NCBI GenBank assembly: GCA_029555085.1
Contig: JAKPTO010000026.1
Location: forward strand, 37,217-101,216
Source of the DNA: a bacterium
Lineage (GTDB): Bacteria; Patescibacteriota; Patescibacteriia; UBA1558; S5-K13
Reading direction: 5' to 3'
DNA: 64,000 bases
Shown here: positions 1-64,000 of the stretch, one piece after another
How positions within the stretch are numbered: the stretch's first letter is position 1
Layout of the letters: every line of letters begins with the position of its first letter
Notes under the pieces: model-generated
What the model was told of the DNA's origin: nothing
The model's database searches: none
What the model saw: the letters and a program-made list of their open reading frames with translations, nothing else
Made by a program: the position numbers and the translations under genes

Positions 1-1984
1 CAAGTCCTGTTTGATCTGTTAATGCCTTCATAATCTCAATGTCAATTTTTTTAAGTTTATCAATTGGCGCGTATGAGAAAAAATCAATTGAACCGATTAT
101 TTTATTTTCAGAATACATTGGAACAGCTATAGCTGATTTAGCATTTAATTCTTTTTGCATTTTATCAGCTTGATCTTTTGTTATTGCTGGTTTAAACACA
201 TCAAATACTGAACTACTTTTTTCTATATTACCAGAAGTCATTGCTTTTATAGCTAAATTATCTTTATTACTAAAGGATACACTATATTCATGGGGTTTTT
301 TTGGTAAAAATCCTACAACTTTTTTTATATCTTCATCAATTGTCATTGCTCCTATATACATAGCTTTTCCATCCTCGTCTATAAAATTAATTACACCAGC
401 CACAAATCCCATTTCTTTTTTTATACTGGTTGCTATAAATGAAGCAACCTCTTGAAAGTCTAAACTTCTTGTAATAACATTGCTAATTTTTTGTAGCGCT
501 GTTAAGTATTTATTTTTAGTTTCTAAATCTATATTTACTTGTCTCAAACTAAGAGTTGCTCGTTCAACTCTTTCTTGTAAATGAAGGTTAAGGTCTTGAA
601 TTTCATTATATAATTTTGCTTTTTCAAGTGCCATAGCAACTTGTGGTGTTAGAACTGATAATAAACCAATATCTTCTTCAGAAAAAGTATCTCCTGATAA
701 TTTCTTATCAATACAAAGCAATGCTGTTATTTGATTTTCAGAAACAATAGGAGCAATTAATCCTATTTTCATCTTATCTAATCTATCTACAATGGATAAT
801 AATCTTTGTTTTTCAAGGTCATTTTTTTGTTCTCTTGCTAATCTATCTAACTCTTCCACAACTATAATTTGTTTTTTTTCTTGTAAATAATTTATTATCT
901 CATCGTTTTTTGTAAAAAATATATCTCCTGATTCAAAACCCTTATACATTCCTGTTACAGTATTTTGATATAAAAAATTGACATCTCTACATTTTATAGA
1001 TTTTTCAAGCTCCTCGGACAAATCAATAAATAATTTTTTAAGTTCAATTTCTTTTGCTATTATAAATCCTAATTTTTTCAAAACATCCTGATAGTCAATT
1101 TTATCCTTAAAAAATATTTTATCAGTGATTCGCGCAAGAAAACGCTTTAATGGGTCGAATCCCAAAACTATAGCAAAAGAAACAAATACTGAAACAAATA
1201 TTTTAGAAAAACCCTCTGCTTCAAAAAATTGACCAGTAATAAATGTTATTGATGTAAAAGCAAAAGTCACGATACCAACAAGAAGAAAATATAGAATGCT
1301 TTTTGAAACAACAACGCGTATGTCCATAAGACGATACCTAGCTATAGCGTAACCAATTCCCAATATATAAAACATTGTACAAAAAGATCCAAAAGGGTAG
1401 ATATTTATTAATTGTGGAAAAAAATTAGTAACTCCGCCACCAAAACTAATTAATGCCGTTACTAAAACATATATTGCTTGTTGTTTTTTTAACCCACTTA
1501 ATTTTTTATAATTCCTTAAAAGGATATATATCGATAAAAAAACTAAAACACTAAAAAATAATGGAAAAATCGGATAAATAATTCCTGGATCTATCCAATG
1601 TCTAAAACCAAATTTGGGAGAAATCCCCAATTTAAATAACTTTGTAAAACTTAACAAAGATAATACGCACCCGAATGATAAAAAAATCCTAAAAACGATT
1701 TTATTAACTCCTTTATAAATATCTAATAAAACCAGCACAAACAAAAAGAAAAAAATCGGTATATATATAGCACTAAAATCTAAAAGATACTGACAAAATA
1801 ATGCAATATTATATTTTTCAAAAAAAACAACACCAAATAAACCAAAAGACCATACCGATGTTGAGAAACTAACACAGGACCAAGACACATTCAAAAGAGA
1901 TCTCTTGTTTTTTGAAATTACAAAAATACCAATAAATAAACCAAGTATAGATGTAATTAAAGACGATAATCCAAAAAATGACAT
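1..1984 (-). CDS. Sensor protein, partial (C-terminus lies beyond the window start): N-terminal polytopic 7TM-type membrane domain followed by two GAF domains
   Basis: Translating the minus strand by hand from the ATG at 1982-1984 gives MSFFGLSSLITSILGLFIGIF... with about seven hydrophobic helices, then GAF-like segments joined by a coiled-coil linker. The ORF runs off the window edge, so it is missing from the ORF track. The start lies 4 nt from the stop of the upstream HAD gene. Confidence 0.5.
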   Translation of the reverse strand, partial: MSFFGLSSLITSILGLFIGIFVISKNKRSLLNVSWSCVSFSTSVWSFGLFGVVFFEKYNIALFCQYLLDFSAIYIPIFFFLFVLVLLDIYKGVNKIVFRIFLSFGCVLSLLSFTKLFKLGISPKFGFRHWIDPGIIYPIFPLFFSVLVFLSIYILLRNYKKLSGLKKQQAIYVLVTALISFGGGVTNFFPQLINIYPFGSFCTMFYILGIGYAIARYRLMDIRVVVSKSILYFLLVGIVTFAFTSITFITGQFFEAEGFSKIFVSVFVSFAIVLGFDPLKRFLARITDKIFFKDKIDYQDVLKKLGFIIAKEIELKKLFIDLSEELEKSIKCRDVNFLYQNTVTGMYKGFESGDIFFTKNDEIINYLQEKKQIIVVEELDRLAREQKNDLEKQRLLSIVDRLDKMKIGLIAPIVSENQITALLCIDKKLSGDTFSEEDIGLLSVLTPQVAMALEKAKLYNEIQDLNLHLQERVERATLSLRQVNIDLETKNKYLTALQKISNVITRSLDFQEVASFIATSIKKEMGFVAGVINFIDEDGKAMYIGAMTIDEDIKKVVGFLPKKPHEYSVSFSNKDNLAIKAMTSGNIEKSSSVFDVFKPAITKDQADKMQKELNAKSAIAVPMYSENKIIGSIDFFSYAPIDKLKKIDIEIMKALTDQTGL

Positions 1985-1988
1985 ATTT

Positions 1989-2645
1989 TTAATTTAATAA
2001 AATTTTATTCAAATTTTTTTGACTAATAATTTTTTCCATATATTTATCTGGATTAACAATGAATGGATTTTCAACAATCGACAACAAATGTAAATCTGAT
2101 AAATGATCGCCATATGCATAGCTCCCACTTAAAGAAAGATTTTTTTCTTTTAAAAATTCAAGTACAGCTTGTTTTTTTTGAACCCCATAAATAACATTTC
2201 CTTCTATTGTTCCAGAATAAAATCCATTATTTTTTTGTAATTTTGTAGCTATGCAAAAATCCATTTCCAAAAAATCTGATATAATTTTAACAAGTGGATA
2301 GATAGATGCTGAAAGTAGAATAGTTATTGCGCCCCTTTCTTTGTGATAATTCAGTATATCAAAAATTTTTTTATAAATTCTTTTCTTAATTTCGGAATTA
2401 AAAAAATCTGTCAATATTTTTTCTAAAGCCACCTCGCTCCAGCCATTAAAAAATTTAAAAACTTTTTCTCTTATTTTTATAACATTTTGCACTAATCCTA
2501 ATTTATAAAAAATAAACCAAATTAATACATAACTATAAAGAAAAAACCCTATTTTCTTGTTTTTAAAAAGGTATTTAATTAAAAATTTTTGAGACTGTCC
2601 CTTTATAACAGTATCATCTAAATCAAAAAACACTACATAGCCCAT
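1989..2645 (-). CDS. HAD-superfamily hydrolase, subfamily IB (phosphoserine-phosphatase-like)
   Basis: N-terminal FFDLDDTV (DxDxT motif I) and a C-terminal GDHLSD motif. It sits in an operon with an acyltransferase. Confidence 0.65.
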   Translation of the reverse strand: MGYVVFFDLDDTVIKGQSQKFLIKYLFKNKKIGFFLYSYVLIWFIFYKLGLVQNVIKIREKVFKFFNGWSEVALEKILTDFFNSEIKKRIYKKIFDILNYHKERGAITILLSASIYPLVKIISDFLEMDFCIATKLQKNNGFYSGTIEGNVIYGVQKKQAVLEFLKEKNLSLSGSYAYGDHLSDLHLLSIVENPFIVNPDKYMEKIISQKNLNKILLN

Positions 2646-2652
2646 AAATTAT

Positions 2653-3237
2653 TTAAATTACTAAATTTAATATTTCACTCCTCAATCTCTCAGTTAAATC
2701 ATTTTCATCTAGATCGTTTAAAACAATTTTTTTTCCTATATTAATATCACATTTCTTTAACTTCGGATATTTATCAAATCTAGACATTATTTCAAACGCC
2801 CCTTTTATACCAACTGGTATTATTGGAACATTTACATTTTTAGCAATTCTAACAGCGCCATTATAAAACTTTCCGAGTTTACCATCACTAGATCTAGTGC
2901 CTTCAGGAAATATTCCAATTGCTCTACCTTGCTTTAAATATTCGATTGCTTTATTAAGTGATTCTGATTTATCCTTTGAATTTCTGTCAACTTTTATCTG
3001 CTTTGTAGATTTAACAAGCCAACTCCACTGCCATTTTTGAAAAAATACCTCCCCTGCTAAAAAATATATTCTTCTTGGGCAAACAGCTATAAGAGTAAGA
3101 AAATCAAAATAGCTTGAATGATTTGCACATATTACAAATGGTCCTTTTTTGGGAATATTTTCAATTCCCTTAACACTTCTTACCCAAACCAACCTAATTA
3201 ATGTTCCAATTGTATATTTTAAAATCCAGTAAATCAT
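2653..3237 (-). CDS. plsC: 1-acyl-sn-glycerol-3-phosphate acyltransferase
   Basis: HX4D acyltransferase motif CANHSSYFD and the FPEGTRS motif. Confidence 0.8.
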   Translation of the reverse strand: MIYWILKYTIGTLIRLVWVRSVKGIENIPKKGPFVICANHSSYFDFLTLIAVCPRRIYFLAGEVFFQKWQWSWLVKSTKQIKVDRNSKDKSESLNKAIEYLKQGRAIGIFPEGTRSSDGKLGKFYNGAVRIAKNVNVPIIPVGIKGAFEIMSRFDKYPKLKKCDINIGKKIVLNDLDENDLTERLRSEILNLVI

Positions 3238-5064
3238 TTAATTATAAAAACTTCTTATTATTTTATTAAAATGCTCTATTATGGTTTCTCTTTTTATTTT
3301 TAAAGTTGGTGTAAGCTCATCATGTTTTTCATCAAATTGGCGTGACACAAGATAAAAATGAACAATCTGCTCGTACCTAGAAAAACCTTTTAATAAATTA
3401 TTAATCCTATCCCTATAAAAAATTTGTATTTTATCCAAATTTAAATAACTTTTTTCATTATCAACTGCTATATTATTCAAAGAGCAATATTTTTCTATTT
3501 CCTCAAAGTCCGGAACAATTAATGCTATTAGAAATTTTTCATTATTACCGATAACAATGGATTGATTTATATACTTATCATAATTCAACACTAATTCAAT
3601 ATTTCCAGGCACAACATTTTTCCCAGTTGATAAAACTATTACTTCTTTTTTTCTTCCGATTATATTTAAAAACCCATCTTTATCCAAAAATCCCAAATCC
3701 CCAGTATAAAACCATCCGTCAGTATCTATTACTTTTTCAGTTGATTCTTTATCATTATAATATTCCTTCATTACAGAGCTACCGCGAACTAAAATTTCTT
3801 TATCATTGTTTATTTTTACTTCTAAATTTTCCAACACAAATCCAACTGTTCCAAGTTTGTATTCATTCGTTTTATTTACAGAAATAATTGGCGAAGTTTC
3901 TGTGACCCCATATCCTTCTATTATTTTTATACCGACATCTTCAAAAAATCTAGCAATTCTTTTATCCAAACTTGATCCCCCTGATATTGCTAATCTTAAA
4001 TTCCCTCCAAATATATTTCTAATTTTTCTAAAAACAATCTTGTCTAAAATACCACATAAAATTAGTAAAAAAAAATTTATTTTTTTATTGTGTCTTTTAA
4101 GTGAGTTTAATTTGCTTTGATTTTTTATTGCAAAATAAAATAAATTATTTTTAAACTTTGAGTCACTTCTTAAATTATCATGAATTTTATCAAAAATTTT
4201 CTCAAAAATTCTAGGCACAGAAATAATTACCGTTGGCTTAGCTAGTTTTATATCATCAATAAGTGTTTTTGGGCTTCTGCTATAATATATTGAAACACCT
4301 GAAACTAACGGAAGAAATTGTCCCGCTACCCTCTCTAGTACATGTGACAGTGGTAAAAATGAAAAAAATATATCATTACTACATGTAGGCGTGTATTTTA
4401 AAACATTTTCTATATTGCTCAATATATTATAATTAGTAAGTACGGCGCCTTTTGGCATGTCAGTTGTTCCAGATGTGTATATTATTGTTGTAACAAGATT
4501 TTTATCGTTTATTGGTTCTATCTTTTTATTATTTTCAACTTTTAAAATATCATCAAAATATTTAACATTTTCTTTCTCAACTTTGTCAAAGGATATTATT
4601 TGTAAATCATCTATTAAATGCTCATCAATTCCATAAAAAACATTTAATAATTTGTCGTTTGATATAAAAATTATTTTGGGTTTTGTTTGTGAAATAATGT
4701 AGTCAATATATTTAGTTCCATAAGTTGTATGAATTGGAACTAAAATTAATCCCAAATAATTACAAGCTAAGTCAACAGTAGGCCACTCCCATCTGTTTTC
4801 AGAAAAAATTACAACCTTATCTCCTTTTTGTAATTTATTCTCAACGAAATAAGAAACTAATTTTAGAATATTTTCATTTAAACTTTTATAACTAATTTTT
4901 CTATAATTACCATTTTCTATGTATGCTAAAGCAGTATTACTTGGATATGTAATAACATTTTTTTTAAAATTAAGATATATGGTATTTTGATCCATTAATT
5001 TAGGTGATTTATATTTTAATTGTACCATAATTGGCCTAAAATAAAAAGAAAAAAACGAAGTCAA
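3238..5064 (-). CDS. Long-chain fatty acid--CoA ligase (AMP-binding enzyme)
   Basis: AMP-binding signature IIYTSGTTDMPKGAVLT and GYGVTETS. Confidence 0.85.
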   Translation of the reverse strand: MTSFFSFYFRPIMVQLKYKSPKLMDQNTIYLNFKKNVITYPSNTALAYIENGNYRKISYKSLNENILKLVSYFVENKLQKGDKVVIFSENRWEWPTVDLACNYLGLILVPIHTTYGTKYIDYIISQTKPKIIFISNDKLLNVFYGIDEHLIDDLQIISFDKVEKENVKYFDDILKVENNKKIEPINDKNLVTTIIYTSGTTDMPKGAVLTNYNILSNIENVLKYTPTCSNDIFFSFLPLSHVLERVAGQFLPLVSGVSIYYSRSPKTLIDDIKLAKPTVIISVPRIFEKIFDKIHDNLRSDSKFKNNLFYFAIKNQSKLNSLKRHNKKINFFLLILCGILDKIVFRKIRNIFGGNLRLAISGGSSLDKRIARFFEDVGIKIIEGYGVTETSPIISVNKTNEYKLGTVGFVLENLEVKINNDKEILVRGSSVMKEYYNDKESTEKVIDTDGWFYTGDLGFLDKDGFLNIIGRKKEVIVLSTGKNVVPGNIELVLNYDKYINQSIVIGNNEKFLIALIVPDFEEIEKYCSLNNIAVDNEKSYLNLDKIQIFYRDRINNLLKGFSRYEQIVHFYLVSRQFDEKHDELTPTLKIKRETIIEHFNKIIRSFYN

Positions 5065-5091
5065 AATAATGTCCCATTTTTATAAAAAATA

Positions 5092-5589
5092 TTATTCAAA
5101 CCATTGTATTGTATAGCCATTTGGCGCCTCTTTTGTAAAATCTCTATGAGGACAAACACCAAAACCAGTATTATCAAATTTCCTTTCAAATGAAACAATT
5201 TGAAATATTGCAAAAGATTTTTTACATCCGTATTCTCCTTCTTGGAATTTATGATATCTGTAATGAAAATTTTGATTATTTAAGGGATCCGACACATCGG
5301 ATAAAAAAAATTTCTCAATTAAATTTCTAAATAATGTTTTCCTGGCATCTATTGTTTCATAACTAACATCCCACTCATTTTGTGTTTGATTGTCTGGTAA
5401 CTGATCAAACTCTAACTTATATAATTCAATTGCTGTTCTTATTTGTTGCGCATTCTCCATTCTTATCGTGTCTCTAATTTTTTTTTGTTGACTTTTTGTA
5501 TACAATCCAATAATTATTGTTGAACAAAGAATAATTGAAACTAAAATTAAAATATTTAAAATAGATTTTGTGCCTTTCTCTGTTTCCAT
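5092..5589 (-). CDS. Membrane-anchored hypothetical protein with a GspG/pseudopilin-like core
   Basis: N-terminal TM segment, then RMENAQQIRTAIELYKLEFDQLP, which resembles the T2SS-G pseudopilin helix motif. There is no G-F-T-L-I-E prepilin cleavage motif. Confidence 0.35.
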   Translation of the reverse strand: METEKGTKSILNILILVSIILCSTIIIGLYTKSQQKKIRDTIRMENAQQIRTAIELYKLEFDQLPDNQTQNEWDVSYETIDARKTLFRNLIEKFFLSDVSDPLNNQNFHYRYHKFQEGEYGCKKSFAIFQIVSFERKFDNTGFGVCPHRDFTKEAPNGYTIQWFE

Positions 5590-5678
5590 TAAATTTCCAA
5601 ATAAATACTTATATATAAATTATATAATTTTTTCAATAAAAAAACCACCCTAAACTAAGTAGAGTGATTTTTATAAAA

Positions 5679-6341
5679 TTATTTTTGTGATTCTTCTTTT
5701 GTTTCCTCTGGTTCTTTGGTTTTTTCAGTTGTCTCTGGTGTTTCTGATTTTTCTTCTTCTACTGTCTCTGCCTTAGCTGGTTTCGCTATTACTATTGGTT
5801 GGTCTCCGTCAGTTAAAATTTCAACTCCGGACGGAACTTCTAAATCTGAAACTAAAATCATATCATTATAATTTTCAAGTTTAGATATATCTACTTCAAT
5901 TGATGAAATAATTTGACTTGCGAGACATTCAATTTCAATACGATCCATTGCTTTCACAAGAATCGCTCCTAGTTCTTTTACGGCTTTTGATTCGCCTGAA
6001 AAATTAATTGGGATTTCAACTGTCAATTTATTTTTTGCATCAAATCTATACAAATCAGCATGAATTATTGATCCAGTGATATGATCTTTGGCTATATCAT
6101 GTATAATTACTGGGATTTTTTTGTCTTCAAATTCTAAATTTAAAACCTGTGACTCACCCGTGGTATTAAAAATTTTCATAAACTCAGAATAAGAAACCTG
6201 CAAATTTAAATTTTCATGCTTTGGACCATAAACAACAACAGGTAAATACCCAGACGCTATGAGATTTTTCGCGCTTAAGCCACCAAAATTTTCTCTTTTT
6301 TGCGCTTTTAAGATTAATTCTGTCATTTTTTTAGCTTTCAA
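5679..6341 (-). CDS. rplY: 50S ribosomal protein L25 / general stress protein Ctc
   Basis: L25 N-terminal domain (LPVVVYGPKH... IIHADLYRF) with an acidic C-terminal tail. Confidence 0.8.
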   Translation of the reverse strand: MKAKKMTELILKAQKRENFGGLSAKNLIASGYLPVVVYGPKHENLNLQVSYSEFMKIFNTTGESQVLNLEFEDKKIPVIIHDIAKDHITGSIIHADLYRFDAKNKLTVEIPINFSGESKAVKELGAILVKAMDRIEIECLASQIISSIEVDISKLENYNDMILVSDLEVPSGVEILTDGDQPIVIAKPAKAETVEEEKSETPETTEKTKEPEETKEESQK

Positions 6342-6459
6342 GGTTTCGACTTTCAGCTTTCAATTAGCTAAAAACAAAACTCTAACTTAATTATTATAAT
6401 TATCTCATTATAAAACAAGACAAAATTTATGTCAATAATAAATTGTAAGTTAAAAAATT

Positions 6460-7560
6460 TTACAATACACCTTTTTCTATATTTTTCCTTATAATTCTCA
6501 TTAATTCCAAATAAAATTCTATATTATTTAAAGTTCCAAGTCTCATGGCTAAAGCATCTTCCACTTTAAACAAGTGATGTAAGTAAGATTTAGAATATAA
6601 TTTCAACTCATCAATATTTGAATTTTTATTTATAGCGGATTTATCTTTTTTGAATTCAGCATTTGTTATGTTTATAGTTTTATAAAATTTTCCTCTCAAA
6701 TTCTTATTTGTAAAATAATACAATCTTCCATGACGCGCTTCGCGTGTTGGAATTACACAATCAAACATATCTACTCCATTTTTAACAGCAGTTAAAATAT
6801 TATCAGGATAACCAACTCCCATTAAATATCTAGGACTTTTTTCTGGGAGCTTGTCTTTTAAAAATTTTAAAATTCCATACATTTCTTTATTTGTTTCACC
6901 AACAGCGAGTCCACCTATTGCATATCCATCAAATCCTATTTTCATAAGATCGTCTAAACTTTTTTTTCTTAAATCTTTATTTAGTGCTCCCTGAACAATG
7001 CCAAATAATAAATTTTTATTTTTAGGATCAAACTTTTTCTTGGACTCTTTACACTTTTTAGCCCAAATATTTGTTATATTAAGCGCTTTTTCTGTTGTTT
7101 GATAATCTGATTTTGAATCAATACACACATCTAATACCATTTGAATATCTGAATCCAAAACACTTTGAATTTTCATAACTTTTTCTGGAGTAAATAAATG
7201 ATTTGACCCGTCATAGGTTGATTTAAAATTAACACCTTCATTAGTAATTTTTCTAATTTTAGAAAGTGAAAAAACTTGAAAACCGCCAGAATCAGTAAGT
7301 ATTGGTTTTTTGTAATTTATAAAATTATTTAGAGATCCAAACTTTTTTATAACTTCTAATCCTGGTTTTAAATATAAATGATATGTATTTGCTAAAATTA
7401 TATCTGGATTTAATTTTTCTATGTCAGAAAAACTGAGCGACTTTATAACTCCACGAGTTGCTATTGGCATAAAAAATGGGGTATCTATTCTACCCAATTT
7501 TGTTTTTAAAATTCCAATTCTCGCACTGGATATTTTTGATTTTTTTAGTATTTTAAACAT
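6460..7560 (-). CDS. tgt: Queuine tRNA-ribosyltransferase
   Basis: LTDSGGFQVFSL, MGVGYPD and LANTYHL motifs are present. The C-terminal zinc-site cysteines appear absent. Confidence 0.85.
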   Translation of the reverse strand: MFKILKKSKISSARIGILKTKLGRIDTPFFMPIATRGVIKSLSFSDIEKLNPDIILANTYHLYLKPGLEVIKKFGSLNNFINYKKPILTDSGGFQVFSLSKIRKITNEGVNFKSTYDGSNHLFTPEKVMKIQSVLDSDIQMVLDVCIDSKSDYQTTEKALNITNIWAKKCKESKKKFDPKNKNLLFGIVQGALNKDLRKKSLDDLMKIGFDGYAIGGLAVGETNKEMYGILKFLKDKLPEKSPRYLMGVGYPDNILTAVKNGVDMFDCVIPTREARHGRLYYFTNKNLRGKFYKTINITNAEFKKDKSAINKNSNIDELKLYSKSYLHHLFKVEDALAMRLGTLNNIEFYLELMRIIRKNIEKGVL

Positions 7561-9555
7561 TTATAAATCAATTACTCTTTCTTTTCCGCTAGCTTTTTTA
7601 TCTCCTACTAATTCTGATGTTAAATAAGGAAAATCTTTACTAATTTTAGCTCCAGAAAATGAATCCATTCCGGAAATATTAGTTTGATTAATTAATGTAA
7701 CTATTTTATCTTTATGATTTTTTTCTGGTGTTAACAATATATTAAATTTCCCTGTATAATCTTTTGACTTTTCTAATGTTTTAATTTGCCAAACAACTTC
7801 TCGTGTTTCAGAATTATAAACCATATTTCCTTTTCCATAAACATTGGCCTCTCCCCAATCGACATTTGGAGGTAAAATTGTTTTCACATAAACATCATTT
7901 AAATCATTAGTTGGGGACTTTATCTGCCAAACAACTTCGTATGTTGTAGTTTCTCCGACAACTGGTGGAAGTGGACCAGAACCAACAGCAAGTCCGTTTT
8001 CATCGTAATATCTAACTTTTGATGACGCTTCTATTGGACTATTTAATTTATTAATTATTGTATTGGATAATACTTCTTTTTCCTCTGAAGATGCATTTTT
8101 ATATTTTAATTTTGCTTCTGATTTAACTAAATAATCTGTACTTCCTATATATTCATCATCAAATTGATGTAATTTAATTGAAATATTTATTTTTCCCTCT
8201 TGATTTTTTGCTAATTTTGCTAAAGATGGTATAGAATTTTTATCCCAAGTTATTGATAAATTATCTTCATTAAAATCTCCATTAAAATTATCTTGTAATG
8301 TTTCTTTGTCTAAATATTTTGAATCCAATTTTAAATTAATTACAATATTAGTTATTGCATCTTCTGAATTATTCTTATAATGTAATTCATATTTTAATTC
8401 ATCTCCCCAGTTCACAACTGCGTCAATTGGATTATTGTTTATGGAAATTTGCAAAGGAACATCAGAAGGAACAGACAATGTATCTTTTGAAACTTTTATA
8501 TATGGAATCCATTCTAAAACTAAATCGTTCTCTAAATTATGCTCAATACTATATAGAGATTTTATTTCAATTATGGCATTAAATGTTGATGTCGTATTAT
8601 TTGCTAAATCTAAAAATCCTGAGACCTTTATTTCACCGGAAGATTTTTTTTGCAAATCTCCCAAATTCCAAGTATTTTCTGATATTTGCTCTAGAGAATC
8701 GGCATTTACTTCGGATACAGAAAAACCACTTGGATATTCAAATCTAATTCTCGCATTTAATAAATTATTATCAGAAATATTTTTATATAAAATCTTATAA
8801 GCAACTCTATTGTTATTTCCAATCTCAGATGGCGAATCAATGCTCAATTCCATTAATGTTTTTTCTATTTTTATTGTGTGACTAACTTTTGTTTCAAAAT
8901 TTGAACTAAAATTTACGGGCTCATAAGCAATCGCGGATTCTATATTAAGCTCATCGTTGGTGTTTCCAATTACCTGAATATCTAAATTAATCTTTCCGTC
9001 TTCACCTGGATCCAAATCTCCTATTTTCCACAAATTAGCTCCTAAATTATCTGGTTCCTTACTTGAAGATACATAATAAACTCCTTCGGGATAATTTATG
9101 CGAAGTTCAACATTTTTCACTTTTACTTGTTCTTTATTTTCATATTTTATTGTGAGTCCAACTTTATGCCCAGAAATTACAGAATCTTCTCCGGAAATTT
9201 CTAACACCACGCCATTTCCACTTAGTGGCTTAAAATTATTAAAAAAATTCCAACCCAAATAACTTACAATAGCAACTGCTAAAAGAATAAAAATAATAAT
9301 CCATAATGATCTCATGCCTTTGTTTTTACCTTTATCAAATGTGGAAATGTTTTTTCTTCTACCCCAAATATTATAAATATCATCAGTGGAACCAACTTTA
9401 TCGTGATTGGGATTTTTTATACCTTTTAATTGCCTTTTAACAGGCATTCTTGGTTCCGCATAACTTTTACGGTTTCTTTTCTCTGAAGAAATTTTTTTTA
9501 TATTTACTCCATCGCCTAAATTTGGTTTTGATTTTGGATTCAATGTTTTTGACAT
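7561..9555 (-). CDS. Membrane-anchored surface protein with four DUF11/CARDB-like beta-sandwich repeats
   Basis: Basic N-terminal region, one TM segment, then repeated about 110-aa modules with recurring WNLGDL / WKIGDL motifs. Confidence 0.5.
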   Translation of the reverse strand: MSKTLNPKSKPNLGDGVNIKKISSEKRNRKSYAEPRMPVKRQLKGIKNPNHDKVGSTDDIYNIWGRRKNISTFDKGKNKGMRSLWIIIFILLAVAIVSYLGWNFFNNFKPLSGNGVVLEISGEDSVISGHKVGLTIKYENKEQVKVKNVELRINYPEGVYYVSSSKEPDNLGANLWKIGDLDPGEDGKINLDIQVIGNTNDELNIESAIAYEPVNFSSNFETKVSHTIKIEKTLMELSIDSPSEIGNNNRVAYKILYKNISDNNLLNARIRFEYPSGFSVSEVNADSLEQISENTWNLGDLQKKSSGEIKVSGFLDLANNTTSTFNAIIEIKSLYSIEHNLENDLVLEWIPYIKVSKDTLSVPSDVPLQISINNNPIDAVVNWGDELKYELHYKNNSEDAITNIVINLKLDSKYLDKETLQDNFNGDFNEDNLSITWDKNSIPSLAKLAKNQEGKINISIKLHQFDDEYIGSTDYLVKSEAKLKYKNASSEEKEVLSNTIINKLNSPIEASSKVRYYDENGLAVGSGPLPPVVGETTTYEVVWQIKSPTNDLNDVYVKTILPPNVDWGEANVYGKGNMVYNSETREVVWQIKTLEKSKDYTGKFNILLTPEKNHKDKIVTLINQTNISGMDSFSGAKISKDFPYLTSELVGDKKASGKERVIDL

Positions 9556-9558
9556 TTT

Positions 9559-10182
9559 TTAAAAAGAATTTAATTTTTTTTCTAAAACTTTTTCAAAATA
9601 TGTTTTTATATAATTTAAAATTATCAATTTATCATAGTTTAATTTTAACACTAATTGTCTATTTTTTAAATATGTATTTTCAGTAAAAATATCAATAATT
9701 CTCATTTCTTTCTTATTTAAAGAGATTTTGTTTTTTTCATAAAATCCAAATTTCTTCATAATACACAATAAATAACATATTTCTAAATCTGACTCATTGT
9801 ATAAATTAGAATTTACATCTTTTAAAAACTCAACTGTATTTTTGTAAATATATTTTTCCTGCATATTTTCTGGCAAAAAATTAAGTAAAATTTCTGACAT
9901 TTTATTAAAAGACAAAAATGCTCTAAAATTTTTATTTACATCAAAAGAATTTATAACGCTAACCTGCGCTATTTTATTAATTGTCTTTCCTTGTGATAAC
10001 ATAAAAAGACATAAATTACCGGGCATTAAAAATCCAGATAACTTACTTTTTGGAGATGAAACTGATTTTGCAACAGCACTAATAAGTCCATTTTCAAAAG
10101 TAAAAATACGATAAAATTTATCTTCATCTTTAAAATTTTTCGCATACAGGATTATTCCTTGCGTTATATATTCACTATTCAT
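9559..10182 (-). CDS. recO: DNA repair protein RecO (short form)
   Basis: N-terminal OB-fold pattern QGIILYAKNFKDEDKFYRIFTFENGLISAVAKS... It lies immediately downstream of ileS. Confidence 0.55.
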   Translation of the reverse strand: MNSEYITQGIILYAKNFKDEDKFYRIFTFENGLISAVAKSVSSPKSKLSGFLMPGNLCLFMLSQGKTINKIAQVSVINSFDVNKNFRAFLSFNKMSEILLNFLPENMQEKYIYKNTVEFLKDVNSNLYNESDLEICYLLCIMKKFGFYEKNKISLNKKEMRIIDIFTENTYLKNRQLVLKLNYDKLIILNYIKTYFEKVLEKKLNSF

Positions 10183-10192
10183 TTAGGCCCTA

Positions 10193-13072
10193 TTATTTTA
10201 AACTTATTTCAACTTCAAATTCATTTACCTTTACTTTTTTTTCAATAATTGGAGTATCAATTGATTCAAAAATAATATCTTTTGCTAAAACATCTTTCTT
10301 TAAAGATTGAATATTTTTCTTTATAGATTGAACAAAATTATTGTTCAATATTTTTAAACTAACTATAGCAGTATCTTTGATTGTCAAATTCGCTTGTTTT
10401 CTCAAGGCATTTATGTTTCTCACTAATTCTCGCAAATCTCCCTCGTTCTTTAATTCTTGTGTAATTTCAGTATTTAAATAAACCTCACCAATAGCTAAAT
10501 TTTTATCAAATTTGACCTCTTTTACATTTACTTCTTCTGATATTATATCTAAATACGCCTCTTGTAGTTCTCCGCCTTCTATATTATAAGAAGCAGAAGA
10601 AAGCACTTGCCTAACTTTTATTTGATTCTGGTCTCTCAAATTATGTAATTTCTCAACTATTTTACGAACCTTTTGCATTTCTGATAAAATTTTTAAATCG
10701 TCCTTGCTAAATTTATGTGTATCTCTCCAATTTAATAAATGCACGGATTCTTGATCTCCATAAACCTCTTTATAAATATGCTCCGCTGTGAAAGGAATAA
10801 ATGGAGAAATTGAAACAGCAAATTCCCTAAGAACAAAATTCAAAATTTTTGGAGCGAACTTGTCTTGGTTTTTAAATCTATCTCTCGATCTTCTTATGTA
10901 CCAAGTTGATAATTCCAAAATAAAATCTGAAATATGATCAATACATTTTTTAATATCATAAACCTCCAAACTTTCTGTAATATTATTTTGCAATTGCTTT
11001 ATTTCTAAAATAATCCATTTATCTAATAAATTGTCGCTTTCAATAAACTCTAAATCTGATTCGCTTTTATACATATTATAAAAAGATAAAATATTTGCTA
11101 ATGTTATAAAATATCTTCCATATATACTAGATAAATCTTTTTCAGAAAAACACAAATCGCCAGATTTTACAGCCTGAGATCCCAACAAATAAAAACGCAA
11201 TACATCAGCAGAATATTTCTGTATTATTTCAGTGGGCTCTGGATAATTTTTTAATCTTTTAGACATTTTCTTCCCGTCTTCTGCCAATACCATCCCATTT
11301 ACAACAACATTTTTAAATGCTGGTTTTTTGAATAATGCTGTCGCAAGCACCATAAGTGTATAAAACCAGCCCCTTGTTTGATCCTGACCCTCAGCTATAA
11401 AATCTGCTGGAAAATTTTTATCAAACCATTCTTTATTCTCAAATGGGTAATGTATTCCAGCGTATGGCATAGATCCGGATTCAAACCAACAATCTAAAAC
11501 ATCTGGGATTCTTTTTATTTTTTTAGAACATTTTTTACAATCAATTTCTATATCATCAATAAAATGCTTATGCAAATCATCTATTTTTTTACCACTTGCT
11601 TGTTCTAATTCCTCTTTTGAACCAAATACTACAATTTCTCCACAATCACATTTCCAAACAGGAATTGGTGCTCCCCAATACCTTTGACGAGATATTGACC
11701 AATCTCTTGCCCCTTCTAACCATTTGCCAAATCTTCCATCTTTAAAAGATTCTGGAATCCAATTTGTTTGTTTATTTGCATGAATTAAGTCTTTTTTAAT
11801 TTTTGTAACTTCGACAAACCATGATTTAGTTGCATAATTTAAAAGTGGACTATCGCATCTCCAACAATGAGGATAACTATGTTCATATTTTTCTTTAGAA
11901 AAAGCCAAATTTTTTGAATCAAGAAATTTTAAAATTTCTACATCCACTTTTTGATGATTGTCTTTTGGTTTTACATATTGACCAGCAAAATCTTTTACAT
12001 CACTTGTAAACTTTCCTTGAGAATCAACATGTTGTATAAATGGAAGTTTCATCTCTTTTCCCAAATTCATATCATCTTCACCATATGCTGGCGCAATATG
12101 AACAATTCCAGTTCCATCTTCAATTGTTACGAAATCCGCATTATAAATTTTATAAATATTTTCTTTATTTTTTAAATTTTTATCCACAAAATAATCAAAT
12201 AATGGTTTGTATGATTTACCAACAAGTTCCGCGCCTTTAAACTCCTTTATAATAGAAGGATTTACAAATTGATCTTTAAATACTTCATATCTGTCTTTTG
12301 CCAAAATATAAACATCATCTCCTGAGCTAATTTTTAAATAATGAATATGTTTCCCAACTGCCAAGGCAACATTACCTGGCAATGTCCATGGAGTTGTTGT
12401 CCACGCCAACACAAAAGTATTTGGCGAATCAACAAGTTCAAACTTAGCAGTTACTGAAATATCTTTTATGTCTTTATATCCCTGAGCTACTTCAAAATTT
12501 GATAATGTGGTTCCACAATGAGGACAAATATGCATGGATTTATAACCCTCATATATAAGTCCCTTTTTCCATAGTTCTTTAAAAACCCACCAAACAGATT
12601 CCATGTAGTTTACATCCATTGTTTTATAATCATCTTGCATATCAACCCACCTACCAATCATTGGAATAAACTTTCTCCACTCCCCAGCGTATTTCATAAC
12701 ACTTTTTCTACAATATTCATTAAAATCATGAACAGAATACTTTTCTTCTATTTCTTTTTTACCATTTAATCCCAATTCTGATTCAACTTCATTTTCAACT
12801 GGAAGTCCGTGACAATCCCAACCCCATTTTCTCCTAACATAATATCCCTGCATTGTTTTAAATCTAGGAATTACATCTTTTATAATAGACGCAACTATAT
12901 GACCATAATGAGGCAACCCATTTGCAAATGGCGGACCATCGTAAAAAGAAAAATCACCTTTTGTAGATTTTTTCAAAGATTTTTCGAAAATTTTATTTTC
13001 TTCCCAAAAATTTAAAATATCACGCTCTTTTTCGTATAAAGTAGATATTTTCTGATTATTATTTTTTTCCAT
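10193..13072 (-). CDS. ileS: Isoleucine--tRNA ligase
   Basis: HIGH motif (PHYGH), KMSKS motif (KMSKR) and the class I editing-domain region. Confidence 0.95.
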   Translation of the reverse strand: MEKNNNQKISTLYEKERDILNFWEENKIFEKSLKKSTKGDFSFYDGPPFANGLPHYGHIVASIIKDVIPRFKTMQGYYVRRKWGWDCHGLPVENEVESELGLNGKKEIEEKYSVHDFNEYCRKSVMKYAGEWRKFIPMIGRWVDMQDDYKTMDVNYMESVWWVFKELWKKGLIYEGYKSMHICPHCGTTLSNFEVAQGYKDIKDISVTAKFELVDSPNTFVLAWTTTPWTLPGNVALAVGKHIHYLKISSGDDVYILAKDRYEVFKDQFVNPSIIKEFKGAELVGKSYKPLFDYFVDKNLKNKENIYKIYNADFVTIEDGTGIVHIAPAYGEDDMNLGKEMKLPFIQHVDSQGKFTSDVKDFAGQYVKPKDNHQKVDVEILKFLDSKNLAFSKEKYEHSYPHCWRCDSPLLNYATKSWFVEVTKIKKDLIHANKQTNWIPESFKDGRFGKWLEGARDWSISRQRYWGAPIPVWKCDCGEIVVFGSKEELEQASGKKIDDLHKHFIDDIEIDCKKCSKKIKRIPDVLDCWFESGSMPYAGIHYPFENKEWFDKNFPADFIAEGQDQTRGWFYTLMVLATALFKKPAFKNVVVNGMVLAEDGKKMSKRLKNYPEPTEIIQKYSADVLRFYLLGSQAVKSGDLCFSEKDLSSIYGRYFITLANILSFYNMYKSESDLEFIESDNLLDKWIILEIKQLQNNITESLEVYDIKKCIDHISDFILELSTWYIRRSRDRFKNQDKFAPKILNFVLREFAVSISPFIPFTAEHIYKEVYGDQESVHLLNWRDTHKFSKDDLKILSEMQKVRKIVEKLHNLRDQNQIKVRQVLSSASYNIEGGELQEAYLDIISEEVNVKEVKFDKNLAIGEVYLNTEITQELKNEGDLRELVRNINALRKQANLTIKDTAIVSLKILNNNFVQSIKKNIQSLKKDVLAKDIIFESIDTPIIEKKVKVNEFEVEISLK

Positions 13073-13303
13073 ATATTTTTATTCTATTCTAATAAAAAAT
13101 TAAATTTATACTTGTTTAATTTAACAACAAAATCACAATAAATCAAGACTAAAAAAACAACATTTTTATTAACTCCAGCGCTTTATTTTTTTTATTATGA
13201 CGACTTTTTCTGATAACTTTTGACTTATTATTTGTTTCAAAACCAAAACTTGATGATATTATTGTTTTTTTTCTTTTTGATTTCATAATATTTTAATTAA
13301 AAA

Positions 13304-13531
13304 TTATTGTTTATTTTTCAAATATGATTTTATTTCGGCAATTGTAAAACGTTTATTGGTTTGGAGCCGTTCTATTTCTTTTATTGTTTTTAATGCTTTA
13401 CTTTTTTCATATAAACGATACCCGCCTCTTGTAAAAGAATCGGGTTTTAATAAACCCTCCTTGGTATAAAAATGTATTGCCGATGGCAATCTATTTATAT
13501 GAGACGCGAGTTCTCCAATTTTTAGTAACAT
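13304..13531 (-). CDS. MerR-family HTH transcriptional regulator (short)
   Basis: IGELASHINRLPSAIHFYTKEGLL...GYRLY, a MerR N-terminal HTH. Confidence 0.6.
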   Translation of the reverse strand: MLLKIGELASHINRLPSAIHFYTKEGLLKPDSFTRGGYRLYEKSKALKTIKEIERLQTNKRFTIAEIKSYLKNKQ

Positions 13532-13727
13532 TGTTATTTATTATTTTCATTAAGGTAGAATTAATCTTTGCTCTGCTCTACTACAATTATATATTAAAAA
13601 ATTAAAAGTGTAAAGTATGTATTATCACTTTATACTTTATGGTTATAAAAATAAAAAAACTTCTAAATTAAAAGTTAAAAATAAAAAAATCTCCCTATTG
13701 AGCTAGGGAGATTTTGAAAAGCTAGTA

Positions 13728-14207
13728 TTATTTGTTTTGCTCTGCGATATACTGATTAATTGCTGTTACTACTTTTCCGTCTGTCTTTAATTCTTCTATA
13801 AAAATAACATGAGCTTTATTTATAGACATTTCATCTTTTGGTCCATGTAATTCATTTCCTAATTTTACTAAAGATAGTCCTTGTTGTTGCTGTGTTGAAT
13901 CAGCTGGTTGTAATGCTGTTGTTACTTGTAAGTAGTATATATTCCTTAAAGTAACTTCTTCGTTGGTATTTTTTACAACATTGCCAAAGTAAACCTGACC
14001 GTTTGATAAAAATACTGCTTGCCATTTACCATTAGATCCATCTTTATCAATACCTAGAATATTAAATTTTGTAAATCTAGATACTCCATAAAGACATACT
14101 AGTATAACAGCAATAACAATTACTACTGTCATTATCCATCTAAAAATGGATTTCTTTTCTACTGGTTCTGTTACTTTTGTTGTAACATTTTCCGTTTTTT
14201 TGTCCAT
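13728..14207 (-). CDS. Hypothetical membrane-anchored protein
   Basis: ORF with a single N-terminal TM helix after a short polar leader. Confidence 0.4.
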   Translation of the reverse strand: MDKKTENVTTKVTEPVEKKSIFRWIMTVVIVIAVILVCLYGVSRFTKFNILGIDKDGSNGKWQAVFLSNGQVYFGNVVKNTNEEVTLRNIYYLQVTTALQPADSTQQQQGLSLVKLGNELHGPKDEMSINKAHVIFIEELKTDGKVVTAINQYIAEQNK

Positions 14208-14350
14208 ATTTTTGACCTTTCTTTATGATTATATTTAATTATTTTATAGAGATATTATAACACCTTTAAATAATTTTTTAAAGATGCTTTAACTACTATA
14301 TTTTTGGCTTATTTAAGCCATTTTATATATAAAATAATGTATAAATAAAT

Positions 14351-14773
14351 TTATTTGGTTTTTTCTACATACAAAGGAGCCACTCCTATTATCTTATCTG
14401 TGCTTGGTCTATATAAAATTACTTTCATGGATTTTGTATATATAAGCAAATTATCGCCATTTTCTGCATTCTCAAAAAAAGGATAATCTTTTAATTTTTC
14501 TTCATTTAAAACATTTGCAACCTGAGGAATTTCATCAGATGGCAATTCTATTAATCTTGAAACTCGTTTTATTATTTTTTCTGATCGTCCTCTATCTCCC
14601 ATATTTAGTTTGTAAGAATTTGATTTGATTTTTTTGTAAACAACTACAACGCCAAAACATATTCCAACAATTAAAATAATTATAATTATTATTTTAAATA
14701 ATTTTTTAAAATTAAAACTTTTCTTCTTTTTCTTTGAAAGTATTCTTAGATCTAGAACTCTATTTTTACTCAT
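14351..14773 (-). CDS. Hypothetical membrane-anchored protein
   Basis: Lys-rich leader and a single TM segment, similar in architecture to the neighbouring ORF. Confidence 0.4.
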   Translation of the reverse strand: MSKNRVLDLRILSKKKKKSFNFKKLFKIIIIIILIVGICFGVVVVYKKIKSNSYKLNMGDRGRSEKIIKRVSRLIELPSDEIPQVANVLNEEKLKDYPFFENAENGDNLLIYTKSMKVILYRPSTDKIIGVAPLYVEKTK

Positions 14774-14812
14774 GATGTTTATTTTCTAATTGGATTAGAT
14801 GTTTAATATAAT

Positions 14813-17800
14813 TTATTCTTCTATTGTCTCTATTGTGACTTCTGTTTCTGTTATTGTTGTTTCTGTTGTTTCCTCTGCCGAAGTTTCCTGTTCTGTGGTT
14901 GTATCTGTTTGAGTTGTGTCTATTGAGGTTTCCGTGGTTTGATTACCTGATGAGATATCATCCTCTATTGTAGTTTCTGTTGTGTCTTCTATTGGAGTTT
15001 CTTGTTCTGTGGTTGTTTCTGTTTGAGTTGTGTCTATTGAGGTTTCTGTGGTTTGATTACCTGATGAGATATTGTCCTCTGTTGTTGTTTCTGTTGTGTC
15101 TTCTATTGGAGTTTCTTCTATTAAACCCTGCTCTGTTGAAGATGAAATCAATTCTGATGTTCCATCGCTACTAAATATCATTCCCTTGTATGCTCCGAAT
15201 GAATGCCAGTCAAATATCACATCAGTTTCTTGAGTATTTTCTATCTTTATCACAAAACCATTCTTTGTAACTTCGTCTATATAATAACCGCCATTGATTA
15301 ATGCGCGTGGAGAAATCGTTATAACTGGATCATTTCTATATTCATGCTCAAACATGACTGCTGTACTTGTTGCGCCTGTTAAAATCTTTGCTTGACCAAC
15401 CGTATCACGACCTAAATCAACTAATCCCTCAACTTGCAATGCGCCAGACAATACCAAATCTTCTAATGCGTCAAGCGACATTCCAAATTGCGCTCTAATT
15501 TCATTAATTTGTTGCTGTTGTTCTTGTATTGCTGAAACCATTACTGGCGTAAATGATTCATAGTCAATTGATTTGTTTCCACTTTCATCAATATTTAAAA
15601 GTTCTGGCGCAATTTCTTCTACTTGAGTTGTTATAAATCCTAATTTATTAATTTGTGTTTCATTTTCTATCCATACGAAATTTACTGCTTCAATGTCTGT
15701 TAATTTATTAAGCGAAATTATTCCATCTAATTGATCTATTGTTGCATTTTCTACAATTTGTTCTGAAGATGGGACAGAATTATTTAATTGATTTCTTAAA
15801 TTAGTAATTTCATTATTCAATGAATCAAATCTTTGTTCTATGTTATATGAATCTATAATGCTTTGTATTTCTGAAATATTTTCATCTTTTGCTTCTAAGA
15901 CCTTAGTTGTCACCTCTTTTTCAATTTCATTCACTGTTACACTCTTATTGTTTCTTGAAATTAATACATTTATAGTTCCAAAATCTCCACTAAATGATTC
16001 AAGCGCAACTCCGACTGTTGAGTCGCCCTGATTTGCTTTCATTAAATATCCTTGTCTTGATGCACTTGTCAAAGAATCACCCGGATTAATATCTCCATTT
16101 TCATTTGAGACAAATGCTGGAATCTGACCTAAAAGCGCTACTAATTTATAATTTGGATTATTTTTGTATTCTTCTTTTGAATTTCCTATAAATCCAGGCT
16201 TGGTTGAAATAATTCCAATAATATTTGAATCACTTGATGTGGCGCACCTTGATATAGCATTGTTATTTGCAAAGTCAATACATACAACCTCTCCTGATGA
16301 AATATTTGTATTATTAGTATAAAAATATTCTGCATAGTCAGCTGCTGGTGTGTCATAACCAGTATCAGCTAAAACTAAGCCATCGGAGCTAACCGTAAAG
16401 ACATTATCCCCTTCCGAATTCTGCAAAACAAATCCCAATACTTTTTCCTTTCCAAGATTTTTTATCGTGGTTCGACCAATATAATCTACTGAAAAAAGAG
16501 TTTCTTCGTATTCCACCCTACTTTGTATCTCAAATAAATTAGCGGAAGGGTGAGCTGATGTATTTACTACTTTTAACACCGGAACATGCCCCAAGTCACT
16601 AACTATTGTAGCTGATTTAATTAATTCTATAGGTACATCCGCGATTATTTTAGATTGCGATAGTGTTAAAGGGGAAACATTATTGGTTTCATCTCTAAAT
16701 TCTAATGTCCCATATGCATATGAAGAAGAATGTGGTCTTATTGCCCAAGTAGATGTTCCTACGTGAATTTCTTCTGCCCAAAGATCAGTCCATCTATAAT
16801 CTGATGAACCAAGAGTATAGGTTAAATTTGACTCAGGAACAATATCTCGCATAGTTGATGTTCCTGTTACATTGAGTGTTCCAGCACCTGTATTTATTAC
16901 TAAATCTGTTCCGTTCCATAAAATATTTGCATCTTGATCTTCTCCGAGATAGAGAGCAGCATTATCTTCGTCTATATAAACATTACCTGTAGCAAAAGCT
17001 CGAAAATTAGCAAGATCTGCACGTGAATGACCTAACCATATCTTAGACGACGGTTGAGTGGCAAAAAAACTAGAGAGAGTATATATAAGACCATTAACTC
17101 TAAGAGCGCTACCAAAATATGAATGACCTTTTACATCTAAAGTTCCTTCTACATATAAATCATTATCATCAAGTTCAAGGGTACTAACTCCGCTATTTGA
17201 TATTGCATTATATGGTAACGCGCTTACTCCACCTATATTAAATACATTATTATTAGCAAATACTATATGACCACCTGTAGTATTTATTGTTAAATCTCCT
17301 GAAGAATCAGTTCCAAATGTTGTTGAAGTTGCAGAATTGTATCCTAGTGTCAATTGTGGTGAAGTTGAGTTTACTACATGAAGCGCGGATGACGGCGCTG
17401 TAATACCGATACCGACATTACCACCATTAAAATATGATGCACCCCTAGAATGCAGTAAAATAGTCGAGTCATTAGATGAATTTCTCATGGTAAGGGATGT
17501 ATTAGATCCGCTACGCAACAAAACTCCTCCTGAACTAGGCACAATATTTAACTGGCCAGACGCTCTAATTTCCTGATTTCCAGATGATGGGAAAAATGAT
17601 ATAGATCTAGTTTTAGTAGAATCATAAAAATAAACATCTCCAGTAACATCTAGAGTTGCTTGCGGATCATTTGTCCCAATTCCGACCCTTCCTGAATTAT
17701 AATAAATACCATTACCATATGCGTTTGGGGTCCACCGGGATGACACAATTGGCGATCCGTTTATAGAAAATCCGGCTGCATCTACTATTCCAGTTGAAGC

Positions 17801-20356
17801 AGTGATAGTTGCACGACCGCCGACTGATAAGTTATTCGTTAGTGTAGTGGCACCGTTTAAAGTTATAGTATCGTCACTATTTGCATATAAAATTCTTCCC
17901 CAATCACCATCACTGGCTCCATATTTTACAAACGCAGTTCCTCCACCCACGCCATAAGAACCCATTGGTGCGGTATAACCAGCAGCAAGATGTTCATCTG
18001 ATATAACAATATTCATTTCTCCTCCATAACCATCTACAACAAAACTTGCTATTGTATTAACATTACTATCAACTACTGTTAGCGCATACTGTGGTGTTGT
18101 GGTACCGATTCCGACGTTGCCTGATCCGACATTAACTGCTATGTTATTATAATGCATTATATCGTTGTAACCGCTAATATCTACAGCCTCATAAACTACC
18201 ATTGGTGCATCTCCCGCTAAATCATATATACCAAACTCATCGTTGCTAAACATTCCACCATTACCAATATAAAAACCTCCTTTGCTATAATCGCCACTTT
18301 CAAAACTAGCAATCATATCTGTACTTGAAACATGTAAACCGCTCAGAGGATCTGTCGTCCCTATCCCAACATTTCCTGAGTTATAGTAAATATCAGATCC
18401 ATTTGTAATCCACTGAGATGATACAATTGGCGAGCCATTTATAGAAAATCCGGCTGCATCTACTATTCCGGTTGAAGCGGTGATAGTTGCGCGACCGCCG
18501 ACTGATAGATCGCCTATAAACGAAGAAGCGCCTGATTGTAATATTTTTAATACTGTACCACCATAATAATAAGCATTCTCACTAGTATCATACACGGCTA
18601 TATAAGTATCATCACCCTTATTAATTAAACCTATTTCATCAGTTATGGCGCCAGAAACCAATGCTACTGGACCATATAAACCATTAGCAATTATCTCTGA
18701 TCCAAAATCAGCAATTCCCGTTAAAGCAGTAATAGTTACCTTGCCTCCTATTGATATATCTCCGGTAAAATTAGCTCCTGATAAAAGTGCATAAGAAGTT
18801 GAAGCAGCAGTCCACACAGGATCTAATTCTGTAATTAAACTTCCAAGTGGTGAACCATTCCAATAAAGATCTCCACCTAGATTATATAATGTATCTACTG
18901 TTACAGCTGGAGTTGAAGATGCGATATTCAAACCATTATTTGTTACTACTAATCCCATTGCGGTTGTTGTTGCAAACGAAGAACTTCCAGTTACTATTAA
19001 ACTAGCAGATGAATATAAATCTGATGATAAATTTACAGGACCGTCAAAAGTATTTATTCCCGTCCATGTATTATTATCAGATAAAGACACCCCTCCCCCA
19101 TTTTGAACTATCGTAGTTCCACCACCAATAAAATTATATACGCCCCCAGTAAAAGACCCGTCCTCCCCTTTATCTCCTTTGTCTCCTTTTTCGCCAGTAT
19201 CTCCTTTTGGTCCAGCATCTCCCTTGTCTCCTTTTTCACCTTTTACCAAAATTGTTTTTTGGATAACCTGCGTATCACCATTTGCTGTATGATAATTTTG
19301 AATTATTTGGGGTTGAACTTTGTCGGTAGCCCCGAGATAAATATTTTTTATCTCCTGCGTTTCAGCTGCATCTCTTATAAATCGAACAACGCTATCCCTA
19401 AGAACTAAATTTATTGATAAAACTTTATTCGCAAATTTTTTTGATATATTCTCAGAATAATCTCTATATTTATTTAAAGAAACAAGAGAATTAATTATTT
19501 TCTGTAAAAATGTTAGCTTAGATGAAATATTGACAGACACCTCGCTTGCGCCAAGTACTCTATGAGATGGGTTATTTTCTGTATAATAATTATCTTTTTT
19601 ATTTAAAAACGCTCTTGGGTTAAAATATGAAATCCTATCAACAACAGAATGAGCTAATTCTTTATAATTATTTTTATAGCGTTTTAATAAATTAAAATTA
19701 TTAAGTTGTGAATTTCTTAAAAATTTACCAAAATTTGTTAATTTATTTTTTATGTTTGAAAATTGATATTTGTAAGCATTGGAAAATTTCTCAGAAGAAA
19801 GTGATAAAATTCTTTCTACTTTATTTTGATTTTCTCCATAAGTACCGAGAGCAGAAGGAATAAAAAATCTCATTGTCAAAATTAATAAAAAACTTATAGC
19901 TAAAAAATTTGCCAATCCAATTAATTGATTCGGAGAATGTGGTTTTGGGGATCTAAACTTTGAAGATTTTAAATTAGAATATTTTTTAGACTTATCAAAT
20001 TTAAAAAATGTAAAAACTGACAATAAAAAATTTCTAAAAATGTTTACTATATGATAAAAAGTTTTTTTAAATTTTTCTTTATTAAAAAAATGAATTTCTG
20101 CTAAAAGTATGTCTGGTAAATTTGGTTTTCTATTAAGTGAAACATCTTCATACTGAATTTGAAAATTCATCTCACTATTCTTCTCTTCATACTCTTTCAA
20201 GTAGCTTTTTTTCGTAAACCATATTCCATCAATTTTCTCTGCTTTTAATTTTCCCTGCCTCGCGCGAAGAGATAAATATTCTTGTGAATATGAACAATAC
20301 TTTGTCGCCTGTGACAAAGTAATGTATGGTTCTATTTGTTGATTTTGTTCGTCCAT
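14813..20356 (-). CDS. Giant surface protein (1847 aa) with an N-terminal excisionase-type HTH, TM anchor, collagen-like Gly-X-Y repeats, duplicated tail-fibre-like modules, a peptidase-S74-like intramolecular chaperone domain and acidic T/E-rich C-terminal repeats
   Basis: ITLSQATKYCSYSQEYLSLRARQGKLKAEKIDGIWFTKKSYLKEY is HTH_17-like. GEKGDKGDAGPKGDTGEKGDKGDKGEDG is collagen-like. LSVGGRATITASTGIVDAAGFSINGSPIVSS occurs twice. GFITTQVEEIAPELLNIDESGNKSIDYESFTPVMVSAIQEQQQQINEI is S74-chaperone-like. Confidence 0.6.
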   Translation of the reverse strand: MDEQNQQIEPYITLSQATKYCSYSQEYLSLRARQGKLKAEKIDGIWFTKKSYLKEYEEKNSEMNFQIQYEDVSLNRKPNLPDILLAEIHFFNKEKFKKTFYHIVNIFRNFLLSVFTFFKFDKSKKYSNLKSSKFRSPKPHSPNQLIGLANFLAISFLLILTMRFFIPSALGTYGENQNKVERILSLSSEKFSNAYKYQFSNIKNKLTNFGKFLRNSQLNNFNLLKRYKNNYKELAHSVVDRISYFNPRAFLNKKDNYYTENNPSHRVLGASEVSVNISSKLTFLQKIINSLVSLNKYRDYSENISKKFANKVLSINLVLRDSVVRFIRDAAETQEIKNIYLGATDKVQPQIIQNYHTANGDTQVIQKTILVKGEKGDKGDAGPKGDTGEKGDKGDKGEDGSFTGGVYNFIGGGTTIVQNGGGVSLSDNNTWTGINTFDGPVNLSSDLYSSASLIVTGSSSFATTTAMGLVVTNNGLNIASSTPAVTVDTLYNLGGDLYWNGSPLGSLITELDPVWTAASTSYALLSGANFTGDISIGGKVTITALTGIADFGSEIIANGLYGPVALVSGAITDEIGLINKGDDTYIAVYDTSENAYYYGGTVLKILQSGASSFIGDLSVGGRATITASTGIVDAAGFSINGSPIVSSQWITNGSDIYYNSGNVGIGTTDPLSGLHVSSTDMIASFESGDYSKGGFYIGNGGMFSNDEFGIYDLAGDAPMVVYEAVDISGYNDIMHYNNIAVNVGSGNVGIGTTTPQYALTVVDSNVNTIASFVVDGYGGEMNIVISDEHLAAGYTAPMGSYGVGGGTAFVKYGASDGDWGRILYANSDDTITLNGATTLTNNLSVGGRATITASTGIVDAAGFSINGSPIVSSRWTPNAYGNGIYYNSGRVGIGTNDPQATLDVTGDVYFYDSTKTRSISFFPSSGNQEIRASGQLNIVPSSGGVLLRSGSNTSLTMRNSSNDSTILLHSRGASYFNGGNVGIGITAPSSALHVVNSTSPQLTLGYNSATSTTFGTDSSGDLTINTTGGHIVFANNNVFNIGGVSALPYNAISNSGVSTLELDDNDLYVEGTLDVKGHSYFGSALRVNGLIYTLSSFFATQPSSKIWLGHSRADLANFRAFATGNVYIDEDNAALYLGEDQDANILWNGTDLVINTGAGTLNVTGTSTMRDIVPESNLTYTLGSSDYRWTDLWAEEIHVGTSTWAIRPHSSSYAYGTLEFRDETNNVSPLTLSQSKIIADVPIELIKSATIVSDLGHVPVLKVVNTSAHPSANLFEIQSRVEYEETLFSVDYIGRTTIKNLGKEKVLGFVLQNSEGDNVFTVSSDGLVLADTGYDTPAADYAEYFYTNNTNISSGEVVCIDFANNNAISRCATSSDSNIIGIISTKPGFIGNSKEEYKNNPNYKLVALLGQIPAFVSNENGDINPGDSLTSASRQGYLMKANQGDSTVGVALESFSGDFGTINVLISRNNKSVTVNEIEKEVTTKVLEAKDENISEIQSIIDSYNIEQRFDSLNNEITNLRNQLNNSVPSSEQIVENATIDQLDGIISLNKLTDIEAVNFVWIENETQINKLGFITTQVEEIAPELLNIDESGNKSIDYESFTPVMVSAIQEQQQQINEIRAQFGMSLDALEDLVLSGALQVEGLVDLGRDTVGQAKILTGATSTAVMFEHEYRNDPVITISPRALINGGYYIDEVTKNGFVIKIENTQETDVIFDWHSFGAYKGMIFSSDGTSELISSSTEQGLIEETPIEDTTETTTEDNISSGNQTTETSIDTTQTETTTEQETPIEDTTETTIEDDISSGNQTTETSIDTTQTDTTTEQETSAEETTETTITETEVTIETIEE
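14816..15130 (-). repeat. In-frame tandem repeat of about 114 nt (38-aa unit ETPIEDTTETT.EDNISSGNQTTETSIDTTQT.TTTEQ, about 2.6 copies) encoding the C-terminus of the giant protein
   Basis: Near-identical consecutive nucleotide blocks are visible in the sequence and in the translated C-terminus. Confidence 0.8.
17600..18580 (-). repeat. Two tandem ~680-nt modules inside the giant gene, with a near-identical core of more than 60 nt
   Basis: gatgacacaattggcgatccgtttatagaaaatccggctgcatctactattccagttgaagcagtgatagttgcacgaccgccgactgata at about 17741-17830 recurs at about 18420-18510. The offset is 679 nt. Confidence 0.75.
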
Positions 20357-20759
20357 ATTGACAAGCTTGTATGAAATTTTATTTTTGTTTTAGATTTCAT
20401 ATCTTCTATTATTATATATAATTATATATAATTTACCCGATATATTCAATACTTTTTATCCGATATATTATTTTTTATACCCGATACGGTTTTTATCCCT
20501 TTATTTAAAGGACAAAAATCATATGGGATAAATTTTTATAAAATAAGACAAAGCATATAAATTTGACAAATTTTCAATAAAAAAATAATATTTTTCAAAA
20601 CCCAAATAAATTACCTATACAAATATTTATAGAAGTGGAAAACTATATAACCAATTTAGTTTAAAAATTAAATAAAATTACCTGAAAGTTAGAGTGCTTA
20701 CTTTATTATTTTTAACAAAGGCGCTATACTAAAATTATAAATATATCAAAAAATAATAT

Positions 20760-21218
20760 ATGGAAAAATTAATAATTTTGAATAAAAAAATTGACTACGA
20801 ATATGAAATCAAAGAAAAATTTGTAGCTGGATTAGTTTTGTTTGGCGATGAAGTTAAGTCAATAAAAAATTCTTCATTTGACATGAAAGATTCGTATATA
20901 AAAATTTCATCTGAGTCCGAAGTTCTTCTTCTCAATTTTAAAATTTCTCCATACAAAAAATCAAATTTAAACTTATTGAAACACAAACCCAATAGATCCA
21001 TAAAATTACTACTCAAAAAATCTGAAATTAAAAAATTAAATTCTCTTTTAAAAGAAAAATCCTACACTGCCATTCCTAAAAAAATTTTTGTAAAAAACAA
21101 TTTTATAAAAGTTGAAATTGCTGTTGTAAGGGGAAAGAAAAAATATGAAAAAAGAGAATTTATAAAAAATAAAGAAATTAAAAAAGATCTACAAAAAAAT
21201 TATAAACTTCATAGTTAA
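20760..21218 (+). CDS. smpB: SsrA-binding protein
   Basis: FVAGLVLFGDEVKSIKNSSFDMKDSYIKI... and the RSIKLLLKKSEIKKL pattern match SmpB. The gene lies directly upstream of the tmRNA. Confidence 0.8.
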   Translation: MEKLIILNKKIDYEYEIKEKFVAGLVLFGDEVKSIKNSSFDMKDSYIKISSESEVLLLNFKISPYKKSNLNLLKHKPNRSIKLLLKKSEIKKLNSLLKEKSYTAIPKKIFVKNNFIKVEIAVVRGKKKYEKREFIKNKEIKKDLQKNYKLHS

Positions 21219-21450
21219 ATTTTTTAATAAAAAATTTTTAAAAACCATCTTGTACAAATTTTGTGTTCAATTTAAAATGTCTAAAATTATCAAAATTACA
21301 CCCTTAAAATTATCAAATTTCACATAAACAATCTTCTTTAAAATTTCTAAAATACTAAAAAATTATATAAATTAAAAATAAAATTTTTTATATTTTTATA
21401 AAAAATATCCACTCCTAAATAGTACATATAAAATTTATTACATTTGGCGA

Positions 21451-21479
21451 TTGACAGATGATAAAAATTGCTGTATACT
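21451..21479 (+). promoter_or_regulatory. Near-consensus sigma-70-type promoter upstream of tmRNA
   Basis: TTGACA (21451-21456), a 17-nt spacer, then TATACT (21474-21479), about 42 nt upstream of the tmRNA 5' end. Confidence 0.5.
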
Positions 21480-21521
21480 AATCCTATAAATTATACGCAT
21501 AAAATTGTATAATTTTTTTAT

Positions 21522-21912
21522 GGGGATGTATCAATTTGATGCATAAAAAATTTGTTCTTTGGCAAGTCAAGTTTTGCGAAACTTGTAAAAAACGCTAAAT
21601 CATAAATGTCAAATCATTTATAGAAAAAGTTAAAGTTGCATTTAGTAATCCAGCTTTCAACTTTTCAATTGCTTAATCTTTTTTAAAAATTAAGCCATCC
21701 TCTATCTTCATACTCGATGGGGATTTACGAGGGTGTTATATTTTCGAGTTATACTATGGTAATTTCCATGTGCCATAGTGAAAACTTATGGAATATATAA
21801 ATAATATTTTTCTTATTTATAGTTATTTATAGAATTTTAAAAATAAGATAAACTTGTAGATAAAGAATGAATTGTTAGGCAGACAGGGGTTCAAATCCCC
21901 TCATCTCCACCA
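21522..21912 (+). ncRNA. ssrA: Transfer-messenger RNA (tmRNA, ssrA)
   Basis: The 5' GGGGAUG pairs with the 3' CAUCUCC acceptor strand. The 3' end GGGGTTCAAATCCCCTCATCTCCACCA is a T-arm, acceptor and CCA. A PK1-like TTTGCGAAAC element is present. Candidate tag frame is GCA TTT AGT AAT CCA GCT TTC AAC TTT TCA ATT GCT TAA. Confidence 0.8.
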
Positions 21913-22026
21913 TAATTTATTATTACCCAAATCTTTGATATAATAAATATGGTTTAATAATTAACCAAAAAACATATAAACAAATTTTTAAACAATAGAA
22001 ATACTAATAATTCTAAAAAATATAGA

Positions 22027-22509
22027 ATTAATAACCAAATAAGTATAGACAAGGTGTTTGTGATAGGTTCTAATGGTGAAAAATTGGGAATCATGGACAC
22101 GCATTCCGCTATTACAAAAGCAAAAGAATCAGGACTTGATCTAGTTGAAGTTTCTCCAAATGCTAATCCTCCGGTATGTAAAATAGTTGATTTCGGACAA
22201 TTTCAATACAGTAGATCAAAAAAACAAAAAACCAACAAGCCAAAAAAGGTTGAAATAAAAGGAATAAGATTGTCTCTAACCATAGGAAAACATGATTTAG
22301 AGGTAAAAAGAAATCAGGCAAAAAAATTTCTATCACAAAAAGATAAGGTTCGTATAGAATTAATGTTAAGAGGTAGAGAAAGGCAGCATGTAAATAAAGC
22401 AAAAGATGTAGTAAATGAATTTTTATCGGAAATAATAGATGATATATCCATAGAACAAGATATGCGCTATATGTCTGGAAAACTATCAATGATTATAAAA
22501 TCTAAATAA
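22027..22509 (+). CDS. infC: Translation initiation factor IF-3, probably starting at a non-canonical AUU codon
   Basis: The ORF-track start (GTG at 22054) cuts off the conserved RINxxIR N-terminus. The in-frame upstream sequence encodes I-N-N-Q-I-S-I-D-K from ATT at 22027, and a stop lies at 22015-22017. The rest matches IF-3 (GLDLVEVSPNANPPVCKIVDFG). Confidence 0.7.
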   Translation: MNNQISIDKVFVIGSNGEKLGIMDTHSAITKAKESGLDLVEVSPNANPPVCKIVDFGQFQYSRSKKQKTNKPKKVEIKGIRLSLTIGKHDLEVKRNQAKKFLSQKDKVRIELMLRGRERQHVNKAKDVVNEFLSEIIDDISIEQDMRYMSGKLSMIIKSK

Positions 22510-22595
22510 GTAAATTGAAAAAATATAAAGTTAAATACCTACAATAGAACAGGAAAATTATAAATATTGACATAAGCATTTTAAAACTAAAATAT

Positions 22596-22781
22596 ATGCC
22601 AAAATTAAAGACATACAAAACATTATCAAAACGAATAAGAATTACAAAAAACGGTAAAGTCATAAGAAGGAGTAAATCACAGGATCATTTTAATACTAGA
22701 GAAACTGGAAAGACAAAAAGAAATAAAAGGAAAGATGTAAAAGTCTCGGATGTTTATTCAAAAAACATAAGTAAATTATAA
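22596..22781 (+). CDS. rpmI: 50S ribosomal protein L35
   Basis: MPKLKTYKTLSKRIRITKNGKV... Confidence 0.85.
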   Translation: MPKLKTYKTLSKRIRITKNGKVIRRSKSQDHFNTRETGKTKRNKRKDVKVSDVYSKNISKL

Positions 22782-22823
22782 TACTTAAGCATTGTTTTAG
22801 TGCTTAATTAGGAAATAAATTAT

Positions 22824-23171
22824 ATGCCAAGAGTAAAAAGAGGTGTTACACATCTTAAAAAAAGAAAAAAAATATTGAAAAAAGCTAAGGGTTATAAATG
22901 GGGAAGAAAATCCACAATAAGAGCAGCAAAAACAGCTGTTAAAAAGGCCGGGCAACATGCGCTTCATGATAGAAGAAAGAAAAAGGGCGTTATGAGATCC
23001 TTGTGGACAACAAAACTCAACGCAGCGCTTAGAAAATATGAAATATCATATAGCAAATTTATAGACATGCTAAAAAAGCAGAACATAGAATTAGATAGAA
23101 AAATACTTGCTGAAATAGCAGAAAAAAATCCAGAAATATTTGAAAAAATAGTAAAATCTATTCAGAAATAA
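22824..23171 (+). CDS. rplT: 50S ribosomal protein L20
   Basis: MPRVKRGVTHLKKRKKILKKAKGY... Confidence 0.9.
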   Translation: MPRVKRGVTHLKKRKKILKKAKGYKWGRKSTIRAAKTAVKKAGQHALHDRRKKKGVMRSLWTTKLNAALRKYEISYSKFIDMLKKQNIELDRKILAEIAEKNPEIFEKIVKSIQK

Positions 23172-23172
23172 G

Positions 23173-23190
23173 AAAAACCTTTGGGTTTTT
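23173..23190 (+). terminator. Possible weak intrinsic terminator after rplT
   Basis: AAAAACC-UUUG-GGUUUUU hairpin with a U-run, immediately after the rplT stop codon. The stem is AU-rich. Confidence 0.3.
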
Positions 23191-23195
23191 CTGTT

Positions 23196-23272
23196 GGAGC
23201 GGTAGTTCAGTTGGTTAGAACGCCTGCCTGTCACGCAGGAGGTCGAGGGTTCGAGTCCCTTCCGTTCCGCCA
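23196..23272 (+). tRNA. tRNA-Asp (anticodon GUC), CCA encoded
   Basis: Manual fold: GGAGCGG acceptor, anticodon stem-loop CCTGC-CTGTCAC-GCAGG, T-arm GAGGG-TTCGAGT-CCCTT, 77 nt. Confidence 0.85.
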
Positions 23273-23442
23273 GAAAAATCTAAATATATAAAATAAATAC
23301 TCTATCAAATGTAGGGTTTTTATTTTTTACAAAAAGGGACGAGAAGTTTATCCCGCCGTATGGCGGGAAGTCCCTTCCGTTCCGCCAGAAGAATCTAAAT
23401 ATATAAAATAAATACTCTATCAAATGTAGGGTTTTTATTTTT
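23255..23442 (+). repeat. Tandem direct repeat of about 115 bp (about 1.6 copies) whose first copy begins inside the tRNA-Asp 3' end, with a GC-rich hairpin between the copies
   Basis: gtcccttccgttccgccagaa[a/g]aatctaaatatataaaataaatactctatcaaatgtagggtttttattttt occurs at 23255-23327 and 23370-23442. The hairpin tcccgcc-gtat-ggcggga lies at 23351-23368. Confidence 0.8.
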
Positions 23443-23649
23443 ATACAGATATTGCAAAACACATACCTTTATTTGACTCAAAGCGTTAATATGTTAAAAT
23501 AAACAATTAAATATTAAATGTTATATTATTTATTGTGAGAATAAACCAATAACAAATACAAATATCTTTAAAATAAAAAAACCTGTTAAAAAAGCAATAG
23601 AATTGATATAATTTATAAATAAAATAATAAAATACTAAATAAAAACTAT

Positions 23650-25335
23650 ATGACAAAAAAGAAGAAAACAATATTTATAATATTCTCTATTATTATACTT
23701 ATAATAGTATCTAGTTTTATTTTTAAAAAACCAAACACGACTTATACTACTGAAAAAGTACAAAGAAAAGACCTAAAACAAACTGTTAGTGAAACTGGGA
23801 CTATTAAATCCTCTGACGAAATAGAACTAAATTTTCAAAATACTGGAAAAATAACAAAAATCCTTGTAAATGTTAATGATAAAGTAAAAGAAAATCAAAT
23901 CTTAGCAGAATTAGATCATAGAAGCTTAGATATATCTGCAAAAAATGCAATCGCAAGCTTAGATATAGCAAAAGCTAATTTAAATAAACTAGTATCTGGC
24001 GCAACCCAACATGAAATAAATACACAACAAATTGCTGTTAATAAAGCTGAAACAGAATACAAATCTGCTTTAAATGAATTAGAAGAAGCCAAGGCAAGTA
24101 TAATAAAAACCTCTAAACAAGCAGAAACAGATGCTCTAATTTCAATTGATACAAATATTTCAAAAGCGCAAATAGCTGTCGATAATATCAACACAATTTT
24201 AAATGATAATGATGCTCAATATCTCTTGGGTGTTAAAAATTCATCAATACTTTATCAGACAAAAAATTCCTACAATGATGCAAAACTACTAATTTCAAAT
24301 GCTAAATCCTCTATCAATACAGCAAAAAATACTAAAACTAGAAATGATATAAAGCTAGCCATAAATAAAACAATCGAAGCTTTGGATTCAACATTTAGCG
24401 CATTAACAAATTCTTATCAAATGCTTGAAGATTCAATTATTTCCTATCAATTCACACAAGCAAAGTTGGATTCCTATAAATCTATAATTAGCACTCAACA
24501 AATAACCATATCCAATGCTCTATCCTCTGTTAAAAATTCGTTAAATATATTAAACAACACAGAACTAAGTAGCGACGGACTAACTATTTCAGGAAGTCAA
24601 ACAATTGCAACAGCTCAATCGAGAGTTGATTCTTCTTACCAAGCTTTTCAATTAATAAAAGCTCAACTTGATGAATTAAAAGCTCCTGCAAGAAGTCAAG
24701 ATGTTATTTTATATCAAGCACAGGTAAGGCAAGCTGAGGCCAATCTAGAATCCATACAAAATCAAATTGAATACAATATAATAAGAGCGCCAATTAATGG
24801 AACAATAACTCAAATTGAATATAAAAAAGGAGAACAATTTTTAGCTACAAAACCAGCAATAAAAATGCTATCTGAAAATAAATTAGAAATAGAAGTCGAT
24901 ATTTCAGAGTCAGATATTACAAAAATAAAAATTAATGATCCAACTGAAATAACCCTAGACGCTCTAACATCTGAAGAAAAACTATACGGAAAAGTTTATA
25001 ATATAGACCCAGCTGAAACAACAATTCAAGATGTAATTTACTATAAAACCAAAATCAGCTTTGATATTCCAGAAGAATTAGTGGAGAATATAAAACCTGG
25101 AATGACAGCAAATGTAATAATTACAACAAAAAATAAAGCAAATGTGCTAGTTATTCCATCTCGCGCTGTTATAGAGAAAAATGGGGATGGAAAATTTGTA
25201 AAAATATTAGAAAATAAAAAAGAAAAGGAAGTATCTGTAAAAACAGGAATATATGGCGATGATGGAATGGTAGAAATTTTATCAGGACTAAAAGAAGGAC
25301 AAGGAATAATAACTTCAACAAACACAAAAAAATAA
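23650..25335 (+). CDS. HlyD/MacA-family periplasmic adaptor (membrane fusion protein) with an extended coiled-coil hairpin
   Basis: N-terminal TM segment, a long alpha-helical region and a C-terminal beta-barrel-like domain. It is translationally coupled to the ABC ATPase (ATAATG overlap). Confidence 0.7.
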   Translation: MTKKKKTIFIIFSIIILIIVSSFIFKKPNTTYTTEKVQRKDLKQTVSETGTIKSSDEIELNFQNTGKITKILVNVNDKVKENQILAELDHRSLDISAKNAIASLDIAKANLNKLVSGATQHEINTQQIAVNKAETEYKSALNELEEAKASIIKTSKQAETDALISIDTNISKAQIAVDNINTILNDNDAQYLLGVKNSSILYQTKNSYNDAKLLISNAKSSINTAKNTKTRNDIKLAINKTIEALDSTFSALTNSYQMLEDSIISYQFTQAKLDSYKSIISTQQITISNALSSVKNSLNILNNTELSSDGLTISGSQTIATAQSRVDSSYQAFQLIKAQLDELKAPARSQDVILYQAQVRQAEANLESIQNQIEYNIIRAPINGTITQIEYKKGEQFLATKPAIKMLSENKLEIEVDISESDITKIKINDPTEITLDALTSEEKLYGKVYNIDPAETTIQDVIYYKTKISFDIPEELVENIKPGMTANVIITTKNKANVLVIPSRAVIEKNGDGKFVKILENKKEKEVSVKTGIYGDDGMVEILSGLKEGQGIITSTNTKK

Positions 25336-26048
25336 TGCTTATACAAATCAAAGATATAAAAAAAGAATATTCTAATGATGAAGTAGTAACTGAGATACTT
25401 CACGGATTATCTTTTGAAATTAAAAAAGGTGAATTTGTTTCCATTATGGGTCCATCTGGATCTGGTAAATCAACACTCATGCATATTTTAGGACTTCTGG
25501 ATAGACCTACAACTGGAACATATTTTTTTGAAAATCAAGATGTTTTAAAATTAACTGATGATGAATTGGCAAATTTGAGAAACAAAAAAATAGGATTTGT
25601 TTTTCAAGCTTTTCATTTACTACCAAAAACACAAGTAATAGATAATGTGATGCTTCCACTCATATACTCTGAAGAAAAAACAAATCACAATGAAAAAGCA
25701 AAACAAGTACTAGAAAGTGTTGGACTATCACACAGAATGTATCACTACACGAATCAAATTTCTGGTGGAGAAAAGCAAAGAGTCGCTATCGCAAGAGCTC
25801 TTGTAAACAATCCCGATGTTATTTTTGCTGATGAACCAACTGGAAACTTGGACTCAAAATCAGGAAAGCAAATTATGGAAATTCTACAAGATTTAAATGA
25901 CAAGGGCCATACCATTATTCTCGTAACTCATGAAACATACACCGCGGAACACGCTCATAGAATTATAAAAATTGTAGATGGACTCATAACTGAAGATTAT
26001 AAAGTTTCCAATAGGCGCTTAGCAAAAAACGAAAACGGCATAAAATAA
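25335..26048 (+). CDS. ABC transporter ATP-binding protein (MacB/LolD-type)
   Basis: Walker A GPSGSGKST, signature LSGGEKQRVAIARAL, Walker B IFADEPTGNLD. Confidence 0.9.
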   Translation: MLIQIKDIKKEYSNDEVVTEILHGLSFEIKKGEFVSIMGPSGSGKSTLMHILGLLDRPTTGTYFFENQDVLKLTDDELANLRNKKIGFVFQAFHLLPKTQVIDNVMLPLIYSEEKTNHNEKAKQVLESVGLSHRMYHYTNQISGGEKQRVAIARALVNNPDVIFADEPTGNLDSKSGKQIMEILQDLNDKGHTIILVTHETYTAEHAHRIIKIVDGLITEDYKVSNRRLAKNENGIK

Positions 26049-26049
26049 T

Positions 26050-27303
26050 ATGTTTAATTTTCTAAAACAATGCGCCAAACTAGCTATTAATTCACTTCTA
26101 GCTAATAAGACAAGAAGTTTTTTGACTATGCTTGGAATTATAATTGGGGTGTCTGCCGTTATAATTATTACTTCAATTGGAAGCGGTGCTCAAGATTTAA
26201 TTCTCTCTGAAATTAAAATACTTGGAACTGATACTATAAGCATTATGCCTGGCAAAGCAGAAGAAAATGGACCACCAGCTTCTGTCATGGGGATAATAAT
26301 TACAACCCTAACATACGAAGATGCAAAGGCGCTTCTCGAGAAAAAAAATTCTCAGCACATTATTAATGTTGCTGCTTACTCAAACACAAATGCGAATGTT
26401 TCCTGGGGTTCCCAGAGTTCAAACTTTGATATAATAGGAACAAATGTAGGTCACTTAACAATGAATAATTTTAATGTCGAAAGTGGGAGATTTTTTACAA
26501 TCGACGAGGAGAGTAATTTGGCAAAAATAGCAGTTTTGGGTAGTCAAGCGAAAGAAGATTTATTTGGGGATTCTGATGCTATAGGAGAAAAAATAAAAAT
26601 TAAAAAACAGGTCTTTGAGGTAATAGGGATACTAGAAGAAAAAGGAACAGTTGCTTTTCAAAATTATGATGACAAAATTTTTATTCCTATAAAAACAATG
26701 CAAAAATTAATTGTTTCCTCAGATGCTGTTGGGATTATAAGAGCAAAAGTAGACAACGAGAAAAATCTTCCTCTTGCTATAAAAGATGCTGAAACTACAC
26801 TTCGCGAAAGACATGATATAAGAGATAATTCTGGAGAGGATGATGATTTTACTGTTAGTAGTCCCGCAGAAGCACTTGAGGCGATTGAAACTGTTACGGG
26901 TGCTTTAAAATTTTTCTTAGCTGCGATGGGGGCAATTTCACTTATTGTGGGTGGAATTGGAATTATGAATATAATGCTTGTAAATGTCAGCGAACGCACA
27001 AATGAAATAGGTCTTAGAAAAGCAATCGGAGCAAAAAATAACAATATCTTAGTTCAATTTTTAATAGAATCAACAATAATAACACTTTCTGGTGGAATTA
27101 TAGGAATAATATTTGGGATACTTGTTTCTCTGCTTGTTAGTGTTATTGCTCAAGCACTAGATTATAATTGGGGATTCCATGTTTCAATGCTCTCAATAAT
27201 TATGGGAATTATTGTTTCAAGCTCTATAGGAATAATTTTTGGACTATACCCAGCGAAAAAAGCTAGTAAACTTGATCCAATAGAAGCATTAAGATATGAA
27301 TAA
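26050..27303 (+). CDS. ABC transporter permease, FtsX/MacB family (with periplasmic domain)
   Basis: N-terminal TM segment, a large periplasmic domain and a C-terminal FtsX-type 3-TM bundle. Confidence 0.8.
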   Translation: MFNFLKQCAKLAINSLLANKTRSFLTMLGIIIGVSAVIIITSIGSGAQDLILSEIKILGTDTISIMPGKAEENGPPASVMGIIITTLTYEDAKALLEKKNSQHIINVAAYSNTNANVSWGSQSSNFDIIGTNVGHLTMNNFNVESGRFFTIDEESNLAKIAVLGSQAKEDLFGDSDAIGEKIKIKKQVFEVIGILEEKGTVAFQNYDDKIFIPIKTMQKLIVSSDAVGIIRAKVDNEKNLPLAIKDAETTLRERHDIRDNSGEDDDFTVSSPAEALEAIETVTGALKFFLAAMGAISLIVGGIGIMNIMLVNVSERTNEIGLRKAIGAKNNNILVQFLIESTIITLSGGIIGIIFGILVSLLVSVIAQALDYNWGFHVSMLSIIMGIIVSSSIGIIFGLYPAKKASKLDPIEALRYE

Positions 27304-28582
27304 TATGATAAGAATAAAAAATTCAATAAAACTCGCTATTAATTCAATGAAAACAAATAAGGGAAGAACTCTTCTTACTATTTTAGGTATGGTAATTGGT
27401 GTAATGAGTATTGTTGTGGTTTTTTCAGCTGGAGAGGGATTAAAGAAATTAATCATAAAACAAATTGAATCCTTCGGTACTGATATTATTGAAATTGAAA
27501 CAAGAATCCCTGTGGGGAAAAATAAAATGGGCAATGAATCACATGAATCAGCCATGAGTATGGCTCAAGGAGTTCGAATAACAACACTAACATTAAAAGA
27601 TGTAGAAGATATAAAAAAAATACCAAATATAGATGGCGGTTATGGTGCGTTAATGGGGCAAGAACTCGCAACCTATGGTAGTAAAAGAAAAAAAGCGTCT
27701 CTTTTTGGAGTTAGTGCTGATTTTATAAACATTGATAAAAGTGAAATAAATAAAGGTAGATTTTTTACCAATGCAGAAGATGAGTCGCTCACAAAGGTTG
27801 TAGTACTAGGCGCTGGAATAAAAGAAGATTTGTTTGGTGACTCAGATGCAATAGGAAATTATATAAATTTAGGAAAATCAAAATACAGAGTAATTGGAAT
27901 AATGAAAGAAAAAGGAGCTGCCATGGGAATGGACTTTAACAGATATATATATCTTCCCGTGCAAACTCTTCAAAAAAAAATCATGGGGATAGATTATTTA
28001 ATGTATACTATATATAAATTAAAAAACTCTGAAATCACAGATGAAACAGTAAAAGAAGTAAAAATTATCTTAAGAGAAAATCATGATATAAATAATCCCG
28101 ACGATATAGTGGGTGTAGATGATTTTACTGTTGTAACAATGGAAGAAATGATGAAAACCGTCAATAGTATTACAAAATATGTAACCGGCTTACTTCTTGC
28201 AATAGTAATAGTTTCTCTTGTGGTTGGTGGTGTGGGGATTATGAATATAATGTATGTAATAATAAGCGAAAGGACATTTGAAATTGGCCTTAGAAAAGCA
28301 CTAGGAGCAAAAAATAAAGATATTATGTGGCAATTTCTCATGGAAGCAATAATAATATCAATTCTAGGGGCAATTTTAGGTATTATTCTAGGTATTCTAC
28401 TATCACTACTTATAACTTTTGCTGCAAATGCTTATGGTCTTTCCTCGAGTTTTAAAATACCCATTTACGCTCTTTTCATATCTCTAATATTTGCGGTTTC
28501 CACTGGTCTTTTATTTGGTGTTTTTCCTGCAAAAAAAGCTGCGGAACTTAATCCAATAACAGCTCTTAGAAATAAAAATTAA
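27296..28582 (+). CDS. ABC transporter permease, FtsX/MacB family (second paralogue)
   Basis: Same architecture as the preceding gene, with an 8-nt overlap. Confidence 0.8.
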   Translation: MNNMIRIKNSIKLAINSMKTNKGRTLLTILGMVIGVMSIVVVFSAGEGLKKLIIKQIESFGTDIIEIETRIPVGKNKMGNESHESAMSMAQGVRITTLTLKDVEDIKKIPNIDGGYGALMGQELATYGSKRKKASLFGVSADFINIDKSEINKGRFFTNAEDESLTKVVVLGAGIKEDLFGDSDAIGNYINLGKSKYRVIGIMKEKGAAMGMDFNRYIYLPVQTLQKKIMGIDYLMYTIYKLKNSEITDETVKEVKIILRENHDINNPDDIVGVDDFTVVTMEEMMKTVNSITKYVTGLLLAIVIVSLVVGGVGIMNIMYVIISERTFEIGLRKALGAKNKDIMWQFLMEAIIISILGAILGIILGILLSLLITFAANAYGLSSSFKIPIYALFISLIFAVSTGLLFGVFPAKKAAELNPITALRNKN

Positions 28583-28611
28583 CCTATGGGCAAGCTCGAA
28601 GGTTGAAAAAA

Positions 28612-29508
28612 TTATTTATACATTTCATCAACCCATTCACCAATTTTTACAACTGCATCTTCACTGTCACTTCTTTTATAAACCGACAAAACCGCAACAC
28701 AAATTTTCTTTTTCATGGGAGTTATATAACCAGCTGTAACATGAAATCTTGTTTCATTCAAAAAACCAGTTTTAGCTCCAAAATAATTCTGGGGATTATT
28801 TCTTAAATCATATACAGTGTGTTTTAAATTTATTTGTCTCCCCTCTCTTGTTGTGAAAGTATATTGTGGCTTGGAAGAATACTCGCTTATGTTTTCATTT
28901 GAAAATGCATGACATGTTACTATTGCCATGTCGCGAGCACTTGTTAAATTTTTCATTGACAATCCCGATGGATCGTCAATTAATGTTTTTGTAAGTCCCC
29001 ACTCGCTTGCAATTTTTCCCATATTTTCTAAAAATTGAGTTTTTGAAATTTCTGTAATTTTTGATAATTTATTTGCAGAATTATTTGCTGAAGCAATTAA
29101 AGTCGAAGCAAAAATATCTTTTATTTTTATTCTTTCTGTTGATTTTAATTTCAGAGTTACAAAAGAATCCCTTGGTCCAACATATTGCCTAAGATCTCCT
29201 TCGCTGTCTTGCCATGTTAAATTATAAGTTTTATTCCATAATGGAAAATGTTTTACAAACTCACTTGCGGTTATTAATTTCATCAAACTTGCGCTTGGCA
29301 TCTGACGCTCTTCTTGATGAAAATATAGCGGTTTCAAAGTTTCATATTCTATAACAGCTGCAGAAATATATGGAACATCTTTTCCGGTTTTCTCTTTATA
29401 CCAATTTGTAAAATCAACATAATTATCTTTTTTCTCTAAAGCAAAACAATTTGCAGGAATTGCAACTATTAAAATAAATAAAAAAATGATTAAAAATTTA
29501 TTTCGCAT
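28612..29508 (-). CDS. D-alanyl-D-alanine carboxypeptidase (serine-type, PBP5-like)
   Basis: Signal peptide, then SxxK (SLMK), SxN (SAN) and KTG (GAKTGF) motifs. Confidence 0.75.
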   Translation of the reverse strand: MRNKFLIIFLFILIVAIPANCFALEKKDNYVDFTNWYKEKTGKDVPYISAAVIEYETLKPLYFHQEERQMPSASLMKLITASEFVKHFPLWNKTYNLTWQDSEGDLRQYVGPRDSFVTLKLKSTERIKIKDIFASTLIASANNSANKLSKITEISKTQFLENMGKIASEWGLTKTLIDDPSGLSMKNLTSARDMAIVTCHAFSNENISEYSSKPQYTFTTREGRQINLKHTVYDLRNNPQNYFGAKTGFLNETRFHVTAGYITPMKKKICVAVLSVYKRSDSEDAVVKIGEWVDEMYK

Positions 29509-29719
29509 AAAACAATTATATCACAAAAATATTCTTTAGAAAATTATTATAAATCTTCACATCCTGAACCATTCCAAAATATCCACTGTATTTAAATTAT
29601 CCTCTCTTACAACTCACCCATTCAAAACAAAAATTAATCCTAAAAATAAAATTAATTTTTTCATATTATTTATTTTATTTACTTTTTATTATTATTTTTA
29701 ATATATTCCTCCAATACTT

Positions 29720-30016
29720 TTATATGCTCCCCCCTATCGCATAAACGAACATTTCACTTTGCTTCTTAACAACATATCGCATAAGCACAAATCCAAATCC
29801 ACTAGTAATGGTAATGGTCATATTAAGAAATTTCTTATTGTCAAAAATAAGAAAAGAAAATATTCCCCAAAATATTCCTAATTTAAAAATAAAAGAGAGG
29901 AAACGCGGAAACATTTTCATGAAAAATTGATAAATATTTAGAACAATCAATACTGGTTTTTCTATGGGCAGATATTTAAATATCTCTAAAAAATTATCTT
30001 TTTCAACTTGATTCAT
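29720..30016 (-). CDS. Small hypothetical membrane protein
   Basis: An ORF with two hydrophobic segments; no recognisable motifs. Confidence 0.3.
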   Translation of the reverse strand: MNQVEKDNFLEIFKYLPIEKPVLIVLNIYQFFMKMFPRFLSFIFKLGIFWGIFSFLIFDNKKFLNMTITITSGFGFVLMRYVVKKQSEMFVYAIGGSI

Positions 30017-30107
30017 TTAAATTAGCTATATTATTTATTTGAATTATCTTGATTTAATTATATCAATAATTTTAAGAAAATACATTATCCTCTTGTCATG
30101 TTTCATA

Positions 30108-30148
30108 GTGGGGAAAATAAAAGCTCTCTGAAAATTTTTCAGAGAGCT
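30108..30148 (-). terminator. Rho-independent terminator for the M23 peptidase gene
   Basis: Perfect palindrome AGCTCTCTGAAAATTTTTCAGAGAGCT at 30122-30148, 6 nt after the stop. On the minus strand it is followed by UUUUAUUUUCC. Confidence 0.7.
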
Positions 30149-30154
30149 CATGAA

Positions 30155-32746
30155 TTATTTACTAAAAACCAGTTTCTTGTCAAAAGAAAATCCGTTTACA
30201 TTTACCCGACAAATATAAACACCGCTTGAGCAAATTTTTCCTGAATCATCTTTTGAATCCCAGTTAATAGTTGCTGATTTGGATTTTGTGGGGACAAACT
30301 TTTTTACAAGTTGTCCTTTGATGTTATAAATCGAAATTTGAACTTCAGATGGTTCTTTTGTGTCTTCTATATCAAACATTAAGCTTACTGTGGAGTTAAA
30401 TGGATTTGGAAATATTTCAAATTTCTTTTTTAATAAATTCACTGTTTGACTTGGTGCGAGTATAAGTGACACATCATCAATCCAAACAGGAACATCTTGT
30501 TCTCCCAAATTCCATGAAATGCGTGCAATTCCAGAACTTGTGGCAGTAAAGCTCATTGTATAATTTTGCCAATCAGTTCCAGTGCTCACAACTTGCCATA
30601 GGCCAAAATTATTCCAGGGAGAATTTTCATTATATAACTCTACCTGGATTTGTCTTTGTGAGGTAGATTTCGCCCAGAAAGACAAAGTATAATTTTGACC
30701 CGATACAATGTTTAAATTCTGGTACAATTGAACCTCGAAGTGCAAACCATTTTGATTGGGATCAATAAATATTGAGTTATTCCCTGAATGGTAAATAGAA
30801 TTATCAATATAATAACTCGCTGTGGAATTGAGATCGCCAACCTCAAATGGTGCAAAATTTCCTGTTTCAAAACCAGGATTTATTATTAAATTATCTCCTT
30901 CTGTTTCCATATCAGATATTTTTTCAAAAACAACATTATCAAAATATTTACAACCAGCTGACTCGCCAATCATAAAATTCAAACGCGCTAATTGATCAGT
31001 TGTATTTGCTATAAAAATATACTGATATTTTTTCCAAGTTGAAGTGAGATTAATCTCTTTCCATAGACCATAATTATTCCATGGATCATTGTTGTTTTGT
31101 ATGCAAAATTTAATTCCCGATGCAGGATTGGATTTTGCCCAAAAAGAAACATTATATGACTCGCCTGATTCAATTTCAACAAGTTGCATAAGTTCTTCTT
31201 CGTAAAATAATCCGGAATCACCAATATTGATTTCTGCTTTAAAGTTTCCATCAACGCAATCACCGGATGTTATATCGAAACTTGCGCTATTTCTACTGTC
31301 ATTTAAAATCCAATAATTACAAATTCCAGAATCAAATCCACCGTCTTCGAAGTCACCACCCTGATAATCAACCATTCCACCACCAGCAAAATATTGAATA
31401 TTTTCTCCGGATTGAAATGAATTAACATCGCTATCGGAAACTTCTAAAACATTAGCAAAATTAAACCCATAGGTATTGAAGGTTGATTCGTCTATAATGA
31501 GACGACGCAATCCATTTTCTATATAATAACAAGCTGGACCTGGACCAGAAATTAATTTTCCATCCATGATTTTTTCATAGCTTACAAATGGCGCAATCTG
31601 ATAATAATTTAAAACATTTTGAGTAACTACTATATTAAAATTTGAATGATAATAGTTAATCATATAAACATTGTCAGAAAGCAATCTCAGAAGAATCTTT
31701 TGTCCAGTGTATGAAGAAGAAACTTCAATCCCTCGTTTAATAACATATCGTTCGTTCATGTTATTTACATTTTGCAATACTGTTCCGTATGGATAATCGC
31801 TTGAAGATGTAAGTTCAGATCCTTCCGCAAATTGAGATAAATATGAACTTGTTGTTGGAATCCAAACATCCGCAGAGTATCCTAATTGTTGCCAATTATT
31901 TACCCTTCGCTTCACAATTGTCGTAGAATTGTTTGACTGATAATCAAATACCCATCTCTGAGAATTCTCATCATAAACACAAGTTCCAACTTTTGGACTA
32001 ATATCAGGACCAATTGAAAATGAATTGAATTCTTCTTGACTAATTTCAACTGCATCAGACCAGTCAAATCCCCAAGTATAAAAAGGTGTCTCACTAGTAA
32101 ATCGTTGCATTTGCCTGTCACGAATCCAATAATAATTTGGAGTATTAGTTACATGAACCAATAAATCATCTGGTAGAATTCTTGGTTGTGAAACAACAAT
32201 GCCTGGGAGTGATGGCGGGTTTGATACGAAATAATGTTTATCTGGATTACAACCATTATTATATTGTTGTGTGTTGTTACTATACCAACCATAGGGATCA
32301 ATTGGTTCATTATTATAGTAAACACCAAAGTGAAGGTGAGGGTTGGTTGAATAACCAGTGTCACCCACCTTTCCTATAAATTGTCCTTGGTAAACAAATT
32401 CTCCGACAGAAACAGTTGCAGTATGGTAAAGCATGTGCGCGTATATTGTTTTGTAACCATTTCCATGGTCTATTTTCACATAATTACCATAATCCGTTCC
32501 TGTTCCATCTGGAATATCTCTTTGCACCGCAATAACCTGTCCACCATAAGCAGAAAGAATTCTTGTTCCCTCTACTGCGGAATAATCAATTCCGTAATTA
32601 TAGTTATAACTATAACTAGGTGGATATTGCCAACCAGATGAAATTATAAAATTTCCTTCAATGGGGAGTGTGAATATATGATCCACACCGAACAAATAAC
32701 CACAACACATTGTGATTATTACTAGAATTGTCATGAGAGTTTTCAT
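30155..32746 (-). CDS. Secreted M23-family metallopeptidase with a large beta-rich middle region (CBM-like repeats) and a T9SS-type C-terminal sorting/Ig-like domain
   Basis: Signal peptide; M23 motifs HGNGYKTIYAHM and NPHLHFGV. The C-terminus FPNPFNSTVSLMF...ISIYNIKGQLVKKF...SGVYICRVNVNGFSFDKKLVFSK matches the Por secretion-tail pattern. Confidence 0.7.
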   Translation of the reverse strand: MKTLMTILVIITMCCGYLFGVDHIFTLPIEGNFIISSGWQYPPSYSYNYNYGIDYSAVEGTRILSAYGGQVIAVQRDIPDGTGTDYGNYVKIDHGNGYKTIYAHMLYHTATVSVGEFVYQGQFIGKVGDTGYSTNPHLHFGVYYNNEPIDPYGWYSNNTQQYNNGCNPDKHYFVSNPPSLPGIVVSQPRILPDDLLVHVTNTPNYYWIRDRQMQRFTSETPFYTWGFDWSDAVEISQEEFNSFSIGPDISPKVGTCVYDENSQRWVFDYQSNNSTTIVKRRVNNWQQLGYSADVWIPTTSSYLSQFAEGSELTSSSDYPYGTVLQNVNNMNERYVIKRGIEVSSSYTGQKILLRLLSDNVYMINYYHSNFNIVVTQNVLNYYQIAPFVSYEKIMDGKLISGPGPACYYIENGLRRLIIDESTFNTYGFNFANVLEVSDSDVNSFQSGENIQYFAGGGMVDYQGGDFEDGGFDSGICNYWILNDSRNSASFDITSGDCVDGNFKAEINIGDSGLFYEEELMQLVEIESGESYNVSFWAKSNPASGIKFCIQNNNDPWNNYGLWKEINLTSTWKKYQYIFIANTTDQLARLNFMIGESAGCKYFDNVVFEKISDMETEGDNLIINPGFETGNFAPFEVGDLNSTASYYIDNSIYHSGNNSIFIDPNQNGLHFEVQLYQNLNIVSGQNYTLSFWAKSTSQRQIQVELYNENSPWNNFGLWQVVSTGTDWQNYTMSFTATSSGIARISWNLGEQDVPVWIDDVSLILAPSQTVNLLKKKFEIFPNPFNSTVSLMFDIEDTKEPSEVQISIYNIKGQLVKKFVPTKSKSATINWDSKDDSGKICSSGVYICRVNVNGFSFDKKLVFSK

Positions 32747-32934
32747 TTTTACCTCCTATGAAAATTTCTCAATTTCTTTAAAAATGTTTCGAGAATAAAA
32801 AATCGCCAAAAAAATCTGATAAATCAAATTAAGTTTGGCGACCCTGATTTTGAAATTATAAAAACCCAAGTCTCTTGTTAAAATTTAACAAGAATTAATA
32901 AATCGCTTTTCCTCGCTTTTATTTAATTGTTAAT

Positions 32935-33480
32935 CTACTTATTTATTAAAAAATCTTTAAATATACCCAAACTACCCACTCTAAATAAACCTATATTTTC
33001 TACTGTTTCGCAACCAACCATCACTGGGGCATATTCGTCTCTACATGTGCTAGCTCTACAATTATCACCTGCATATTTATACTCTACAAACATATTTTGC
33101 TTTATTAGTTGCTCTGTTAATGCAAACGGGAAAACACTACTAACAGAATAAATACCTCTTGGAACCTCTAATCTGTAACCTTTTTTATTTCTATATTTAG
33201 AATTAATTACTTGATTAGGTGTGCAATAATAATTATTTGTTTCTATATTTTTCGCGCAAACCAAAGATCCATCTGGAACAATTTCTGATGGATAGCTTAA
33301 TTCTCCCTCAATTGCCCCCATACAATTTTCTGATTGTATTTTTGTTGCTTCTCTTTCATCTGAAATACTCTGTGTATTGTTTATAATATTTTCTTGATTT
33401 TTACTATCATAAATTACAATATATATAACAAGTGATATAAATAGTATTATTGAAATAATTATTAATATTTTTTTCCACAT
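32935..33480 (-). CDS. Cys-rich secreted/membrane-anchored hypothetical protein
   Basis: N-terminal TM segment; about 10 Cys residues in the ectodomain. Confidence 0.4.
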   Translation of the reverse strand: MWKKILIIISIILFISLVIYIVIYDSKNQENIINNTQSISDEREATKIQSENCMGAIEGELSYPSEIVPDGSLVCAKNIETNNYYCTPNQVINSKYRNKKGYRLEVPRGIYSVSSVFPFALTEQLIKQNMFVEYKYAGDNCRASTCRDEYAPVMVGCETVENIGLFRVGSLGIFKDFLINK

Positions 33481-33634
33481 AAATTTATTTAATTTTATTA
33501 ATTATAAATTAAAAATACTTTTATAAATTAAAGATACTTCGATTTTTAAAAAATGTAAATACCAATTATTAACATAAAAAAAGGCGTCGTATTACTACGA
33601 CGCCTTTTAGATTTTAATAAAAATAACCAAATTT

Positions 33635-36600
33635 TTATTTTTTATATAAAGTGGAAACAAATCTTTGCATTCTGTCATTCAATACATCTAAAGCAATTCT
33701 TGTACTTTCTGGTGCGTTTTTTGGTATGCTCTTTAATGTGAGTTCCCAAAATTTTATCTCAAAATTATTTAACTTACTACTACCTGTTCTTTCCAGCTTT
33801 ATATCGCTTAATAATTTAAATGCTTTATCGTGTACAATGTCTTTATTAGCACTCTCCGTAATTATTCTATATAATTCAGTACCTCGTTCTCGGCTATAAA
33901 AAAATGTTCCAACTGAACTAACATCTGATGTCTGTTTAATAATGGAACCATTTTCATCAAATACTTGTTTAAGTGTTCCGCTTCTTCCCGCCTCCTTAAA
34001 AGTAACGAGCTTTGTATAATCATCGAGCCATTTCTCTGTTATTGTTCCTGTATTTGTTTTTATAATTTCTATATTTGGCTCGGAAATCAATTCTTGAAAA
34101 TTATTCTCTGTAATTTGCTCTAAGCCGGGACTTTGTGGATCAAGATCTGCATAATATTCCCCATGGTCTTTTTGAATTTCCAACACCCGATTATTACCAA
34201 CATTCGTTTCAAATTTAACTGGAATATTGTCTTCAACATCTTTCAATGCCTCTTCCAACTCAGAAAATGTATTAACTCTTTTAACTCCTAGTATCTCTGT
34301 TTGATTTTGAGCTATAGGCACACGATCTAATATATCTTCGACAGGTGTCCGTCCTGATATACCTTTGGTAGGCACATGATCTGGCTCAATAGTCAAATTT
34401 TGAACTGAGGATACTTGGTCTGATATATCTTCTATATTTGACTCAGAAATCAATTCTTGAAAATTATTCTCTGTAATTTGCTCTAAACCAGGGAGATTAG
34501 GATTAAAGTCTGTGTAATATTCTCCATTGTCCTCTATAATCCGTACAACATTACCACCAATTTCTACATCAGCCGAAGCACCTGCCTCTTTAAACTGAAA
34601 TACTTCTTTCAAATCAGAAAAATCCCTAACCACTGGAACCTCTGATGTTTCTATAGGTACATTAGTCAATGTATCTGGGGTGACTTCTATACTTTCTGTA
34701 GGTACATGATCTAACATATCTTCAGTGGGTACATGATCTGGTTTAATAACTGGGATTTCTGTATTACCATTATTAAACTCATCTTGCAACCTCGCTATTT
34801 GAAAATTTAACTCCTCTCCAGTATTTTGCTGTTGTGAAAGTAATTCTCGAGTTGCATTTAGTTCCTCAGATATCTTCGCTTGTATATTGGATGGAATATT
34901 TGGATCATCTAGCATTTCTTCTAATCTGGTAATTGATAATTTTGACTTTATTATATCATCATTTAACTCAAAATATTTACTTTGTAGCTCTTCTATTTGC
35001 TCAGGATAATTTGACTTAACTATATCTTCTACGGGTAGCACTTCTCTTACATTTGTTGGTCTGACAATTTCTGAAACATTAGGACCATGTTTGGGCTTAA
35101 TGACGCCCATTACATTATCTACATAATGTTTGTAAAAACTTTCATAAGACTTGGGTTTGACAAAGGCAAAAACCTCGTTAGTTTCTGGATCAACGACAAC
35201 TCTTGCTCCCGGCGCAACAACATTTGCATCAAAATTTTTAAGAATCAATGGTTCGCCATTAGGTCCAGAAGTAACAAGTGTCATTTTTGAACCACGAGGC
35301 ATGCTTATACCCAAAGTTTCAGAAACACTAGAGCCCTTAGCTACTGGAACGCCTTGATCTGCCAACTCTTGAATACGTTGAGGGTTCAAACCCTTAATAT
35401 CTTGAAAATTAGATACATCTGATTTTTTTGGAGAAAAACTTTGTGATGCCTCATTTATATCATCCGCTCGACTTGTTGAGATAACCTGATCTTTTTTACC
35501 AAAAACAGAGTTCTTCAAATTCTCAAAAGACTTTCCTAATCTCTCCATTCTTGAAACTATATCAGCATAACTTACAAAATTATCTTTCATGTTTTCCAAT
35601 ACATTACCCTGAGTAAATGTTTTGGTAAAACATTGTACCATGTTATCCACACTTGCACCAGATGTTTGTATTCCTGATAAAGCTTGCGTTCCCATACCAA
35701 GAGCCATTAATAATTCCCCCCAAGCTCTCATCATGGTAGTTTTTTTATCAAAACCTTTTAATTTTCTAACATCACTATGTTTTTTTAATTTATCATTTTC
35801 TACATAAAAACTTGATTCATATCGTTTTCCAGATAATCCATAATATGTTTCTAAAAACATTGTTTTAAATGCATCTCCAAGATATTGATGTGCTTTCATT
35901 TTTTCGCCAACCTTATTCCAGGAATATTCCTTTTGATATTTCAATGCTGATTTATCTAATTTTCCACCAAATGCAAATATTCCATACATAGCACCTCGAA
36001 GTCCAGCCGCACCTATCCCGCCACCAAAAACCATAGCCGTATTAAGTGCATCTTTTACAAGTATACTTCCATTTACTGTTCCTTGTATATAATCTTGCAA
36101 AATATAATCTATTTTTTTTGACCTTTGTTTTCTTAAATCATTTTTTGATTCCAAATTCGTAAGTAGAACTTTGTTTAATCTATTTCTCATTGTCATCTGA
36201 TCATGATCAGAAATAATATACAATAACTTTTCTTTATCTGTTAATGAACCTTCGTTAAACTTTTTTTCTATTTCTTGTCTTTTTTCTTTTGGTAAATCAT
36301 AATAATTCTGAGATCTGGCATTCTTTATCATTTCATTATATTGCATTGCTTTTTCTTTTACATCATCTACAGAAATTTTTTCATTTTTTATAAAATTTTC
36401 TCTAATTTTATTATTCTCCATTGAAAGAGTTTTTATTTTACGCTCTAATTCTTCTCTTTCTGTTTCATCTTTTGTGTTTTTATATATCTCTACATATCTA
36501 GATATTGCAGCAACTCTTCTTTTGTAATTATCATCTTGGTAAAGCTTCTGAAATTTTTCCTTATTAGAAGAAATCAACTCTGCTAAATCGCTTGTTTTCT

Positions 36601-38758
36601 TTTCTGCCTCAACCCTATCTTTCTTTGTTTCACTTTTTTGATCAAAATATTTATACACATCTGTTCTCTTGCCAAGAGCAAAATTAATTTTTCCTCCACT
36701 TATTTTATCAAGTCCATGCGCAAGTCCAGCGCCAATCCAATCACCAATGGCTTTAACACCAAACATTGAACCGATAATATTATATATTCCCTTACCTGTT
36801 GCTGCGCATAAGGCCCTCTTTTCTTCTTTTTCTTCTGGTGTTTTTGGTTTCTTAAAAATCAAATCAAAAGTTTTCTTAACCCTATCCTTAAATTTAACTT
36901 TTATCTGTTCTTCTTTTAACTCTTCATTGATAATATGTTCTTCCGGCGTATTAGATTGAATTTCTTTTTCTGATTCAAAATTATTGTAAGTAGATGTCCA
37001 TTTTATTTCTTGTCCCCATTCTGGACTGGTATGGGTAGATGTCCATTTTGCTTCCTGTCTCTCTCCTTGACTCGTATTAGTTTCCCATTGTTGTTCTTGA
37101 TTAGTATTAGATATTGTCTCTGGTTTTATTTCTTTTATTCCAAGTACATTGCTTATATATGTATTTGTATTTTCAAGAAGACTTGGTGCTATTTTTGTCA
37201 CAAAATTTACAATAAAAGACTCATTACCCTCCCTACCCTCATCTTCTACTCTATCCTTAGCTTCTAAAAATTTTCTTACCTCAATAATCTGATTATCGCT
37301 TAGTCTACTCAACTTGTACTTTAAAATATCAACTCCGGTATTTTCTAATTCTAAATGTTTATTAAAAAATTTTTCCTCTGTTTTCGGCAAATCGTCTTCA
37401 AAGACTTGTTTTTCTTTAATAACCTCCTCTTCTGATTTTTCAAAATTCTCTGATTTTGAAGTCTCTTCTTTTTCTGATTTAATCTTTTCTTCTGAATTTC
37501 CTAACAACTCTTTAACTTTATCTCTTAAACCGTATGCTCTAGTAACGAAATTAATATGATAGCTTTCGTGTCTCACTTGATCAATTATCTGCTTCAATTC
37601 CTCTGGACTATATTTTTCTTTGGTACCATCTATTGTCCCAATTTCTTCTATGGCAGAAAATAATTCCTCAAAATTTTTAGCATTGCTAATTTTTGCTTTT
37701 TGATTTTCTAGTAACTCTACAACCTTATCTCTTAAACCGTATGTTCTAGTAACATAAGTATTGCGAAGATCTCCATTCCTTACTTGGTTAATGATCTGCT
37801 TCAATTCCTCTGGACTATATTTTTCTTTGGTACCATCTATTGTCCCAATTTCTTCTATGGCAGAAAATAATTCCTCAAAATTTTTAGCATTGCTAATTTT
37901 TGCTTTCCTATCTTCTTCTGTTTCTATTGTATTTTTTTTATTTTTCCCCTCAATTTCTTTTTTAGATTCACTTTCTCTCATCATTTCAATGAGTTTTTTT
38001 GCATGCATTTTAGCCCATTGAATTTGTCCTTCATTATTTTCATAATCTAAACCTGCTTCTGGGTTAGGATGATTATCTTTTTCCCTATTTTCTATATCAT
38101 GTTGTTTCCAACTCATAAGAATTTTATACGCAATAGCTGTTTCTAAATCATTTGTAGTATCTCTATACATGTCATAATGTTTGTAATAATCATTAAAAAT
38201 GCCTTTATAATCTATACCCGTTTCCATATCTGGATTTTCAAAAAAATTCTTATACACTTTTTCAACTTCAGATTCCATATATTTATAATCTTCTGGATTG
38301 TCTGGTAATTCTGTTTTTATAACTCTCTCTGGAACCTGATCTAAAACATTGAGATCTTTTTCTGATTCAAATTTTTCATCTATTTTTTCTTGTCCATCTT
38401 CGGGGATTTCTTTCGCATACTCGTCTGATGCTGATATAATTTCTTTTGCCCTTTTTATTCTCTTATTAATCTCAGGGACTAATTTTCTTAAATCTTCTAA
38501 ATAATTAAAAAAAAGAGAACGATCTTCATCAAATGTTTCTTGGTCACTCGATATAAGTATATATTGATCTGCACTAAATGATATATCCGACCTAATTTCT
38601 TCGAGTAATTCTTCACCCCTATTTAATATTTTCTCTAAAGCTTGTTTCTTAAATCTTATGAATCCATCTGGGTTATTATTATCTATAAATTCTCTGTATT
38701 GCTCATTCTTATCAACTAAATTTTTTAAATTCTCTGTAGGTTGTTTTATTTTATCCAT
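33635..38758 (-). CDS. Giant hypothetical protein (1707 aa) with internal about 70-aa and about 100-aa repeats and glycine-zipper hydrophobic segments
   Basis: A single uninterrupted ORF. KAKISNAKNFEELFSAIEEIGTIDGTKEKYSPEELKQII occurs twice. The C-terminus has duplicated GEYY.D..P..PGLEQITENNFQELISE modules. Two Gly-rich segments (GxxxG runs) are present. Confidence 0.55.
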   Translation of the reverse strand: MDKIKQPTENLKNLVDKNEQYREFIDNNNPDGFIRFKKQALEKILNRGEELLEEIRSDISFSADQYILISSDQETFDEDRSLFFNYLEDLRKLVPEINKRIKRAKEIISASDEYAKEIPEDGQEKIDEKFESEKDLNVLDQVPERVIKTELPDNPEDYKYMESEVEKVYKNFFENPDMETGIDYKGIFNDYYKHYDMYRDTTNDLETAIAYKILMSWKQHDIENREKDNHPNPEAGLDYENNEGQIQWAKMHAKKLIEMMRESESKKEIEGKNKKNTIETEEDRKAKISNAKNFEELFSAIEEIGTIDGTKEKYSPEELKQIINQVRNGDLRNTYVTRTYGLRDKVVELLENQKAKISNAKNFEELFSAIEEIGTIDGTKEKYSPEELKQIIDQVRHESYHINFVTRAYGLRDKVKELLGNSEEKIKSEKEETSKSENFEKSEEEVIKEKQVFEDDLPKTEEKFFNKHLELENTGVDILKYKLSRLSDNQIIEVRKFLEAKDRVEDEGREGNESFIVNFVTKIAPSLLENTNTYISNVLGIKEIKPETISNTNQEQQWETNTSQGERQEAKWTSTHTSPEWGQEIKWTSTYNNFESEKEIQSNTPEEHIINEELKEEQIKVKFKDRVKKTFDLIFKKPKTPEEKEEKRALCAATGKGIYNIIGSMFGVKAIGDWIGAGLAHGLDKISGGKINFALGKRTDVYKYFDQKSETKKDRVEAEKKTSDLAELISSNKEKFQKLYQDDNYKRRVAAISRYVEIYKNTKDETEREELERKIKTLSMENNKIRENFIKNEKISVDDVKEKAMQYNEMIKNARSQNYYDLPKEKRQEIEKKFNEGSLTDKEKLLYIISDHDQMTMRNRLNKVLLTNLESKNDLRKQRSKKIDYILQDYIQGTVNGSILVKDALNTAMVFGGGIGAAGLRGAMYGIFAFGGKLDKSALKYQKEYSWNKVGEKMKAHQYLGDAFKTMFLETYYGLSGKRYESSFYVENDKLKKHSDVRKLKGFDKKTTMMRAWGELLMALGMGTQALSGIQTSGASVDNMVQCFTKTFTQGNVLENMKDNFVSYADIVSRMERLGKSFENLKNSVFGKKDQVISTSRADDINEASQSFSPKKSDVSNFQDIKGLNPQRIQELADQGVPVAKGSSVSETLGISMPRGSKMTLVTSGPNGEPLILKNFDANVVAPGARVVVDPETNEVFAFVKPKSYESFYKHYVDNVMGVIKPKHGPNVSEIVRPTNVREVLPVEDIVKSNYPEQIEELQSKYFELNDDIIKSKLSITRLEEMLDDPNIPSNIQAKISEELNATRELLSQQQNTGEELNFQIARLQDEFNNGNTEIPVIKPDHVPTEDMLDHVPTESIEVTPDTLTNVPIETSEVPVVRDFSDLKEVFQFKEAGASADVEIGGNVVRIIEDNGEYYTDFNPNLPGLEQITENNFQELISESNIEDISDQVSSVQNLTIEPDHVPTKGISGRTPVEDILDRVPIAQNQTEILGVKRVNTFSELEEALKDVEDNIPVKFETNVGNNRVLEIQKDHGEYYADLDPQSPGLEQITENNFQELISEPNIEIIKTNTGTITEKWLDDYTKLVTFKEAGRSGTLKQVFDENGSIIKQTSDVSSVGTFFYSRERGTELYRIITESANKDIVHDKAFKLLSDIKLERTGSSKLNNFEIKFWELTLKSIPKNAPESTRIALDVLNDRMQRFVSTLYKK

Positions 38759-38775
38759 ATTTTTGTAATTAAATT

Positions 38776-38964
38776 TTATTTATTTAAAAATTTCTTTCTA
38801 ATATTTTCTAATTTTTTCTGAGTCATCAATGTTTCTATTTTTTTTACAATATCGTTTCTTTTTTTTGAAATAATAGATAATTCCGCCATTATAATATTTA
38901 ATTCTTTATCAACTTCCTCTATAAGATCCTTATAATTCTTTATTTTTGTTTTTATTTCTTCCAT
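38776..38964 (-). CDS. Small coiled-coil hypothetical protein
   Basis: 62-aa ORF with heptad-like charge pattern. Confidence 0.3.
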   Translation of the reverse strand: MEEIKTKIKNYKDLIEEVDKELNIIMAELSIISKKRNDIVKKIETLMTQKKLENIRKKFLNK

Positions 38965-38974
38965 GTATTTATAT

Positions 38975-39292
38975 TTATTTTTTACTCCTTTTAAAAATAG
39001 AATCTAGTTCTGTTATTGTTTTTTCATCAATTTTTTTCTCTTTCTCGGCATATTCAATTGCCAATTGTTCTAATTTATTTTCCAATTCAATATTTAATAA
39101 GTCTAATTGCTCAGATGCAAATTTATTCTCAAGCGTCATTGCTACTTCTGCTACCTTTTCCGGAGGGAGATTATTTAATATCTCTATAAATAATTCCTTT
39201 GCATCATCGGATATATTCATAGAAGCTAACAAAAAACCCAGCTTTTTACCAAAACCGCCTATCAATTCTTGGTCATTTATTTTTTTGCTCAT
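38975..39292 (-). CDS. Hypothetical protein
   Basis: 105-aa ORF, tightly packed upstream of the previous gene. Confidence 0.35.
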   Translation of the reverse strand: MSKKINDQELIGGFGKKLGFLLASMNISDDAKELFIEILNNLPPEKVAEVAMTLENKFASEQLDLLNIELENKLEQLAIEYAEKEKKIDEKTITELDSIFKRSKK

Positions 39293-39296
39293 ATTG

Positions 39297-40073
39297 TTAT
39301 TTTAATAATAAATTATACAATTTTTTATATTTTTTGTCAATAAATAAAAAATAACTCGCAAATAATATAAAAATTAAAGCCATTATTTGCGGAAATCTAA
39401 TTCCGAAAATATGAAGTGTTGTATCAATTCTTAAAAATTCCATAAAAAACCTAATAATTCCATAACCAAAAACATACAACAAAAATATTCTTCCTTCTTT
39501 GTAATGTCTCTTAAATACTCTCATTAGTATAAAAAATAAAATTAAATTTAAAATAAATTCATATGCAAATATGGGATGATGATGAAACCCTGTTTTTTGT
39601 ATATATATTGCCCATGGCACATTTGAAACTTTTCCATACAATTCTGAGTTAAAAAAATTACCCCATCTCCCAATTGCTTGCCCAAGTGGAACAACAAGAG
39701 CAAAAATATCTAAATATTTTAGCGAATTCAATTTATGCTTTTTACAATAAAAATAAACAGTTAATATTCCAGCTATTATTGCTCCTTGAATTGCTATACC
39801 GCCACGCCAAATTCTAAAAATCTCCCAAAAATTATACTTATAATATTTAAAATCGAAAAACAATACTGAGTAAATTCTAGCCCCAATTATTCCAAAAATT
39901 ATAATATAAAAATATAAATTTTCTAAATGATTTTTATCAATTTCACTGCCCCTGGATAATCTTTCTATTAAATACATACACAATAAAATACCAAAAACTA
40001 CTATAATTCCGTAAAAATATACATTGATTAACCCAAGGCGCAGTAATATTGGATGTGGATTTGCATTTATCAT
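39297..40073 (-). CDS. lgt: Prolipoprotein diacylglyceryl transferase
   Basis: Lgt signature GRWGNFFNSELYG in a polytopic membrane protein. Confidence 0.85.
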   Translation of the reverse strand: MINANPHPILLRLGLINVYFYGIIVVFGILLCMYLIERLSRGSEIDKNHLENLYFYIIIFGIIGARIYSVLFFDFKYYKYNFWEIFRIWRGGIAIQGAIIAGILTVYFYCKKHKLNSLKYLDIFALVVPLGQAIGRWGNFFNSELYGKVSNVPWAIYIQKTGFHHHPIFAYEFILNLILFFILMRVFKRHYKEGRIFLLYVFGYGIIRFFMEFLRIDTTLHIFGIRFPQIMALIFILFASYFLFIDKKYKKLYNLLLK

Positions 40074-40783
40074 TGATTTGTTGTATTTTTAATTGCTTCT
40101 AAAATTTGTTCCCAAATTTGTTTATTTATAACACCCTGAAATAACTCCCCGTTTACAAAAAATGTTGGCGCTCCATTTACACCCGCTTTCAAGCCCAATT
40201 GAACATCAGAATAAATAAGGGATTCATATTTTTTCGAAAGATAACAGTCTTTAAATTTATTAACATCAAGATGAATATCCTTTGCAAACTGCATAAATGC
40301 AGATTCTCCTAAAATTCTCTGATTTTCAAATAATTTATCGTGCATTTCCCAAAACTTTCCTTGTTCATTTGCACAGCTTGATGCTAATGCGGGAGTTATA
40401 TCATCCGATATTGGAAAATATCTGTATATTAATTTTACACTATCTTTATTATCATTGACAAAATTTTTTAAATCTACATATGCAGACAAGCAGTATGGAC
40501 AATTAAAATCTGAAAACTCAACTATCGTCATGATTGGAGATGAGGCCCCTCTCTGAGGAGAAGTTTTAGATTCCAACTCTTCTCTTTTAACTTTTTCTTT
40601 TGGGGTATTTGATGTGTTGCTATATGCAGAATAAAGAGTTAAGTCACTATTATGCATAATAATTGAACCGTCTTCTATTGCTTTTTTATAATCAAATACT
40701 TTTTTGACAAATAAAATAGCTACTGTCAAAAAAAAGATTAAAAAAACCCCTAAGAATATATGCCATTTTTTAATTTTAATCAT
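40070..40783 (-). CDS. DsbA-family thiol:disulfide oxidoreductase (membrane-anchored)
   Basis: N-terminal TM segment; thioredoxin-fold CxxC motif FSDFNCPYC. Confidence 0.75.
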   Translation of the reverse strand: MIKIKKWHIFLGVFLIFFLTVAILFVKKVFDYKKAIEDGSIIMHNSDLTLYSAYSNTSNTPKEKVKREELESKTSPQRGASSPIMTIVEFSDFNCPYCLSAYVDLKNFVNDNKDSVKLIYRYFPISDDITPALASSCANEQGKFWEMHDKLFENQRILGESAFMQFAKDIHLDVNKFKDCYLSKKYESLIYSDVQLGLKAGVNGAPTFFVNGELFQGVINKQIWEQILEAIKNTTNQ

Positions 40784-40789
40784 ATGATT

Positions 40790-42214
40790 TTATTTATTTA
40801 TAAAATTTTTTTCTAAATTCCATGCTAATTTCAAAACATTTTCCTCGTCCATATATTTTCCCATAATTTGTAATCCTATTGGCAAGTCATTTGATTTTAG
40901 AGGTATTGAAATTGCTGGAATATCCGCGATACTTGCTGAAACTGTAAATATATCAGAAAAATACATTTTTAGTGGATCTTTTAATTTTTCTCCGATTTTA
41001 AAAGCTTTCGTTGGTGTGGTTGGAGTAATAATAAAATCTACATTTTTAAAAATTTCGTTCAATTTATTTTTTATATCGCCTTGAACTAACATTGCTCTAT
41101 TATAATAAGCTTCTTTATATCCACTTGATAAAACATAATTTCCTATTAAAATTCTTCTTTTAACTTCATCTCCCATACCCATTGTTCTATTTTTTTTGTA
41201 TGCATCGTCTAAAGAATCATACACCTTGGAATCAAAACCATATCTAAACCCATCATATTTCGCTAGATTTGAGGAACTTTCCGCTGGCTGAATTATACAG
41301 TAGGCAGCAAGAGCTTCATCAATAAAAGACATGTTTATTTCTTTTATTTTTATTTTTGCTCCCCTTAAATCTTTAATTAATTTGTCAAAAGACTCTAATA
41401 TGTTTTTATCTGTTACAAAATTATCAAAATTTTTTGGTATTCCTATTGTTATATTTTTTATTTTTGATTTTATATTACGAATATTAACTTTTTTAGTATT
41501 TAAATTTGTTGCATCATCGTCGTCTTTACCAACAATTACATTAAATAAGATTGCACAATCAAGAGAAGAATTAGCAATTGGTCCTATTTGATCAAATGAG
41601 GAGGCAAGTGAAATAAGTCCATTTCTTGAAATTCTTCCATAGCTTGGTTTTAATCCACAAACTCCGCAAAAACTAGCCGGCTGTCTTATGGAACCGCTAG
41701 TATCACTTCCTAAAGCAACAGCACAATGACCAGAGGCAACTGAAACAGCGCTACCACCAGACGAACCACCAGAAACTCTTTTTCTATCATGAGGATTTAA
41801 TACAGGACCAAAAAATGATGTCTCATTCGATGATCCCATTGCAAACTCATCCATATTTGTTTTACCAAGAATAATAACACCACTTTGTTTTAATTTTTTA
41901 ATAACATATGCATCGTACGAAGCCACATAATTAGACAACATTTTTGAACCAGCAGTTGTCTTGTGATCCTTAACTAAAATATTATCTTTTATGGCTATCG
42001 GAACTCCTTCTAATAATTCTAGTTTTTTACCGCTTTTAATTTTTTCATCAATTTTTTGTGCTTGTTCTATTGAATCATTCTCAAAAATAGTAATAAAATC
42101 ATTCAAATTATCTGACTTAATTTTTTTTATACAATCTTTTATCAAATCAACACAAGAGATTATTTTATTGTTTAACTCTCTATTAATTTTCTCTATTGTA
42201 AAATTATTATTCAT
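40790..42214 (-). CDS. gatA: Glutamyl-tRNA(Gln) amidotransferase subunit A
   Basis: Amidase signature GGSSGGSAVSVASGHCAVALGSDTSGSIRQPASFCGVCGLKPSYG; gatC lies immediately upstream. Confidence 0.9.
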   Translation of the reverse strand: MNNNFTIEKINRELNNKIISCVDLIKDCIKKIKSDNLNDFITIFENDSIEQAQKIDEKIKSGKKLELLEGVPIAIKDNILVKDHKTTAGSKMLSNYVASYDAYVIKKLKQSGVIILGKTNMDEFAMGSSNETSFFGPVLNPHDRKRVSGGSSGGSAVSVASGHCAVALGSDTSGSIRQPASFCGVCGLKPSYGRISRNGLISLASSFDQIGPIANSSLDCAILFNVIVGKDDDDATNLNTKKVNIRNIKSKIKNITIGIPKNFDNFVTDKNILESFDKLIKDLRGAKIKIKEINMSFIDEALAAYCIIQPAESSSNLAKYDGFRYGFDSKVYDSLDDAYKKNRTMGMGDEVKRRILIGNYVLSSGYKEAYYNRAMLVQGDIKNKLNEIFKNVDFIITPTTPTKAFKIGEKLKDPLKMYFSDIFTVSASIADIPAISIPLKSNDLPIGLQIMGKYMDEENVLKLAWNLEKNFINK

Positions 42215-42218
42215 AGAT

Positions 42219-42491
42219 TTACAAAACCTTCTTTACTCTTAGTAAATTATCCTTTTTGTCAGCAAATTGTGATATAAGTAAATCGCTTTGGGATGTTTTA
42301 ATTTTATCTTTTCTTAAATTTGTATATTTACTATTATTGGATTTTATTTTTTCTGAGATTGGATACTGCTGAACTTTTTTTACATAATTTAAAATATTGT
42401 TAATATCTTTCAATAAAGTACTTTCCTCTTTTTTAGAAAGTTGTATTTTTGAAAACTCAGCAAGTTTTAAAATTTCTTTTTTCGTTAACAT
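42219..42491 (-). CDS. gatC: Glutamyl-tRNA(Gln) amidotransferase subunit C
   Basis: 90-aa protein with the GatC-like N-terminus MLTKKEILKLAEFSKIQLSKKE. Confidence 0.7.
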   Translation of the reverse strand: MLTKKEILKLAEFSKIQLSKKEESTLLKDINNILNYVKKVQQYPISEKIKSNNSKYTNLRKDKIKTSQSDLLISQFADKKDNLLRVKKVL

Positions 42492-42495
42492 GTTT

Positions 42496-44511
<2,016 letters not shown>

Positions 44512-45348
44512 CTAATTAAAATCTTTTAACAAAGATTCTTCAGAAAATATAACATAATCAAATAACCCAGATAAAGGATCTTCTCTTCTTAAACTAACAG
44601 ACAATGCTTGTCTATTAGCATTTTCTATATCTCCTCCGGGATATTGACCAATTGTTTTTATTACATATATATTTTTAAACTTCAGAGAATTATTATCTCC
44701 ATCAAATGCTTGAATTTTTAAATCATGAATATCACAAAATAAAGCTTTGACTCTAAATTGATAAATCTTATTTGGATCTAAACTAGAACCGCCAATTTCA
44801 GTTATTGAATCACTTGACTCGTTTAGTAAAGATTTATAAACATGTTGCGATTCGCCCCCCGCGCTCCAAACAATACTTCCTCCGGACTTCCATTCATTTA
44901 CTGTAAGTTCTATCCAAGAACTATTTGGCGACTCTTCGGTGGAACAATTATCCTCCCAAGAAATTGAAAGATAAGATAGATTACTCGCCTCCCCTAAATC
45001 CTCTAAATTGTAAAGGTCGAATTGAAAAAATTGATTTTTTTTGAGACCTATATTTATACTTTGAATATCGTCATCTACTGTTCTAATTATGGAACTATCA
45101 AAGCCATTAAAAAAATAACTGTCGGTATTTAATTTTTCTGGAATTATGTTTTTTTGCCTTAAATAGTATATTGCTTGTTCATTGCCTGATTCTGCAGCAT
45201 AAAAAGCAATATTTGCATTATCAACGCTTTTAGATTGCTTAATTTGCCTTAAAGAGAATCTTGATACATAAAGAACACTTACCAAAATAGAAGTCATAAT
45301 TAAAAACGCTAATAAAAGAGCTGATCCATTTTTAACTTTAATTGTCAT
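44512..45348 (-). CDS. Pilin-like / minor pseudopilin protein
   Basis: N-terminal hydrophobic anchor; last gene of the pseudopilin operon. Confidence 0.4.
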   Translation of the reverse strand: MTIKVKNGSALLLAFLIMTSILVSVLYVSRFSLRQIKQSKSVDNANIAFYAAESGNEQAIYYLRQKNIIPEKLNTDSYFFNGFDSSIIRTVDDDIQSINIGLKKNQFFQFDLYNLEDLGEASNLSYLSISWEDNCSTEESPNSSWIELTVNEWKSGGSIVWSAGGESQHVYKSLLNESSDSITEIGGSSLDPNKIYQFRVKALFCDIHDLKIQAFDGDNNSLKFKNIYVIKTIGQYPGGDIENANRQALSVSLRREDPLSGLFDYVIFSEESLLKDFN

Positions 45349-45350
45349 AA

Positions 45351-45911
45351 TTATTTTATATAATTTCTTGCACTTACTGTTGTTTGTAATAAAATTTCTG
45401 CACCATCTCTATTATCAACAAATGTCATAACAATTGTTACAAGTGTTTGCTTGTTTAAATCCCCAGCAAGCTTTTCTGTTGATATAGTTGGGCTAATATA
45501 AAAATACATATCTTTCACGCTAACACTATTTCCAGTTACATCACTCCAACCAGAATCATTATATTTAACTTGCAGAAAAGTATTGTTTTTTCCTCCAACT
45601 AATTTTACTTGTTTTCGAAAAAAAATCTTATTACCGGAATTATCTTCTAGAGCCAACTCTGTTATTGGGTTTTTTACTGTAAAATCTGGATAATAAGAAT
45701 AATCAACATTACCCAATCTTACTTCTCTAGATATATAATCCATTGCGAACCTCATCTCATTTTGTACCCTTTGCATTGCTATAATCTTTGTATTTGCCTT
45801 CATTGTTAATATGTACACACCAATACAAATCGTTGAAACAATACTAAAAATAGCAGTCGCGACAATCATTTCAAGTAATGTAAATCCTGGTTTTTTATAT
45901 ATTTTTTCCAT
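45351..45911 (-). CDS. Type IV pilin/pseudopilin with prepilin-type N-terminal cleavage/methylation motif
   Basis: KKPGFTLLEMIVATAIFSIV. Confidence 0.7.
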   Translation of the reverse strand: MEKIYKKPGFTLLEMIVATAIFSIVSTICIGVYILTMKANTKIIAMQRVQNEMRFAMDYISREVRLGNVDYSYYPDFTVKNPITELALEDNSGNKIFFRKQVKLVGGKNNTFLQVKYNDSGWSDVTGNSVSVKDMYFYISPTISTEKLAGDLNKQTLVTIVMTFVDNRDGAEILLQTTVSARNYIK

Positions 45912-45922
45912 AAATTAAAATA

Positions 45923-46582
45923 CTATTTCCAATTATATATCCTTTCTTGTATCTGGGTTGTTTTGATCGAACCTCCATCGTTCCAACCAACTAAAGAAGT
46001 TACCTGTAGGCCTATAAAATTTGTAGGATCTTCGCATTCTGATTCTGGTGATGTATTAATTATTTCATCTTCCCATTCATCATTATAACAAATCGCATCT
46101 ATATATATTATTCTATAAAAATTAGCATCCGACAATTGATAAGAATCTAATCCCTCCATAGAATCTTTATGAACATATATTTTTTGATTTGGCGATTCTT
46201 CTGGCCAAGCTAAGAACAATTTACATTGTCCAGTCTCAAGACATTTATCCCAAGGTATGCTAATGTATTCTAAAATATATCCATCTTGATCTTCCCTGGG
46301 ATACTTATTATCTAATATAAATGTTCTTGAATCTCCATCAATTGCTAAATCCGGTAATAATCCACTGCTCCACGCTAATCCATCAATCCAATTTGAATCT
46401 CTTATATTTCTAACAACTTCCACTCCTTCTCTGGCTAAGTTCGTGGCTTTAAGCATATTATGATTGAAACGCTCAACCCTAAGATTCGCCACAACTAAAT
46501 TCATAATAGATAAAATACCTACCACTGCTATATAAATAGCTATTACTACCTCCAATATTCCCTGTGCTTTACTTTTTTTCAT
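45923..46582 (-). CDS. Type IV pseudopilin-like protein
   Basis: KAQGILEVVIAIYIAVVGIL, a variant class III signal. Confidence 0.55.
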   Translation of the reverse strand: MKKSKAQGILEVVIAIYIAVVGILSIMNLVVANLRVERFNHNMLKATNLAREGVEVVRNIRDSNWIDGLAWSSGLLPDLAIDGDSRTFILDNKYPREDQDGYILEYISIPWDKCLETGQCKLFLAWPEESPNQKIYVHKDSMEGLDSYQLSDANFYRIIYIDAICYNDEWEDEIINTSPESECEDPTNFIGLQVTSLVGWNDGGSIKTTQIQERIYNWK

Positions 46583-46584
46583 AT

Positions 46585-47166
46585 TTAATTATTTAAAAAT
46601 TCAGACCATGTTTTACCAGAACCTGGAGTAATGTTTATTACCCATTTCCCCGGTGCCTTAGTACTGCCTAAAAATATCTGACAAGACAAAACATTTTCAT
46701 CTTTATTTTCATCTATAATAATAGACATTAAACCTTTTGGCATTGAAAAATTAATATCTAATGATTCTAATTCTTTTTCTTCGTATCCAAGTTCTGATTC
46801 ATCTTTAATTTTACACCGTAACTGATCAAAATAAAACTGACTTTCTAAAATATTTTCTGAATAAATTAAATTTTCATTATAAAAACCATAAACACCAATA
46901 TCTGCGTAAATATTATATGAATATGAACCATTTACATCCTTTAAAAAAATTATTCCATAACCATTAATAGGTACTGTATTTTGAATTTTTTGACCTGTTA
47001 GTGAAAGATTTTTTGTAAATCCTATTGAATCTTCTATGTCATAAGCTGTTAAACGAAATTCATTTATTCTTCTTGTATATCCATAATCAAGAATAACAAC
47101 ACTTAAGAGAATTACAAATATACCAATCGCAACTACAACCTCTATTATTGTAAAAGCTTTTTTCAT
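46585..47166 (-). CDS. Type IV pilin/pseudopilin with prepilin-type N-terminal motif
   Basis: MKKAFTIIEVVVAIGIFVILL. Confidence 0.7.
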   Translation of the reverse strand: MKKAFTIIEVVVAIGIFVILLSVVILDYGYTRRINEFRLTAYDIEDSIGFTKNLSLTGQKIQNTVPINGYGIIFLKDVNGSYSYNIYADIGVYGFYNENLIYSENILESQFYFDQLRCKIKDESELGYEEKELESLDINFSMPKGLMSIIIDENKDENVLSCQIFLGSTKAPGKWVINITPGSGKTWSEFLNN

Positions 47167-47960
47167 ATAATTAATAAATTAATATACCAATTCAATAATT
47201 GCTCTCCGAAAAGAAAAGAAATAAACATTGCAAAAGAAATAAATGGTCCAAGAGGAATTTTTAATTTAGTTTTTTCTTTTTTAGATTTAGATAATAAAAG
47301 AAAAATACCAATTATTGCTCCGGAAAAGTAAGTAATCAATAACGCCACAATTGTAATTTTAAATCCCAAAAGCGCACCCATAAAAACCCCGAGCAATATG
47401 TCTCCACTACCAAGCCATTTTCCTTTTGAAATAACATATTGTATACCAAAAAAAATTACTCCGAGAACAATCCCATAAAAAATATTTAAAATATTATTTT
47501 TCATTATTAAATTAAAAATAATAGATAAAACTATCCCCAAATAAACTATAAAATCCACTATTAAATAGTATTTCAAATCATAAATAAATATAAAAGACAA
47601 AATAAATACAAGTATTAAATAAAATATAAAGCTAATAATTAATTGACCATGAAGCCAAAGTCCAGAAACAAAGAAAAACCAATATCCGAATGAAAATAAA
47701 ATTCCTAGAATTACCTCAACAAAAAAATTCTCAAATTGAATCTTTGATTTACAATATCTACATTTCCCAAGTAAAACAATGTAAGAAAAAACTGGAATTA
47801 AATCTAAAATCCCCAATGTTTTTTTACAATTAAGACAATACGATCTATTAAGTATTGATTTTTCTTCATTTATTCGATAAATCAAGCAATCTAAAAAACT
47901 ACCAAAAACAGCCCCTAAAATAAAAAATAGTATATAGAACATACCATTATTATAGCACAA
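47163..47960 (-). CDS. Prepilin peptidase (A24 family)
   Basis: N-terminal zinc-binding CxxC...CxxC (CLNCKK...CRYCKS) and a polytopic membrane domain with GSGD. Confidence 0.8.
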   Translation of the reverse strand: MCYNNGMFYILFFILGAVFGSFLDCLIYRINEEKSILNRSYCLNCKKTLGILDLIPVFSYIVLLGKCRYCKSKIQFENFFVEVILGILFSFGYWFFFVSGLWLHGQLIISFIFYLILVFILSFIFIYDLKYYLIVDFIVYLGIVLSIIFNLIMKNNILNIFYGIVLGVIFFGIQYVISKGKWLGSGDILLGVFMGALLGFKITIVALLITYFSGAIIGIFLLLSKSKKEKTKLKIPLGPFISFAMFISFLFGEQLLNWYINLLII

Positions 47961-47996
47961 AATCTCGGATTATAATATTTATATTTTCATCCAAAA

Positions 47997-48614
47997 TTAC
48001 TTCAAAATTGTACCTGTTTTTATATACCAGATATAAATATCTAACTCTCCCTGACTCATATCCAATTTTTTGCATATTTTATGCATTTTTTTCTCTATTT
48101 CAATATATCTCTTTGGTGTTAATGTTTTATATTCAGCTATTATTCCGTTATCAATCAAACTACTAATAATATGCCTATCTAAAATAGCATAATCAAAAAA
48201 ACCAACATTTCTTAAAAAATGCGACGATTCCTTCATCCCAAGACCTTTTATATTTTTCAAAAGCCACATTCTTTTATCATTTTCTTCTAATAAAATATCT
48301 TTGATGTTTTTATACTTTCTTGCCAAAACAATACGATTCGCGCGTTGAGGCCAAAATCTATGACCTGATTTTTTCAAAAATCTTGCTAATTTTTCTTCAT
48401 TCCAATTTAAAAAACCATTCGGAGTTAATTTTTTTTGAATTTCAATTGACTCTTTTGCTTTCCAATTTGAAGTTAATAAACAATAACAAAGTTCAAAAAA
48501 CCATTCATTGTTTGATTTTTTGTTTAAAATTAAAAAATCTTTTAATCTTCTATCAATTTTATTTTTGATTTTTGATTTTCTTATTTCTTGAATTTTGTTT
48601 ATTAATTTTTTCAT
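47997..48614 (-). CDS. ogg: 8-oxoguanine DNA glycosylase/AP lyase, Ogg2-type (HhH-GPD)
   Basis: GLGMKESSHFLRNVGFFDYAILDRHI carries the HhH-GPD catalytic Lys and Asp. The start is moved to the internal MKKLINK (48614), which shortens the overlap with nth to about 56 nt. Confidence 0.55.
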   Translation of the reverse strand: MKKLINKIQEIRKSKIKNKIDRRLKDFLILNKKSNNEWFFELCYCLLTSNWKAKESIEIQKKLTPNGFLNWNEEKLARFLKKSGHRFWPQRANRIVLARKYKNIKDILLEENDKRMWLLKNIKGLGMKESSHFLRNVGFFDYAILDRHIISSLIDNGIIAEYKTLTPKRYIEIEKKMHKICKKLDMSQGELDIYIWYIKTGTILK

Positions 48615-49269
48615 AATGTAAACAATAATTTTTAATTTTACAAATATTACATTTTGGACCAATTGGCCTACAAATATTTTGACCAAACAATACTAATACA
48701 AAATTTATTTTTTTCCAGTACAACTTATCTAAATTTTTTCTTAAAAACATTTCGGTTTCATACGGAGTCCTTGTGTTTAAATATCCAATTCTATTTAATA
48801 TTCTATGAACATGCGTATCCACACAAATTGCTGGTTTTTTTAAAACTGTAGAAATATATAAATTTGCTGTTTTTCTCCCAATTCCTGGAAGTTTTATAAG
48901 TTCATCGATAGTTTCCGGAATTTTAGAATTGAAATCCTTATTTAAAACAAAACATAATTTTTTTAAATTTTTTGCTTTTGTTTTATAAAAACCAACTGGA
49001 TAAATCAATTTTTGTATTTGTAGATTTGTTAATTTTTGCAAATCTTTACAGTTGCTTACTTTTTCAAATAATCTTAATGATGACTCAAGAGTTGTTTTGT
49101 CTTTTGTTCGTGACGATAAAATTATTGAAATTAAAATCTGAAAATTGTTAAATTTTTTAGAATACAAAAAATCAACAGCAGGAAGTTCAAATTCACTAAC
49201 CTGCTGTGACAATAAATCAAGTATTTTTTCTATTTTTACTTTGATTTCCATAATCCATGAAGATTGCAA
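48559..49269 (-). CDS. nth: Endonuclease III
   Basis: HhH LPGIGRKTANLY, VDTHVHRILNRIG and a [4Fe-4S] ligand set C-x6-C-x2-C-x5-C (CRPIGPKCNICKIKNYC). Confidence 0.9.
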   Translation of the reverse strand: MQSSWIMEIKVKIEKILDLLSQQVSEFELPAVDFLYSKKFNNFQILISIILSSRTKDKTTLESSLRLFEKVSNCKDLQKLTNLQIQKLIYPVGFYKTKAKNLKKLCFVLNKDFNSKIPETIDELIKLPGIGRKTANLYISTVLKKPAICVDTHVHRILNRIGYLNTRTPYETEMFLRKNLDKLYWKKINFVLVLFGQNICRPIGPKCNICKIKNYCLHYEKINKQNSRNKKIKNQK

Positions 49270-49637
49270 TATGCTCTAACCGTAACAATATTTGCTTTAG
49301 CGTAGAAGTCTGCTTCTGGTTTATCTCCTGGATTTAAAAATTTCTTCCCAGACTTTCCATCATCAGTATTAATTTCAATCCACTCTATAAAATGAGATTC
49401 TTCCATTGGATGTTCAGTTGATCCAACCTTAACTTTGTAACCAAATTCTGTTTTTTCTATAATTGGAACATGTTTTTCATTACCCTGATCTTGTGATTTT
49501 TCTCCTTCTAATCTCATAGCCGTCCCACAACAAACAAGTGATTCTGCTCCAATGTTTAAAACCTCAATAACATTGCCACAAATATCACATTTATAAATCT
49601 GTTTTTTCTTTGTCATAATATTTAAATTAATAATCAA
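49236..49637 (-). CDS. dfx: Desulfoferrodoxin (two-iron superoxide reductase)
   Basis: N-terminal desulforedoxin-like YKCDICGNVIEV...CCGTAM; C-terminal centre II His/Cys ligands. The true start is probably the second Met (MTKKKQIYKC). Confidence 0.8.
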   Translation of the reverse strand: MIINLNIMTKKKQIYKCDICGNVIEVLNIGAESLVCCGTAMRLEGEKSQDQGNEKHVPIIEKTEFGYKVKVGSTEHPMEESHFIEWIEINTDDGKSGKKFLNPGDKPEADFYAKANIVTVRAYCNLHGLWKSK

Positions 49638-49692
49638 TTATAAAATTTTAAATACTAAGTAACCAAAATGGAAATTTGATTATTAGTTGTTG

Positions 49693-50262
49693 TTACTTGG
49701 ACATTGTTTCAAAATATGCTTTTGGGTGTTTACATGCTGGACATTCTTCTGGGGCATTTTCTGATTCATGAACATAACCACAATTTCTACAAACCCAATA
49801 AACTTTTTCTGATCTTACAAAAGTAGTATTGTTTTCTAAATGTTCTAAAAATTTCTTATACTTTTCTTCATGATGTCGTTCTGCCTCGGCAATACTCCTA
49901 AGTCTAATTGCAATATCTTTTAAACCCTCGCGTTCTGCTATATCAGCAAATTCTGGATACATTGATGTATGTTCATAATTTTCTCCAGCAATTGCTGCTT
50001 TTAAATTCGCAATTGTATCACCTAAAACAGTAGGACATTCTGAATCAACTTTTATAGCTTCTCCACTATTTTGAGTTAATTCGTTTATAAGTTTCATTAG
50101 AACTTTTGCATGTTCTTTTTCTTGATCTGCTGTTAGTGTAAAGTTAGCTGAAATCTCTTCAAATCCCTCTTTTTTAGCAACAGAAGCATAATAAGTATAT
50201 CTATTTCTAGCTTGTGATTCACCTATAAAAGCTTTTGCTAAATTTTTAATTGTTTCTTGCAT
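49693..50262 (-). CDS. rbr: Rubrerythrin
   Basis: Di-iron ferritin-like domain with a C-terminal rubredoxin-like CRNCGY...CPACKHP. Confidence 0.9.
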   Translation of the reverse strand: MQETIKNLAKAFIGESQARNRYTYYASVAKKEGFEEISANFTLTADQEKEHAKVLMKLINELTQNSGEAIKVDSECPTVLGDTIANLKAAIAGENYEHTSMYPEFADIAEREGLKDIAIRLRSIAEAERHHEEKYKKFLEHLENNTTFVRSEKVYWVCRNCGYVHESENAPEECPACKHPKAYFETMSK

Positions 50263-50339
50263 AATTTTTTAATTAATTATTAATATTTTAAGTATATCAA
50301 ATTCAAACAGCATTATAAAGCGTTGTTAATAGCGTATAA

Positions 50340-51554
50340 TTATTGATAATATTTATTTCTATTATAGTTAAATTCAAAAGATTTATTAAAATCAGATACT
50401 AATGATGGAATATTTGAAACCATAATTGACTCATCGTTTCTAAAAAATCCCCCAGAACTCCAATTATTTGTTCCAAAAAGAGCTATTTTATCATCAAAAA
50501 TCATTAGATGATGGTGTAAAAAAGAATTTAAATTTTGTTCATTAAATATTTGTTTTAATTCTTTATTTCTATTTTCATCAGTCAAAATTTCTAAATTATC
50601 TAAATGATTTTGCTTTTTCTTTTTTATCATAAAATTAAATACGGAACCATCTACTGAAAAATTATAATCATCTGTTAAAATTTTTACACTAATCTTTTTT
50701 GATGCTAATAATAAATCTTCTGCAATATCTCTATCTGTCATAAGCCAAATCATGGATTTTATGTTGTCCTTTGAATTCTCAATCAGATTCAACATTCTAT
50801 CCTTGATACCAGTATTTATTCTTTGTGGAGTAAACCAAATTTCTAAAAATCCTTCTGGATATTTTATAAGAGCAGCGAATGGATTATATTCTTTTGATAA
50901 TTTATCTCTTCCGCGTAAACCAGAAAATATTCTATCAAATTCCTCTCCATATATTTCAATAATTTCTGGCCTGTCAGTTTCTAAAATAAAACTCGGATCA
51001 TATTTATCTTGAATATAAGTAAAATTATAAGAACTAAAGAGTAATTTCTGGGTCTCCTCGCCTCTATCAATTATTATAAATTTATGATGCATGTATTCTG
51101 ATTTTTGAGTATTAATGTTCCTAGACAAAATATCTTTTCTTGTAATATTATCTCGCTTTTCTGAAAACAATCTATTATTTATATCTCTATGCACATCACT
51201 AAAAACTAATTTTATATTCACTCCTCTGTCTGATGCTTTATAAATTGCATCTCTTATCCTTTCGTCGTTCATAGAATAAATAGCCACTTCAATGGTTTTT
51301 TGTGCAGAATTTATAGAATCAATAACAATTTTTGACAAAATGTTTTGTCCAAATTCATCATTAAAATGTAAACTCCCTGAAAATGGTTCTGTGATTTCTA
51401 TGATTTTCGCAGGCCTAAATTCTACTATTCTTCTCTTCGAAAAAGATGTAAAAAATAAGTATATAAAAATTCCCATTGTAATTAATAAAAGAATTGGAAT
51501 TGCCCAAAAAATAAATGTCTTATGTGATTTTTCTAATTTCATCACCCAGCTCAT
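50340..51554 (-). CDS. Membrane-anchored phospholipase D-superfamily (HKD motif) protein; the second HKD motif is degenerate (HxHxxxxD)
   Basis: N-terminal TM segment; HHKFIIIDRG...FSSYNFT is a canonical HxKxxxxD..SxN motif. The second copy HHHLMIFDDKIALFGTNNWS lacks the Lys. Its start overlaps the upstream ABC-like gene by 35 nt. Confidence 0.55.
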   Translation of the reverse strand: MSWVMKLEKSHKTFIFWAIPILLLITMGIFIYLFFTSFSKRRIVEFRPAKIIEITEPFSGSLHFNDEFGQNILSKIVIDSINSAQKTIEVAIYSMNDERIRDAIYKASDRGVNIKLVFSDVHRDINNRLFSEKRDNITRKDILSRNINTQKSEYMHHKFIIIDRGEETQKLLFSSYNFTYIQDKYDPSFILETDRPEIIEIYGEEFDRIFSGLRGRDKLSKEYNPFAALIKYPEGFLEIWFTPQRINTGIKDRMLNLIENSKDNIKSMIWLMTDRDIAEDLLLASKKISVKILTDDYNFSVDGSVFNFMIKKKKQNHLDNLEILTDENRNKELKQIFNEQNLNSFLHHHLMIFDDKIALFGTNNWSSGGFFRNDESIMVSNIPSLVSDFNKSFEFNYNRNKYYQ

Positions 51555-53235
51555 ATTTTTGCTGATAAGTTAAATAATTATTATTTTCTTTTGAAAATAC
51601 TATAATAATAGAATCTTCAAGTTTTTCACTTAATATTTCTATTATTTTTATAATATCATTATAATTCAAATCAATCCAAATATTGTCAATAATAATAAGT
51701 TGTTTTTTATTAACTATGCAATGGAGCGCTTGAAGAGCAAAGCATGAAACATTATTATTAAAAGCCAACACACAAGAAGAATTAACATTATTTATAGAAG
51801 ATATTTTTGATGCAATAAATTGATTTTCAGATATTACCTTGATCACATTTTCAATTTCAGAAGAATTAATTTGTTCTTTATCTTTCCCTAAAATAAACTC
51901 CATCAAACTTTTTTCTGAAAATATTTTAGGATCGAAAAAATATGCGCCACAGAATAATTTTTGCCATATTGGATAATCATATCTTTTATTGTCTATTTTC
52001 ACCTTCATTGCCTTGGGATTATAAATACGCATTCCTGCAAAAATTTTAGCCAAACTTGTTTTTCCTGAAAAATTCTCTCCAAAAAATAAAATTCTTTCTG
52101 ATTTTTTAAAATGAAAATCTAGATTTCTGAAATATTTACCATCTTTAAATAATTTTGTTTTTTTTGCGTGAAACAATATTTCATTATGAATTTTTAAAGT
52201 ATTTTTTCTACGCAAAACTGCTCCTTTTTGCAATACTGTTAAAAACAAACCCAATCTTGCTGGAAAAAAATATAAACCAACTCTTAGCGCTTGATTAAGT
52301 GTTCTTGGAAAATAGAACATTAAAAATAAAAATAAAAATCTATTATCTCTACCAAGTAAATTTATAAAAGAAAAAAACTCATTTGTAAAAAAATTGCTTA
52401 AAATTACAATTATCAAAACTATCACAAATACAATTTTTGCGCTTATTCCAATCCAAAGATTTCTTCTAATGCGAAAAAAAGAATCTATATTAACAAGACG
52501 ATCAAACTTTTGTAGCACACTATCTTCATTATTAAAATTTTTATTAAAATATTTTTCTGATAAGCTAATATCGATATGTTTTATTATTTGTGAATAAAAA
52601 GTGACTTCTTGCGAAATATATTTTTTTGCAACATAATAAGCTATTATTCCTATAAGAATAGAAAGTGCCACGAAAAAAACGAAAACAATAAATAAATTTA
52701 ATCCTATTAAATATGCAATGAGCATTGCCACAGAAAAATATATGAACCATCTAATTATTCCAAAAAAAACAATTGATACACCCATTGAAACAAGCGATAA
52801 TTGATAAGAAATTTTTGCTATTAACCTACCCTGCCTTTCGTTGTTCATTGTTTCAACGGGTCTATCAATAAATGATTTAAATATTCTGCGCCTAATATCA
52901 TTTGCAAATAATACCACAATAGTTTTTTCTTGTTTTATAGAAAAAAATGAACTTATGATAAACAACAATATAAAAATAGCAAAAAATTGCCAAAAAAATG
53001 GGTCTAAAATACTATTTAGCTGAGATAATTTATTTCTACTAAATACAATAAGAAACGCTTCTATTACACAGGAAACAAAAATTAAAAGAACAAGACGCAA
53101 AATATAAAATTTATATTTTTTAAAAAAATCTCGTAAATACCCGTAATGTAAAAACGATAATTTTATATCTTTGTATTTATTCCTTGTTTTTCTAATTTCT
53201 TTTATTAATCTAATTTGTTCTTTTATTTCTTTCAT
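51520..53235 (-). CDS. ABC-exporter-like membrane protein (TMD-NBD fusion) with degenerate ATPase motifs
   Basis: About 330-aa polytopic N-terminal domain, then Walker A GENFSGKTS, a degenerate signature VSCFALQAL (versus LSGGQ) and Walker B LIIIDN (no catalytic Glu). It overlaps the RT stop by 26 nt. Confidence 0.5.
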   Translation of the reverse strand: MKEIKEQIRLIKEIRKTRNKYKDIKLSFLHYGYLRDFFKKYKFYILRLVLLIFVSCVIEAFLIVFSRNKLSQLNSILDPFFWQFFAIFILLFIISSFFSIKQEKTIVVLFANDIRRRIFKSFIDRPVETMNNERQGRLIAKISYQLSLVSMGVSIVFFGIIRWFIYFSVAMLIAYLIGLNLFIVFVFFVALSILIGIIAYYVAKKYISQEVTFYSQIIKHIDISLSEKYFNKNFNNEDSVLQKFDRLVNIDSFFRIRRNLWIGISAKIVFVIVLIIVILSNFFTNEFFSFINLLGRDNRFLFLFLMFYFPRTLNQALRVGLYFFPARLGLFLTVLQKGAVLRRKNTLKIHNEILFHAKKTKLFKDGKYFRNLDFHFKKSERILFFGENFSGKTSLAKIFAGMRIYNPKAMKVKIDNKRYDYPIWQKLFCGAYFFDPKIFSEKSLMEFILGKDKEQINSSEIENVIKVISENQFIASKISSINNVNSSCVLAFNNNVSCFALQALHCIVNKKQLIIIDNIWIDLNYNDIIKIIEILSEKLEDSIIIVFSKENNNYLTYQQKYELGDEIRKIT

Positions 53236-54427
53236 AATGAAAGTCTAAATAAAAATTATATAATGATTTTATTTTTAAATATTCTATCTCTTTTCTTAAC
53301 AACCTTCTGTTGCGTGGTGAATATTTACCAAATATAAAATCTGTTAAAATACGGAAAAAATCTTCTGATAATTTTTTTATTTGTTCTGAGTTATTGATTT
53401 GTGGTTTATCTTTTATAATTTTTTGAAATTGGTAGTTAAAATTTTTTTCTGGATGTCCCATAATCCTTCTCAGTAAATACTTTTTTTTACTTAAATTATA
53501 ATTTTTATATTTTAAAATACTTTTCCAACCAGCAATAATACGCTTAATATATGATTTTTCTAAACTAATAATTCCTGAATTAAAGCAGTAGCCTAAAAAA
53601 GAAAAATTTTCTTTTGCATCACCAATAAATAATTTGCTATTATTTATTGTTAAATTTCTAATATTCAAATCTTTGATAATTTCTAATTTTAATTTATTTA
53701 GCTTGTCTATGTTATTATCAAAAATACCTATATCATCTCCTATTCTTATATAAAATGAACATTGTTTTTGATATTTATGATCAAGGTCTGTTAAATATAA
53801 ATTATTAAAAAGTGCTATTAGTGGAACACCCTGGACAAGACCTATATCAGGTGCTTCTATCTTACCATTTTTATATATTTTATTAAAAATAAATAATTTT
53901 AATAAATCTAATATTTTTCTATCTTCAAAAATGTTTTCCAGTTGTGAGTATAAAACATTCTTATCAATCAAGTCAGAATAGTTTTCCAAATCTAACACTA
54001 ATGCTTTGTCTGTAGAAAAATTTTTCCTATATCTATGGCAAAAATTTTTTGCTGCAAAATATGGTGGCTTGCCCGGCCTATATGAAAACAATCTTTTTGA
54101 AAAAACTTTTTCAAATTCTGGTAATAAAACTCTATAAATTGCCTGTGCTTTTATACGATCTTTTATATTATAAATAAAAATATCCCTGAATTTCTCGGGA
54201 TTATTTTTTTTAGGAATTGAAACAATAAGTGCTGGCTCAATTTCCCTATTTTCAACTAATTCTTTTTGACAAATATCTATAAGCTCCTTTGAATTTAAAT
54301 CTCTGTCTTGTATTGAAATATTATCCAAACCGTGATATCTAAAACTTTTACTATCTATAGAAAATTTTTCCACTATATCTAAATAAGCAGATCGAATATT
54401 ATCATAAGATACAATTTTATTAAACAT
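53210..54427 (-). CDS. Stand-alone reverse transcriptase (retron/defence-associated RT-like), IGDD active-site variant
   Basis: RT motifs 0-7: SYDNIRSAYLDI; IPKKNNPEKFRDIF...IKDRIKAQAIYRVLLPEFE; FSYRPGK; ALVLDLENYSDLID; GLVQGVPLIALFNNLYLTDLD; YIRIGDDIGIF; FLGYCF. There is no endonuclease or maturase domain and no room for group II intron RNA. Confidence 0.75.
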   Translation of the reverse strand: MFNKIVSYDNIRSAYLDIVEKFSIDSKSFRYHGLDNISIQDRDLNSKELIDICQKELVENREIEPALIVSIPKKNNPEKFRDIFIYNIKDRIKAQAIYRVLLPEFEKVFSKRLFSYRPGKPPYFAAKNFCHRYRKNFSTDKALVLDLENYSDLIDKNVLYSQLENIFEDRKILDLLKLFIFNKIYKNGKIEAPDIGLVQGVPLIALFNNLYLTDLDHKYQKQCSFYIRIGDDIGIFDNNIDKLNKLKLEIIKDLNIRNLTINNSKLFIGDAKENFSFLGYCFNSGIISLEKSYIKRIIAGWKSILKYKNYNLSKKKYLLRRIMGHPEKNFNYQFQKIIKDKPQINNSEQIKKLSEDFFRILTDFIFGKYSPRNRRLLRKEIEYLKIKSLYNFYLDFHYERNKRTN

Positions 54428-54433
54428 ATTTTT

Positions 54434-54615
54434 AAAAATCGTCCTCAGGATATATAATAAAAATACTATATATTAATAAATCTAATGAAGACCCCCGTCC
54501 ACAAACTGGTTACAACCGTTTCCATTTTAATTAATTCGATATTAACGAATATAAAAAATTAAAACTAAAACGATTATTAATATCTCCTAAAATAGGAGTT
54601 TTGAGGATGATTTTT
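54434..54615 (-). other. Noncoding region bounded by a 14-bp inverted repeat, directly upstream of the RT gene; candidate msr/msd-like ncRNA locus
   Basis: AAAAATCGTCCTCA (54434-54447) and TGAGGATGATTTTT (54602-54615) are reverse complements with one mismatch, 154 nt apart. An internal hairpin CTCCT-AAAAT-AGGAG lies at 54584-54598. The GC-rich segment gacccccgtccacaaactggttacaaccgtttcc is also present. The proximal arm lies 10 nt from the RT start codon. Confidence 0.35.
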
Positions 54616-54694
54616 AAAAGTACATAATATATTATAGCATGTCAATAAAGCGTATGTAAAGAATAAATATATAATTTTGTGATATAATTAATCT

Positions 54695-56758
54695 ATGAAT
54701 CTAGATACAACACTTGATAAAATCTACGGAATAGGTCCAACAATCTATAAAAAATTACAAAAAATCGGATTAAATACAATATCTGATGCTATTTTTTATT
54801 ATCCATTTAGATATGAAGATTTTTCCCATTTAAAACAAATAAATGAGCTTGTAAATGAAGAATCTGCCACTATAAAAGGAAAAATCATACTTTTAAACAA
54901 TAAGAGATCTCCTAGAAAAAAAATGAATATCACTGAAATGCTTTTAGGAGATGATTCCGGACAAATTCAGATAATTTGGTTTAATCAACCATATATTAAA
55001 AATATATTACAAATTGGAGATGAGATATTTGTTTCAGGTGTTGTAAAAAAATCACTTTTGGGATTATCACTTATAAATCCAAATTATGAAAAAACTAATA
55101 GAGACACATCACACACTGCAAGAATTATTCCTATATATCCATCAACAGAGCATTTATCACAGAAACAACTTAGATACATAATAAAACAATCCTTGTCTTG
55201 TATAAATGAATTACATGAAAGGTTACCAAGTCAAATTATTAAAAAAGAAAATTTAATAGAAATAAAAGAGGCAATAAAACAAATTCACTTTCCAGATAAT
55301 TATAAAAAATTAGATCTTGCAAAAAAAAGATTATCATTTGATGAAATATTTTTATTATCATGTTTATCAAAATTTATTAAAAAACAAAATATTGAATTAA
55401 GCGCTCCTCAAATTAATTTCAAGGAAAAACAGATAAAAGATTTAGTAAAAAAAATTCCATTTAAATTAACAGAAGATCAAAGAAAGGCAACCTGGCAAAT
55501 TCTAAAAGATATTAGCCACAAAATTCCAATGAATAGACTTCTTGAAGGCGATGTAGGAAGTGGAAAGACAATTGTTTCTTTTATCTGCGCTTACAATGTA
55601 ATCTTGAACAAATATCAAGCAATTTTAATGTCTCCTACTCAGATTTTAACAAAACAACACTTTGAAAATGCTGTAAAATTTTTCAAGGACTATGATATTA
55701 ATATTTTACTTTTTACAAACTCTGACAGATTATTATTTAATGGAAAAAAACAATTAGCACAAAAATTAACAAAAAAAGAAATTAATAAGTTTGTCAAAAA
55801 ATCTGATTTTATAATAGGAACTCATTCTTTAATTCAGCAAAATGTAGAATTCAAAAATATTGGGCTCATAATAATTGACGAGCAACACAGATTCGGAGTT
55901 AAGCAGCGTCAAGAATTAACAAAAAAATCAGATATTAGTCCACACTTTTTATCAATGACTGCAACTCCAATTCCAAGATCTCTAGCGCTTACAATTTATG
56001 GAGATTTAGATATTTCAAAAATTTTACAAAAACCAGCAAACAGAAAAAAAATTATTACAAAATTTGTATATTCTCGCAACAGAACAAAAGCTTATGAATT
56101 TATTTATAACCAGATCCAAAACGGCAGACAAGTTTTTGTTGTGTGTCCACTTATAAATGAATCGGATAAATTAGGAGTAAAATCCGTAATGAGTGAATAT
56201 GAAAAATTAAGCAACGACATTTTTCCAAATTTAAAAATAGAATATTTACATGGAAAAATGAAAGAAACAGAAAAGCAAAAAATTCTAAAAAGTTTTTCTG
56301 ACAATGAAACAAAAATTTTAGTATCAACTTCTGTTATTGAGGTTGGAATTGATTTTCCAAATGTAACAATAATGATAATTGAAGGTGCTGATAGATTTGG
56401 ATTGGCATCACTCCATCAATTTCGAGGTCGTGTTGGTCGCGGAGAACATCAATCATTTTGCTTTTTATTTTCTGAATCAAACTCAGAAAAATCCCGTAAA
56501 CGTTTAGAAATATTAACAAAAACAGATAATGGATTTGAACTCGCAGAATATGATTTAAAATTTCGTGGAAGTGGAGATTTGTATGGAATAAAACAATCAG
56601 GATTTATGAATGGAGTGAAAATTGCAGATTTATCAGATTTAGAATTAATCAAAAAATGCAATATTTGGGCTCAATATATTTTTGAAAAAGGTCTTGAAAA
56701 ATTCCCTCAAATAAAAAAAGAGATAGAATTACTATCTTCTGATATTCACTTGGAATAA
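54695..56758 (+). CDS. recG: ATP-dependent DNA helicase RecG
   Basis: N-terminal wedge/OB domain; Walker A GDVGSGKT; DEQH box IIDEQHRFG; TATPIPRSL; QFRGRVGRG. Confidence 0.9.
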   Translation: MNLDTTLDKIYGIGPTIYKKLQKIGLNTISDAIFYYPFRYEDFSHLKQINELVNEESATIKGKIILLNNKRSPRKKMNITEMLLGDDSGQIQIIWFNQPYIKNILQIGDEIFVSGVVKKSLLGLSLINPNYEKTNRDTSHTARIIPIYPSTEHLSQKQLRYIIKQSLSCINELHERLPSQIIKKENLIEIKEAIKQIHFPDNYKKLDLAKKRLSFDEIFLLSCLSKFIKKQNIELSAPQINFKEKQIKDLVKKIPFKLTEDQRKATWQILKDISHKIPMNRLLEGDVGSGKTIVSFICAYNVILNKYQAILMSPTQILTKQHFENAVKFFKDYDINILLFTNSDRLLFNGKKQLAQKLTKKEINKFVKKSDFIIGTHSLIQQNVEFKNIGLIIIDEQHRFGVKQRQELTKKSDISPHFLSMTATPIPRSLALTIYGDLDISKILQKPANRKKIITKFVYSRNRTKAYEFIYNQIQNGRQVFVVCPLINESDKLGVKSVMSEYEKLSNDIFPNLKIEYLHGKMKETEKQKILKSFSDNETKILVSTSVIEVGIDFPNVTIMIIEGADRFGLASLHQFRGRVGRGEHQSFCFLFSESNSEKSRKRLEILTKTDNGFELAEYDLKFRGSGDLYGIKQSGFMNGVKIADLSDLELIKKCNIWAQYIFEKGLEKFPQIKKEIELLSSDIHLE

Positions 56759-56793
56759 ATTAAGAATATAAAATAAGCTAAACAATTCAAAAC

Positions 56794-58131
56794 TTAAATT
56801 AAAAACTTTTTAAGTTCTTTTATATTTTTGATACAATTCAAATTAATTCCTTTTACATCAACTGCTTTTTCAAAACTTGGAATAATTATATTTTTAAATC
56901 CTAAATTCACTGCTTCTTTTATTCTCTCTTTTGTTTTTGGTATTTGTCTAATTTCTCCATTGAGTCCTACTTCACCAAAAAATACTGAATTTTCCATAAT
57001 TTTTTTATTTTCATATGATGAATAAATTGCCACCGCAACCGCTAAATCAAGCGCGCGGTCCGAAACTTTGAAGCCACCAGTTAAATTAATATAAACATCA
57101 TATAAATTTAATTTTAAATCTAATTTTGATTGAAGTACTGCTATAAGTAATTCTAATCTTTTCTGATCATAACCAGATACGGTTCTTTTTGGATAACCAA
57201 AATTTGTTTTTGATACAAGTGCTTGAAGTTCTAACATTAAAACCTGATTTCCTTCTATAATAGAAGTAATTGCCGTGCCTGAACTTTCTGGATTAATTGA
57301 TGACAAATAAATTTTTGATGGATTTATCACTTCTTTAAATCCTGATTTTGTCATCTCTAAAATTACCGACTCATCAGTTGCTCCAAATCTATTTTTAACA
57401 GATTTCAAAATTCTAAATCTATGCAATCTATCACCTTCAAGACTCAGTACGCAATCAACTAAATGTTCCATTGTTTTAGGTCCCGCTAAATCACCTGATT
57501 TATTTACATGACTTATGATGAGAGTTGCAATATTAAATTTTCTTGCAATTTCCATAATTTTTACAGTACAAGCCCTTACTTGCGCGACTCCACCTGGATC
57601 GCTTTCAATCTCACTCGTGTAAAGTGTTTGAATTGAATCTATAATTAAAAAATCTGGTTTGATTTTTAATATTCCAGCTAGAATTATTTCTATATTATTT
57701 TCTGCCAAAAACTTTACTACTTTACTATCAACTTCCAATCTATCAAAACGAGATTTTACTGAACTTGCACTCTCTTCTCCTGAAACATATAAAGTATTTA
57801 AACTCTTGTTTATAATTTGAGAAATAATTGTAGATTTTCCAATCCCCGGCTCACCACCAAGTAAAACCAAAGAAGAAGGAACTAATCCTCCTCCGACTAC
57901 TTTATCAAAATAAGTTAATCCTGTTTTTATTTTTTTAACTTGTTCATTTTTTATTTTTGACAAATCTATGAAATCAACTTTTAAATCTTTTAAATTTTCT
58001 GTTTTGTCTTTTCTTTCGTCTTCGATAAATGTTTCTTTTTCTAATGTTCCCCAAGCACCACACTCAATACACTTTCCAGCCCATTTCGGAAATTGTGCTC
58101 CACATTTTGAACATGAATATATTGTTTTCAT
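56794..58131 (-). CDS. radA: DNA repair protein RadA (Sms)
   Basis: N-terminal zinc finger CSKCGAQFPKWAGKCIECGAWG, Walker A GGEPGIGKST, KNRFG motif, Lon-like C-terminal domain. Confidence 0.9.
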   Translation of the reverse strand: MKTIYSCSKCGAQFPKWAGKCIECGAWGTLEKETFIEDERKDKTENLKDLKVDFIDLSKIKNEQVKKIKTGLTYFDKVVGGGLVPSSLVLLGGEPGIGKSTIISQIINKSLNTLYVSGEESASSVKSRFDRLEVDSKVVKFLAENNIEIILAGILKIKPDFLIIDSIQTLYTSEIESDPGGVAQVRACTVKIMEIARKFNIATLIISHVNKSGDLAGPKTMEHLVDCVLSLEGDRLHRFRILKSVKNRFGATDESVILEMTKSGFKEVINPSKIYLSSINPESSGTAITSIIEGNQVLMLELQALVSKTNFGYPKRTVSGYDQKRLELLIAVLQSKLDLKLNLYDVYINLTGGFKVSDRALDLAVAVAIYSSYENKKIMENSVFFGEVGLNGEIRQIPKTKERIKEAVNLGFKNIIIPSFEKAVDVKGINLNCIKNIKELKKFLI

Positions 58132-58157
58132 TTAATTATATTAGTTTTATATTTATA

Positions 58158-59570
58158 TTATCTACCGATTCCCTTTCTTGCTATATTCTCAAATCCTAAT
58201 TCTTTGCATTTATTATAACGAGCTAATTTTAAATTACCAGTAGAAATAGCCCACTGACTCGTTGTGCCTCCAGCATATCTTCTAAAACAAAGTTCCAAGT
58301 TACCATCTTTACAATACTGATGTTTCCATCCTAAAACAAAAGCTTCTAAATTAGAATCAATAGTTAATAATGAATCAAAACTAAAACACTTATTTTGATA
58401 TATAAAACCATTATTATTATTACATAAAATATCTTGTTTAGAATGGTAAGTAATTTGACCCAAACCCAATCCAAATGTATAACCTTTTTTATTTATATAG
58501 TTTTTCCAATTAGAAATAGAGACCCCTGGAATATTTTTATCATAAACATACTTAGAGCAATTAGGATTATTACACAACTCTCTTTTATTGCTATTAATTT
58601 TTCCTGCCAACCAATCCTTGCAACAAGAAGGATAAAGATTACATATATGTGCCCTGCGAGCAATAATATCACAAGCCGTGTCTCTAGTAACAGCCGAGTC
58701 ATTGCCAAATGCTCTTGGGTCTCCTCCTGATTCTTGATGAATTACAGCATAATAAATACACTCATCTATATTGTTCCACTTAGCAGACTTTTGAATACCA
58801 ACAATTACTTCCTCAGAAAAAATATGACTATCACCAACAGATTTTATATTAGACCCAGATCCAATATAAGAACCACTACTAGCTAATTCATATCTATCAA
58901 CTTCAATAGGTATAATCTTCTCCACCTTTATTGGTACTATATTCAACAAGGCTGGATTTATTGTTTGGAGTATCAAAACAGAAGAAACGCATAAAACAAA
59001 CCCTATTAAAGCATTTTGTAGTCTTGATTTAGCTTCCCCTATTTTACTCTGATTTCCTCCTGCTAATACCCACTGAAAACCAGCCAATATTATTGCTAAA
59101 ACAGCCACGATTCCTGATAAATATATTAAATATCTAAAAAGTACTACTAAAAAATCTCCAATCAAAGCACCGCTTACCTCTACTTCACTTCTAAAACCTG
59201 GTATTCCGACTTCTGGAGTAAATGATATAGATTTTGGTTCCCCAGGAGTTTCATCTACGCCTTCATTTGAATTATTTTGACAATCAGAAGCCCATTGTTT
59301 AATAGCCTCCTGTTTATAGTGATTACGAAATTCAATATCATGCACAACTTCAGCTGGAAATCCAGCTGCCGTATTCTGCAACTCCCTATCCATCCAAGTC
59401 GTATACAAACCCTGATAATCAACGCTAGATTTATTTAAATCAGTGGCCGGACAATAACTCGGCCTTAAGTATTTTAAATTGGGATCATCCGGTAACTGTG
59501 CCTCTACGCCTCTAAAAAAAAACAGAAACGCTACACTAAAAATAAATAAATATCTCCTTATCTTATTCAT
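58158..59570 (-). CDS. Secreted/membrane protein with a VirB2/TrbC-like paired-TM segment and a C-terminal Cys-rich lytic transglycosylase (SLT/VirB1-like) domain
   Basis: Signal peptide. Two hydrophobic helices separated by a short loop (…GFQWVLAGGNQSKIGEAKSRLQNALIGFVLCVSSVLIL). The SLT catalytic motif IHQESGGDPRAFGN...FGLGLGQIT has many Cys residues in inserts. Confidence 0.45.
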   Translation of the reverse strand: MNKIRRYLFIFSVAFLFFFRGVEAQLPDDPNLKYLRPSYCPATDLNKSSVDYQGLYTTWMDRELQNTAAGFPAEVVHDIEFRNHYKQEAIKQWASDCQNNSNEGVDETPGEPKSISFTPEVGIPGFRSEVEVSGALIGDFLVVLFRYLIYLSGIVAVLAIILAGFQWVLAGGNQSKIGEAKSRLQNALIGFVLCVSSVLILQTINPALLNIVPIKVEKIIPIEVDRYELASSGSYIGSGSNIKSVGDSHIFSEEVIVGIQKSAKWNNIDECIYYAVIHQESGGDPRAFGNDSAVTRDTACDIIARRAHICNLYPSCCKDWLAGKINSNKRELCNNPNCSKYVYDKNIPGVSISNWKNYINKKGYTFGLGLGQITYHSKQDILCNNNNGFIYQNKCFSFDSLLTIDSNLEAFVLGWKHQYCKDGNLELCFRRYAGGTTSQWAISTGNLKLARYNKCKELGFENIARKGIGR

Positions 59571-59574
59571 ATTT

Positions 59575-60237
59575 TCATTTGATAATTGATTTTATAATAT
59601 TTTCCAAATTTTCTTGAGTTATCTCACCTTCAAATTTTTGTTGATTTATAAAAATTGTTGGAATTTGCTCTACTTTAAGCACATATGCCTCCACTATATT
59701 ATTATCTATATCTTCCAAGTACTTCTGCGAAGAATAACATGATACAAATTTATTTGTATCCATTTTTAATTTTTCTGAAATTCTTTTATATAAATCTAAA
59801 GAAAATTTTTCATCGGTATTTAGTAACTCATTATTATATTCCCAATATTTATCCTGCTCAAGAGAACAACGAGCCGCTAGAGCTGAACCCTTTGAAAAAA
59901 TATTTGTAGAAAGTGGCAAATCTTTCCAAACCAAATTAACATCTTTTGGATATTTTTTTATTATTTCATCTATAATATTCAAAATATTTTTTGTTTCACT
60001 TGTTTCATAATCAGTAAATAAATAAATACTAACCTGTGTATTCCTCTCTCCTTTAATTGGATCATTTATAAATGATGATAATAAATATTTTTCTTGGGTC
60101 GTGGTTTCCACAATTTGCTTTTCATTTTTAATTTTTATAATCTTATAAAAATTAAACAAATTATAAAATAAAAAACTAAGACCTATTAGAATAAAAATCA
60201 TTACAATAATTGAAATTATTTTGTCTTGCTTGTTCAT
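59575..60237 (-). CDS. DsbA-like thioredoxin-fold protein lacking the CxxC motif (membrane-anchored)
   Basis: The DsbA-like context VSIYLFTDYETSET has the CPxC replaced. Compare the intact paralogue at 40070-40783. Confidence 0.45.
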   Translation of the reverse strand: MNKQDKIISIIVMIFILIGLSFLFYNLFNFYKIIKIKNEKQIVETTTQEKYLLSSFINDPIKGERNTQVSIYLFTDYETSETKNILNIIDEIIKKYPKDVNLVWKDLPLSTNIFSKGSALAARCSLEQDKYWEYNNELLNTDEKFSLDLYKRISEKLKMDTNKFVSCYSSQKYLEDIDNNIVEAYVLKVEQIPTIFINQQKFEGEITQENLENIIKSIIK

Positions 60238-60265
60238 TTTTTTATCAAATATTGAATATTAAATT

Positions 60266-61501
60266 TTATTTCAAATCAATACTATATAGATACCCAGTAG
60301 ATGAATCTATATAATACATCTGTGAATCATTCTGATTCGTATATATCTTATCTATTGAAATTCTATTATTATTTACCATTGGCTGGGCAATTATTTGCTG
60401 ATTTCCTGTTGATATATTTATTTTATAAATAGAATAAGGAATTCCACTTGCTAAACCCGGATTAAGCCCAGCTCCTCTTGGCATAGAATCTGGCACAGCA
60501 CAATAAACAACATCATTATTTGATTGACTAAAAGAACATTTATTTATCCAGGTATTTATTCCCATAGATACCTTCCCATAACCCAAATCGTCTCCCTGAC
60601 CATTTGCAAACCACAAAGTTGGCTTAAAATCGCTTCTCTGTGATGTAACATTATATAGAAGTTTATCGCCTTGCGTATTCCACATACCATCAAAATTAAA
60701 ACCATCAACAACCAATGATCTTAAATTTTTATCATCTTCATTGATAAAATATATTTCCTGTCTTTCTAAATCATATTGTTTTCTAAAGGTTGCCATCACC
60801 TCGCCATTTGGGCTCCAAATATTTTTTATATTCCTTGCCTGATCAGCTATCGGCCTTATAAATTTGAAATTACTCGCGTCTGAATTAGAAGTGACTAAAT
60901 AATTCTGATCTTCATAATCACCCATCCATTTATAAGACAATTTATCACCTGTTTCAGAAAAAGCAAAGTCTTGAGTTTCTTGTGGAAATCTTGCTATAAA
61001 TTCTTCTCTTTCAAAATCATACAATACTTTTGTATTATCTGGATATTCTAAAATTGCTTGATTTTTTGTGGGTGAAAAAGTTGCATTAGTTACAGAATAA
61101 AATTTCCTATCAGATAATTTAGAAATAGTACCATCCCCTGAAACCTTGAAAAAACTCTGATTCAAATTATCATAATACACAACTCCATTATTTACTGCGC
61201 TATAAGTGTTTATGCTTGCTATATTTTTACCAACAACTTCTTGAGAATTTGTTACTAGCTCTTCATCTGTTCCCATAATTTCTGGTTTAGTTGTGATAAT
61301 TGTCTCGCCTCCAGTATCTATTATCTGCGGACCACCAATACCAACATCTGGAAACCCTACATCACTAGGCGTGGTATCAATTGGTGAAGAAATTGGTTCT
61401 TGCTTTCTTGCAAAAAATGTAAAATAAATAAGAAAAGCCATTCCGATACTAACCGCTAAAAAAAGTAATATTAAAATTATTTTTTTTGTATTTTCAGGCA
61501 T
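60266..61501 (-). CDS. Membrane-anchored periplasmic beta-propeller-like (TolB-like) protein
   Basis: N-terminal TM segment; repeated beta-strand-rich blocks with a WSPNG-type motif. Confidence 0.4.
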   Translation of the reverse strand: MPENTKKIILILLFLAVSIGMAFLIYFTFFARKQEPISSPIDTTPSDVGFPDVGIGGPQIIDTGGETIITTKPEIMGTDEELVTNSQEVVGKNIASINTYSAVNNGVVYYDNLNQSFFKVSGDGTISKLSDRKFYSVTNATFSPTKNQAILEYPDNTKVLYDFEREEFIARFPQETQDFAFSETGDKLSYKWMGDYEDQNYLVTSNSDASNFKFIRPIADQARNIKNIWSPNGEVMATFRKQYDLERQEIYFINEDDKNLRSLVVDGFNFDGMWNTQGDKLLYNVTSQRSDFKPTLWFANGQGDDLGYGKVSMGINTWINKCSFSQSNNDVVYCAVPDSMPRGAGLNPGLASGIPYSIYKINISTGNQQIIAQPMVNNNRISIDKIYTNQNDSQMYYIDSSTGYLYSIDLK

Positions 61502-61619
61502 TGTAATTTTATTATTTTATAAAATATTTAAATTAATTTTTTATAATTTATCATCAATCGCCACCAAATATTGATAAAAAATACTATCCATTCTTTCACA
61601 GTTAAACTTTTCAACGTTT

Positions 61620-62513
61620 CTAAGTAACCCCTAGTAAATCCCCTATTGCAGACTTTAGTAAGTCTAATAAATCTTTTATAGCATCGATAGGATCTGTTAA
61701 AATATACCCTATTAAAAATAATAGTAAAAATATAATTGTCAAAAGTGCTATAATTATAGCTCCTATAAGAACAAAAGCTATCATTGCTCCATGGTTCATT
61801 TTATCCTTACCTTCTAATATTTCTTTTGTCGCTAGGGCTGGATTTGTTATAGAAACAAAATGACAAAATAACTGACTACCCATTATATATTTACCTATAA
61901 AATGAAATGCCAAATAAAACCATGTTAAACCATAACTATCGATTAAATGTTCATAAGAAAACTTATAGGCGGCAAAAGATGCTAACTTTAATTTGTTTTT
62001 AGCTTTTGTTTTAGCATCAGCTGCCTTTTTCTTAATATTAGCAATTCCCTGTCCTAATTTACTATTTCTTAATTTCTCTTTTTGTCTTTCTAAAAATCTT
62101 GCCTTTTGTTTTGCCTGTTCAAGAGCTGCTTTTGGATTTTCATCTGGATCAATGGTTTGAGAAATTTCTGAATTATCATTCTGAGCATTGACATTATCTG
62201 AATTATCTTGATTTGTATCTGATTGCCTGTAGTCTGGTTGTTGATTTATTGCACCAATGGTACTTAAAGGTAAATCGCTATTGCTTGGCCTAACTAATCC
62301 ACTCTCACCCTCTCTTTTCGCAGTCTCCCTACCCTGTCTTAACTGTGAAATAGGCCCCCTTAAATCTTCTGGGGTCGACGCCTCTTCCAAAAATTCTGTT
62401 CCATATTTTATAGAGGATTTAACTCCCCCAGTAATACCACCAACTTCATTTCTAACTGCACCAGCAACAGTTTTAAAGCGTCTCCCAATAGTTGATGATG
62501 CTTTACTTGGCAT
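61620..62513 (-). CDS. Hypothetical membrane protein (polar N-terminal region, C-terminal multi-TM region)
   Basis: The C-terminal third carries 3-4 hydrophobic helices. It may be a T4SS membrane component; no diagnostic motif was found. Confidence 0.35.
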   Translation of the reverse strand: MPSKASSTIGRRFKTVAGAVRNEVGGITGGVKSSIKYGTEFLEEASTPEDLRGPISQLRQGRETAKREGESGLVRPSNSDLPLSTIGAINQQPDYRQSDTNQDNSDNVNAQNDNSEISQTIDPDENPKAALEQAKQKARFLERQKEKLRNSKLGQGIANIKKKAADAKTKAKNKLKLASFAAYKFSYEHLIDSYGLTWFYLAFHFIGKYIMGSQLFCHFVSITNPALATKEILEGKDKMNHGAMIAFVLIGAIIIALLTIIFLLLFLIGYILTDPIDAIKDLLDLLKSAIGDLLGVT

Positions 62514-62517
62514 AATA

Positions 62518-63081
62518 TTATTTCCATGAAACAGAATCTACTAACCATTTATCATTTACAAAAACTAATGACAAATCTGCTTTTTTATAAAAAGTTGCTT
62601 CTTCTCCGTTTTTCGATTCTATTTGCTGTAATTGAAGAGAAACAAGCGCCGAATTATTATCTAACTCTAAAATCGTTGCATTTATAAGTTTAGTAGTTAT
62701 TCCATAATAATTTTTATTATCTGAAAAATTAGCATTACTTGATATATAATTTTTTGCCTGACTATACATATGATCAGTTATCATTGGAGAAATAAGTTCA
62801 TAAAAATCTTCTGTTTGATTTGACCACGATCCATAGCGTTCTATAAAATTTCTCGCAGTTTCGATTACTAATGAATTTTCATCAATTTTTGCATTAGATT
62901 CAAATTCTAATGAGTTAAATTCTTCTTTTTTAGGTTCTTCCATAACCTGCTGTGGCGGAATCTGATCCTCTGGTTTTATAATTTCCTGTTTTGGTTTTTT
63001 AAAAAATATAATTAAAAAAGTCAGCAATATAATTATTATTAAAATAACCAAGATAATTATTTGTTTTTTATTTATTTGCAT
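62518..63081 (-). CDS. Hypothetical bitopic membrane protein (VirB8-like architecture)
   Basis: N-terminal TM segment plus an about 150-aa extracytoplasmic domain. Confidence 0.3.
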   Translation of the reverse strand: MQINKKQIIILVILIIIILLTFLIIFFKKPKQEIIKPEDQIPPQQVMEEPKKEEFNSLEFESNAKIDENSLVIETARNFIERYGSWSNQTEDFYELISPMITDHMYSQAKNYISSNANFSDNKNYYGITTKLINATILELDNNSALVSLQLQQIESKNGEEATFYKKADLSLVFVNDKWLVDSVSWK

Positions 63082-63113
63082 ACAATTTTATTTCAATTAA
63101 TTATTATATTAAA

Positions 63114-64000
63114 TTAATTTTGAATCCTATTTAATTGTTCAAATTCTTTTTTTGCGGCTTCTATTTCAAGTAATTGTCTTGGATCTGATGTGATTAGTTG
63201 ATCCTCTGTGTACGATGCTTCAATTTGAATAGCAACATGTTTATTTCCAGCAAAAAATATTCCCTGACCAACTTTTCCTTGTAATAATAAATATTTTTCT
63301 TCCTGGGTTAATAAAAATGTTTTTTGTATTAACTCAATAGCCGCTGGAGATTGTTTTAATAATAATTGCAAAGCCGAATTTGTAACTATTGCTTGTCCAT
63401 ACGGAGAAATCAAGAAATCATTCACATCCTGAGTTATAGTTGTCACTCCTAAATAATATTTTCTACATCTTTTGACAAGTGAAAAAATAAACTTAGCGCT
63501 ATCTTCGTGTTGCATTAACCACCAAGCCTCATCAATAATTAATATTCTTTTTTTCATACTTGACCGAACTATATTCCATATATAATTTATTATTGTATAA
63601 ATTGCTATAGGACGAAGTTCATCTTCTAAATCTCTAACACTGAAAACCACTAACTGATTTGATATATTAACATTGGTTGGGCTATTAAATAATCCGGAAA
63701 ATGTTCCTTCTGTATATTTTTTAATTCTCTGAGCTAAATTTTCTCCCCCCTGAATTCCTTCTAAAACTTCCTCAAAATCTTTCATAAGTGGAGATTCTAT
63801 ATTGTCTATATCACTGTCTTCAGTTATATCTTTTTTTGCGTATGTTTCTACTAATGCTCTATCAACAATTGAATCTTCCAGATGCGTCAAATCTCCAACC
63901 ATTAATCTAGTCAATCCCTTTAGAGTTATAACTGCGCTTCTTATTATATCACCAATTCTCATTTCCTTTGTAAGTCCACGCGGTAAATCAAATGGATTTA
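63114..64000 (-). CDS. VirB4/TrbE-family type IV secretion ATPase, C-terminal part (N-terminus beyond the window end)
   Basis: Walker B region RILIIDEAWWLM, then KRCRKYYLGVTTITQDVNDF, characteristic of VirB4. The ORF continues to the window edge. Confidence 0.6.
   Translation of the reverse strand, partial: NPFDLPRGLTKEMRIGDIIRSAVITLKGLTRLMVGDLTHLEDSIVDRALVETYAKKDITEDSDIDNIESPLMKDFEEVLEGIQGGENLAQRIKKYTEGTFSGLFNSPTNVNISNQLVVFSVRDLEDELRPIAIYTIINYIWNIVRSSMKKRILIIDEAWWLMQHEDSAKFIFSLVKRCRKYYLGVTTITQDVNDFLISPYGQAIVTNSALQLLLKQSPAAIELIQKTFLLTQEEKYLLLQGKVGQGIFFAGNKHVAIQIEASYTEDQLITSDPRQLLEIEAAKKEFEQLNRIQN

What the first reader, a model, noticed from the sequence alone, without database searches (positions are those of the whole stretch)
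14813..20356. 1847-aa mosaic giant surface protein: excisionase-type HTH, TM anchor, collagen repeats, duplicated tail-fibre-like modules, an internal S74-type chaperone domain and an acidic repeat tail
The domain combination is unusual. An N-terminal HTH_17-like DNA-binding segment on the cytoplasmic side of a signal-anchor is not expected on an extracellular fibre. A collagen Gly-X-Y stretch precedes beta-rich modules typical of phage tail fibres. The peptidase-S74 intramolecular chaperone-like domain, normally C-terminal and autocleaved, is here followed by about 300 further residues. That tail includes a Thr/Glu-rich 38-aa tandem repeat, possibly glycosylated or a charged spacer. The protein could be a cell-surface fibre or adhesin of an episymbiont, or a domesticated phage-fibre gene.
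Basis: partly seen in the sequence, partly recalled or inferred. Interest (0 to 1): 0.6.

Follow-up and report, generated by a model that had tools for sequence, protein, structure and literature searches.

The report
Membrane-anchored surface fibre with DNA-binding head
This gene from a tiny episymbiont-type (CPR/Parcubacteria) bacterium encodes a long, trimeric, phage-fibre-like surface adhesin that starts inside the cell with a DNA-binding domain; thousands of related surface proteins share this design, and their promoters share a matching palindromic DNA box, which suggests the fibre regulates its own gene.

Summary
The reading needs three corrections.

1. The N-terminal excisionase/MerR-type winged helix followed by a single TM anchor is not an oddity. 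It marks a Patescibacteria-restricted family: 3,995 cluster representatives, with the module within 30 aa of the N-terminus in 148 of 150, and 1-3 copies per protein.
2. The S74-like segment has lost its catalytic Lys (S1530/V1535).
3. After the S74-like segment comes an H-type-lectin-like tip domain, then the acidic 38-aa repeats.

New findings: palindromic TATC(G/C)GATA boxes sit in and around the gene's core promoter. They are about 22-fold enriched upstream of family genes in 66 of 80 genomes, and nearly absent from neighbouring intergenic regions. A T7/T6 homopolymer polymorphism between the HTH and the TM fuses or splits the two parts in near-identical strains.

Best explanation: a membrane-tethered, self-regulating adhesin fibre. 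The architecture is well supported. Binding of the HTH to the boxes is inferred, not shown.

The parts
14813..20356 (-). Whole ORF, 1847 aa, giant surface-fibre protein
   Evidence: The identical protein is in public collections (HNZ86114.1, 'hypothetical protein [bacterium]').
20168..20344 (-). N-terminal excisionase/MerR-type winged-helix (HTH_17-like) module, residues 5-63, predicted cytoplasmic
   Evidence: 15 columns are invariant, including the recognition helix Y-L-S-L-R-A-R-Q-G.
20084..20090 (-). T7 homopolymer (A7 on the + strand) at codons 89-91, in the linker between HTH and TM. The T6 allele in other assemblies splits the gene into 102-aa and 1736-aa ORFs.
19853..19924 (-). Single transmembrane anchor, residues 145-168, N-in/C-out by the positive-inside rule
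   Evidence: 104 of 110 family members have a TM after the module.
19241..19852 (-). Juxtamembrane N/K/S-rich stalk, residues 169-372; no family assignment
   Evidence: Weakly alignable to P0006, P0008, P0010 and P0012.
19151..19240 (-). Collagen-like stretch, 10 G-X-Y triplets, residues 373-402
16460..19150 (-). Gly/Ser/Thr-rich beta-type fibre body, residues 403-1299. It holds four GxVGIGTxxP modules (661, 746, 889, 979) and a 31-aa duplicate (617-647 = window 18416-18508; 843-873 = window 17738-17830).
   Evidence: No phage tblastn match.
15947..16459 (-). Peptidase_G2 / phi29-gp12-type intramolecular chaperone domain, residues 1300-1470. The predicted autocleavage site is A1339|D1340, with invariant D1340 and E1343 (window 16328-16339).
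15776..15940 (-). Long helices (probable trimeric coiled coil), residues 1473-1527
15482..15769 (-). Degenerate S74-type chaperone-like domain, residues 1530-1625. The Ser is kept (S1530) and the catalytic Lys is replaced by V1535.
15197..15403 (-). H-type-lectin-like beta-sandwich, residues 1652-1720, the probable receptor- or glycan-binding tip
   Evidence: Pfam H_lectin sub-threshold in 3 family members; pLDDT 86-95; SLL-2, HPA, discoidin II, R2 pyocin fibre tip
14816..15142 (-). Thr/Glu-rich acidic tail, residues 1739-1847, with a 38-aa tandem repeat x2.3 (14852-15117)
20421..20449 (-). Best sigma70-like promoter match of the region: TTGAAT-17-TATAAT
   Evidence: consensus match only
20432..20532 (.). 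Four operator-like boxes related to TATC(G/C)GATA. Three are direct copies at 20432-20442, 20455-20465 and 20476-20486 (21-23 bp apart; one lies inside the -35/-10 spacer and one abuts the -35). An inverted copy lies at 20522-20532.

Best explanation
The gene encodes a homotrimeric fibre anchored in the cytoplasmic membrane. It is a candidate host-adhesion fibre of a Parcubacteria-type CPR bacterium, assembled from modules also used by phage fibres.

Order of parts (shown): a cytoplasmic excisionase/MerR-type winged helix, a basic linker, one TM helix, a stalk, a collagen-like segment, a repetitive beta-rich shaft, a phi29-gp12-type (G2) autochaperone, a coiled coil, an S74-like chaperone remnant, an H-type-lectin-like tip, and an acidic Thr/Glu tail. 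The HTH-linker-TM head is the conserved hallmark of a very large Patescibacteria-specific family of surface proteins whose ectodomains are otherwise diverse (shown).

Inferred mechanism:
(i) The C-terminal chaperone-type domains nucleate trimerisation of the shaft outside the cell. The G2 domain may then cut itself at A1339|D1340. The S74-like remnant cannot cut because it lacks the Lys.
(ii) The lectin-like tip binds a glycan on the host surface.
(iii) The three cytoplasmic HTH domains bind the TATC(G/C)GATA boxes that overlap the gene's own core promoter. The fibre would then act as a membrane-tethered autoregulator, ToxR/CadC-like in logic. This is feasible because in an ultra-small cell the chromosome is always close to the membrane. 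Box 3 lies in the -35/-10 spacer and box 2 abuts the -35, a geometry that suggests feedback repression or MerR-like spacer control.
(iv) A 1-nt change in a T7 tract between HTH and TM uncouples the two parts in some near-identical strains.
For: Architecture.

Family:
- 18 of 20 whole-protein homologues are giant Parcubacteria proteins that share the N-terminal module at 50-65% identity.
- An exhaustive profile search gave 3,995 representatives (1,623 at E<=1e-10), 83-6,890 aa long.
- The module starts within 30 aa of the N-terminus in 148 of 150. 104 of 110 have a TM after it, at a median gap of about 42 aa, and 94 have exactly one TM.
- The recognition helix is invariant.
- The exact peptide YLSLRARQG gave 336 confirmed loci, almost all in Patescibacteria MAGs.

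G2 domain:
- Homologues pass the Pfam PF11962 cut-off.
- D1340 and E1343 are invariant in 20 sequences.
- Residue 1 ('DFAEYF') of PDB 3gqh_A, the 163-residue released fragment of phi29 gp12, aligns with D1340.
- 3suc and 3gqh are the top fold hits.

S74-like segment: V1535 sits where relatives have the Lys. The dyad is indispensable for cleavage (PMC8326128).

DNA boxes:
- In the 64-kb window, exact matches occur only in this promoter: 12 hits with <=1 mismatch against 3.4 expected, reached in 0 of 100 shuffles.
- There are 137 sites in 66 of 80 family upstream regions, against 6.1 expected and a maximum of 14 in 200 shuffles.
- Density is 3.2 per kb (47 of 78 regions) against 0.37 per kb (4 of 89) in the other intergenic regions of the same loci.
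- The boxes are concentrated at -300..0 and conserved in the two closest relatives. They overlap the best promoter match.

Alleles.
Against: - No experiment or co-variation test links the HTH to the boxes. Another regulator could bind them, for example DnaA for the TTATCCACA element, or the nearby MerR-family ORF.
- The window's own HTH copy is a divergent member (DGIW instead of GRNW in the wing; Pfam E=0.069).
- The boxes are AT-rich and the promoters of close relatives are conserved overall, so the footprint among the window, L006 and L007 is weak evidence on its own.
- Trimer state, topology, cleavage and lectin activity are all predictions. The lectin and collagen Pfam scores are below their cut-offs.
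- If the G2 site cuts, the lectin tip would be released from the fibre, which sits awkwardly with an adhesin role.
- The segment after the TM (PSALG|T) could be a signal-peptidase site. In that case the fibre would not stay joined to the HTH.
- A/T runs of 7 or more are common here (153 in the window), so the T6/T7 polymorphism may be incidental.
Confidence: 0.55

Rival explanations
1. The protein is a surface fibre as described, but the N-terminal winged helix is not a transcription regulator. It is a cytoplasmic docking or sorting module, for example for a dedicated export or insertion route, for polar placement, or for nucleoid or DNA tethering. The upstream boxes would then be bound by a separate soluble factor that controls a surface-protein regulon: DNaA for TTATCCACA, or a free HTH paralogue.
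For: The module is extremely conserved across proteins with unrelated ectodomains, as expected for a tag that is read by one common partner. TTATCCACA is the canonical DnaA-box sequence (established knowledge). In family promoters it sits at a fixed distance from the -35. Many short family members exist in the database, although many of them are fragments.
Against: The fold and profile are those of DNA-binding excisionase/BldC/MerR domains, with a basic recognition helix and wing. A palindromic box specific to these genes' promoters is what a cognate operator would look like. No candidate partner gene is conserved next to the family genes examined.
Confidence: 0.28
2. The fibre is secreted or released rather than membrane-tethered. 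The hydrophobic segment would act as the h-region of a long signal peptide cleaved after PSALG. The HTH-TM stub would stay in the membrane as a by-product, or as a counter of exported fibres. In the T6 allele the fibre would be made on its own from an internal start.
For: A small-x-small motif (A-L-G) directly follows the hydrophobic segment. The split allele's 1736-aa ORF begins with a basic n-region plus the same hydrophobic segment, so it looks like an ordinary signal peptide. There is no LPXTG or other recognisable wall anchor.
Against: Most family members carry a different conserved TM-end motif, GG(V/I)FGK(E/D)S, that is not a classic signal-peptidase site. No signal-peptide predictor was available.
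Confidence: 0.2
3. The HTH and the fibre are really two genes, and the fusion in this window is an assembly or sequencing error in a homopolymer. The true fibre start would be downstream of the HTH.
For: Five assemblies from five samples have T6 and call a 102-aa ORF plus a 1736-aa ORF.
Against: Ten distinct 1847-aa sequence variants on about 22 contigs from several sources carry the fused frame. The same HTH-linker-TM-ectodomain fusion is found in thousands of homologues from other genera. The 1736-aa ORF would need a TTG start with no evident ribosome-binding site.
Confidence: 0.05
4. The gene is a prophage or domesticated phage tail-fibre gene, and the HTH is a leftover phage excisionase fused by accident.
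For: The G2 and S74 autochaperones, the collagen-like stretch and the lectin-like tips are typical of phage fibres and tailspikes. HTH_17 is an excisionase family.
Against: The flanking genes are housekeeping genes (IleRS, SmpB, tmRNA, IF3, L35, L20), with no phage genes nearby. The fibre body has no tblastn match in 50,697 phage genomes. The HTH-TM head is under strong purifying selection across a huge cellular family.
Confidence: 0.04

Closest known systems
ToxR / CadC / TcpP-type membrane-bound one-component transcription regulators (established knowledge)
   Same: An N-terminal cytoplasmic DNA-binding domain, a single TM helix and an extracytoplasmic C-terminal part. The regulator acts on DNA while tethered to the membrane.
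   Different: Those proteins use an OmpR/PhoB-type winged helix and a small periplasmic sensor domain. Here the DNA-binding domain is excisionase/MerR-type (HTH_17), often in 2-3 tandem copies, and the outside part is a 1,700-aa trimeric fibre. DNA binding is not shown here.
MyRF (eukaryotic membrane-bound transcription factor with a phage-type ICA/S74 domain; PMC8326128)
   Same: One polypeptide combines a DNA-binding domain, a TM anchor and a phage-tailspike intramolecular chaperone that drives trimerisation.
   Different: [quoted passage not shown] Here the chaperone-type domains are extracellular and more than 1,100 residues from the TM. The S74-like one lacks the Lys, so cleavage could not free the HTH.
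Bacillus phage phi29 gp12 pre-neck appendage, C-terminal autochaperone (Peptidase_G2, PDB 3gqh/3suc)
   Same: The same fold is the top Foldseek hit, with profile homology. The D-[FY]-A-E-Y-F motif lies exactly at the start of the released phi29 fragment.
   Different: In phi29 the domain is the C-terminal end, 163 residues long. Here it is followed by about 380 more residues (coiled coil, S74-like, lectin-like, acidic tail), and the protein is cellular and membrane-anchored. Cleavage is untested.
Endosialidase / T5 pb1 C-terminal intramolecular chaperone (Peptidase_S74)
   Same: The core of the domain is homologous (aligns to relatives that score E=1e-12 to 1e-16 against PF13884), and it follows a trimeric fibre.
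   Different: The score is below the Pfam cut-off, the catalytic Lys is replaced by Val, and the domain is internal rather than terminal.
BldC / Xis / RdfS / TorI small excisionase-type winged-helix proteins
   Same: Best structural matches (prob 0.99, TM 0.64-0.72), the same beta-alpha-alpha-beta-beta-alpha topology, and basic recognition helix and wing.
   Different: Those are free, soluble proteins of about 55-70 aa. Here the module is fused to a TM anchor and a giant ectodomain, and it forms its own tight subfamily with an invariant recognition helix.
Collagen-like Gram-positive adhesins (Scl1/Scl2) and other giant surface proteins of Patescibacteria (PMC13059738)
   Same: A collagen-like trimerising stretch in a surface protein. 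Very large CPR proteins are known to be preferentially surface-targeted adhesin candidates.
   Different: There is no LPXTG anchor. The anchor is an N-terminal TM preceded by an HTH. I found no description of that head or of its promoter boxes in the searched literature.

Membership tests
HTH_17 / excisionase-type winged helix (Pfam PF12728, TIGR01764) | Profile match above the curated cut-off | tested here: inconclusive
   The window copy scores 13.9 bits against a cut-off of 27. 19 of 27 aligned family copies match at E<=0.01, and full proteins such as P0098 score 44.9 bits. 11 of 27 match TIGR01764.
HTH_17 / excisionase-type winged helix (Pfam PF12728, TIGR01764) | beta-alpha-alpha-beta-beta-alpha winged-helix fold | tested here: met
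   AF2 pLDDT 91.5. Foldseek top hits are BldC, RdfS, Pukovnik Xis, TorI, RacA and MerR N-domains, at prob 0.99.
HTH_17 / excisionase-type winged helix (Pfam PF12728, TIGR01764) | Sequence-specific DNA binding | not testable with these tools
   The only evidence is indirect: a conserved palindromic box upstream of family genes.
Peptidase_S74 intramolecular chaperone (PF13884) | Profile match above the cut-off | tested here: not met
   18.3 bits against a cut-off of 22 on the isolated segment, matching only profile positions 15-56. Homology to true S74 domains of relatives is clear.
Peptidase_S74 intramolecular chaperone (PF13884) | Catalytic Ser-Lys dyad (endoNF S911/K916) | tested here: not met
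   S1530 aligns with the Ser. V1535 aligns with the Lys of P0034, P0060, P0061, P0004 and P0008. The dyad is indispensable (PMC8326128).
Peptidase_S74 intramolecular chaperone (PF13884) | C-terminal position, released after folding | tested here: not met
   The domain is followed by about 220 residues, including a folded lectin-like domain. Relative P0034 shows the same internal position.
Peptidase_G2 / phi29 gp12 autochaperone (PF11962) | Profile match above the cut-off | tested here: inconclusive
   The window segment scores 23.9 bits against a cut-off of 25. Homologues P0036, P0043 and P0044 score 26.3-29 bits.
Peptidase_G2 / phi29 gp12 autochaperone (PF11962) | Fold of the phi29 gp12 C-terminal fragment | tested here: met
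   The domain has pLDDT above 90. 3suc and 3gqh are the top Foldseek hits, at E=2e-5 and 7e-5. Profile against PDB sequence gives 3gqh_A at E=1.6e-4.
Peptidase_G2 / phi29 gp12 autochaperone (PF11962) | Cleavage-site motif (x|D-x-x-E) at the domain start | tested here: met
   D1340 and E1343 are invariant in 20 family sequences. D1340 aligns with residue 1 of the released phi29 fragment.
Peptidase_G2 / phi29 gp12 autochaperone (PF11962) | Actual autocleavage | not testable with these tools
   Needs expression of wild-type protein against D1340A and E1343A mutants.
Collagen triple helix (PF01391) | Uninterrupted G-X-Y repeats long enough for a stable triple helix | tested here: inconclusive
   There are 10 triplets. 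18.4 bits against a cut-off of 27.2.
H-type lectin (PF09458) | Profile match and fold | tested here: inconclusive
   Pfam 15.8 bits against a cut-off of 24, with similar weak hits in two other family members. The fold matches SLL-2, HPA and discoidin II at prob 1.0, E=2.5e-3 to 1e-2. Sugar-binding residues were not examined.
ToxR/CadC-type membrane-bound regulators | OmpR/PhoB-type winged helix as the DNA-binding domain | tested here: not met
   The domain is excisionase/MerR-type. The protein may work like these regulators but is not a member.
Prophage / phage tail fibre | Phage gene neighbourhood, or close phage homologues | tested here: not met
   The neighbours are housekeeping genes. No tblastn hit in phage genomes.
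LPXTG sortase-anchored adhesins (Scl-like) | C-terminal LPXTG sorting signal | tested here: not met
   The protein has no LPxTG motif. NCBIfam Scl hits cover only the collagen stretch, at 23 bits against cut-offs of 325-400.

The most novel reading that the evidence does not exclude
In Patescibacteria, thousands of surface proteins, including giant adhesion fibres, carry their own transcription-factor domain on the cytoplasmic side of the membrane anchor. This domain binds TATC(G/C)GATA operators in the promoters of the same genes. It would give a single-polypeptide link between the cell-surface attachment apparatus and its own transcription: feedback on fibre number, or signalling of host contact. 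It might act in cis while the long mRNA is still being made. A slippery T-tract between HTH and TM could switch individual fibres between the tethered and free-regulator states.
Probability: 0.35. Interest if true: 0.85.

Novelty: new variant of a known kind. Interest (0 to 1): 0.72.

Why it matters
CPR/Patescibacteria are mostly uncultured episymbionts. How they build, regulate and use their attachment structures is largely unknown. This locus points to a family-wide design of about 4,000 protein clusters, in which a DNA-binding domain is fused through one membrane helix to diverse surface proteins, together with a matching family-specific promoter element. If the two are cognate, this is a simple and previously undescribed regulatory principle for the surface proteome of ultra-small cells. 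It also supplies concrete tools: a defined operator, a 60-aa binding module and a promoter architecture. These would make gene regulation in these organisms testable in vitro without cultivation. The protein also shows phage-type autochaperones (G2 and a Lys-less S74) reused in a cellular, membrane-anchored fibre.

Tried and rejected
- A word-index search with the 76-aa N-terminus alone returned only 13 short proteins and fragments. It did not map the family but exposed the split allele. The exhaustive profile search was needed instead.
- The second giant ORF of the window (33635-38758, 1707 aa) was checked as a possible paralogue. It has no HTH module, no TM and an acidic helical N-terminus. 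The single box nearby lies inside a small ORF. I rejected it as related.
- The downstream ORFs (140 aa, 159 aa) have no family hits. They are not conserved next to distant homologues, which are followed instead by an ~815-aa TPR protein.
- Phage origin: tblastn of residues 403-1340 against phage genomes found nothing.
- A self-BLASTP for internal repeats gave nothing. The duplicates were confirmed by DNA BLAST and string search instead.
- Reverse test: I scanned metagenomes for the 16-mer CCGATAKTTATCCACA. Only 6 of 104 usable hits were followed by a family gene. All 6, and none of the other 98, had TTGAC at the promoter distance. This is suggestive, but too small and too biased for a regulon-exclusivity claim.
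- Seven literature searches found no description of the HTH-TM head or the box. The library is incomplete, so this is absence of evidence only.
- A KxYKxGKxW-type accessory-Sec signal was considered because of the K-x-x-K-x-G-R-x-W pattern. No such Pfam hit appeared and the fold is a winged helix, so I rejected it.
Full report
**The observation**

The window carries a 5,544-nt ORF on the minus strand (14813..20356, ATG start, 1847 aa). It lies among housekeeping genes: IleRS downstream; smpB, tmRNA, infC, rpmI and rplT upstream on the other strand. The DNA is 26-30% G+C, and the fibre body itself is 33-37%.

The identical protein exists in public data as 'hypothetical protein [bacterium]' (HNZ86114.1). 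Nine further 1847-aa variants lie on about 22 contigs. All detectable homologues are giant proteins of Parcubacteria/Patescibacteria MAGs. The gene is therefore a chromosomal gene of a CPR bacterium, not a prophage gene. The fibre body has no tblastn match in 50,697 phage genomes.

**N-terminal module**

- Scanned alone, residues 11-60 give only E=0.069 against Pfam HTH_17.
- This segment is nevertheless the best-conserved part of the protein. 18 of 20 homologues share it at 50-65% identity at their own N-termini, and three of them carry it twice in tandem.
- In an alignment of 27 copies, 15 columns are invariant, including Y-L-S-L-R-A-R-Q-G.
- 19 of the 27 copies match HTH_17 (best 6e-7) and 11 match TIGR01764 'excise'.
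- AlphaFold2 gives a confident beta-alpha-alpha-beta-beta-alpha model, pLDDT 91.5.
- Its best PDB matches are BldC, the RdfS and Pukovnik excisionases, TorI, RacA and MerR N-domains (prob 0.99, rmsd ~1.8 A).

The structure check is passed. The HMM check is passed at family level only.

**Anchor and topology**

There is one strong hydrophobic segment, at about residues 145-168. It is preceded by a K/R-rich stretch, with 7 K/R in the 25 residues before it against 3 after it. This fits an N-in/C-out orientation. A weaker hydrophobic stretch at 100-121 does not reach the threshold.

**The head is a family hallmark**

- An exhaustive HMM search of 1.84 billion representatives found 3,995 proteins at E<=1e-3, of which 1,623 score E<=1e-10. 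They are 83 to 6,890 aa long.
- Among the best 150, the module starts within 30 residues of the N-terminus in 148. 98 have two copies and 5 have three.
- Of the 110 with at least 120 residues downstream, 104 have a TM-like segment after the module, at a median gap of about 42 aa. 94 have exactly one such segment.
- The ectodomains differ: beta-helix/NosD, beta-propeller/LVIVD, S74 fibres, or nothing recognisable.
- A DNA-level scan of 185,579 species genomes with the peptide YLSLRARQG gave 336 confirmed loci. Among the 80 loci kept, the record titles are Nealsonbacteria, Paceibacterota, Komeilibacteria, Wildermuthbacteria, Portnoybacteria, Minisyncoccales and 'Patescibacteria group', plus many bins with generic or non-CPR names (uncultured 'Candidatus Saccharibacteria', 'Gammaproteobacteria' or simply 'bacterium') and five contigs of 2.5-23 kb in non-Patescibacteria bins.

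So the 'unusual combination' is in fact a widespread cassette specific to this lineage.

**The fibre**

- Residues 373-402 are 10 G-X-Y triplets. Their Pfam and NCBIfam scores are sub-threshold. The PHROG 'tail fiber' hits cover only this stretch.
- Residues 403-1299 are Gly/Ser/Thr-rich with almost no charge. They hold four GxVGIGTxxP modules and a 31-aa exact duplicate at 617 and 843.
- This part aligns at 24-31% identity with repetitive regions of other CPR giants.

**The C-terminal 550 residues: where the reading changes most**

(a) G2-type autochaperone, residues 1300-1470.
- The segment scores 23.9 bits against Peptidase_G2, whose cut-off is 25. Homologues retrieved with it pass the cut-off.
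- In a 20-sequence alignment the motif (A/G)-D-Y-A-E-Y-F is nearly invariant, and D1340 and E1343 are invariant.
- A profile of this alignment hits PDB 3gqh_A, the 163-residue C-terminal fragment of phi29 gp12. That chain's residue 1, 'DFAEYF', aligns exactly with D1340.
- The AF2 model of this domain has pLDDT above 90. Its best fold matches are pre-mature gp12 (3suc) and its fragment (3gqh).
- The protein therefore contains a phi29-type autochaperone with an intact cleavage motif. Cleavage at A1339|D1340 is predicted but untested.

(b) Residues 1473-1527 are long helices.

(c) S74-like segment, residues 1530-1625.
- It aligns with genuine S74 domains of relatives: P0034 at E=8e-12 and P0060 at 2e-16 against PF13884.
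- Where they read S-D-x-x-L-K-x-N, this protein reads S-S-E-Q-I-V-E-N.
- The Ser-Lys dyad (endoNF S911/K916) is indispensable for cleavage (PMC8326128). This domain is therefore probably a non-cleaving trimerisation remnant.

(d) Lectin-like tip, residues 1652-1720.
- This beta-sandwich has pLDDT 86-95.
- It matches H-type lectins (coral SLL-2, Helix pomatia agglutinin, discoidin II). It also matches the receptor-binding tips of the R2 pyocin fibre and the Pam1 tailspike (prob 1.0, E=2.5e-3 to 1e-2).
- Pfam H_lectin hits are weak but recur in three family members.

(e) Residues 1739-1847 are the Thr/Glu-rich tail with a 38-aa repeat x2.3. Similar acidic tails end several homologues.

Every recognisable module is of a kind that forms trimers in characterised proteins (established knowledge). 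A homotrimeric fibre is therefore the natural reading, though it is inferred.

**A promoter element that matches the head**

Upstream of the ATG there are three direct copies of ATATCGG(G/A)TAA, 21-23 bp apart, and a fourth inverted copy. The core, TATC(G/C)GATA, is a 9-bp palindrome.

- In the 64-kb window, exact matches to TATCGGRTAAA occur only here. There are 12 hits with <=1 mismatch against 3.4 expected, a count reached in 0 of 100 shuffles.
- The best sigma70-like match in the region is TTGAAT-17-TATAAT. One box lies inside its spacer and another abuts its -35.
- Across 80 family genes from different genomes, the relaxed palindrome occurs 137 times in 66 upstream regions. Shuffles give 6.1 on average and 14 at most.
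- The sites peak between -300 and 0.
- Their density is 3.2 per kb (47 of 78 regions), against 0.37 per kb (4 of 89 regions) in the other intergenic regions of the same loci.
- The boxes are conserved in the two closest relatives.

A second element, TTATCCACA (the DnaA-box sequence), shows a similar pattern.
- It occurs 55 times in family upstream regions and never in the control regions.
- It is orientation-biased.
- It usually sits 8-10 nt upstream of a TTGACA-like -35 and 1 nt downstream of a CCGATA half-box.
- The window's own promoter lacks this element.
- A reverse scan of metagenomes for the composite 16-mer returned mostly chance matches. The 6 instances followed by TTGAC at promoter distance were all followed, within 47-109 nt, by an HTH-family gene, against none of the other 98.

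The family genes therefore share a specific cis-regulatory module. That the N-terminal HTH is the protein that binds it is my inference. It rests on the invariant recognition helix, the DNA-binding fold family and parsimony.

**A frameshift polymorphism at the junction**

- The window has T7 at codons 89-91 (A7 at 20084-20090 on the + strand), between the HTH and the TM.
- Five assemblies from five samples have T6. That gives a 102-aa HTH protein and a 1736-aa ORF that would have to start at a TTG.
- One fused contig from the same JGI sample series shares 7 of the 8 SNPs with the split contigs. The indel therefore separates nearly identical haplotypes.
- The fused form is the majority: 10 variants on about 22 contigs. 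It is also the ancestral architecture.
- Whether T6/T7 is phase variation, a mutation in one lineage or an error cannot be decided without reads. A/T runs of 7 or more are common here, 153 in the window.

**Mechanism, with degrees of support**

- Shown: the domain order, family membership of the head, G2 homology with an intact motif, loss of the S74 Lys, and the promoter boxes with their family specificity.
- Inferred with good support: an N-in/C-out trimeric surface fibre with a lectin-like distal tip, acting as an adhesin.
- Inferred with moderate support (about 0.45): the cytoplasmic HTHs bind the boxes and feed back on the gene's own promoter. This is a ToxR/CadC-like logic, and it is plausible in cells so small that DNA is always near the membrane.
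- Open points: whether the G2 site cuts, which would detach the lectin-bearing C-terminal 508 residues or leave them non-covalently bound; whether signal peptidase cuts after PSALG; and what the acidic tail does.

**Comparison with known systems**

- The protein may work like ToxR/CadC but is not a member, because its DNA-binding fold is different.
- It resembles MyRF in combining a DNA-binding domain, a TM and a phage-type chaperone (PMC8326128). The order and the side of the membrane differ, so cleavage cannot release the HTH here.
- It contains a member-like G2 autochaperone and a degenerate S74 domain.
- Very large Patescibacteria proteins are already regarded as surface adhesin candidates (PMC13059738).
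- I found no description of the HTH-TM head or of its boxes in seven literature searches. No dedicated NCBIfam or Pfam model exists for it.

**Verdict**

The finding is more interesting than first described, because the odd N-terminus is a lineage-wide cassette with a matching promoter signature.

Noticed in passing
window 20084-20090 (codons 89-91 of the ORF); loci L001-L005, L086: A T7/T6 homopolymer polymorphism lies exactly between the HTH and the TM. T7 gives the fused 1847-aa protein and T6 gives 102-aa and 1736-aa ORFs. T6 is seen in five assemblies from five samples. A fused contig from the same JGI series shares 7 of 8 SNPs with the split ones.
   Followed up: partly
window 20432-20532; upstream regions of L006-L085, L087, L088: Palindromic TATC(G/C)GATA boxes overlap the core promoter. 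They are about 22-fold enriched upstream of HTH-family genes in 66 of 80 genomes, and about 9-fold denser there than in neighbouring intergenic regions.
   Followed up: yes
upstream regions of L010-L085 (e.g. L034 -111, L061 -97), L087 -54, L088 -305: The canonical DnaA-box sequence TTATCCACA occurs 55 times upstream of family genes and 0 times in control intergenic regions. It is orientation-biased, sits 8-10 nt before a TTGACA-like -35, and is often 1 nt after a CCGATA half-box. It is absent from the window's own promoter. The binding factor (DnaA or the HTH) is unknown.
   Followed up: partly
L087 12729-15173; L088 14599-17058: Two distant family members (P0002, P0008) are each followed directly by an ~815-aa TPR-repeat protein. 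The window gene is not. This could be a partner protein in part of the family.
   Followed up: no
proteins P0035, P0037, P0038, P0043 (also P0003): Several homologues carry a Pfam Intein_splicing (Hint-type) domain, above the cut-off, immediately upstream of the G2 autochaperone. That would place two self-processing modules side by side in some CPR fibres.
   Followed up: no
N-termini of P0003, P0007, P0015, P0017, P0019, P0020: A conserved motif GG(V/I)FGK(E/D)S marks the outer end of the TM helix in many family members but not in the window protein (FFIPSALGTYGE). It may be a processing or packing site.
   Followed up: no
window 30155-32746 (-): An 863-aa protein with Peptidase_M23, two CBM_4_9 domains and a Por_Secre_tail (T9SS-type C-terminal sorting) domain. 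This is a wall-degrading enzyme candidate with a sorting domain unexpected in a CPR genome.
   Followed up: no
window 33635-38758 (-): A second giant ORF (1707 aa) with no Pfam family, no HTH module and no N-terminal TM, and an acidic, helical-looking N-terminus. It is unrelated to the finding and of unknown function.
   Followed up: partly
window 13304-13531 (-): A 75-aa stand-alone MerR-family HTH ORF (MerR_1, E=7e-11) lies three genes downstream of the fibre gene on the same strand. It is an alternative candidate for binding promoter-spacer sites.
   Followed up: no
cluster members P0218 (1323 aa) + P0220 (506 aa), one 93,755-nt ENA contig: A second, different split of the same gene (1323 + 506 aa) appears in one assembly. 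The break point was not examined. It would fall near residue 1323-1340, close to the predicted G2 cleavage site.
   Followed up: no
window 16001-20000 vs flanks: The fibre body has higher G+C (33-37%) than the surrounding genome (22-30%). This may reflect its Gly/Ser/Thr-rich composition or a different history.
   Followed up: no
window 21522-21912 (+): A tmRNA gene (Rfam 91 bits) lies directly downstream of smpB, and tRNA-Asp is at 23196-23272. This is an ordinary context, useful only as a marker of a chromosomal housekeeping region.
   Followed up: no

Follow-up and report, generated by a model that had tools for sequence, protein, structure and literature searches.

Locus Organization

The 64,000-nt stretch of DNA analyzed here, from an uncultured Patescibacteria (CPR) bacterium (contig JAKPTO010000026.1), referred to below as the window, carries on its minus strand a 1707-aa ORF preceded by two small ORFs, orf105 and orf62 (Table 1). 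The window uses the standard genetic code, its 46 ORFs ending in 38 TAA, 5 TAG, and 3 TGA stops. The product of the large ORF is sequence-identical to a hypothetical protein at NCBI that is present on 18 contigs. A preliminary description of this DNA had read the ORF as a single gene, with a frameshift fusion of several genes or membership in a housekeeping family as the outcomes that would speak against it. We found neither: the frame is uninterrupted, the identical 1707-aa record recurs on 18 contigs, four related assemblies have positional orthologues of 1479-2142 aa in this slot, and the ORF has no homology to any housekeeping family. The absence of a recognizable catalytic motif was confirmed with Pfam and NCBIfam, and the N-terminus has no signal-peptide-like hydrophobic stretch, as had been described. 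Only 2 Cys were found among the 1707 aa, although dsbA is close by. Strain-level hypervariation was considered and dropped because the protein is identical on all these contigs. Targeting by a diversity-generating retroelement was also dropped, since the window contains a reverse transcriptase gene but no TR/VR-type repeat reaches the ORF, as was kinship with the other giant ORF of the window (14813-20356), for which a comparison revealed none. The ORF is an intact gene for a giant, modular, Patescibacteria-specific protein.

Table 1. Features of the locus and of the T4SS-like cluster, in window coordinates.
Feature	Residues	Position	Strand	Remarks
Promoter-like site		39312..39340	minus	TTGACA-17-TATAAT; just upstream of orf105, overlaps last lgt codons
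orf105		38975..39292	minus	105 aa, putative helical partner protein
orf62		38776..38964	minus	62 aa, between orf105 and the 1707-aa ORF
1707-aa ORF		33635..38758	minus	ATG start, no internal stop; NCBI HNZ86101.1
N-terminal bundle	aa 7-115	38414..38740	minus	Three long helices
WAKMHA domain (working name)	aa 136-275	37934..38353	minus	All-helical; pLDDT about 90-97
R1 repeats	aa 284-421	37496..37909	minus	Two tandem copies of 69 aa, helix-helix-beta-hairpin-helix-helix
Acidic low-complexity linker	aa 430-611	36926..37471	minus	Motif NFIVNFVTKIAPSLLENTNTY and W-containing mini-repeats
Conserved central module	aa 612-1110	35429..36925	minus	~500 aa; contains both Gly-rich stretches
Small alpha/beta domain	aa 1120-1215	35114..35401	minus	Motif QIxELAxxGxxVxKGSSVSETL; pLDDT 70-81
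R2 repeats	aa 1338-1573	34040..34747	minus	Two copies of ~115 aa; core ...IGGxxVxxxxDxGEYYxDxxPxxPGLEQITENNFQELISE
C-terminal region	aa 1574-1707	33638..34039	minus	
Intrinsic-terminator-like hairpin		33579..33608	minus	13-bp stem, 6 G-C pairs, T-run; 27 nt past ORF stop
T4SS_pilin protein		58158-59570		Window gene
TraG/VirB4-like P-loop protein		63114-63962		Window gene

Judging from sequence, the promoter-like site, orf105, orf62, the large ORF, and the terminator-like hairpin probably form their own three-gene unit, with gaps of 4-17 bp from lgt through orf105 and orf62 to the large ORF. The promoter-like site is the sole 12/12 match to the sigma-70 consensus within positions 32700-45500; the whole window holds two such matches, where first-order Markov simulations predict about 0.19. 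Similar elements precede the small ORF at four related loci (L001, L003, L087, and L099), and part of this conservation may stem from the Lgt coding sequence.

Each gene with the same central module is preceded, at a distance of 4-15 bp, by a homologue of orf105 (104-117 aa, 35-67% identity). This arrangement was seen at L084, L087, and L088 and at each of the 12 metagenome loci with sequence available on the upstream side; orf105 is missing from L001 and L003, whose large protein has a different central region. The orf105 product is probably helical; it had no match in Pfam or in the PDB (profile A9) and only weak ones in PADLOC (E 1e-3 to 3e-3, 15-17 bits). The second small ORF, orf62, is conserved at 37-50% in L001, L003, L084, and L087. 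At its C-terminal end, the motif LxxLRKKFLNK recurs in the tail of the longer orf105 homologues (114-117 aa) of distant relatives, which suggests that orf62 may derive from the end of that gene by splitting or duplication.

Modular Architecture of the Protein

Comparison with its relatives indicates that the protein is a mosaic in which modules have been added or swapped, namely the three-helix bundle, WAKMHA, R1, R2, and, in one orthologue, HopA1. WAKMHA is 29-49% identical to the C-terminal ~130 aa of many proteins of 500-750 aa, here called group B (among them envelope proteins of about 530 aa), and had no match in Pfam or, by sequence or fold, in the PDB. In group-B proteins, the sequence ahead of it contains a hydrophobic stretch rich in Pro and Leu, together with an Arg cluster (RRRR), and one of these proteins has a lipobox-like FLGSC. 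The position of the Arg cluster ahead of WAKMHA in such lipoprotein-like envelope proteins suggests that their C-terminal ends face the cytoplasm. An OmpA-like ectodomain, guessed for group-B proteins from a TSPEG...N..L...RA motif, was dropped because neither Pfam nor a PDB profile search confirmed it. A steady link between WAKMHA proteins and the PilB ATPase was likewise abandoned, being true for P0014 and false for P0071, P0040, and P0053. At L105, in the same ligA-gatCA slot, the gene for a WAKMHA protein adjoins that for a 774-aa protein with two Gly/Ala-rich segments, a gene split that supports the mosaic model.

The two repeats of about 70 aa in the preliminary description proved to be real: R1 consists of tandem 69-aa copies (aa ~284-352 and 353-421, about 80% identical) encoded by a 207-nt tandem duplication (37480-37686 and 37687-37893, 85-89% identical). 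An exhaustive protein search yielded 519 significant matches, mostly to R1. In other proteins, R1 adjoins HopA1, AvrPphF-ORF-2, Transglut_core, PP2C, RamC_N, or DnaJ domains. One R1 protein with such domains belongs to Candidatus Moranbacteria, and another, P0042, matches the HopA1 profile. When the PDB was searched with the R1 profile (A2), nothing meaningful was obtained, a 17-residue match to designed beta-trefoils being a composition artefact. In the acidic linker that follows (aa 430-611), nothing was detected besides the mini-repeats and the motif at aa 514-534, which is common to P0014 (50% over 70 aa).

The invariant core of the protein is the ~500-aa helical central module with the ~100-aa alpha/beta domain. 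We defined the central-module family by alignment A6, and the ORF belongs to it, with the full-length module, the alpha/beta domain, and an orf105-type ORF immediately upstream. Within the module, Gly-rich segments at aa 650-690 and 897-935 flank a charged helical region of ~200 aa, and a third Gly-rich helix, amphipathic, lies at aa 1010-1030. Of all the parts of the protein, the alpha/beta domain alone recurs in every positional orthologue, P0002 and P0003 among them (hhalign probability 99.5%, E 3e-23). Remote homology between the central regions of type A and type B (P0002 and P0003) was rejected, since the alpha/beta domain alone aligns. Toward the C-terminus, a second duplication noted in the preliminary description is genuine, with copies of about 115 aa rather than ~100 aa: R2 spans aa ~1338-1452 and 1457-1573 (core 53-65% identical), and its DNA core (34061-34177 and 34424-34540) is 80% identical. 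With the exhaustive search covering the protein up to its C-terminal 500 aa, R2-related copies turned up in three near relatives alone (P0002, P0003, and P0006), and relatives of aa 1574-1707 only among the closest sequences.

None of the modules matched Pfam, NCBIfam, PADLOC, or the PDB by sequence or fold. For the whole ORF, no Pfam family was found at E<=0.01, the HopA1 profile (PF17914) was not matched, and no secretion-system marker domain (LXG, PAAR, MIX, and others) was detected by Pfam. PDB searches with the ORF sequence and with profiles of the C-terminal part (A1) and of group-B proteins (A3) gave nothing meaningful, and PADLOC-DB 2.0 had no family for the ORF, orf62, the Cys-rich neighbor Cys181, P0006, or P0014. 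AF2 models of the ORF segments were mostly helical, which fits the cytoskeletal-like protein proposed earlier as one option. Because fold searches with these models returned no specific match, it is solely the generic helical architecture on which the scaffold idea draws.

Gly-Rich Stretches and the Membrane

Two Gly-rich hydrophobic stretches had been described as reminiscent of membrane-inserting or pore-forming glycine zippers. Both are where they were claimed to be (aa 655-683 and 909-932), with a third, weaker one at aa 1010-1030. A small-xxx-small pattern is present, as A918xxxG922xxxG926 and also as G663xxxG667, G672xxxG676, and G678xxxG682. The pore-forming reading itself was not supported. 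By summed Hessa insertion energy, the best 19-residue windows of the ORF scored +5.97, +6.77, and +6.99 kcal/mol, whereas control TM helices scored from -2.3 to +2.6 (Lgt) and -6.2 kcal/mol (anchor of Cys181). This sum is crude and position-independent and misses the Pro-rich putative TM segment of group-B proteins; on it, the Gly-rich segments of the ORF fall short of bilayer-spanning hydrophobicity. At +6 to +7 kcal/mol, these helices are thus unlike classical TM helices. The helix face conserved in the family is G913-A917-R921-Y925, with R921 and Y925 invariant and G913 and A917 nearly so, and G667, G676, and A677 are also nearly invariant across homologues. A conserved face with an invariant Arg and Tyr resembles a packing or functional face more than a lipid-facing zipper. 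The corresponding segments of P0002 to P0005 are somewhat more hydrophobic (+1.4 to +2.9 kcal/mol), so that true membrane hairpins are possible within the family.

Genomic Neighborhood and Conservation

As previously noted from the sequence, the ORF lies directly upstream of genes for a Cys-rich protein and an M23 peptidase. The former, Cys181, has 181 aa, 6 of them Cys, and carries a membrane anchor at its N-terminus; the latter carries CBM_4_9 and a Por_Secre_tail-like end. A strong terminator stands between the ORF and these neighbors. Their adjacency is conserved solely in the closer relatives L001, L003, L084, and L087, and distant relatives have a 110-aa ORF and DnaG downstream instead. 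Other envelope-related genes around the ORF include dsbA, lgt, an S11 peptidase gene, and pseudopilin genes. An Lgt search of the contigs of GTDB representatives revealed no close relative, the best being 41-43% identical.

The LigA-GatCA-DsbA neighborhood is retained down to 42% LigA identity. Where LigA is 42-44% and GatA 40-43% identical, the central module is still 33-37% identical, and it evolves about as slowly as these two proteins. Flanking genes are 54-86% identical versus 41-44% and 25-28% for the N- and C-terminal parts of the ORF. Termini that diverge faster than neighboring genes are seen more often in proteins exposed to a host or phage than in internal scaffolds. Cys181 is 54-62% conserved whatever the type of central module. 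The N-terminal 356 aa are common to P0002 and ~260 aa to P0003, but the center is not; P0006 and P0008 share the center and not the N-terminus.

A T4SS-like cluster, with the T4SS_pilin protein and the TraG/VirB4-like ATPase, lies about 20 kb from the ORF, and a T4SS is thus encoded in the same genome. Neither a coupling protein nor a relaxase belongs to the T4SS of Saccharibacteria, for which a role in protein export has been suggested (Wang et al., 2023; PMC10633639). Pilin subunits, as in this Patescibacteria T4SS, and an ATPase are both encoded in the window, although the ORF is not adjacent to them.

Comparison With Known Systems

Among the closest known proteins is the positional orthologue P0002 (2142 aa), named "T3SS effector HopA1 family protein [bacterium]" at NCBI and located in a related MAG in the same slot, between lgt/orf62 and the Cys-rich protein gene. 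It resembles the ORF in the three-helix bundle, WAKMHA, and one R1 (44% over aa 20-356) and in the alpha/beta domain and R2 (28%), but differs in its non-alignable central region, in lacking an orf105 partner, and in a HopA1 Pfam match at P0002 aa 510-623 (44.7 bits). Since its name rests on this single match, which is missing from the ORF, the HopA1 label cannot be transferred.

Glycine-zipper membrane-active proteins include VacA-type GxxxGxxxG channels and T6SS and T7SS toxins such as Tse4 and TspA. The ORF shares with them small-xxx-small runs in moderately hydrophobic helices and the lack of a Sec signal, but it differs in insertion energies far from TM-like and in the Arg and Tyr on its conserved face, and it gave no match to them by sequence or fold. 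Large proteins with small helical partners are also known, as in T7SS LXG toxins with Lap, T6SS effectors with Eag chaperones, and T3SS translocators with class II chaperones. Here too, one or two small helical ORFs lie just upstream of, and co-vary with, a large protein with hydrophobic helices. However, no homology was found, the window is without T3SS, T6SS, or T7SS genes, and the ORF pair occupies a fixed core-genome position instead of a variable island. EzrA is a bacterial membrane-associated helical scaffold of spectrin-like three-helix bundles. The likeness of the ORF to scaffolds of this type is generic, as it has no N-terminal TM anchor and no sequence relationship to them, and its modules are unrelated.

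Possible Roles

Tentatively, and at rather less than an even chance, we propose a long, mostly helical scaffold at the cytoplasmic face of the membrane, with the orf105 and orf62 proteins as partners, WAKMHA for docking, and R1 repeats as adaptors. A cytoplasmic location is predicted because the protein lacks a signal peptide and none of its segments reaches the hydrophobicity needed for a TM helix inserted by the translocon. Together with the sharing of WAKMHA with envelope proteins, this makes an inner-face scaffold the likeliest working model. The weakly hydrophobic Gly/Ala-rich helices would hold the scaffold at the inner membrane face, and WAKMHA would dock it to a partner also used by group-B envelope proteins. 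R1 could serve as adaptor modules, as perhaps it does for the R1-bearing PP2C, kinase-like, J-domain, HopA1, and ART-like enzymes of other Patescibacteria, while the orf105 and orf62 proteins would bind or stabilize the central module. Such an assembly might function in envelope organization, division, or host attachment. Counting against this model are the T4SS-like cluster 20 kb away and the occurrence of R1 alongside HopA1/AvrPphF-type domains, which are best known as secreted effectors.

These two observations point instead to an exported translocator or effector, which we consider somewhat unlikely. It would leave the cell without a Sec signal through a Patescibacteria-type T4SS or a T4P/T2SS-like machine, and its Gly-rich helices would insert in the membrane of a host or target, with the orf105 and orf62 proteins acting as chaperones that shield the central module and with R1 and WAKMHA serving recognition. 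The missing signal peptide, Gly-rich helices of an intermediate hydrophobicity typical of segments that have to remain soluble until they insert, small helical ORFs tightly coupled upstream and co-varying with the central module, the HopA1 domain of P0002, the R1 repeats next to HopA1, AvrPphF-ORF-2, and transglutaminase-like core domains elsewhere, and the fast-diverging termini all agree with export. On the other hand, +6 to +7 kcal/mol is far from known membrane hairpins, the conserved helix face carries the invariant Arg and Tyr, and the core evolves about as slowly as LigA and GatA in a fixed core-genome slot beside housekeeping genes. Moreover, the protein does not vary among its 18 contigs, contains no toxin or enzyme domain, and is followed by no co-varying immunity-like gene, Cys181 being conserved whatever the module type. 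An integral membrane protein, which we judge less likely again, would use the two Gly-rich stretches as TM helices or hairpins and expose the ~200-aa charged region or the C-terminal half to the exterior, close to the peptidoglycan-remodeling enzymes encoded downstream. Two or three Gly/Ala-rich hydrophobic stretches do occur in every member, and in the unrelated type-B center of P0002 and P0003 they are more hydrophobic; AF2 confidence is low precisely at these stretches, and the neighborhood is envelope-related (dsbA, lgt, M23 and S11 peptidases, pseudopilins). Against it, neither the ORF nor its type-A homologues reach a TM-like insertion energy, the stretches contain invariant K, D, and R residues, the half-stretches are just 13-17 residues each, and 2 Cys are few for a protein encoded next to dsbA.

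The cargo of a mobile element, such as a tape-measure-like protein, a polymorphic toxin cassette, or an anti-phage defense gene, is largely refuted and now seems very improbable. Size, repeats, Gly-rich stretches, and the nearby M23 peptidase recall tape-measure proteins, but the genes around the ORF have housekeeping and envelope functions, neither an integrase nor any phage structural gene was found nearby, and no match to the ORF was obtained in viral contigs, GenBank phages, plasmid collections, or PADLOC. The mosaic make-up recalls polymorphic toxins, but there is no toxin domain, the conserved part is central rather than N-terminal, and the downstream gene is conserved regardless of the module. 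The locus is also syntenic with housekeeping genes in all relatives, to 42% LigA identity, and base composition is unchanged across it. A broader and quite improbable proposal is that R1, WAKMHA, and the central module are hallmarks of a protein-delivery network specific to Patescibacteria. R1 proteins (HopA1, ART-like, PP2C, kinase-like, protease-like, and J-domain cargo) would then be substrates of the unusual patescibacterial T4SS or of a T4P-like machine, and the ORF with its orf105 and orf62 chaperones would be the translocator, its Gly-rich helices entering the membrane of the host bacterium.

Patescibacteria, which live attached to other microbes, account for much of bacterial diversity, and almost all of their lineage-specific large proteins are without a known role. 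One such hypothetical protein can now be described as part of a three-gene unit, probably transcribed on its own, with four recurrent modules (WAKMHA, R1, the central module, and the alpha/beta domain), a strictly linked small partner, and a chromosomal position that stays fixed across deep divergence. R1 offers the most useful lead: it is widespread, with hundreds of matches, stands beside enzyme domains of effector or signaling type, and may mark a common interaction hub or export route in these organisms. If the protein is merely a structural scaffold, it will be of specialist interest. An exported translocator would be directly relevant to host manipulation by episymbionts, and the delivery network, if true, would provide the first candidate repertoire of effectors and translocator of episymbiotic CPR bacteria.

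Gene integrity and genomic context

The 1707-aa ORF, which opens with ATG and comprises 1707 codons, is a real gene. The standard code applies in this genome (stop codons of 46 ORFs: 38 TAA, 5 TAG, 3 TGA), and the G+C content of ~29% is unchanged at the locus. It is neither a frameshift artefact, as considered in the preliminary description, nor an assembly artefact, the identical 1707-aa protein being recorded on 18 contigs. NCBI lists this protein as HNZ86101.1 ('hypothetical protein [bacterium]'); P0001, which represents it in the database, differs at one residue. Comparison with Pfam, NCBIfam and PDB sequences gave no match. Both internal duplications claimed earlier proved genuine, in protein and in DNA: the first repeat (R1) consists of two 69-aa units ~80% identical to each other, and the second (R2) of two ~115-aa units (aa 1338-1452 and 1457-1573) with a core identity of 53-65%. 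The two Gly-rich stretches were likewise confirmed in position, and a third, weaker one lies at aa 1010-1030.

GatA of a close relative falls into a cluster (>=90% identity) with a protein labelled 'Patescibacteria group bacterium'. The window contains the CPR-typical T4SS_pilin family together with pseudopilins, a prepilin peptidase and rubrerythrin, and is very poor in biosynthetic genes. GTDB species representatives include no close relative: their Lgt proteins match at 41-43% identity at best. On the minus strand, a prepilin peptidase and pseudopilins are followed by LigA, GatC, GatA, a DsbA-like protein and Lgt, then by two small ORFs of 105 and 62 aa (orf105 and orf62) and the 1707-aa ORF, and finally by a 181-aa anchored Cys-containing protein, an M23 peptidase with CBM_4_9 and an S11 DD-carboxypeptidase. 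The 1707-aa ORF and its two small neighbors have their own promoter- and terminator-like signals. The promoter-like element is the sole perfect match in 12.8 kb, and the 64-kb window holds two such matches against ~0.19 expected by simulation. Similar elements also lie 5' of the small ORF in the related loci L001, L003, L087, and L099. In near relatives the element overlaps the final Lgt codons, so coding constraint may contribute to its conservation. Given these signals and the short gaps separating lgt, orf105, orf62, and the 1707-aa ORF (4, 10, and 17 nt), we treat the last three as a putative single transcription unit.

Features of the window
Feature	Position	Strand	Remarks
Promoter-like TTGACA-17-TATAAT	6435	-	
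ORF of 1847 aa	14813-20356	-	no Pfam match; internal DNA repeats 17713/18391 and 14852/14966
tRNA-Asp	23196-23272		3' end lies in first copy of 74-nt repeat
74-nt direct repeat	23254-23327 and 23369-23442	+	copies 99% identical
MacB/FtsX-type permease genes	26050-27303 and 27296-28582	+	adjacent paralogs; DNA repeats 26936/28212 and 26077/27329
M23 peptidase	30155-32746	-	two CBM_4_9 modules
Terminator-like hairpin	33608-33579	-	13-bp stem; 27 nt past stop codon of 1707-aa ORF
1707-aa ORF	33635-38758	-	
R2 DNA core	34061-34177 / 34424-34540		
R1 DNA	37480-37893		207-nt tandem repeat, copies 85-89% identical
Promoter-like TTGACA-17-TATAAT	39340-39312	-	directly before orf105
RVT_1 reverse-transcriptase gene	53210-54427	-	overlaps ABC-transporter gene start; PLD-like gene beyond
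T4SS-like cluster	58158-63962	-	TraG/VirB4-like P-loop protein beside window end

Several other features of the window were recorded. The M23 peptidase, conserved in L001, L002, L003, L084, and L087, has a C-terminal match to Por_Secre_tail/FlgD_ig, a T9SS-type sorting domain; in this Patescibacterium it is probably just an Ig-like domain. The permease pair is preceded by an ABC ATPase and an HlyD-like adaptor, a layout conserved in four closer relatives (L001/L002, L003, L084, L087). A second giant ORF, of 1847 aa, contains a single TM-like anchor, close to aa 148, and a collagen-like GDKGDKGE run, and is unrelated to the 1707-aa ORF. The 74-nt repeat pair looks like an attachment-site duplication, though its copies are only 115 nt apart. 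The T4SS-like cluster encodes a 470-aa protein with a T4SS_pilin domain (PF18895), a DsbA-like protein and three ORFs without assigned function; proteins that lack a signal peptide might be exported through it. No template/variable-type repeats of at least 50 nt were found anywhere in the window, so nothing points to a diversity-generating retroelement that targets the 1707-aa ORF.

A mosaic protein with a conserved core

The same slot is kept exactly in four related assemblies, where it holds proteins of 2142 (P0002), 1479 (P0003), 1535 (P0006), and 1806 aa (P0008). Between the window and L001/L003, identity reaches 82% for LigA, 79-80% for Lgt, 82-86% for S11, 65-71% for M23, and 54-62% for the Cys-rich protein. 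The 1707-aa protein aligns with its L001/L003 counterparts only over the N-terminal 260-350 aa (41-44%) and parts of the C-terminal third (25-28%). Its centre could not be aligned with those of P0002 and P0003, even profile to profile, apart from an alpha/beta domain (hhalign 99.5%). P0006 and P0008 have the centre (aa 612-1215) in common with it (38% overall, 51% over the conserved stretch) and do not share its N-terminus. The protein is therefore a mosaic whose modules can be exchanged.

When aa 1-1200 were searched exhaustively with HMMER against 1.84 billion representatives, 519 significant hits in three classes were obtained. The central module with the alpha/beta domain accounted for about a dozen clusters. 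In its alignment of 10 sequences, 36 columns are invariant, many with polar residues, and the conserved motifs are G(K/Q)RTDxYKY, KDALNT, K(E/N)YSWN, and ETxxGLxG; a conserved R...Y pair sits within the second Gly-rich stretch. The second class matched a domain we call WAKMHA (aa ~135-270), which makes up the last ~130 aa of many proteins of 500-750 aa. These proteins begin with a hydrophobic or lipobox-like signal and a conserved region resembling an ectodomain; a Pro/Leu-rich hydrophobic stretch and then an Arg cluster precede the domain, an arrangement that would put WAKMHA on the cytoplasmic side in them. R1 made up the majority of hits and commonly occurs as 2-4 tandem copies. We scanned 30 R1 proteins, one of them from Candidatus Moranbacteria; their other parts matched RamC_N (3), PP2C (2), HopA1, AvrPphF-ORF-2, Transglut_core, and DnaJ (1 each). 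Relatives of the R2 repeats and C-terminus were found only among nearest relatives. One WAKMHA protein, P0014 (L085 6227-10232, L086 1-2833), from the same metagenome assemblies as P0002, carries an NFIVNF...TNTY motif, and its gene directly follows a PilB-type T2SSE ATPase; such adjacency is not general, as three other WAKMHA proteins (L103, L104, L105) did not have it.

When JGI metagenomes were scanned with a central-module profile, 13 loci were found; viral contigs gave no match. All 12 loci containing upstream DNA had an orf105 homolog of 104-117 aa 4-15 bp upstream of the central-module gene, as did, immediately upstream, L084, L087, and L088, a short contig whose available sequence begins at the small ORF. 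The homolog is absent from L001 and L003, whose big protein has the other centre type. This small partner is strictly linked to the central module. Distant orf105 homologs end in LSDLRQTIK, a motif found at the end of orf62 in near relatives, which suggests that orf62 derived from the tail of a longer orf105-type gene. Even at LigA identities of only 42-44%, the position behind ligA-gatCA-dsbA is retained. At this distance the central module (33-37%) is about as conserved as GatA (40-43%) and better conserved than DsbA (21-25%); the core is therefore not hypervariable, and the accessory ends alone are. A conserved core occupies a fixed core-genome slot, with exchangeable accessory modules. In L105 (GCA_030698865.1, 5001-9318), which represents another lineage, a 662-aa WAKMHA protein comes after LigA-GatC-GatA, in the same ligA-gatCA slot. 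The adjacent next gene encodes 774 aa with two hydrophobic segments rich in Gly/Ala, and a DUF5663 protein follows; the WAKMHA/774-aa pair is a split counterpart of the fusion in the 1707-aa ORF.

Predicted structure and possible role

AF2 modeled aa 1-430 (34 sequences) with a mean pLDDT of 86. The model comprises a bundle of three helices (aa 7-115), WAKMHA as an all-helical domain with pLDDT about 90-97, and R1 as two units, each helix-helix-beta-hairpin-helix-helix. For aa 612-1230 (10 sequences; mean pLDDT 63), the helical region between the Gly-rich stretches was confident (80-92), a beta-hairpin was also predicted, the alpha/beta domain was moderately confident (70-81), and the Gly-rich stretches fell below 50. 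These stretches had been likened to glycine-zipper membrane segments, a reading that our calculations do not support. Their best 19-residue windows have summed Hessa insertion energies of +6.0, +6.8, and +7.0 kcal/mol, with similar values in homologs sharing this centre type, against -2.3 to +2.6 for the Lgt TM helices and -6.2 for the anchor of the Cys-rich neighbor, both detected; this crude calculation did not, though, pick up the Pro-rich putative TM of envelope proteins with a C-terminal WAKMHA domain. The stretches are more hydrophobic in P0002 to P0005 (+1.4 to +2.9). In the second stretch, conserved G913, A917, R921, and Y925 lie on one helix face. Given the high energies and this one-sided conservation, including R921 and Y925, we regard true, classical TM segments as unlikely in the 1707-aa protein; they may be helices of an interfacial or re-entrant kind, surfaces for tight packing between helices, or segments that insert only upon a conformational change.

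The protein might be an exported translocator or effector, since R1 keeps company with HopA1 and AvrPphF, the small upstream ORFs are chaperone-like, the ends change fast and a T4SS is nearby. T4SSs of this type may export proteins in Saccharibacteria (PMC10633639). We consider export somewhat improbable. A mobile-element origin is essentially excluded, and nothing was found to connect the protein with phages, plasmids or known defence systems. Our tentative preference is for the whole protein being a membrane-proximal helical scaffold, which would dock through WAKMHA and R1 to partners common to other Patescibacteria proteins. Its N-terminal 600 aa would be cytoplasmic, given that it lacks a signal peptide and that WAKMHA, in other proteins, comes behind a hydrophobic stretch and an Arg cluster.

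The protein was already deposited as hypothetical, and its modules all fall outside described families; the name of P0002 at NCBI ('HopA1 family') rests on a domain missing from the 1707-aa protein. New are the delineation of the modules, the link to orf105, the synteny across deep divergence, and the set of domains found alongside R1. We provisionally group the protein with a broad kind, the large modular envelope-associated proteins of episymbiotic bacteria.

What the first reader, a model, noticed from the sequence alone, without database searches (positions are those of the whole stretch)
50340..54694. Candidate retron-like / defence-associated RT system: ncRNA-like IR region, RT, degenerate ABC membrane protein and PLD-family protein in one overlapping operon
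Three minus-strand genes overlap start to stop (26 nt and 35 nt), which implies co-translation. They are a stand-alone reverse transcriptase with no intron, maturase or endonuclease context, a polytopic membrane protein with an ABC ATPase domain whose catalytic motifs are degenerate, and a membrane-anchored two-HKD PLD-family protein whose second motif is degenerate. Immediately upstream of the RT lies a ~180-nt noncoding stretch bounded by a 14-bp inverted repeat whose proximal arm sits 10 nt from the RT start codon. This geometry resembles the a1/a2 repeats around a retron msr-msd. An RT plus ncRNA plus ATPase/nuclease-like effector is the logic of retrons and DRT/Abi-type defence systems. 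This particular effector pair (inactive ABC exporter plus membrane PLD) is not one I can match to a named system. The operon is wedged between an oxidative-stress cluster and recG, and lies a few kb from a T4SS-like cluster.
Basis: partly seen in the sequence, partly recalled or inferred. Interest (0 to 1): 0.88.

Follow-up and report, generated by a model that had tools for sequence, protein, structure and literature searches.

The report
Reverse transcriptase, structured RNA, membrane pair
A tiny-genome (Patescibacteria) bacterium carries a tightly conserved, apparently undescribed four-part module: a ~195-nt pseudoknotted RNA, a group-II-intron-like reverse transcriptase, a catalytically dead ABC-exporter-like membrane protein and a membrane-anchored PLD-family phosphodiesterase. 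It has the layout of the RT-plus-RNA anti-phage systems but uses different parts, and its function is unknown.

Summary
The three minus-strand genes overlap by 26 and 35 nt. The inverted repeat upstream of the RT is the closing helix (P1) of a conserved ~195-nt structured RNA (54428-54622). The RNA has five helices plus a pseudoknot, with massive covariation across 50 homologous loci. RNA, RT, ABC-like and PLD genes co-occur in all ~65 loci examined, down to about 30% identity. The three proteins co-evolve (r = 0.92-0.94), and flanking genes are not conserved.

The RT is closest to group II intron RTs and keeps its catalytic Asp residues. No intron RNA, DGR repeats, cas genes or retron hallmarks are present.

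The ABC-like protein has a full exporter fold but keeps only Walker A, the Walker B Asp and the D-loop. This holds family-wide.

The PLD has one canonical HKD motif and one conserved HxH(x)4D variant. By sequence it is nearest the Nuc/Zucchini/NucT nucleases. Its catalytic domain is predicted to lie outside the cell.

Best reading: a new RT-ncRNA system with membrane effectors, restricted to Patescibacteria. It follows retron/DRT logic but belongs to neither family. A defence role is plausible but unproven. I found no prior description.

The parts
54631..54660 (-). Promoter-like site TTTACA-18 nt-TATAAT with TG before the -10 box. The predicted transcription start is at about 54622, the 5' end of P1.
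   Evidence: Best promoter match in 50000-55000, 11 of 12. A -10-like box 7-15 nt upstream of the RNA 5' arm is visible in most homologous loci (sequences).
54428..54622 (-). Conserved structured non-coding RNA (RT leader RNA), about 195 nt: P1, P2, pseudoknot, P3, variable P4 region, conserved single strand, P5.
   Evidence: Covariance model R1 hits 54425-54617(-) at 120.9 bits, E 2e-25. Covariation: 90.1% of cells paired against 67% shuffled, and 53 of 56 pairs show double changes. Fold z = -6.4. No Rfam family matches.
54602..54622 (-).
   Evidence: All 17 P1 pairs show compensatory changes and 92% of cells are paired.
54427..54447 (-). It is purine-rich (UGAGGA) and runs up to the RT start codon.
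   Evidence: The 3' arm ends 0-8 nt before the RT ATG in most loci.
54585..54597 (-). P2 short hairpin (UCCUA...UAGGA).
54577..54583 (-). Pseudoknot 5' strand AUAUUAA.
   Evidence: It pairs with the apical loop at 54539-54545. The helix was not part of the covariance model, yet 98.8% of cells are paired and 6 of 7 pairs are compensatory.
54512..54577 (-). P3 long helix with internal loop and a distal 4-bp hairpin. The 7-nt apical loop UUAAUAU (54539-54545) forms the pseudoknot.
   Evidence: P3 is present with a different sequence in every locus. Helices 4-6 covary. Coordinates.
54478..54509 (-). Variable region (P4): one to three hairpins, hypervariable in length and sequence between loci.
   Evidence: Alignments.
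54470..54490 (-). Conserved, mostly unpaired stretch CUUCAUUAGAUUUAUUAAUAU (family consensus CUCAUUGgAUUUAAU).
   Evidence: Conserved in all clades. Role unknown.
54450..54473 (-). P5 hairpin, directly 5' of the P1 3' arm.
   Evidence: 10 of 11 pairs are compensatory. Coordinates.
53210..54427 (-). Reverse transcriptase, 405 aa, group-II-intron-like. It has an RT0-like N-terminus, the catalytic Asp146 and the G-D-D triad at residues 230-232. A basic C-terminal domain carries the conserved motif SPRNRRLL.
51520..53235 (-). ABC-exporter-fold membrane protein, 571 aa (six-helix transmembrane domain plus nucleotide-binding domain). Walker A, the Walker B Asp and the D-loop are kept. The catalytic Glu is replaced by Asn. 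The Q-loop Gln, the LSGGQ signature and the H-loop His are lost.
50340..51554 (-). PLD-superfamily protein, 404 aa, with one N-terminal transmembrane helix. HKD1 is canonical (HHKFIIID...SYN). HKD2 is the variant HHHLMIFD...GTNNWS. The catalytic domain is predicted to lie outside the membrane.

Best explanation
This is a stand-alone four-component reverse-transcriptase system found only in Patescibacteria.

Shown:
- A promoter-like site lies just upstream of a ~195-nt RNA that forms the 5' part of the operon.
- The RNA folds into a P1-closed, pseudoknotted structure that is conserved by covariation.
- It is followed by three overlapping, co-evolving genes: a group-II-intron-like RT with intact catalytic residues, an ABC-exporter-fold protein that can probably bind but not hydrolyse ATP, and a membrane-anchored two-HKD PLD-family enzyme.

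Inferred:
- The RNA is the RT's dedicated partner. The RT binds it and uses part of it as template or primer scaffold, most likely the region between P3 and the P1 3' arm (variable P4, the conserved single strand, P5).
- That region occupies the place that msd occupies in a retron RNA.
- P1 also buries the RT start region, so RT synthesis is kept low or self-limited.
- The RNA-RT complex or its cDNA product controls, or is handed to, the membrane pair, which acts as the effector.
- I think the most likely biological role is conflict or defence: an abortive-infection or exclusion system with the same logic as retrons and as DRT9/DRT10 with their membrane partners.
For: Co-occurrence and gene order hold in 61 of 61 genome loci plus L081-L083 and L085. 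Conserved overlaps point to translational coupling. The three proteins co-evolve, r = 0.92-0.94.

RNA:
- The covariance model finds it next to family RTs only, including clades absent from the seed.
- Covariation score is 0.662 against 0.267 shuffled (0 of 500 shuffles reach it) and 0.09-0.15 for slid controls. The pseudoknot is 98.8% paired although it was not modelled.
- Intact second RNA copies occur in five loci. One is followed by a terminator-like hairpin rather than a gene, and the two copies in L009 differ by compensatory changes in P1. This argues for an RNA that works as an RNA, not only as a leader.

Proteins and context:
- The RT catalytic residues are invariant.
- The ABC-like and PLD families are small and isolated, and were found only in this module.
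- Distribution is sporadic: about 61 loci among 185,579 species genomes. Some genomes carry two divergent copies and flanks vary.
- A relative with 88% identical RecG has a different gene upstream of recG, and no trio gene lies on the 11.8 kb held, only 1.7 kb of it upstream of recG.
- Precedent for ncRNA + RT + membrane protein comes from DRT10 and related systems (PMC12632851).
Against: - There is no direct evidence of cDNA synthesis, RNA binding or anti-phage activity.
- Neighbours are housekeeping, pilin or giant-surface-protein genes, not recognisable defence islands.
- The PLD catalytic domain is predicted to be outside the cell (N-tail 5.0 K/R against 2.2 after the helix). That is awkward for an effector regulated by a cytoplasmic cDNA.
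- In L003 two pilin genes lie between the RNA and the RT, so tight RNA-RT adjacency is not absolute.
- Only one of 2.9 million viral contigs carries the module, so there is no link to mobile elements.
- No template could be identified in the RNA.
Confidence: 0.5

Rival explanations
1. Envelope or export function rather than immunity. The RT makes a nucleic-acid product from the RNA. The product is passed through or docked on the ABC-like membrane protein, then cut or transferred outside the cell by the exofacial PLD. Possible purposes are surface decoration, extracellular DNA, host interaction or nucleic-acid/lipid scavenging in these host-dependent bacteria. In a variant, the ABC-like/PLD pair remodels scavenged lipids and the RT-RNA only regulates it.
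For: - The PLD domain is predicted to lie outside the cell.
- The ABC-like protein has a complete exporter fold resembling MsbA, PglK and PCAT1.
- Neighbours are enriched in cell-surface genes. Pilins lie upstream in 11 loci and between the RNA and the RT in L003. Giant surface proteins and single-pass membrane proteins flank the distant clade.
- PLD3/PLD4 and NucT are type II or exported PLD nucleases.
Against: - With no catalytic Glu, signature motif, Q-loop or H-loop, ATP-driven export is unlikely.
- No export of reverse-transcribed DNA is known in bacteria (own knowledge).
- The module is rare and patchy, whereas a scavenging function should be widespread in Patescibacteria.
- Pilin genes are abundant in these genomes, so adjacency may be chance.
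Confidence: 0.2
2. The RNA is only a cis-acting 5' leader: a riboswitch, or an autoregulatory site where the RT represses its own translation, as LtrA does at group II intron domain IVa. The RT then acts on other substrates.
For: - The RNA begins at the predicted transcription start and its P1 3' arm ends 0-8 nt before the RT ATG in most loci, so P1 buries the initiation region.
- Its size and complexity resemble large riboswitches. Tandem arrangements are also known for riboswitches (own knowledge).
- In L003 the RNA precedes pilin genes plus the trio, as a leader might.
Against: - The RNA is found only with this RT family.
- The first copies in tandem pairs do not abut a start codon, and one is followed by a terminator-like hairpin, yet they keep the full structure with compensatory changes.
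- A hypervariable internal region flanked by a rigid core is typical of RT template RNAs.
- No metabolic genes that would suggest a ligand are associated.
Confidence: 0.15
3. It is a genuine but divergent retron. The RNA is an msr-msd, P1 is a1/a2, and msDNA is made from P5 and the variable region.
For: The layout matches a retron: promoter, 5' arm, small hairpins, a hairpin directly 5' of the 3' arm, then the RT gene and accessory genes on the same strand.
Against: - The RT scores with group II intron RTs (GsI-IIC 2e-32; TIGR04416 4e-36), far above retron RTs (Ec86 1e-6; PADLOC retron models 8e-6 and 3e-5).
- There is no conserved G after the 5' arm.
- A pseudoknotted core is not a retron feature, and the effector types are not among described retron types (own knowledge; Mestre 2020, PMC7736814, not re-read here).
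Confidence: 0.03
4. It is a remnant or unusual form of a mobile group II intron or of a diversity-generating retroelement.
For: The RT is most similar to group II intron RTs and RT-Cas1. DGRs that diversify surface proteins are common in these bacteria (own knowledge).
Against: - No Rfam group II intron domain reaches the gathering score anywhere in the window, and none reaches E <= 10 in 54300-54800.
- The RT ORF is overlapped by the next gene, so no 3' intron domains can follow it.
- There is no endonuclease domain.
- Purifying selection acts across about 190 clusters with an invariant 401-405 aa length.
- The RNA has no template/variable repeat pair in the window or in the 14 loci tested, and no Avd-like gene is present.
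Confidence: 0.03

Closest known systems
Retrons (msr-msd RNA + RT + effector)
   Same: A promoter-proximal structured RNA closed by a long-range inverted repeat lies directly upstream of the RT on the same strand. A hairpin sits next to the 3' arm. Co-transcribed accessory genes co-evolve with the RT.
   Different: The RT lineage is group-II-like, not retron. There is no conserved branching G. The RNA has a covarying pseudoknot and a long P3. The accessory proteins (dead ABC exporter, exofacial two-HKD PLD) are not known retron effectors. msDNA has not been shown.
DRT systems with ncRNA and membrane partners (DRT10/UG17 + SLATT; DRT9; DRT2)
   Same: Tripartite logic of ncRNA + RT + membrane protein. 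The RNA is encoded upstream, and a conserved structural core surrounds a poorly conserved internal region (PMC12632851). The RT core gives partial matches to the UG26 and UG17 profiles.
   Different: The RT scores at least as well with group II intron profiles. The membrane proteins are unrelated to SLATT. No defence-island context is seen. A second, enzymatic membrane protein (PLD) is obligatory. The system is restricted to Patescibacteria.
Group II intron RTs and free-standing group-II-like RTs (G2L4, RT-Cas1)
   Same: These are the best sequence matches (GsI-IIC RT 2e-32, Cas6-RT-Cas1 2e-26). The RT0-like N-terminus and the ANLYL/xGDD motif context are shared.
   Different: No intron RNA, maturase-class score (125 bits against a cutoff of 300) or endonuclease domain is present. 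No cas genes or CRISPR array are nearby. The match to G2L4 is weak (5e-9).
Zucchini/MitoPLD, NucT, Nuc and PLD3/PLD4 (PLD-family nucleases)
   Same: These are the nearest sequence relatives of each PLD half (5e-18 to 1e-14). Whole-protein fold matches include the two-HKD, N-terminally anchored PLD3/PLD4 5' exonucleases. Like Zucchini and PLD3/4, the protein is held on a membrane by one N-terminal helix.
   Different: One polypeptide carries two unequal HKD motifs, with Lys replaced by His in the second, conserved family-wide. The substrate is unknown. It is obligatorily coupled to an RT and an ABC-like protein.
Type I/IV ABC exporters (MsbA, PglK, PCAT1, TM287/288)
   Same: Full-length fold match: six-helix transmembrane domain plus nucleotide-binding domain.
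   Different: All hydrolysis and dimerisation motifs except Walker A, the Walker B Asp and the D-loop are lost in every member. The family is so divergent that its profile finds only 1,295 of 1.84 billion representatives at E <= 1e-3.

Membership tests
Retron | RT belongs to the retron RT clade | tested here: not met
   PADLOC retron RT models score only 8e-6 and 3e-5 against 7e-39 for the generic RT model. In PDB, Ec86 RT scores 1e-6 against 2e-32 for group II RTs. TIGR04416 scores 4e-36.
Retron | ncRNA directly upstream of the RT, closed by inverted repeats a1/a2 | tested here: met
   P1 is 17-21 bp, covaries and ends at the RT ATG.
Retron | Conserved branching guanosine at the end of the 5' arm | tested here: not met
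   The positions after P1 are conserved AAAC/ACAC. A G occurs there in only a few sequences.
Retron | Production of branched msDNA | not testable with these tools
   Needs an experiment.
DRT / UG-Abi reverse transcriptases | RT falls in the UG/Abi clade | tested here: inconclusive
   UG26 scores 2e-31 and UG17 4e-25 over the RT core only. Group II profiles score equally or better. No phylogeny was run. UG38, a Parcubacteria group in PMC9226505, gave no PADLOC hit, but I could not confirm that a UG38 model is in the library.
DRT / UG-Abi reverse transcriptases | Enrichment next to known defence genes | tested here: not met
   Flanks are recG, radA, rubrerythrin, ribosomal proteins, folD, pilins and surface proteins. 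One locus has Mrr_cat/DUF4365 nearby. No formal enrichment statistic was computed.
DRT / UG-Abi reverse transcriptases | Anti-phage activity dependent on RT catalysis | not testable with these tools
   Needs an experiment.
Group II intron | Ribozyme domains I-VI surrounding the RT ORF | tested here: not met
   No Rfam intron family matches at gathering score in the window, or at E <= 10 in 54300-54800. The RT stop is overlapped by the next gene.
Group II intron | RT/maturase reaching the family cutoff | tested here: not met
   TIGR04416 scores 124.9 bits against a cutoff of 300, and only the RT part aligns.
Diversity-generating retroelement | Template repeat / variable repeat pair and an Avd gene | tested here: not met
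   The RNA region has no second copy in the window or in the 14 loci tested, apart from tandem RNA duplicates. No Avd-like neighbour is present.
CRISPR-associated RT | Adjacent cas1/cas2 or a CRISPR array | tested here: not met
   The neighbour Pfam list has no Cas families. No array lies in 40000-64000. The Cas1_IIIb PADLOC hit covers only the RT part of that fusion profile.
ABC exporter (type I/IV fold) | Transmembrane domain plus nucleotide-binding domain fold | tested here: met
   AF2 model pLDDT 82. Full-length Foldseek matches to PCAT1, MsbA, PglK and TmrAB. Pfam matches are just above their cutoffs.
ABC exporter (type I/IV fold) | Catalytic motif set (Walker B Glu, Q-loop, LSGGQ, H-loop) | tested here: not met
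   The family consensus keeps GK[ST] and the D of Walker B, followed by an invariant N. The other motifs are absent.
PLD superfamily (HKD) | Two HxK(x)4D motifs on a bilobed PLD fold | tested here: met
   H156/K158/D163 and H347/H349/D354 are invariant. The second Lys is replaced by His in all members. AF2 pLDDT 93.6, with PLD fold matches at E 1e-17 to 1e-20.
PLD superfamily (HKD) | Nuclease rather than lipid substrate | tested here: inconclusive
   The profile is nearest Zucchini, NucT and Nuc. The fold matches nucleases, lipases and synthases equally well.

The most novel reading that the evidence does not exclude
A new kind of reverse-transcriptase machine that works across the membrane. 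A domesticated group-II-like RT copies part of its own pseudoknotted leader RNA. The product, or the RNP itself, engages a nucleotide-binding but non-hydrolysing ABC-exporter shell. It is then presented to, or gated towards, an exofacial PLD phosphodiesterase. Reverse-transcribed nucleic acid would thus be coupled to a cell-surface reaction (export, surface attachment or sensing of the outside). Neither retrons nor DRTs do this, and it may be specific to the host-attached lifestyle of Patescibacteria.
Probability: 0.2. Interest if true: 0.95.

Novelty: new variant of a known kind. Interest (0 to 1): 0.82.

Why it matters
If it works as inferred, it adds a fourth independent lineage of RT-plus-RNA cellular systems to retrons, DGRs and UG/DRT systems. 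This lineage derives from group II intron RTs.

It comes with a new RNA family and two effector types not seen before in such systems. One is an ABC exporter that has lost ATPase chemistry family-wide. The other is an outward-facing PLD enzyme.

It would be one of very few candidate immune or conflict systems specific to Patescibacteria, a huge and poorly understood part of bacterial diversity that has few CRISPR systems.

The RNA is well defined (boundaries, pseudoknot, variable insert). The RT is small (about 400 aa). The system is therefore directly testable in vitro and could interest the retron/DRT tool-building field.

Even if the role is not defence, the strict coupling of an RT to two membrane proteins needs a new explanation.

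Tried and rejected
- **Rfam.** No family matched the RNA, either across the whole window at gathering score or across 54300-54800 at E <= 10.
- **DGR idea.** I searched the window and 14 loci for a second copy of the RNA region. Only tandem RNA duplicates turned up.
- **A fourth conserved gene.** Clustering 446 flanking ORFs gave none that is universal. A 196-aa single-pass protein follows the PLD in 12 loci and precedes the RNA in 2, all in the distant clade. It has no Pfam match.
- **Phage carriage.** One IMG/VR contig carries the module, and it has the same giant-protein neighbourhood as bacterial loci. PHROGs gave only generic RT, ABC and PLD families.
- **Literature.** Eight full-text searches, including by protein accession, found no description. 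The supplement of Mestre 2022 is not held, so UG38 membership could not be checked by accession.
- **Most distant members.** Model R1 missed the RNA in L081 and L082. By eye, L082 has the same architecture in divergent form; L081 was not resolved. No second model was built.
- **Template search.** Looking for a template or A-B-A' repeat in the conserved single strand gave nothing convincing in this AT-rich sequence.
- **Presence/absence test.** The recG-anchored scan of metagenome contigs returned only one relative, so the evidence is thin.

Full report
**What is in the window**

Three minus-strand ORFs lie at 53210-54427 (405 aa), 51520-53235 (571 aa) and 50340-51554 (404 aa). They overlap by 26 and 35 nt. 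Pfam assigns RVT_1 to the first, ABC_membrane plus a partial ABC_tran to the second, and two PLDc_2 domains to the third.

Upstream of the RT, a 21-nt inverted repeat that is 90% complementary joins 54602-54622 to 54427-54447. The contig is a Patescibacteria (CPR) metagenome assembly.

**The four elements form one unit**

The RT has 188 homologues at E <= 1e-3. Nearly all are about 401 aa long, and every source name that gives a taxon names a Patescibacteria group.

A scan of one genome per GTDB species returned 61 loci of this family, L002-L062. In every one, as far as the contig reaches, an ABC-like gene and then a PLD gene follow the RT. This holds down to 32% RT identity. recG and rubrerythrin are kept only in the closest relative.

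Further points:
- Overlapping reading frames recur almost everywhere.
- Searches started from the PLD and from the ABC-like protein recover only strong hits from Patescibacteria.
- Their most distant hits still sit in RT-ABC-PLD trios among unrelated housekeeping genes.
- A full HMM search of 1.84 billion representatives finds only 89 clusters of the ABC-like family at E <= 1e-30. It barely touches ordinary ABC transporters.
- A hit at 94 bits is again in a trio.
- Pairwise identities of the three proteins correlate at r = 0.92-0.94 over 53 loci.

**The RNA**

Upstream regions of the family align well, and the alignment shows compensatory changes. RNAalifold recovers P1, a 7-bp helix and P5 with many double substitutions. 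Per-sequence folding shows a long P3 in every locus, each with a different sequence.

I built a covariance model of 199 positions and 49 pairs. Its behaviour:
- It scores the window at 120.9 bits, at 54425-54617(-).
- It finds the RNA upstream of family RTs in clades that were not in the seed.
- It finds nothing next to the unrelated RTs L063-L080.

On the 51-row alignment (50 plus-strand RNA copies plus one reverse-strand match):
- 90.1% of cells pair, against 67% after shuffling.
- 53 of 56 pairs show changes on both sides.
- The covariation score is 0.662, against 0.267 for shuffles (0 of 500 reach it) and 0.09-0.15 for slid controls.
- The pseudoknot between the strand 5' of P3 and the apical loop of P3 was not in the model. 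It is nonetheless 98.8% paired, with 6 of 7 pairs compensatory.

Window coordinates are in the parts list. The window RNA folds at -53.3 kcal/mol, z = -6.4. The best promoter match in 5 kb ends at 54631, which puts the transcription start at the 5' end of P1. No Rfam family matches.

**Features that bear on the RNA's role**

- The P1 3' arm ends 0-8 nt before the RT ATG in most loci. P1 therefore buries the initiation region.
- Five loci carry a second, intact RNA copy in tandem. In L009 the first copy is followed by a truncated RT start and a terminator-like hairpin, and it differs from the second copy by compensatory changes in P1.
- The region between P3 and the conserved single strand is hypervariable, while the core is rigid.
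- In L003 two pilin genes lie between the RNA and the RT.

The order of elements is 5' arm, small hairpins, a hairpin next to the 3' arm, then the RT gene. This is the order in a retron RNA. However, the nucleotides after the 5' arm are a conserved AAAC, not a G.

**The RT**

Profiles place it nearest group II intron RTs:

| Profile or structure | Score |
|---|---|
| TIGR04416 (group II RT/maturase) | 4e-36, 125 bits against a cutoff of 300 |
| GsI-IIC RT | 2e-32 |
| Two gut-bacterial group II RTs | 3e-29 and 5e-29 |
| Cas6-RT-Cas1 | 2e-26 |
| DRT2 | 2e-11 |
| G2L4 | 5e-9 |
| Ec86 retron RT | 1e-6 |

PADLOC gives a generic RT model at 7e-39, UG26 at 2e-31 and UG17 at 4e-25 over the RT core. 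Asp146 and the G-D-D triad at residues 230-232 are invariant.

The locus has none of the companions that define the known RT classes:
- no intron RNA domain;
- no TR/VR repeat;
- no cas gene or CRISPR array.

Mestre et al. 2022 describe UG26 with a YcjD-like partner and UG38 in Parcubacteria without partners. Neither matches this module, though I could not formally exclude UG38.

**The membrane proteins**

The ABC-like protein models as a complete exporter half-transporter (pLDDT 82). Its nearest sequence relatives in PDB are PCAT1, MsbA, TM287/288 and PglK. Across the family only Walker A, the Walker B Asp and the D-loop survive. The catalytic Glu is an invariant Asn. The Q-loop Gln, the LSGGQ signature and the H-loop His are gone. 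I infer nucleotide binding without hydrolysis.

The PLD models with pLDDT 93.6. It matches two-HKD enzymes including PLD3/PLD4, vaccinia F13, PssA and a bacterial PLD. By sequence profile each half is closest to Zucchini/MitoPLD, NucT and Nuc. HKD1 is canonical. HKD2 is an invariant HxH(x)4D.

The N-terminal tail averages 5.0 Lys/Arg in 15 residues, against 2.2 after the transmembrane helix, over 40 members. By the positive-inside rule the catalytic domain lies outside the cell. This is an inference, not a measurement.

**Distribution and context**

About 61 loci occur among 185,579 species genomes, found with a pattern-limited search. Four genomes carry two divergent copies. Flanks vary and are mostly housekeeping. 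Recurrent neighbours are pilins (11 loci). In one clade they are giant repeat proteins, a 196-aa single-pass protein and membrane-anchored cupredoxin-like proteins.

A relative with 88% identical RecG has a different gene upstream of recG, and no trio gene lies on the 11.8 kb held, only 1.7 kb of it upstream of recG. Only one viral-database contig carries the module. The pattern is that of an accessory cassette. It is not visibly a defence-island resident.

**Interpretation**

Shown: a conserved, co-evolving unit of promoter, structured RNA, catalytically intact group-II-like RT, dead-ATPase exporter-fold protein and membrane-anchored PLD.

Inferred:
- The RNA is the RT's partner and at least partly its template.
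- P1 limits RT translation.
- The membrane pair acts downstream of the RNP.

I judge a conflict or defence role most likely, by analogy with retrons and with DRT systems that pair an ncRNA and an RT with membrane proteins. The rivals are an envelope or export function, suggested by the outward-facing PLD and the surface-gene neighbours, and a purely cis-regulatory leader. Retron, intron and DGR memberships each fail defining tests.

**Novelty**

Eight full-text literature searches, including by accession, found no description. I classify the module as a new variant of the RT-plus-ncRNA-plus-effector kind. It has a new RNA family, an RT lineage not previously tied to such systems, and unprecedented effectors.

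Noticed in passing
L009 5522-5707 and 5825-6003; L014 5632-5801 and 5811-6003; L030 5606-5783 and 5796-6000; L037 927-1194 and 1233-~1520; L062 5396-5660 and 5700-5989: Two tandem copies of the leader RNA lie upstream of a single RT. The copies differ mainly in the variable P4 region. The first copy in L009 follows a tRNA-like 3' end and is followed by a truncated RT start and a terminator-like hairpin.
   Followed up: partly
L003 2794-5992: Three paralogous type IV pilin genes surround the RNA. Two of them lie between the RNA (3812-3987) and the RT (6001), so the RNA here precedes pilins plus the trio.
   Followed up: partly
L037-L062, e.g. L044 11-5680, 10173-10763 and 10789-12029; L084 41-5719: In one clade the module sits in a conserved neighbourhood. 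This comprises giant 1,200-1,900 aa proteins with GNVGIGTTNP repeats (no Pfam match), a 196-aa single-pass protein (no Pfam match) and membrane-anchored cupredoxin-like proteins.
   Followed up: partly
L086 1709-4905: An RT 28% identical to the window RT (E 5e-37, sharing family motifs) lies convergent to, and overlaps by 4 nt, a more canonical ABC exporter. No PLD is present on this 5.3-kb contig. It may be a relative or precursor of the RT-ABC association.
   Followed up: partly
L087 1-11776: A metagenome contig encodes a RecG 88% identical to the window's. It shows no RT, ABC-like, PLD or rubrerythrin gene on the 11.8 kb held, and a different gene lies upstream of recG. Only 1.7 kb upstream of recG is held.
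   Followed up: partly
window 21522-21912 and 23196-23269: A tmRNA gene (91 bits) and a tRNA gene, about 30 kb from the module. There is no sign that they mark an integration site for it.
   Followed up: no
window ~57700-64000 (L001 1-6270): A T4SS-like or conjugation-like set (P-loop_TraG/AAA_10 ATPase, T4SS_pilin, DsbA-like thioredoxin) lies next to radA. Prepilin peptidase and pseudopilin genes lie at 46585-47960.
   Followed up: no
L002-L058 record titles: Many third-party MAG records that carry the module are titled 'uncultured Gammaproteobacteria', although their gene content and nearest relatives are Patescibacteria. This is probably a labelling artefact.
   Followed up: no
L084 (IMGVR_UViG_3300001866_000229): This is the only viral-database contig with the module. 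It has the same giant repeat proteins as the bacterial loci. Their tail-fibre-like ends may explain why it was called viral.
   Followed up: partly
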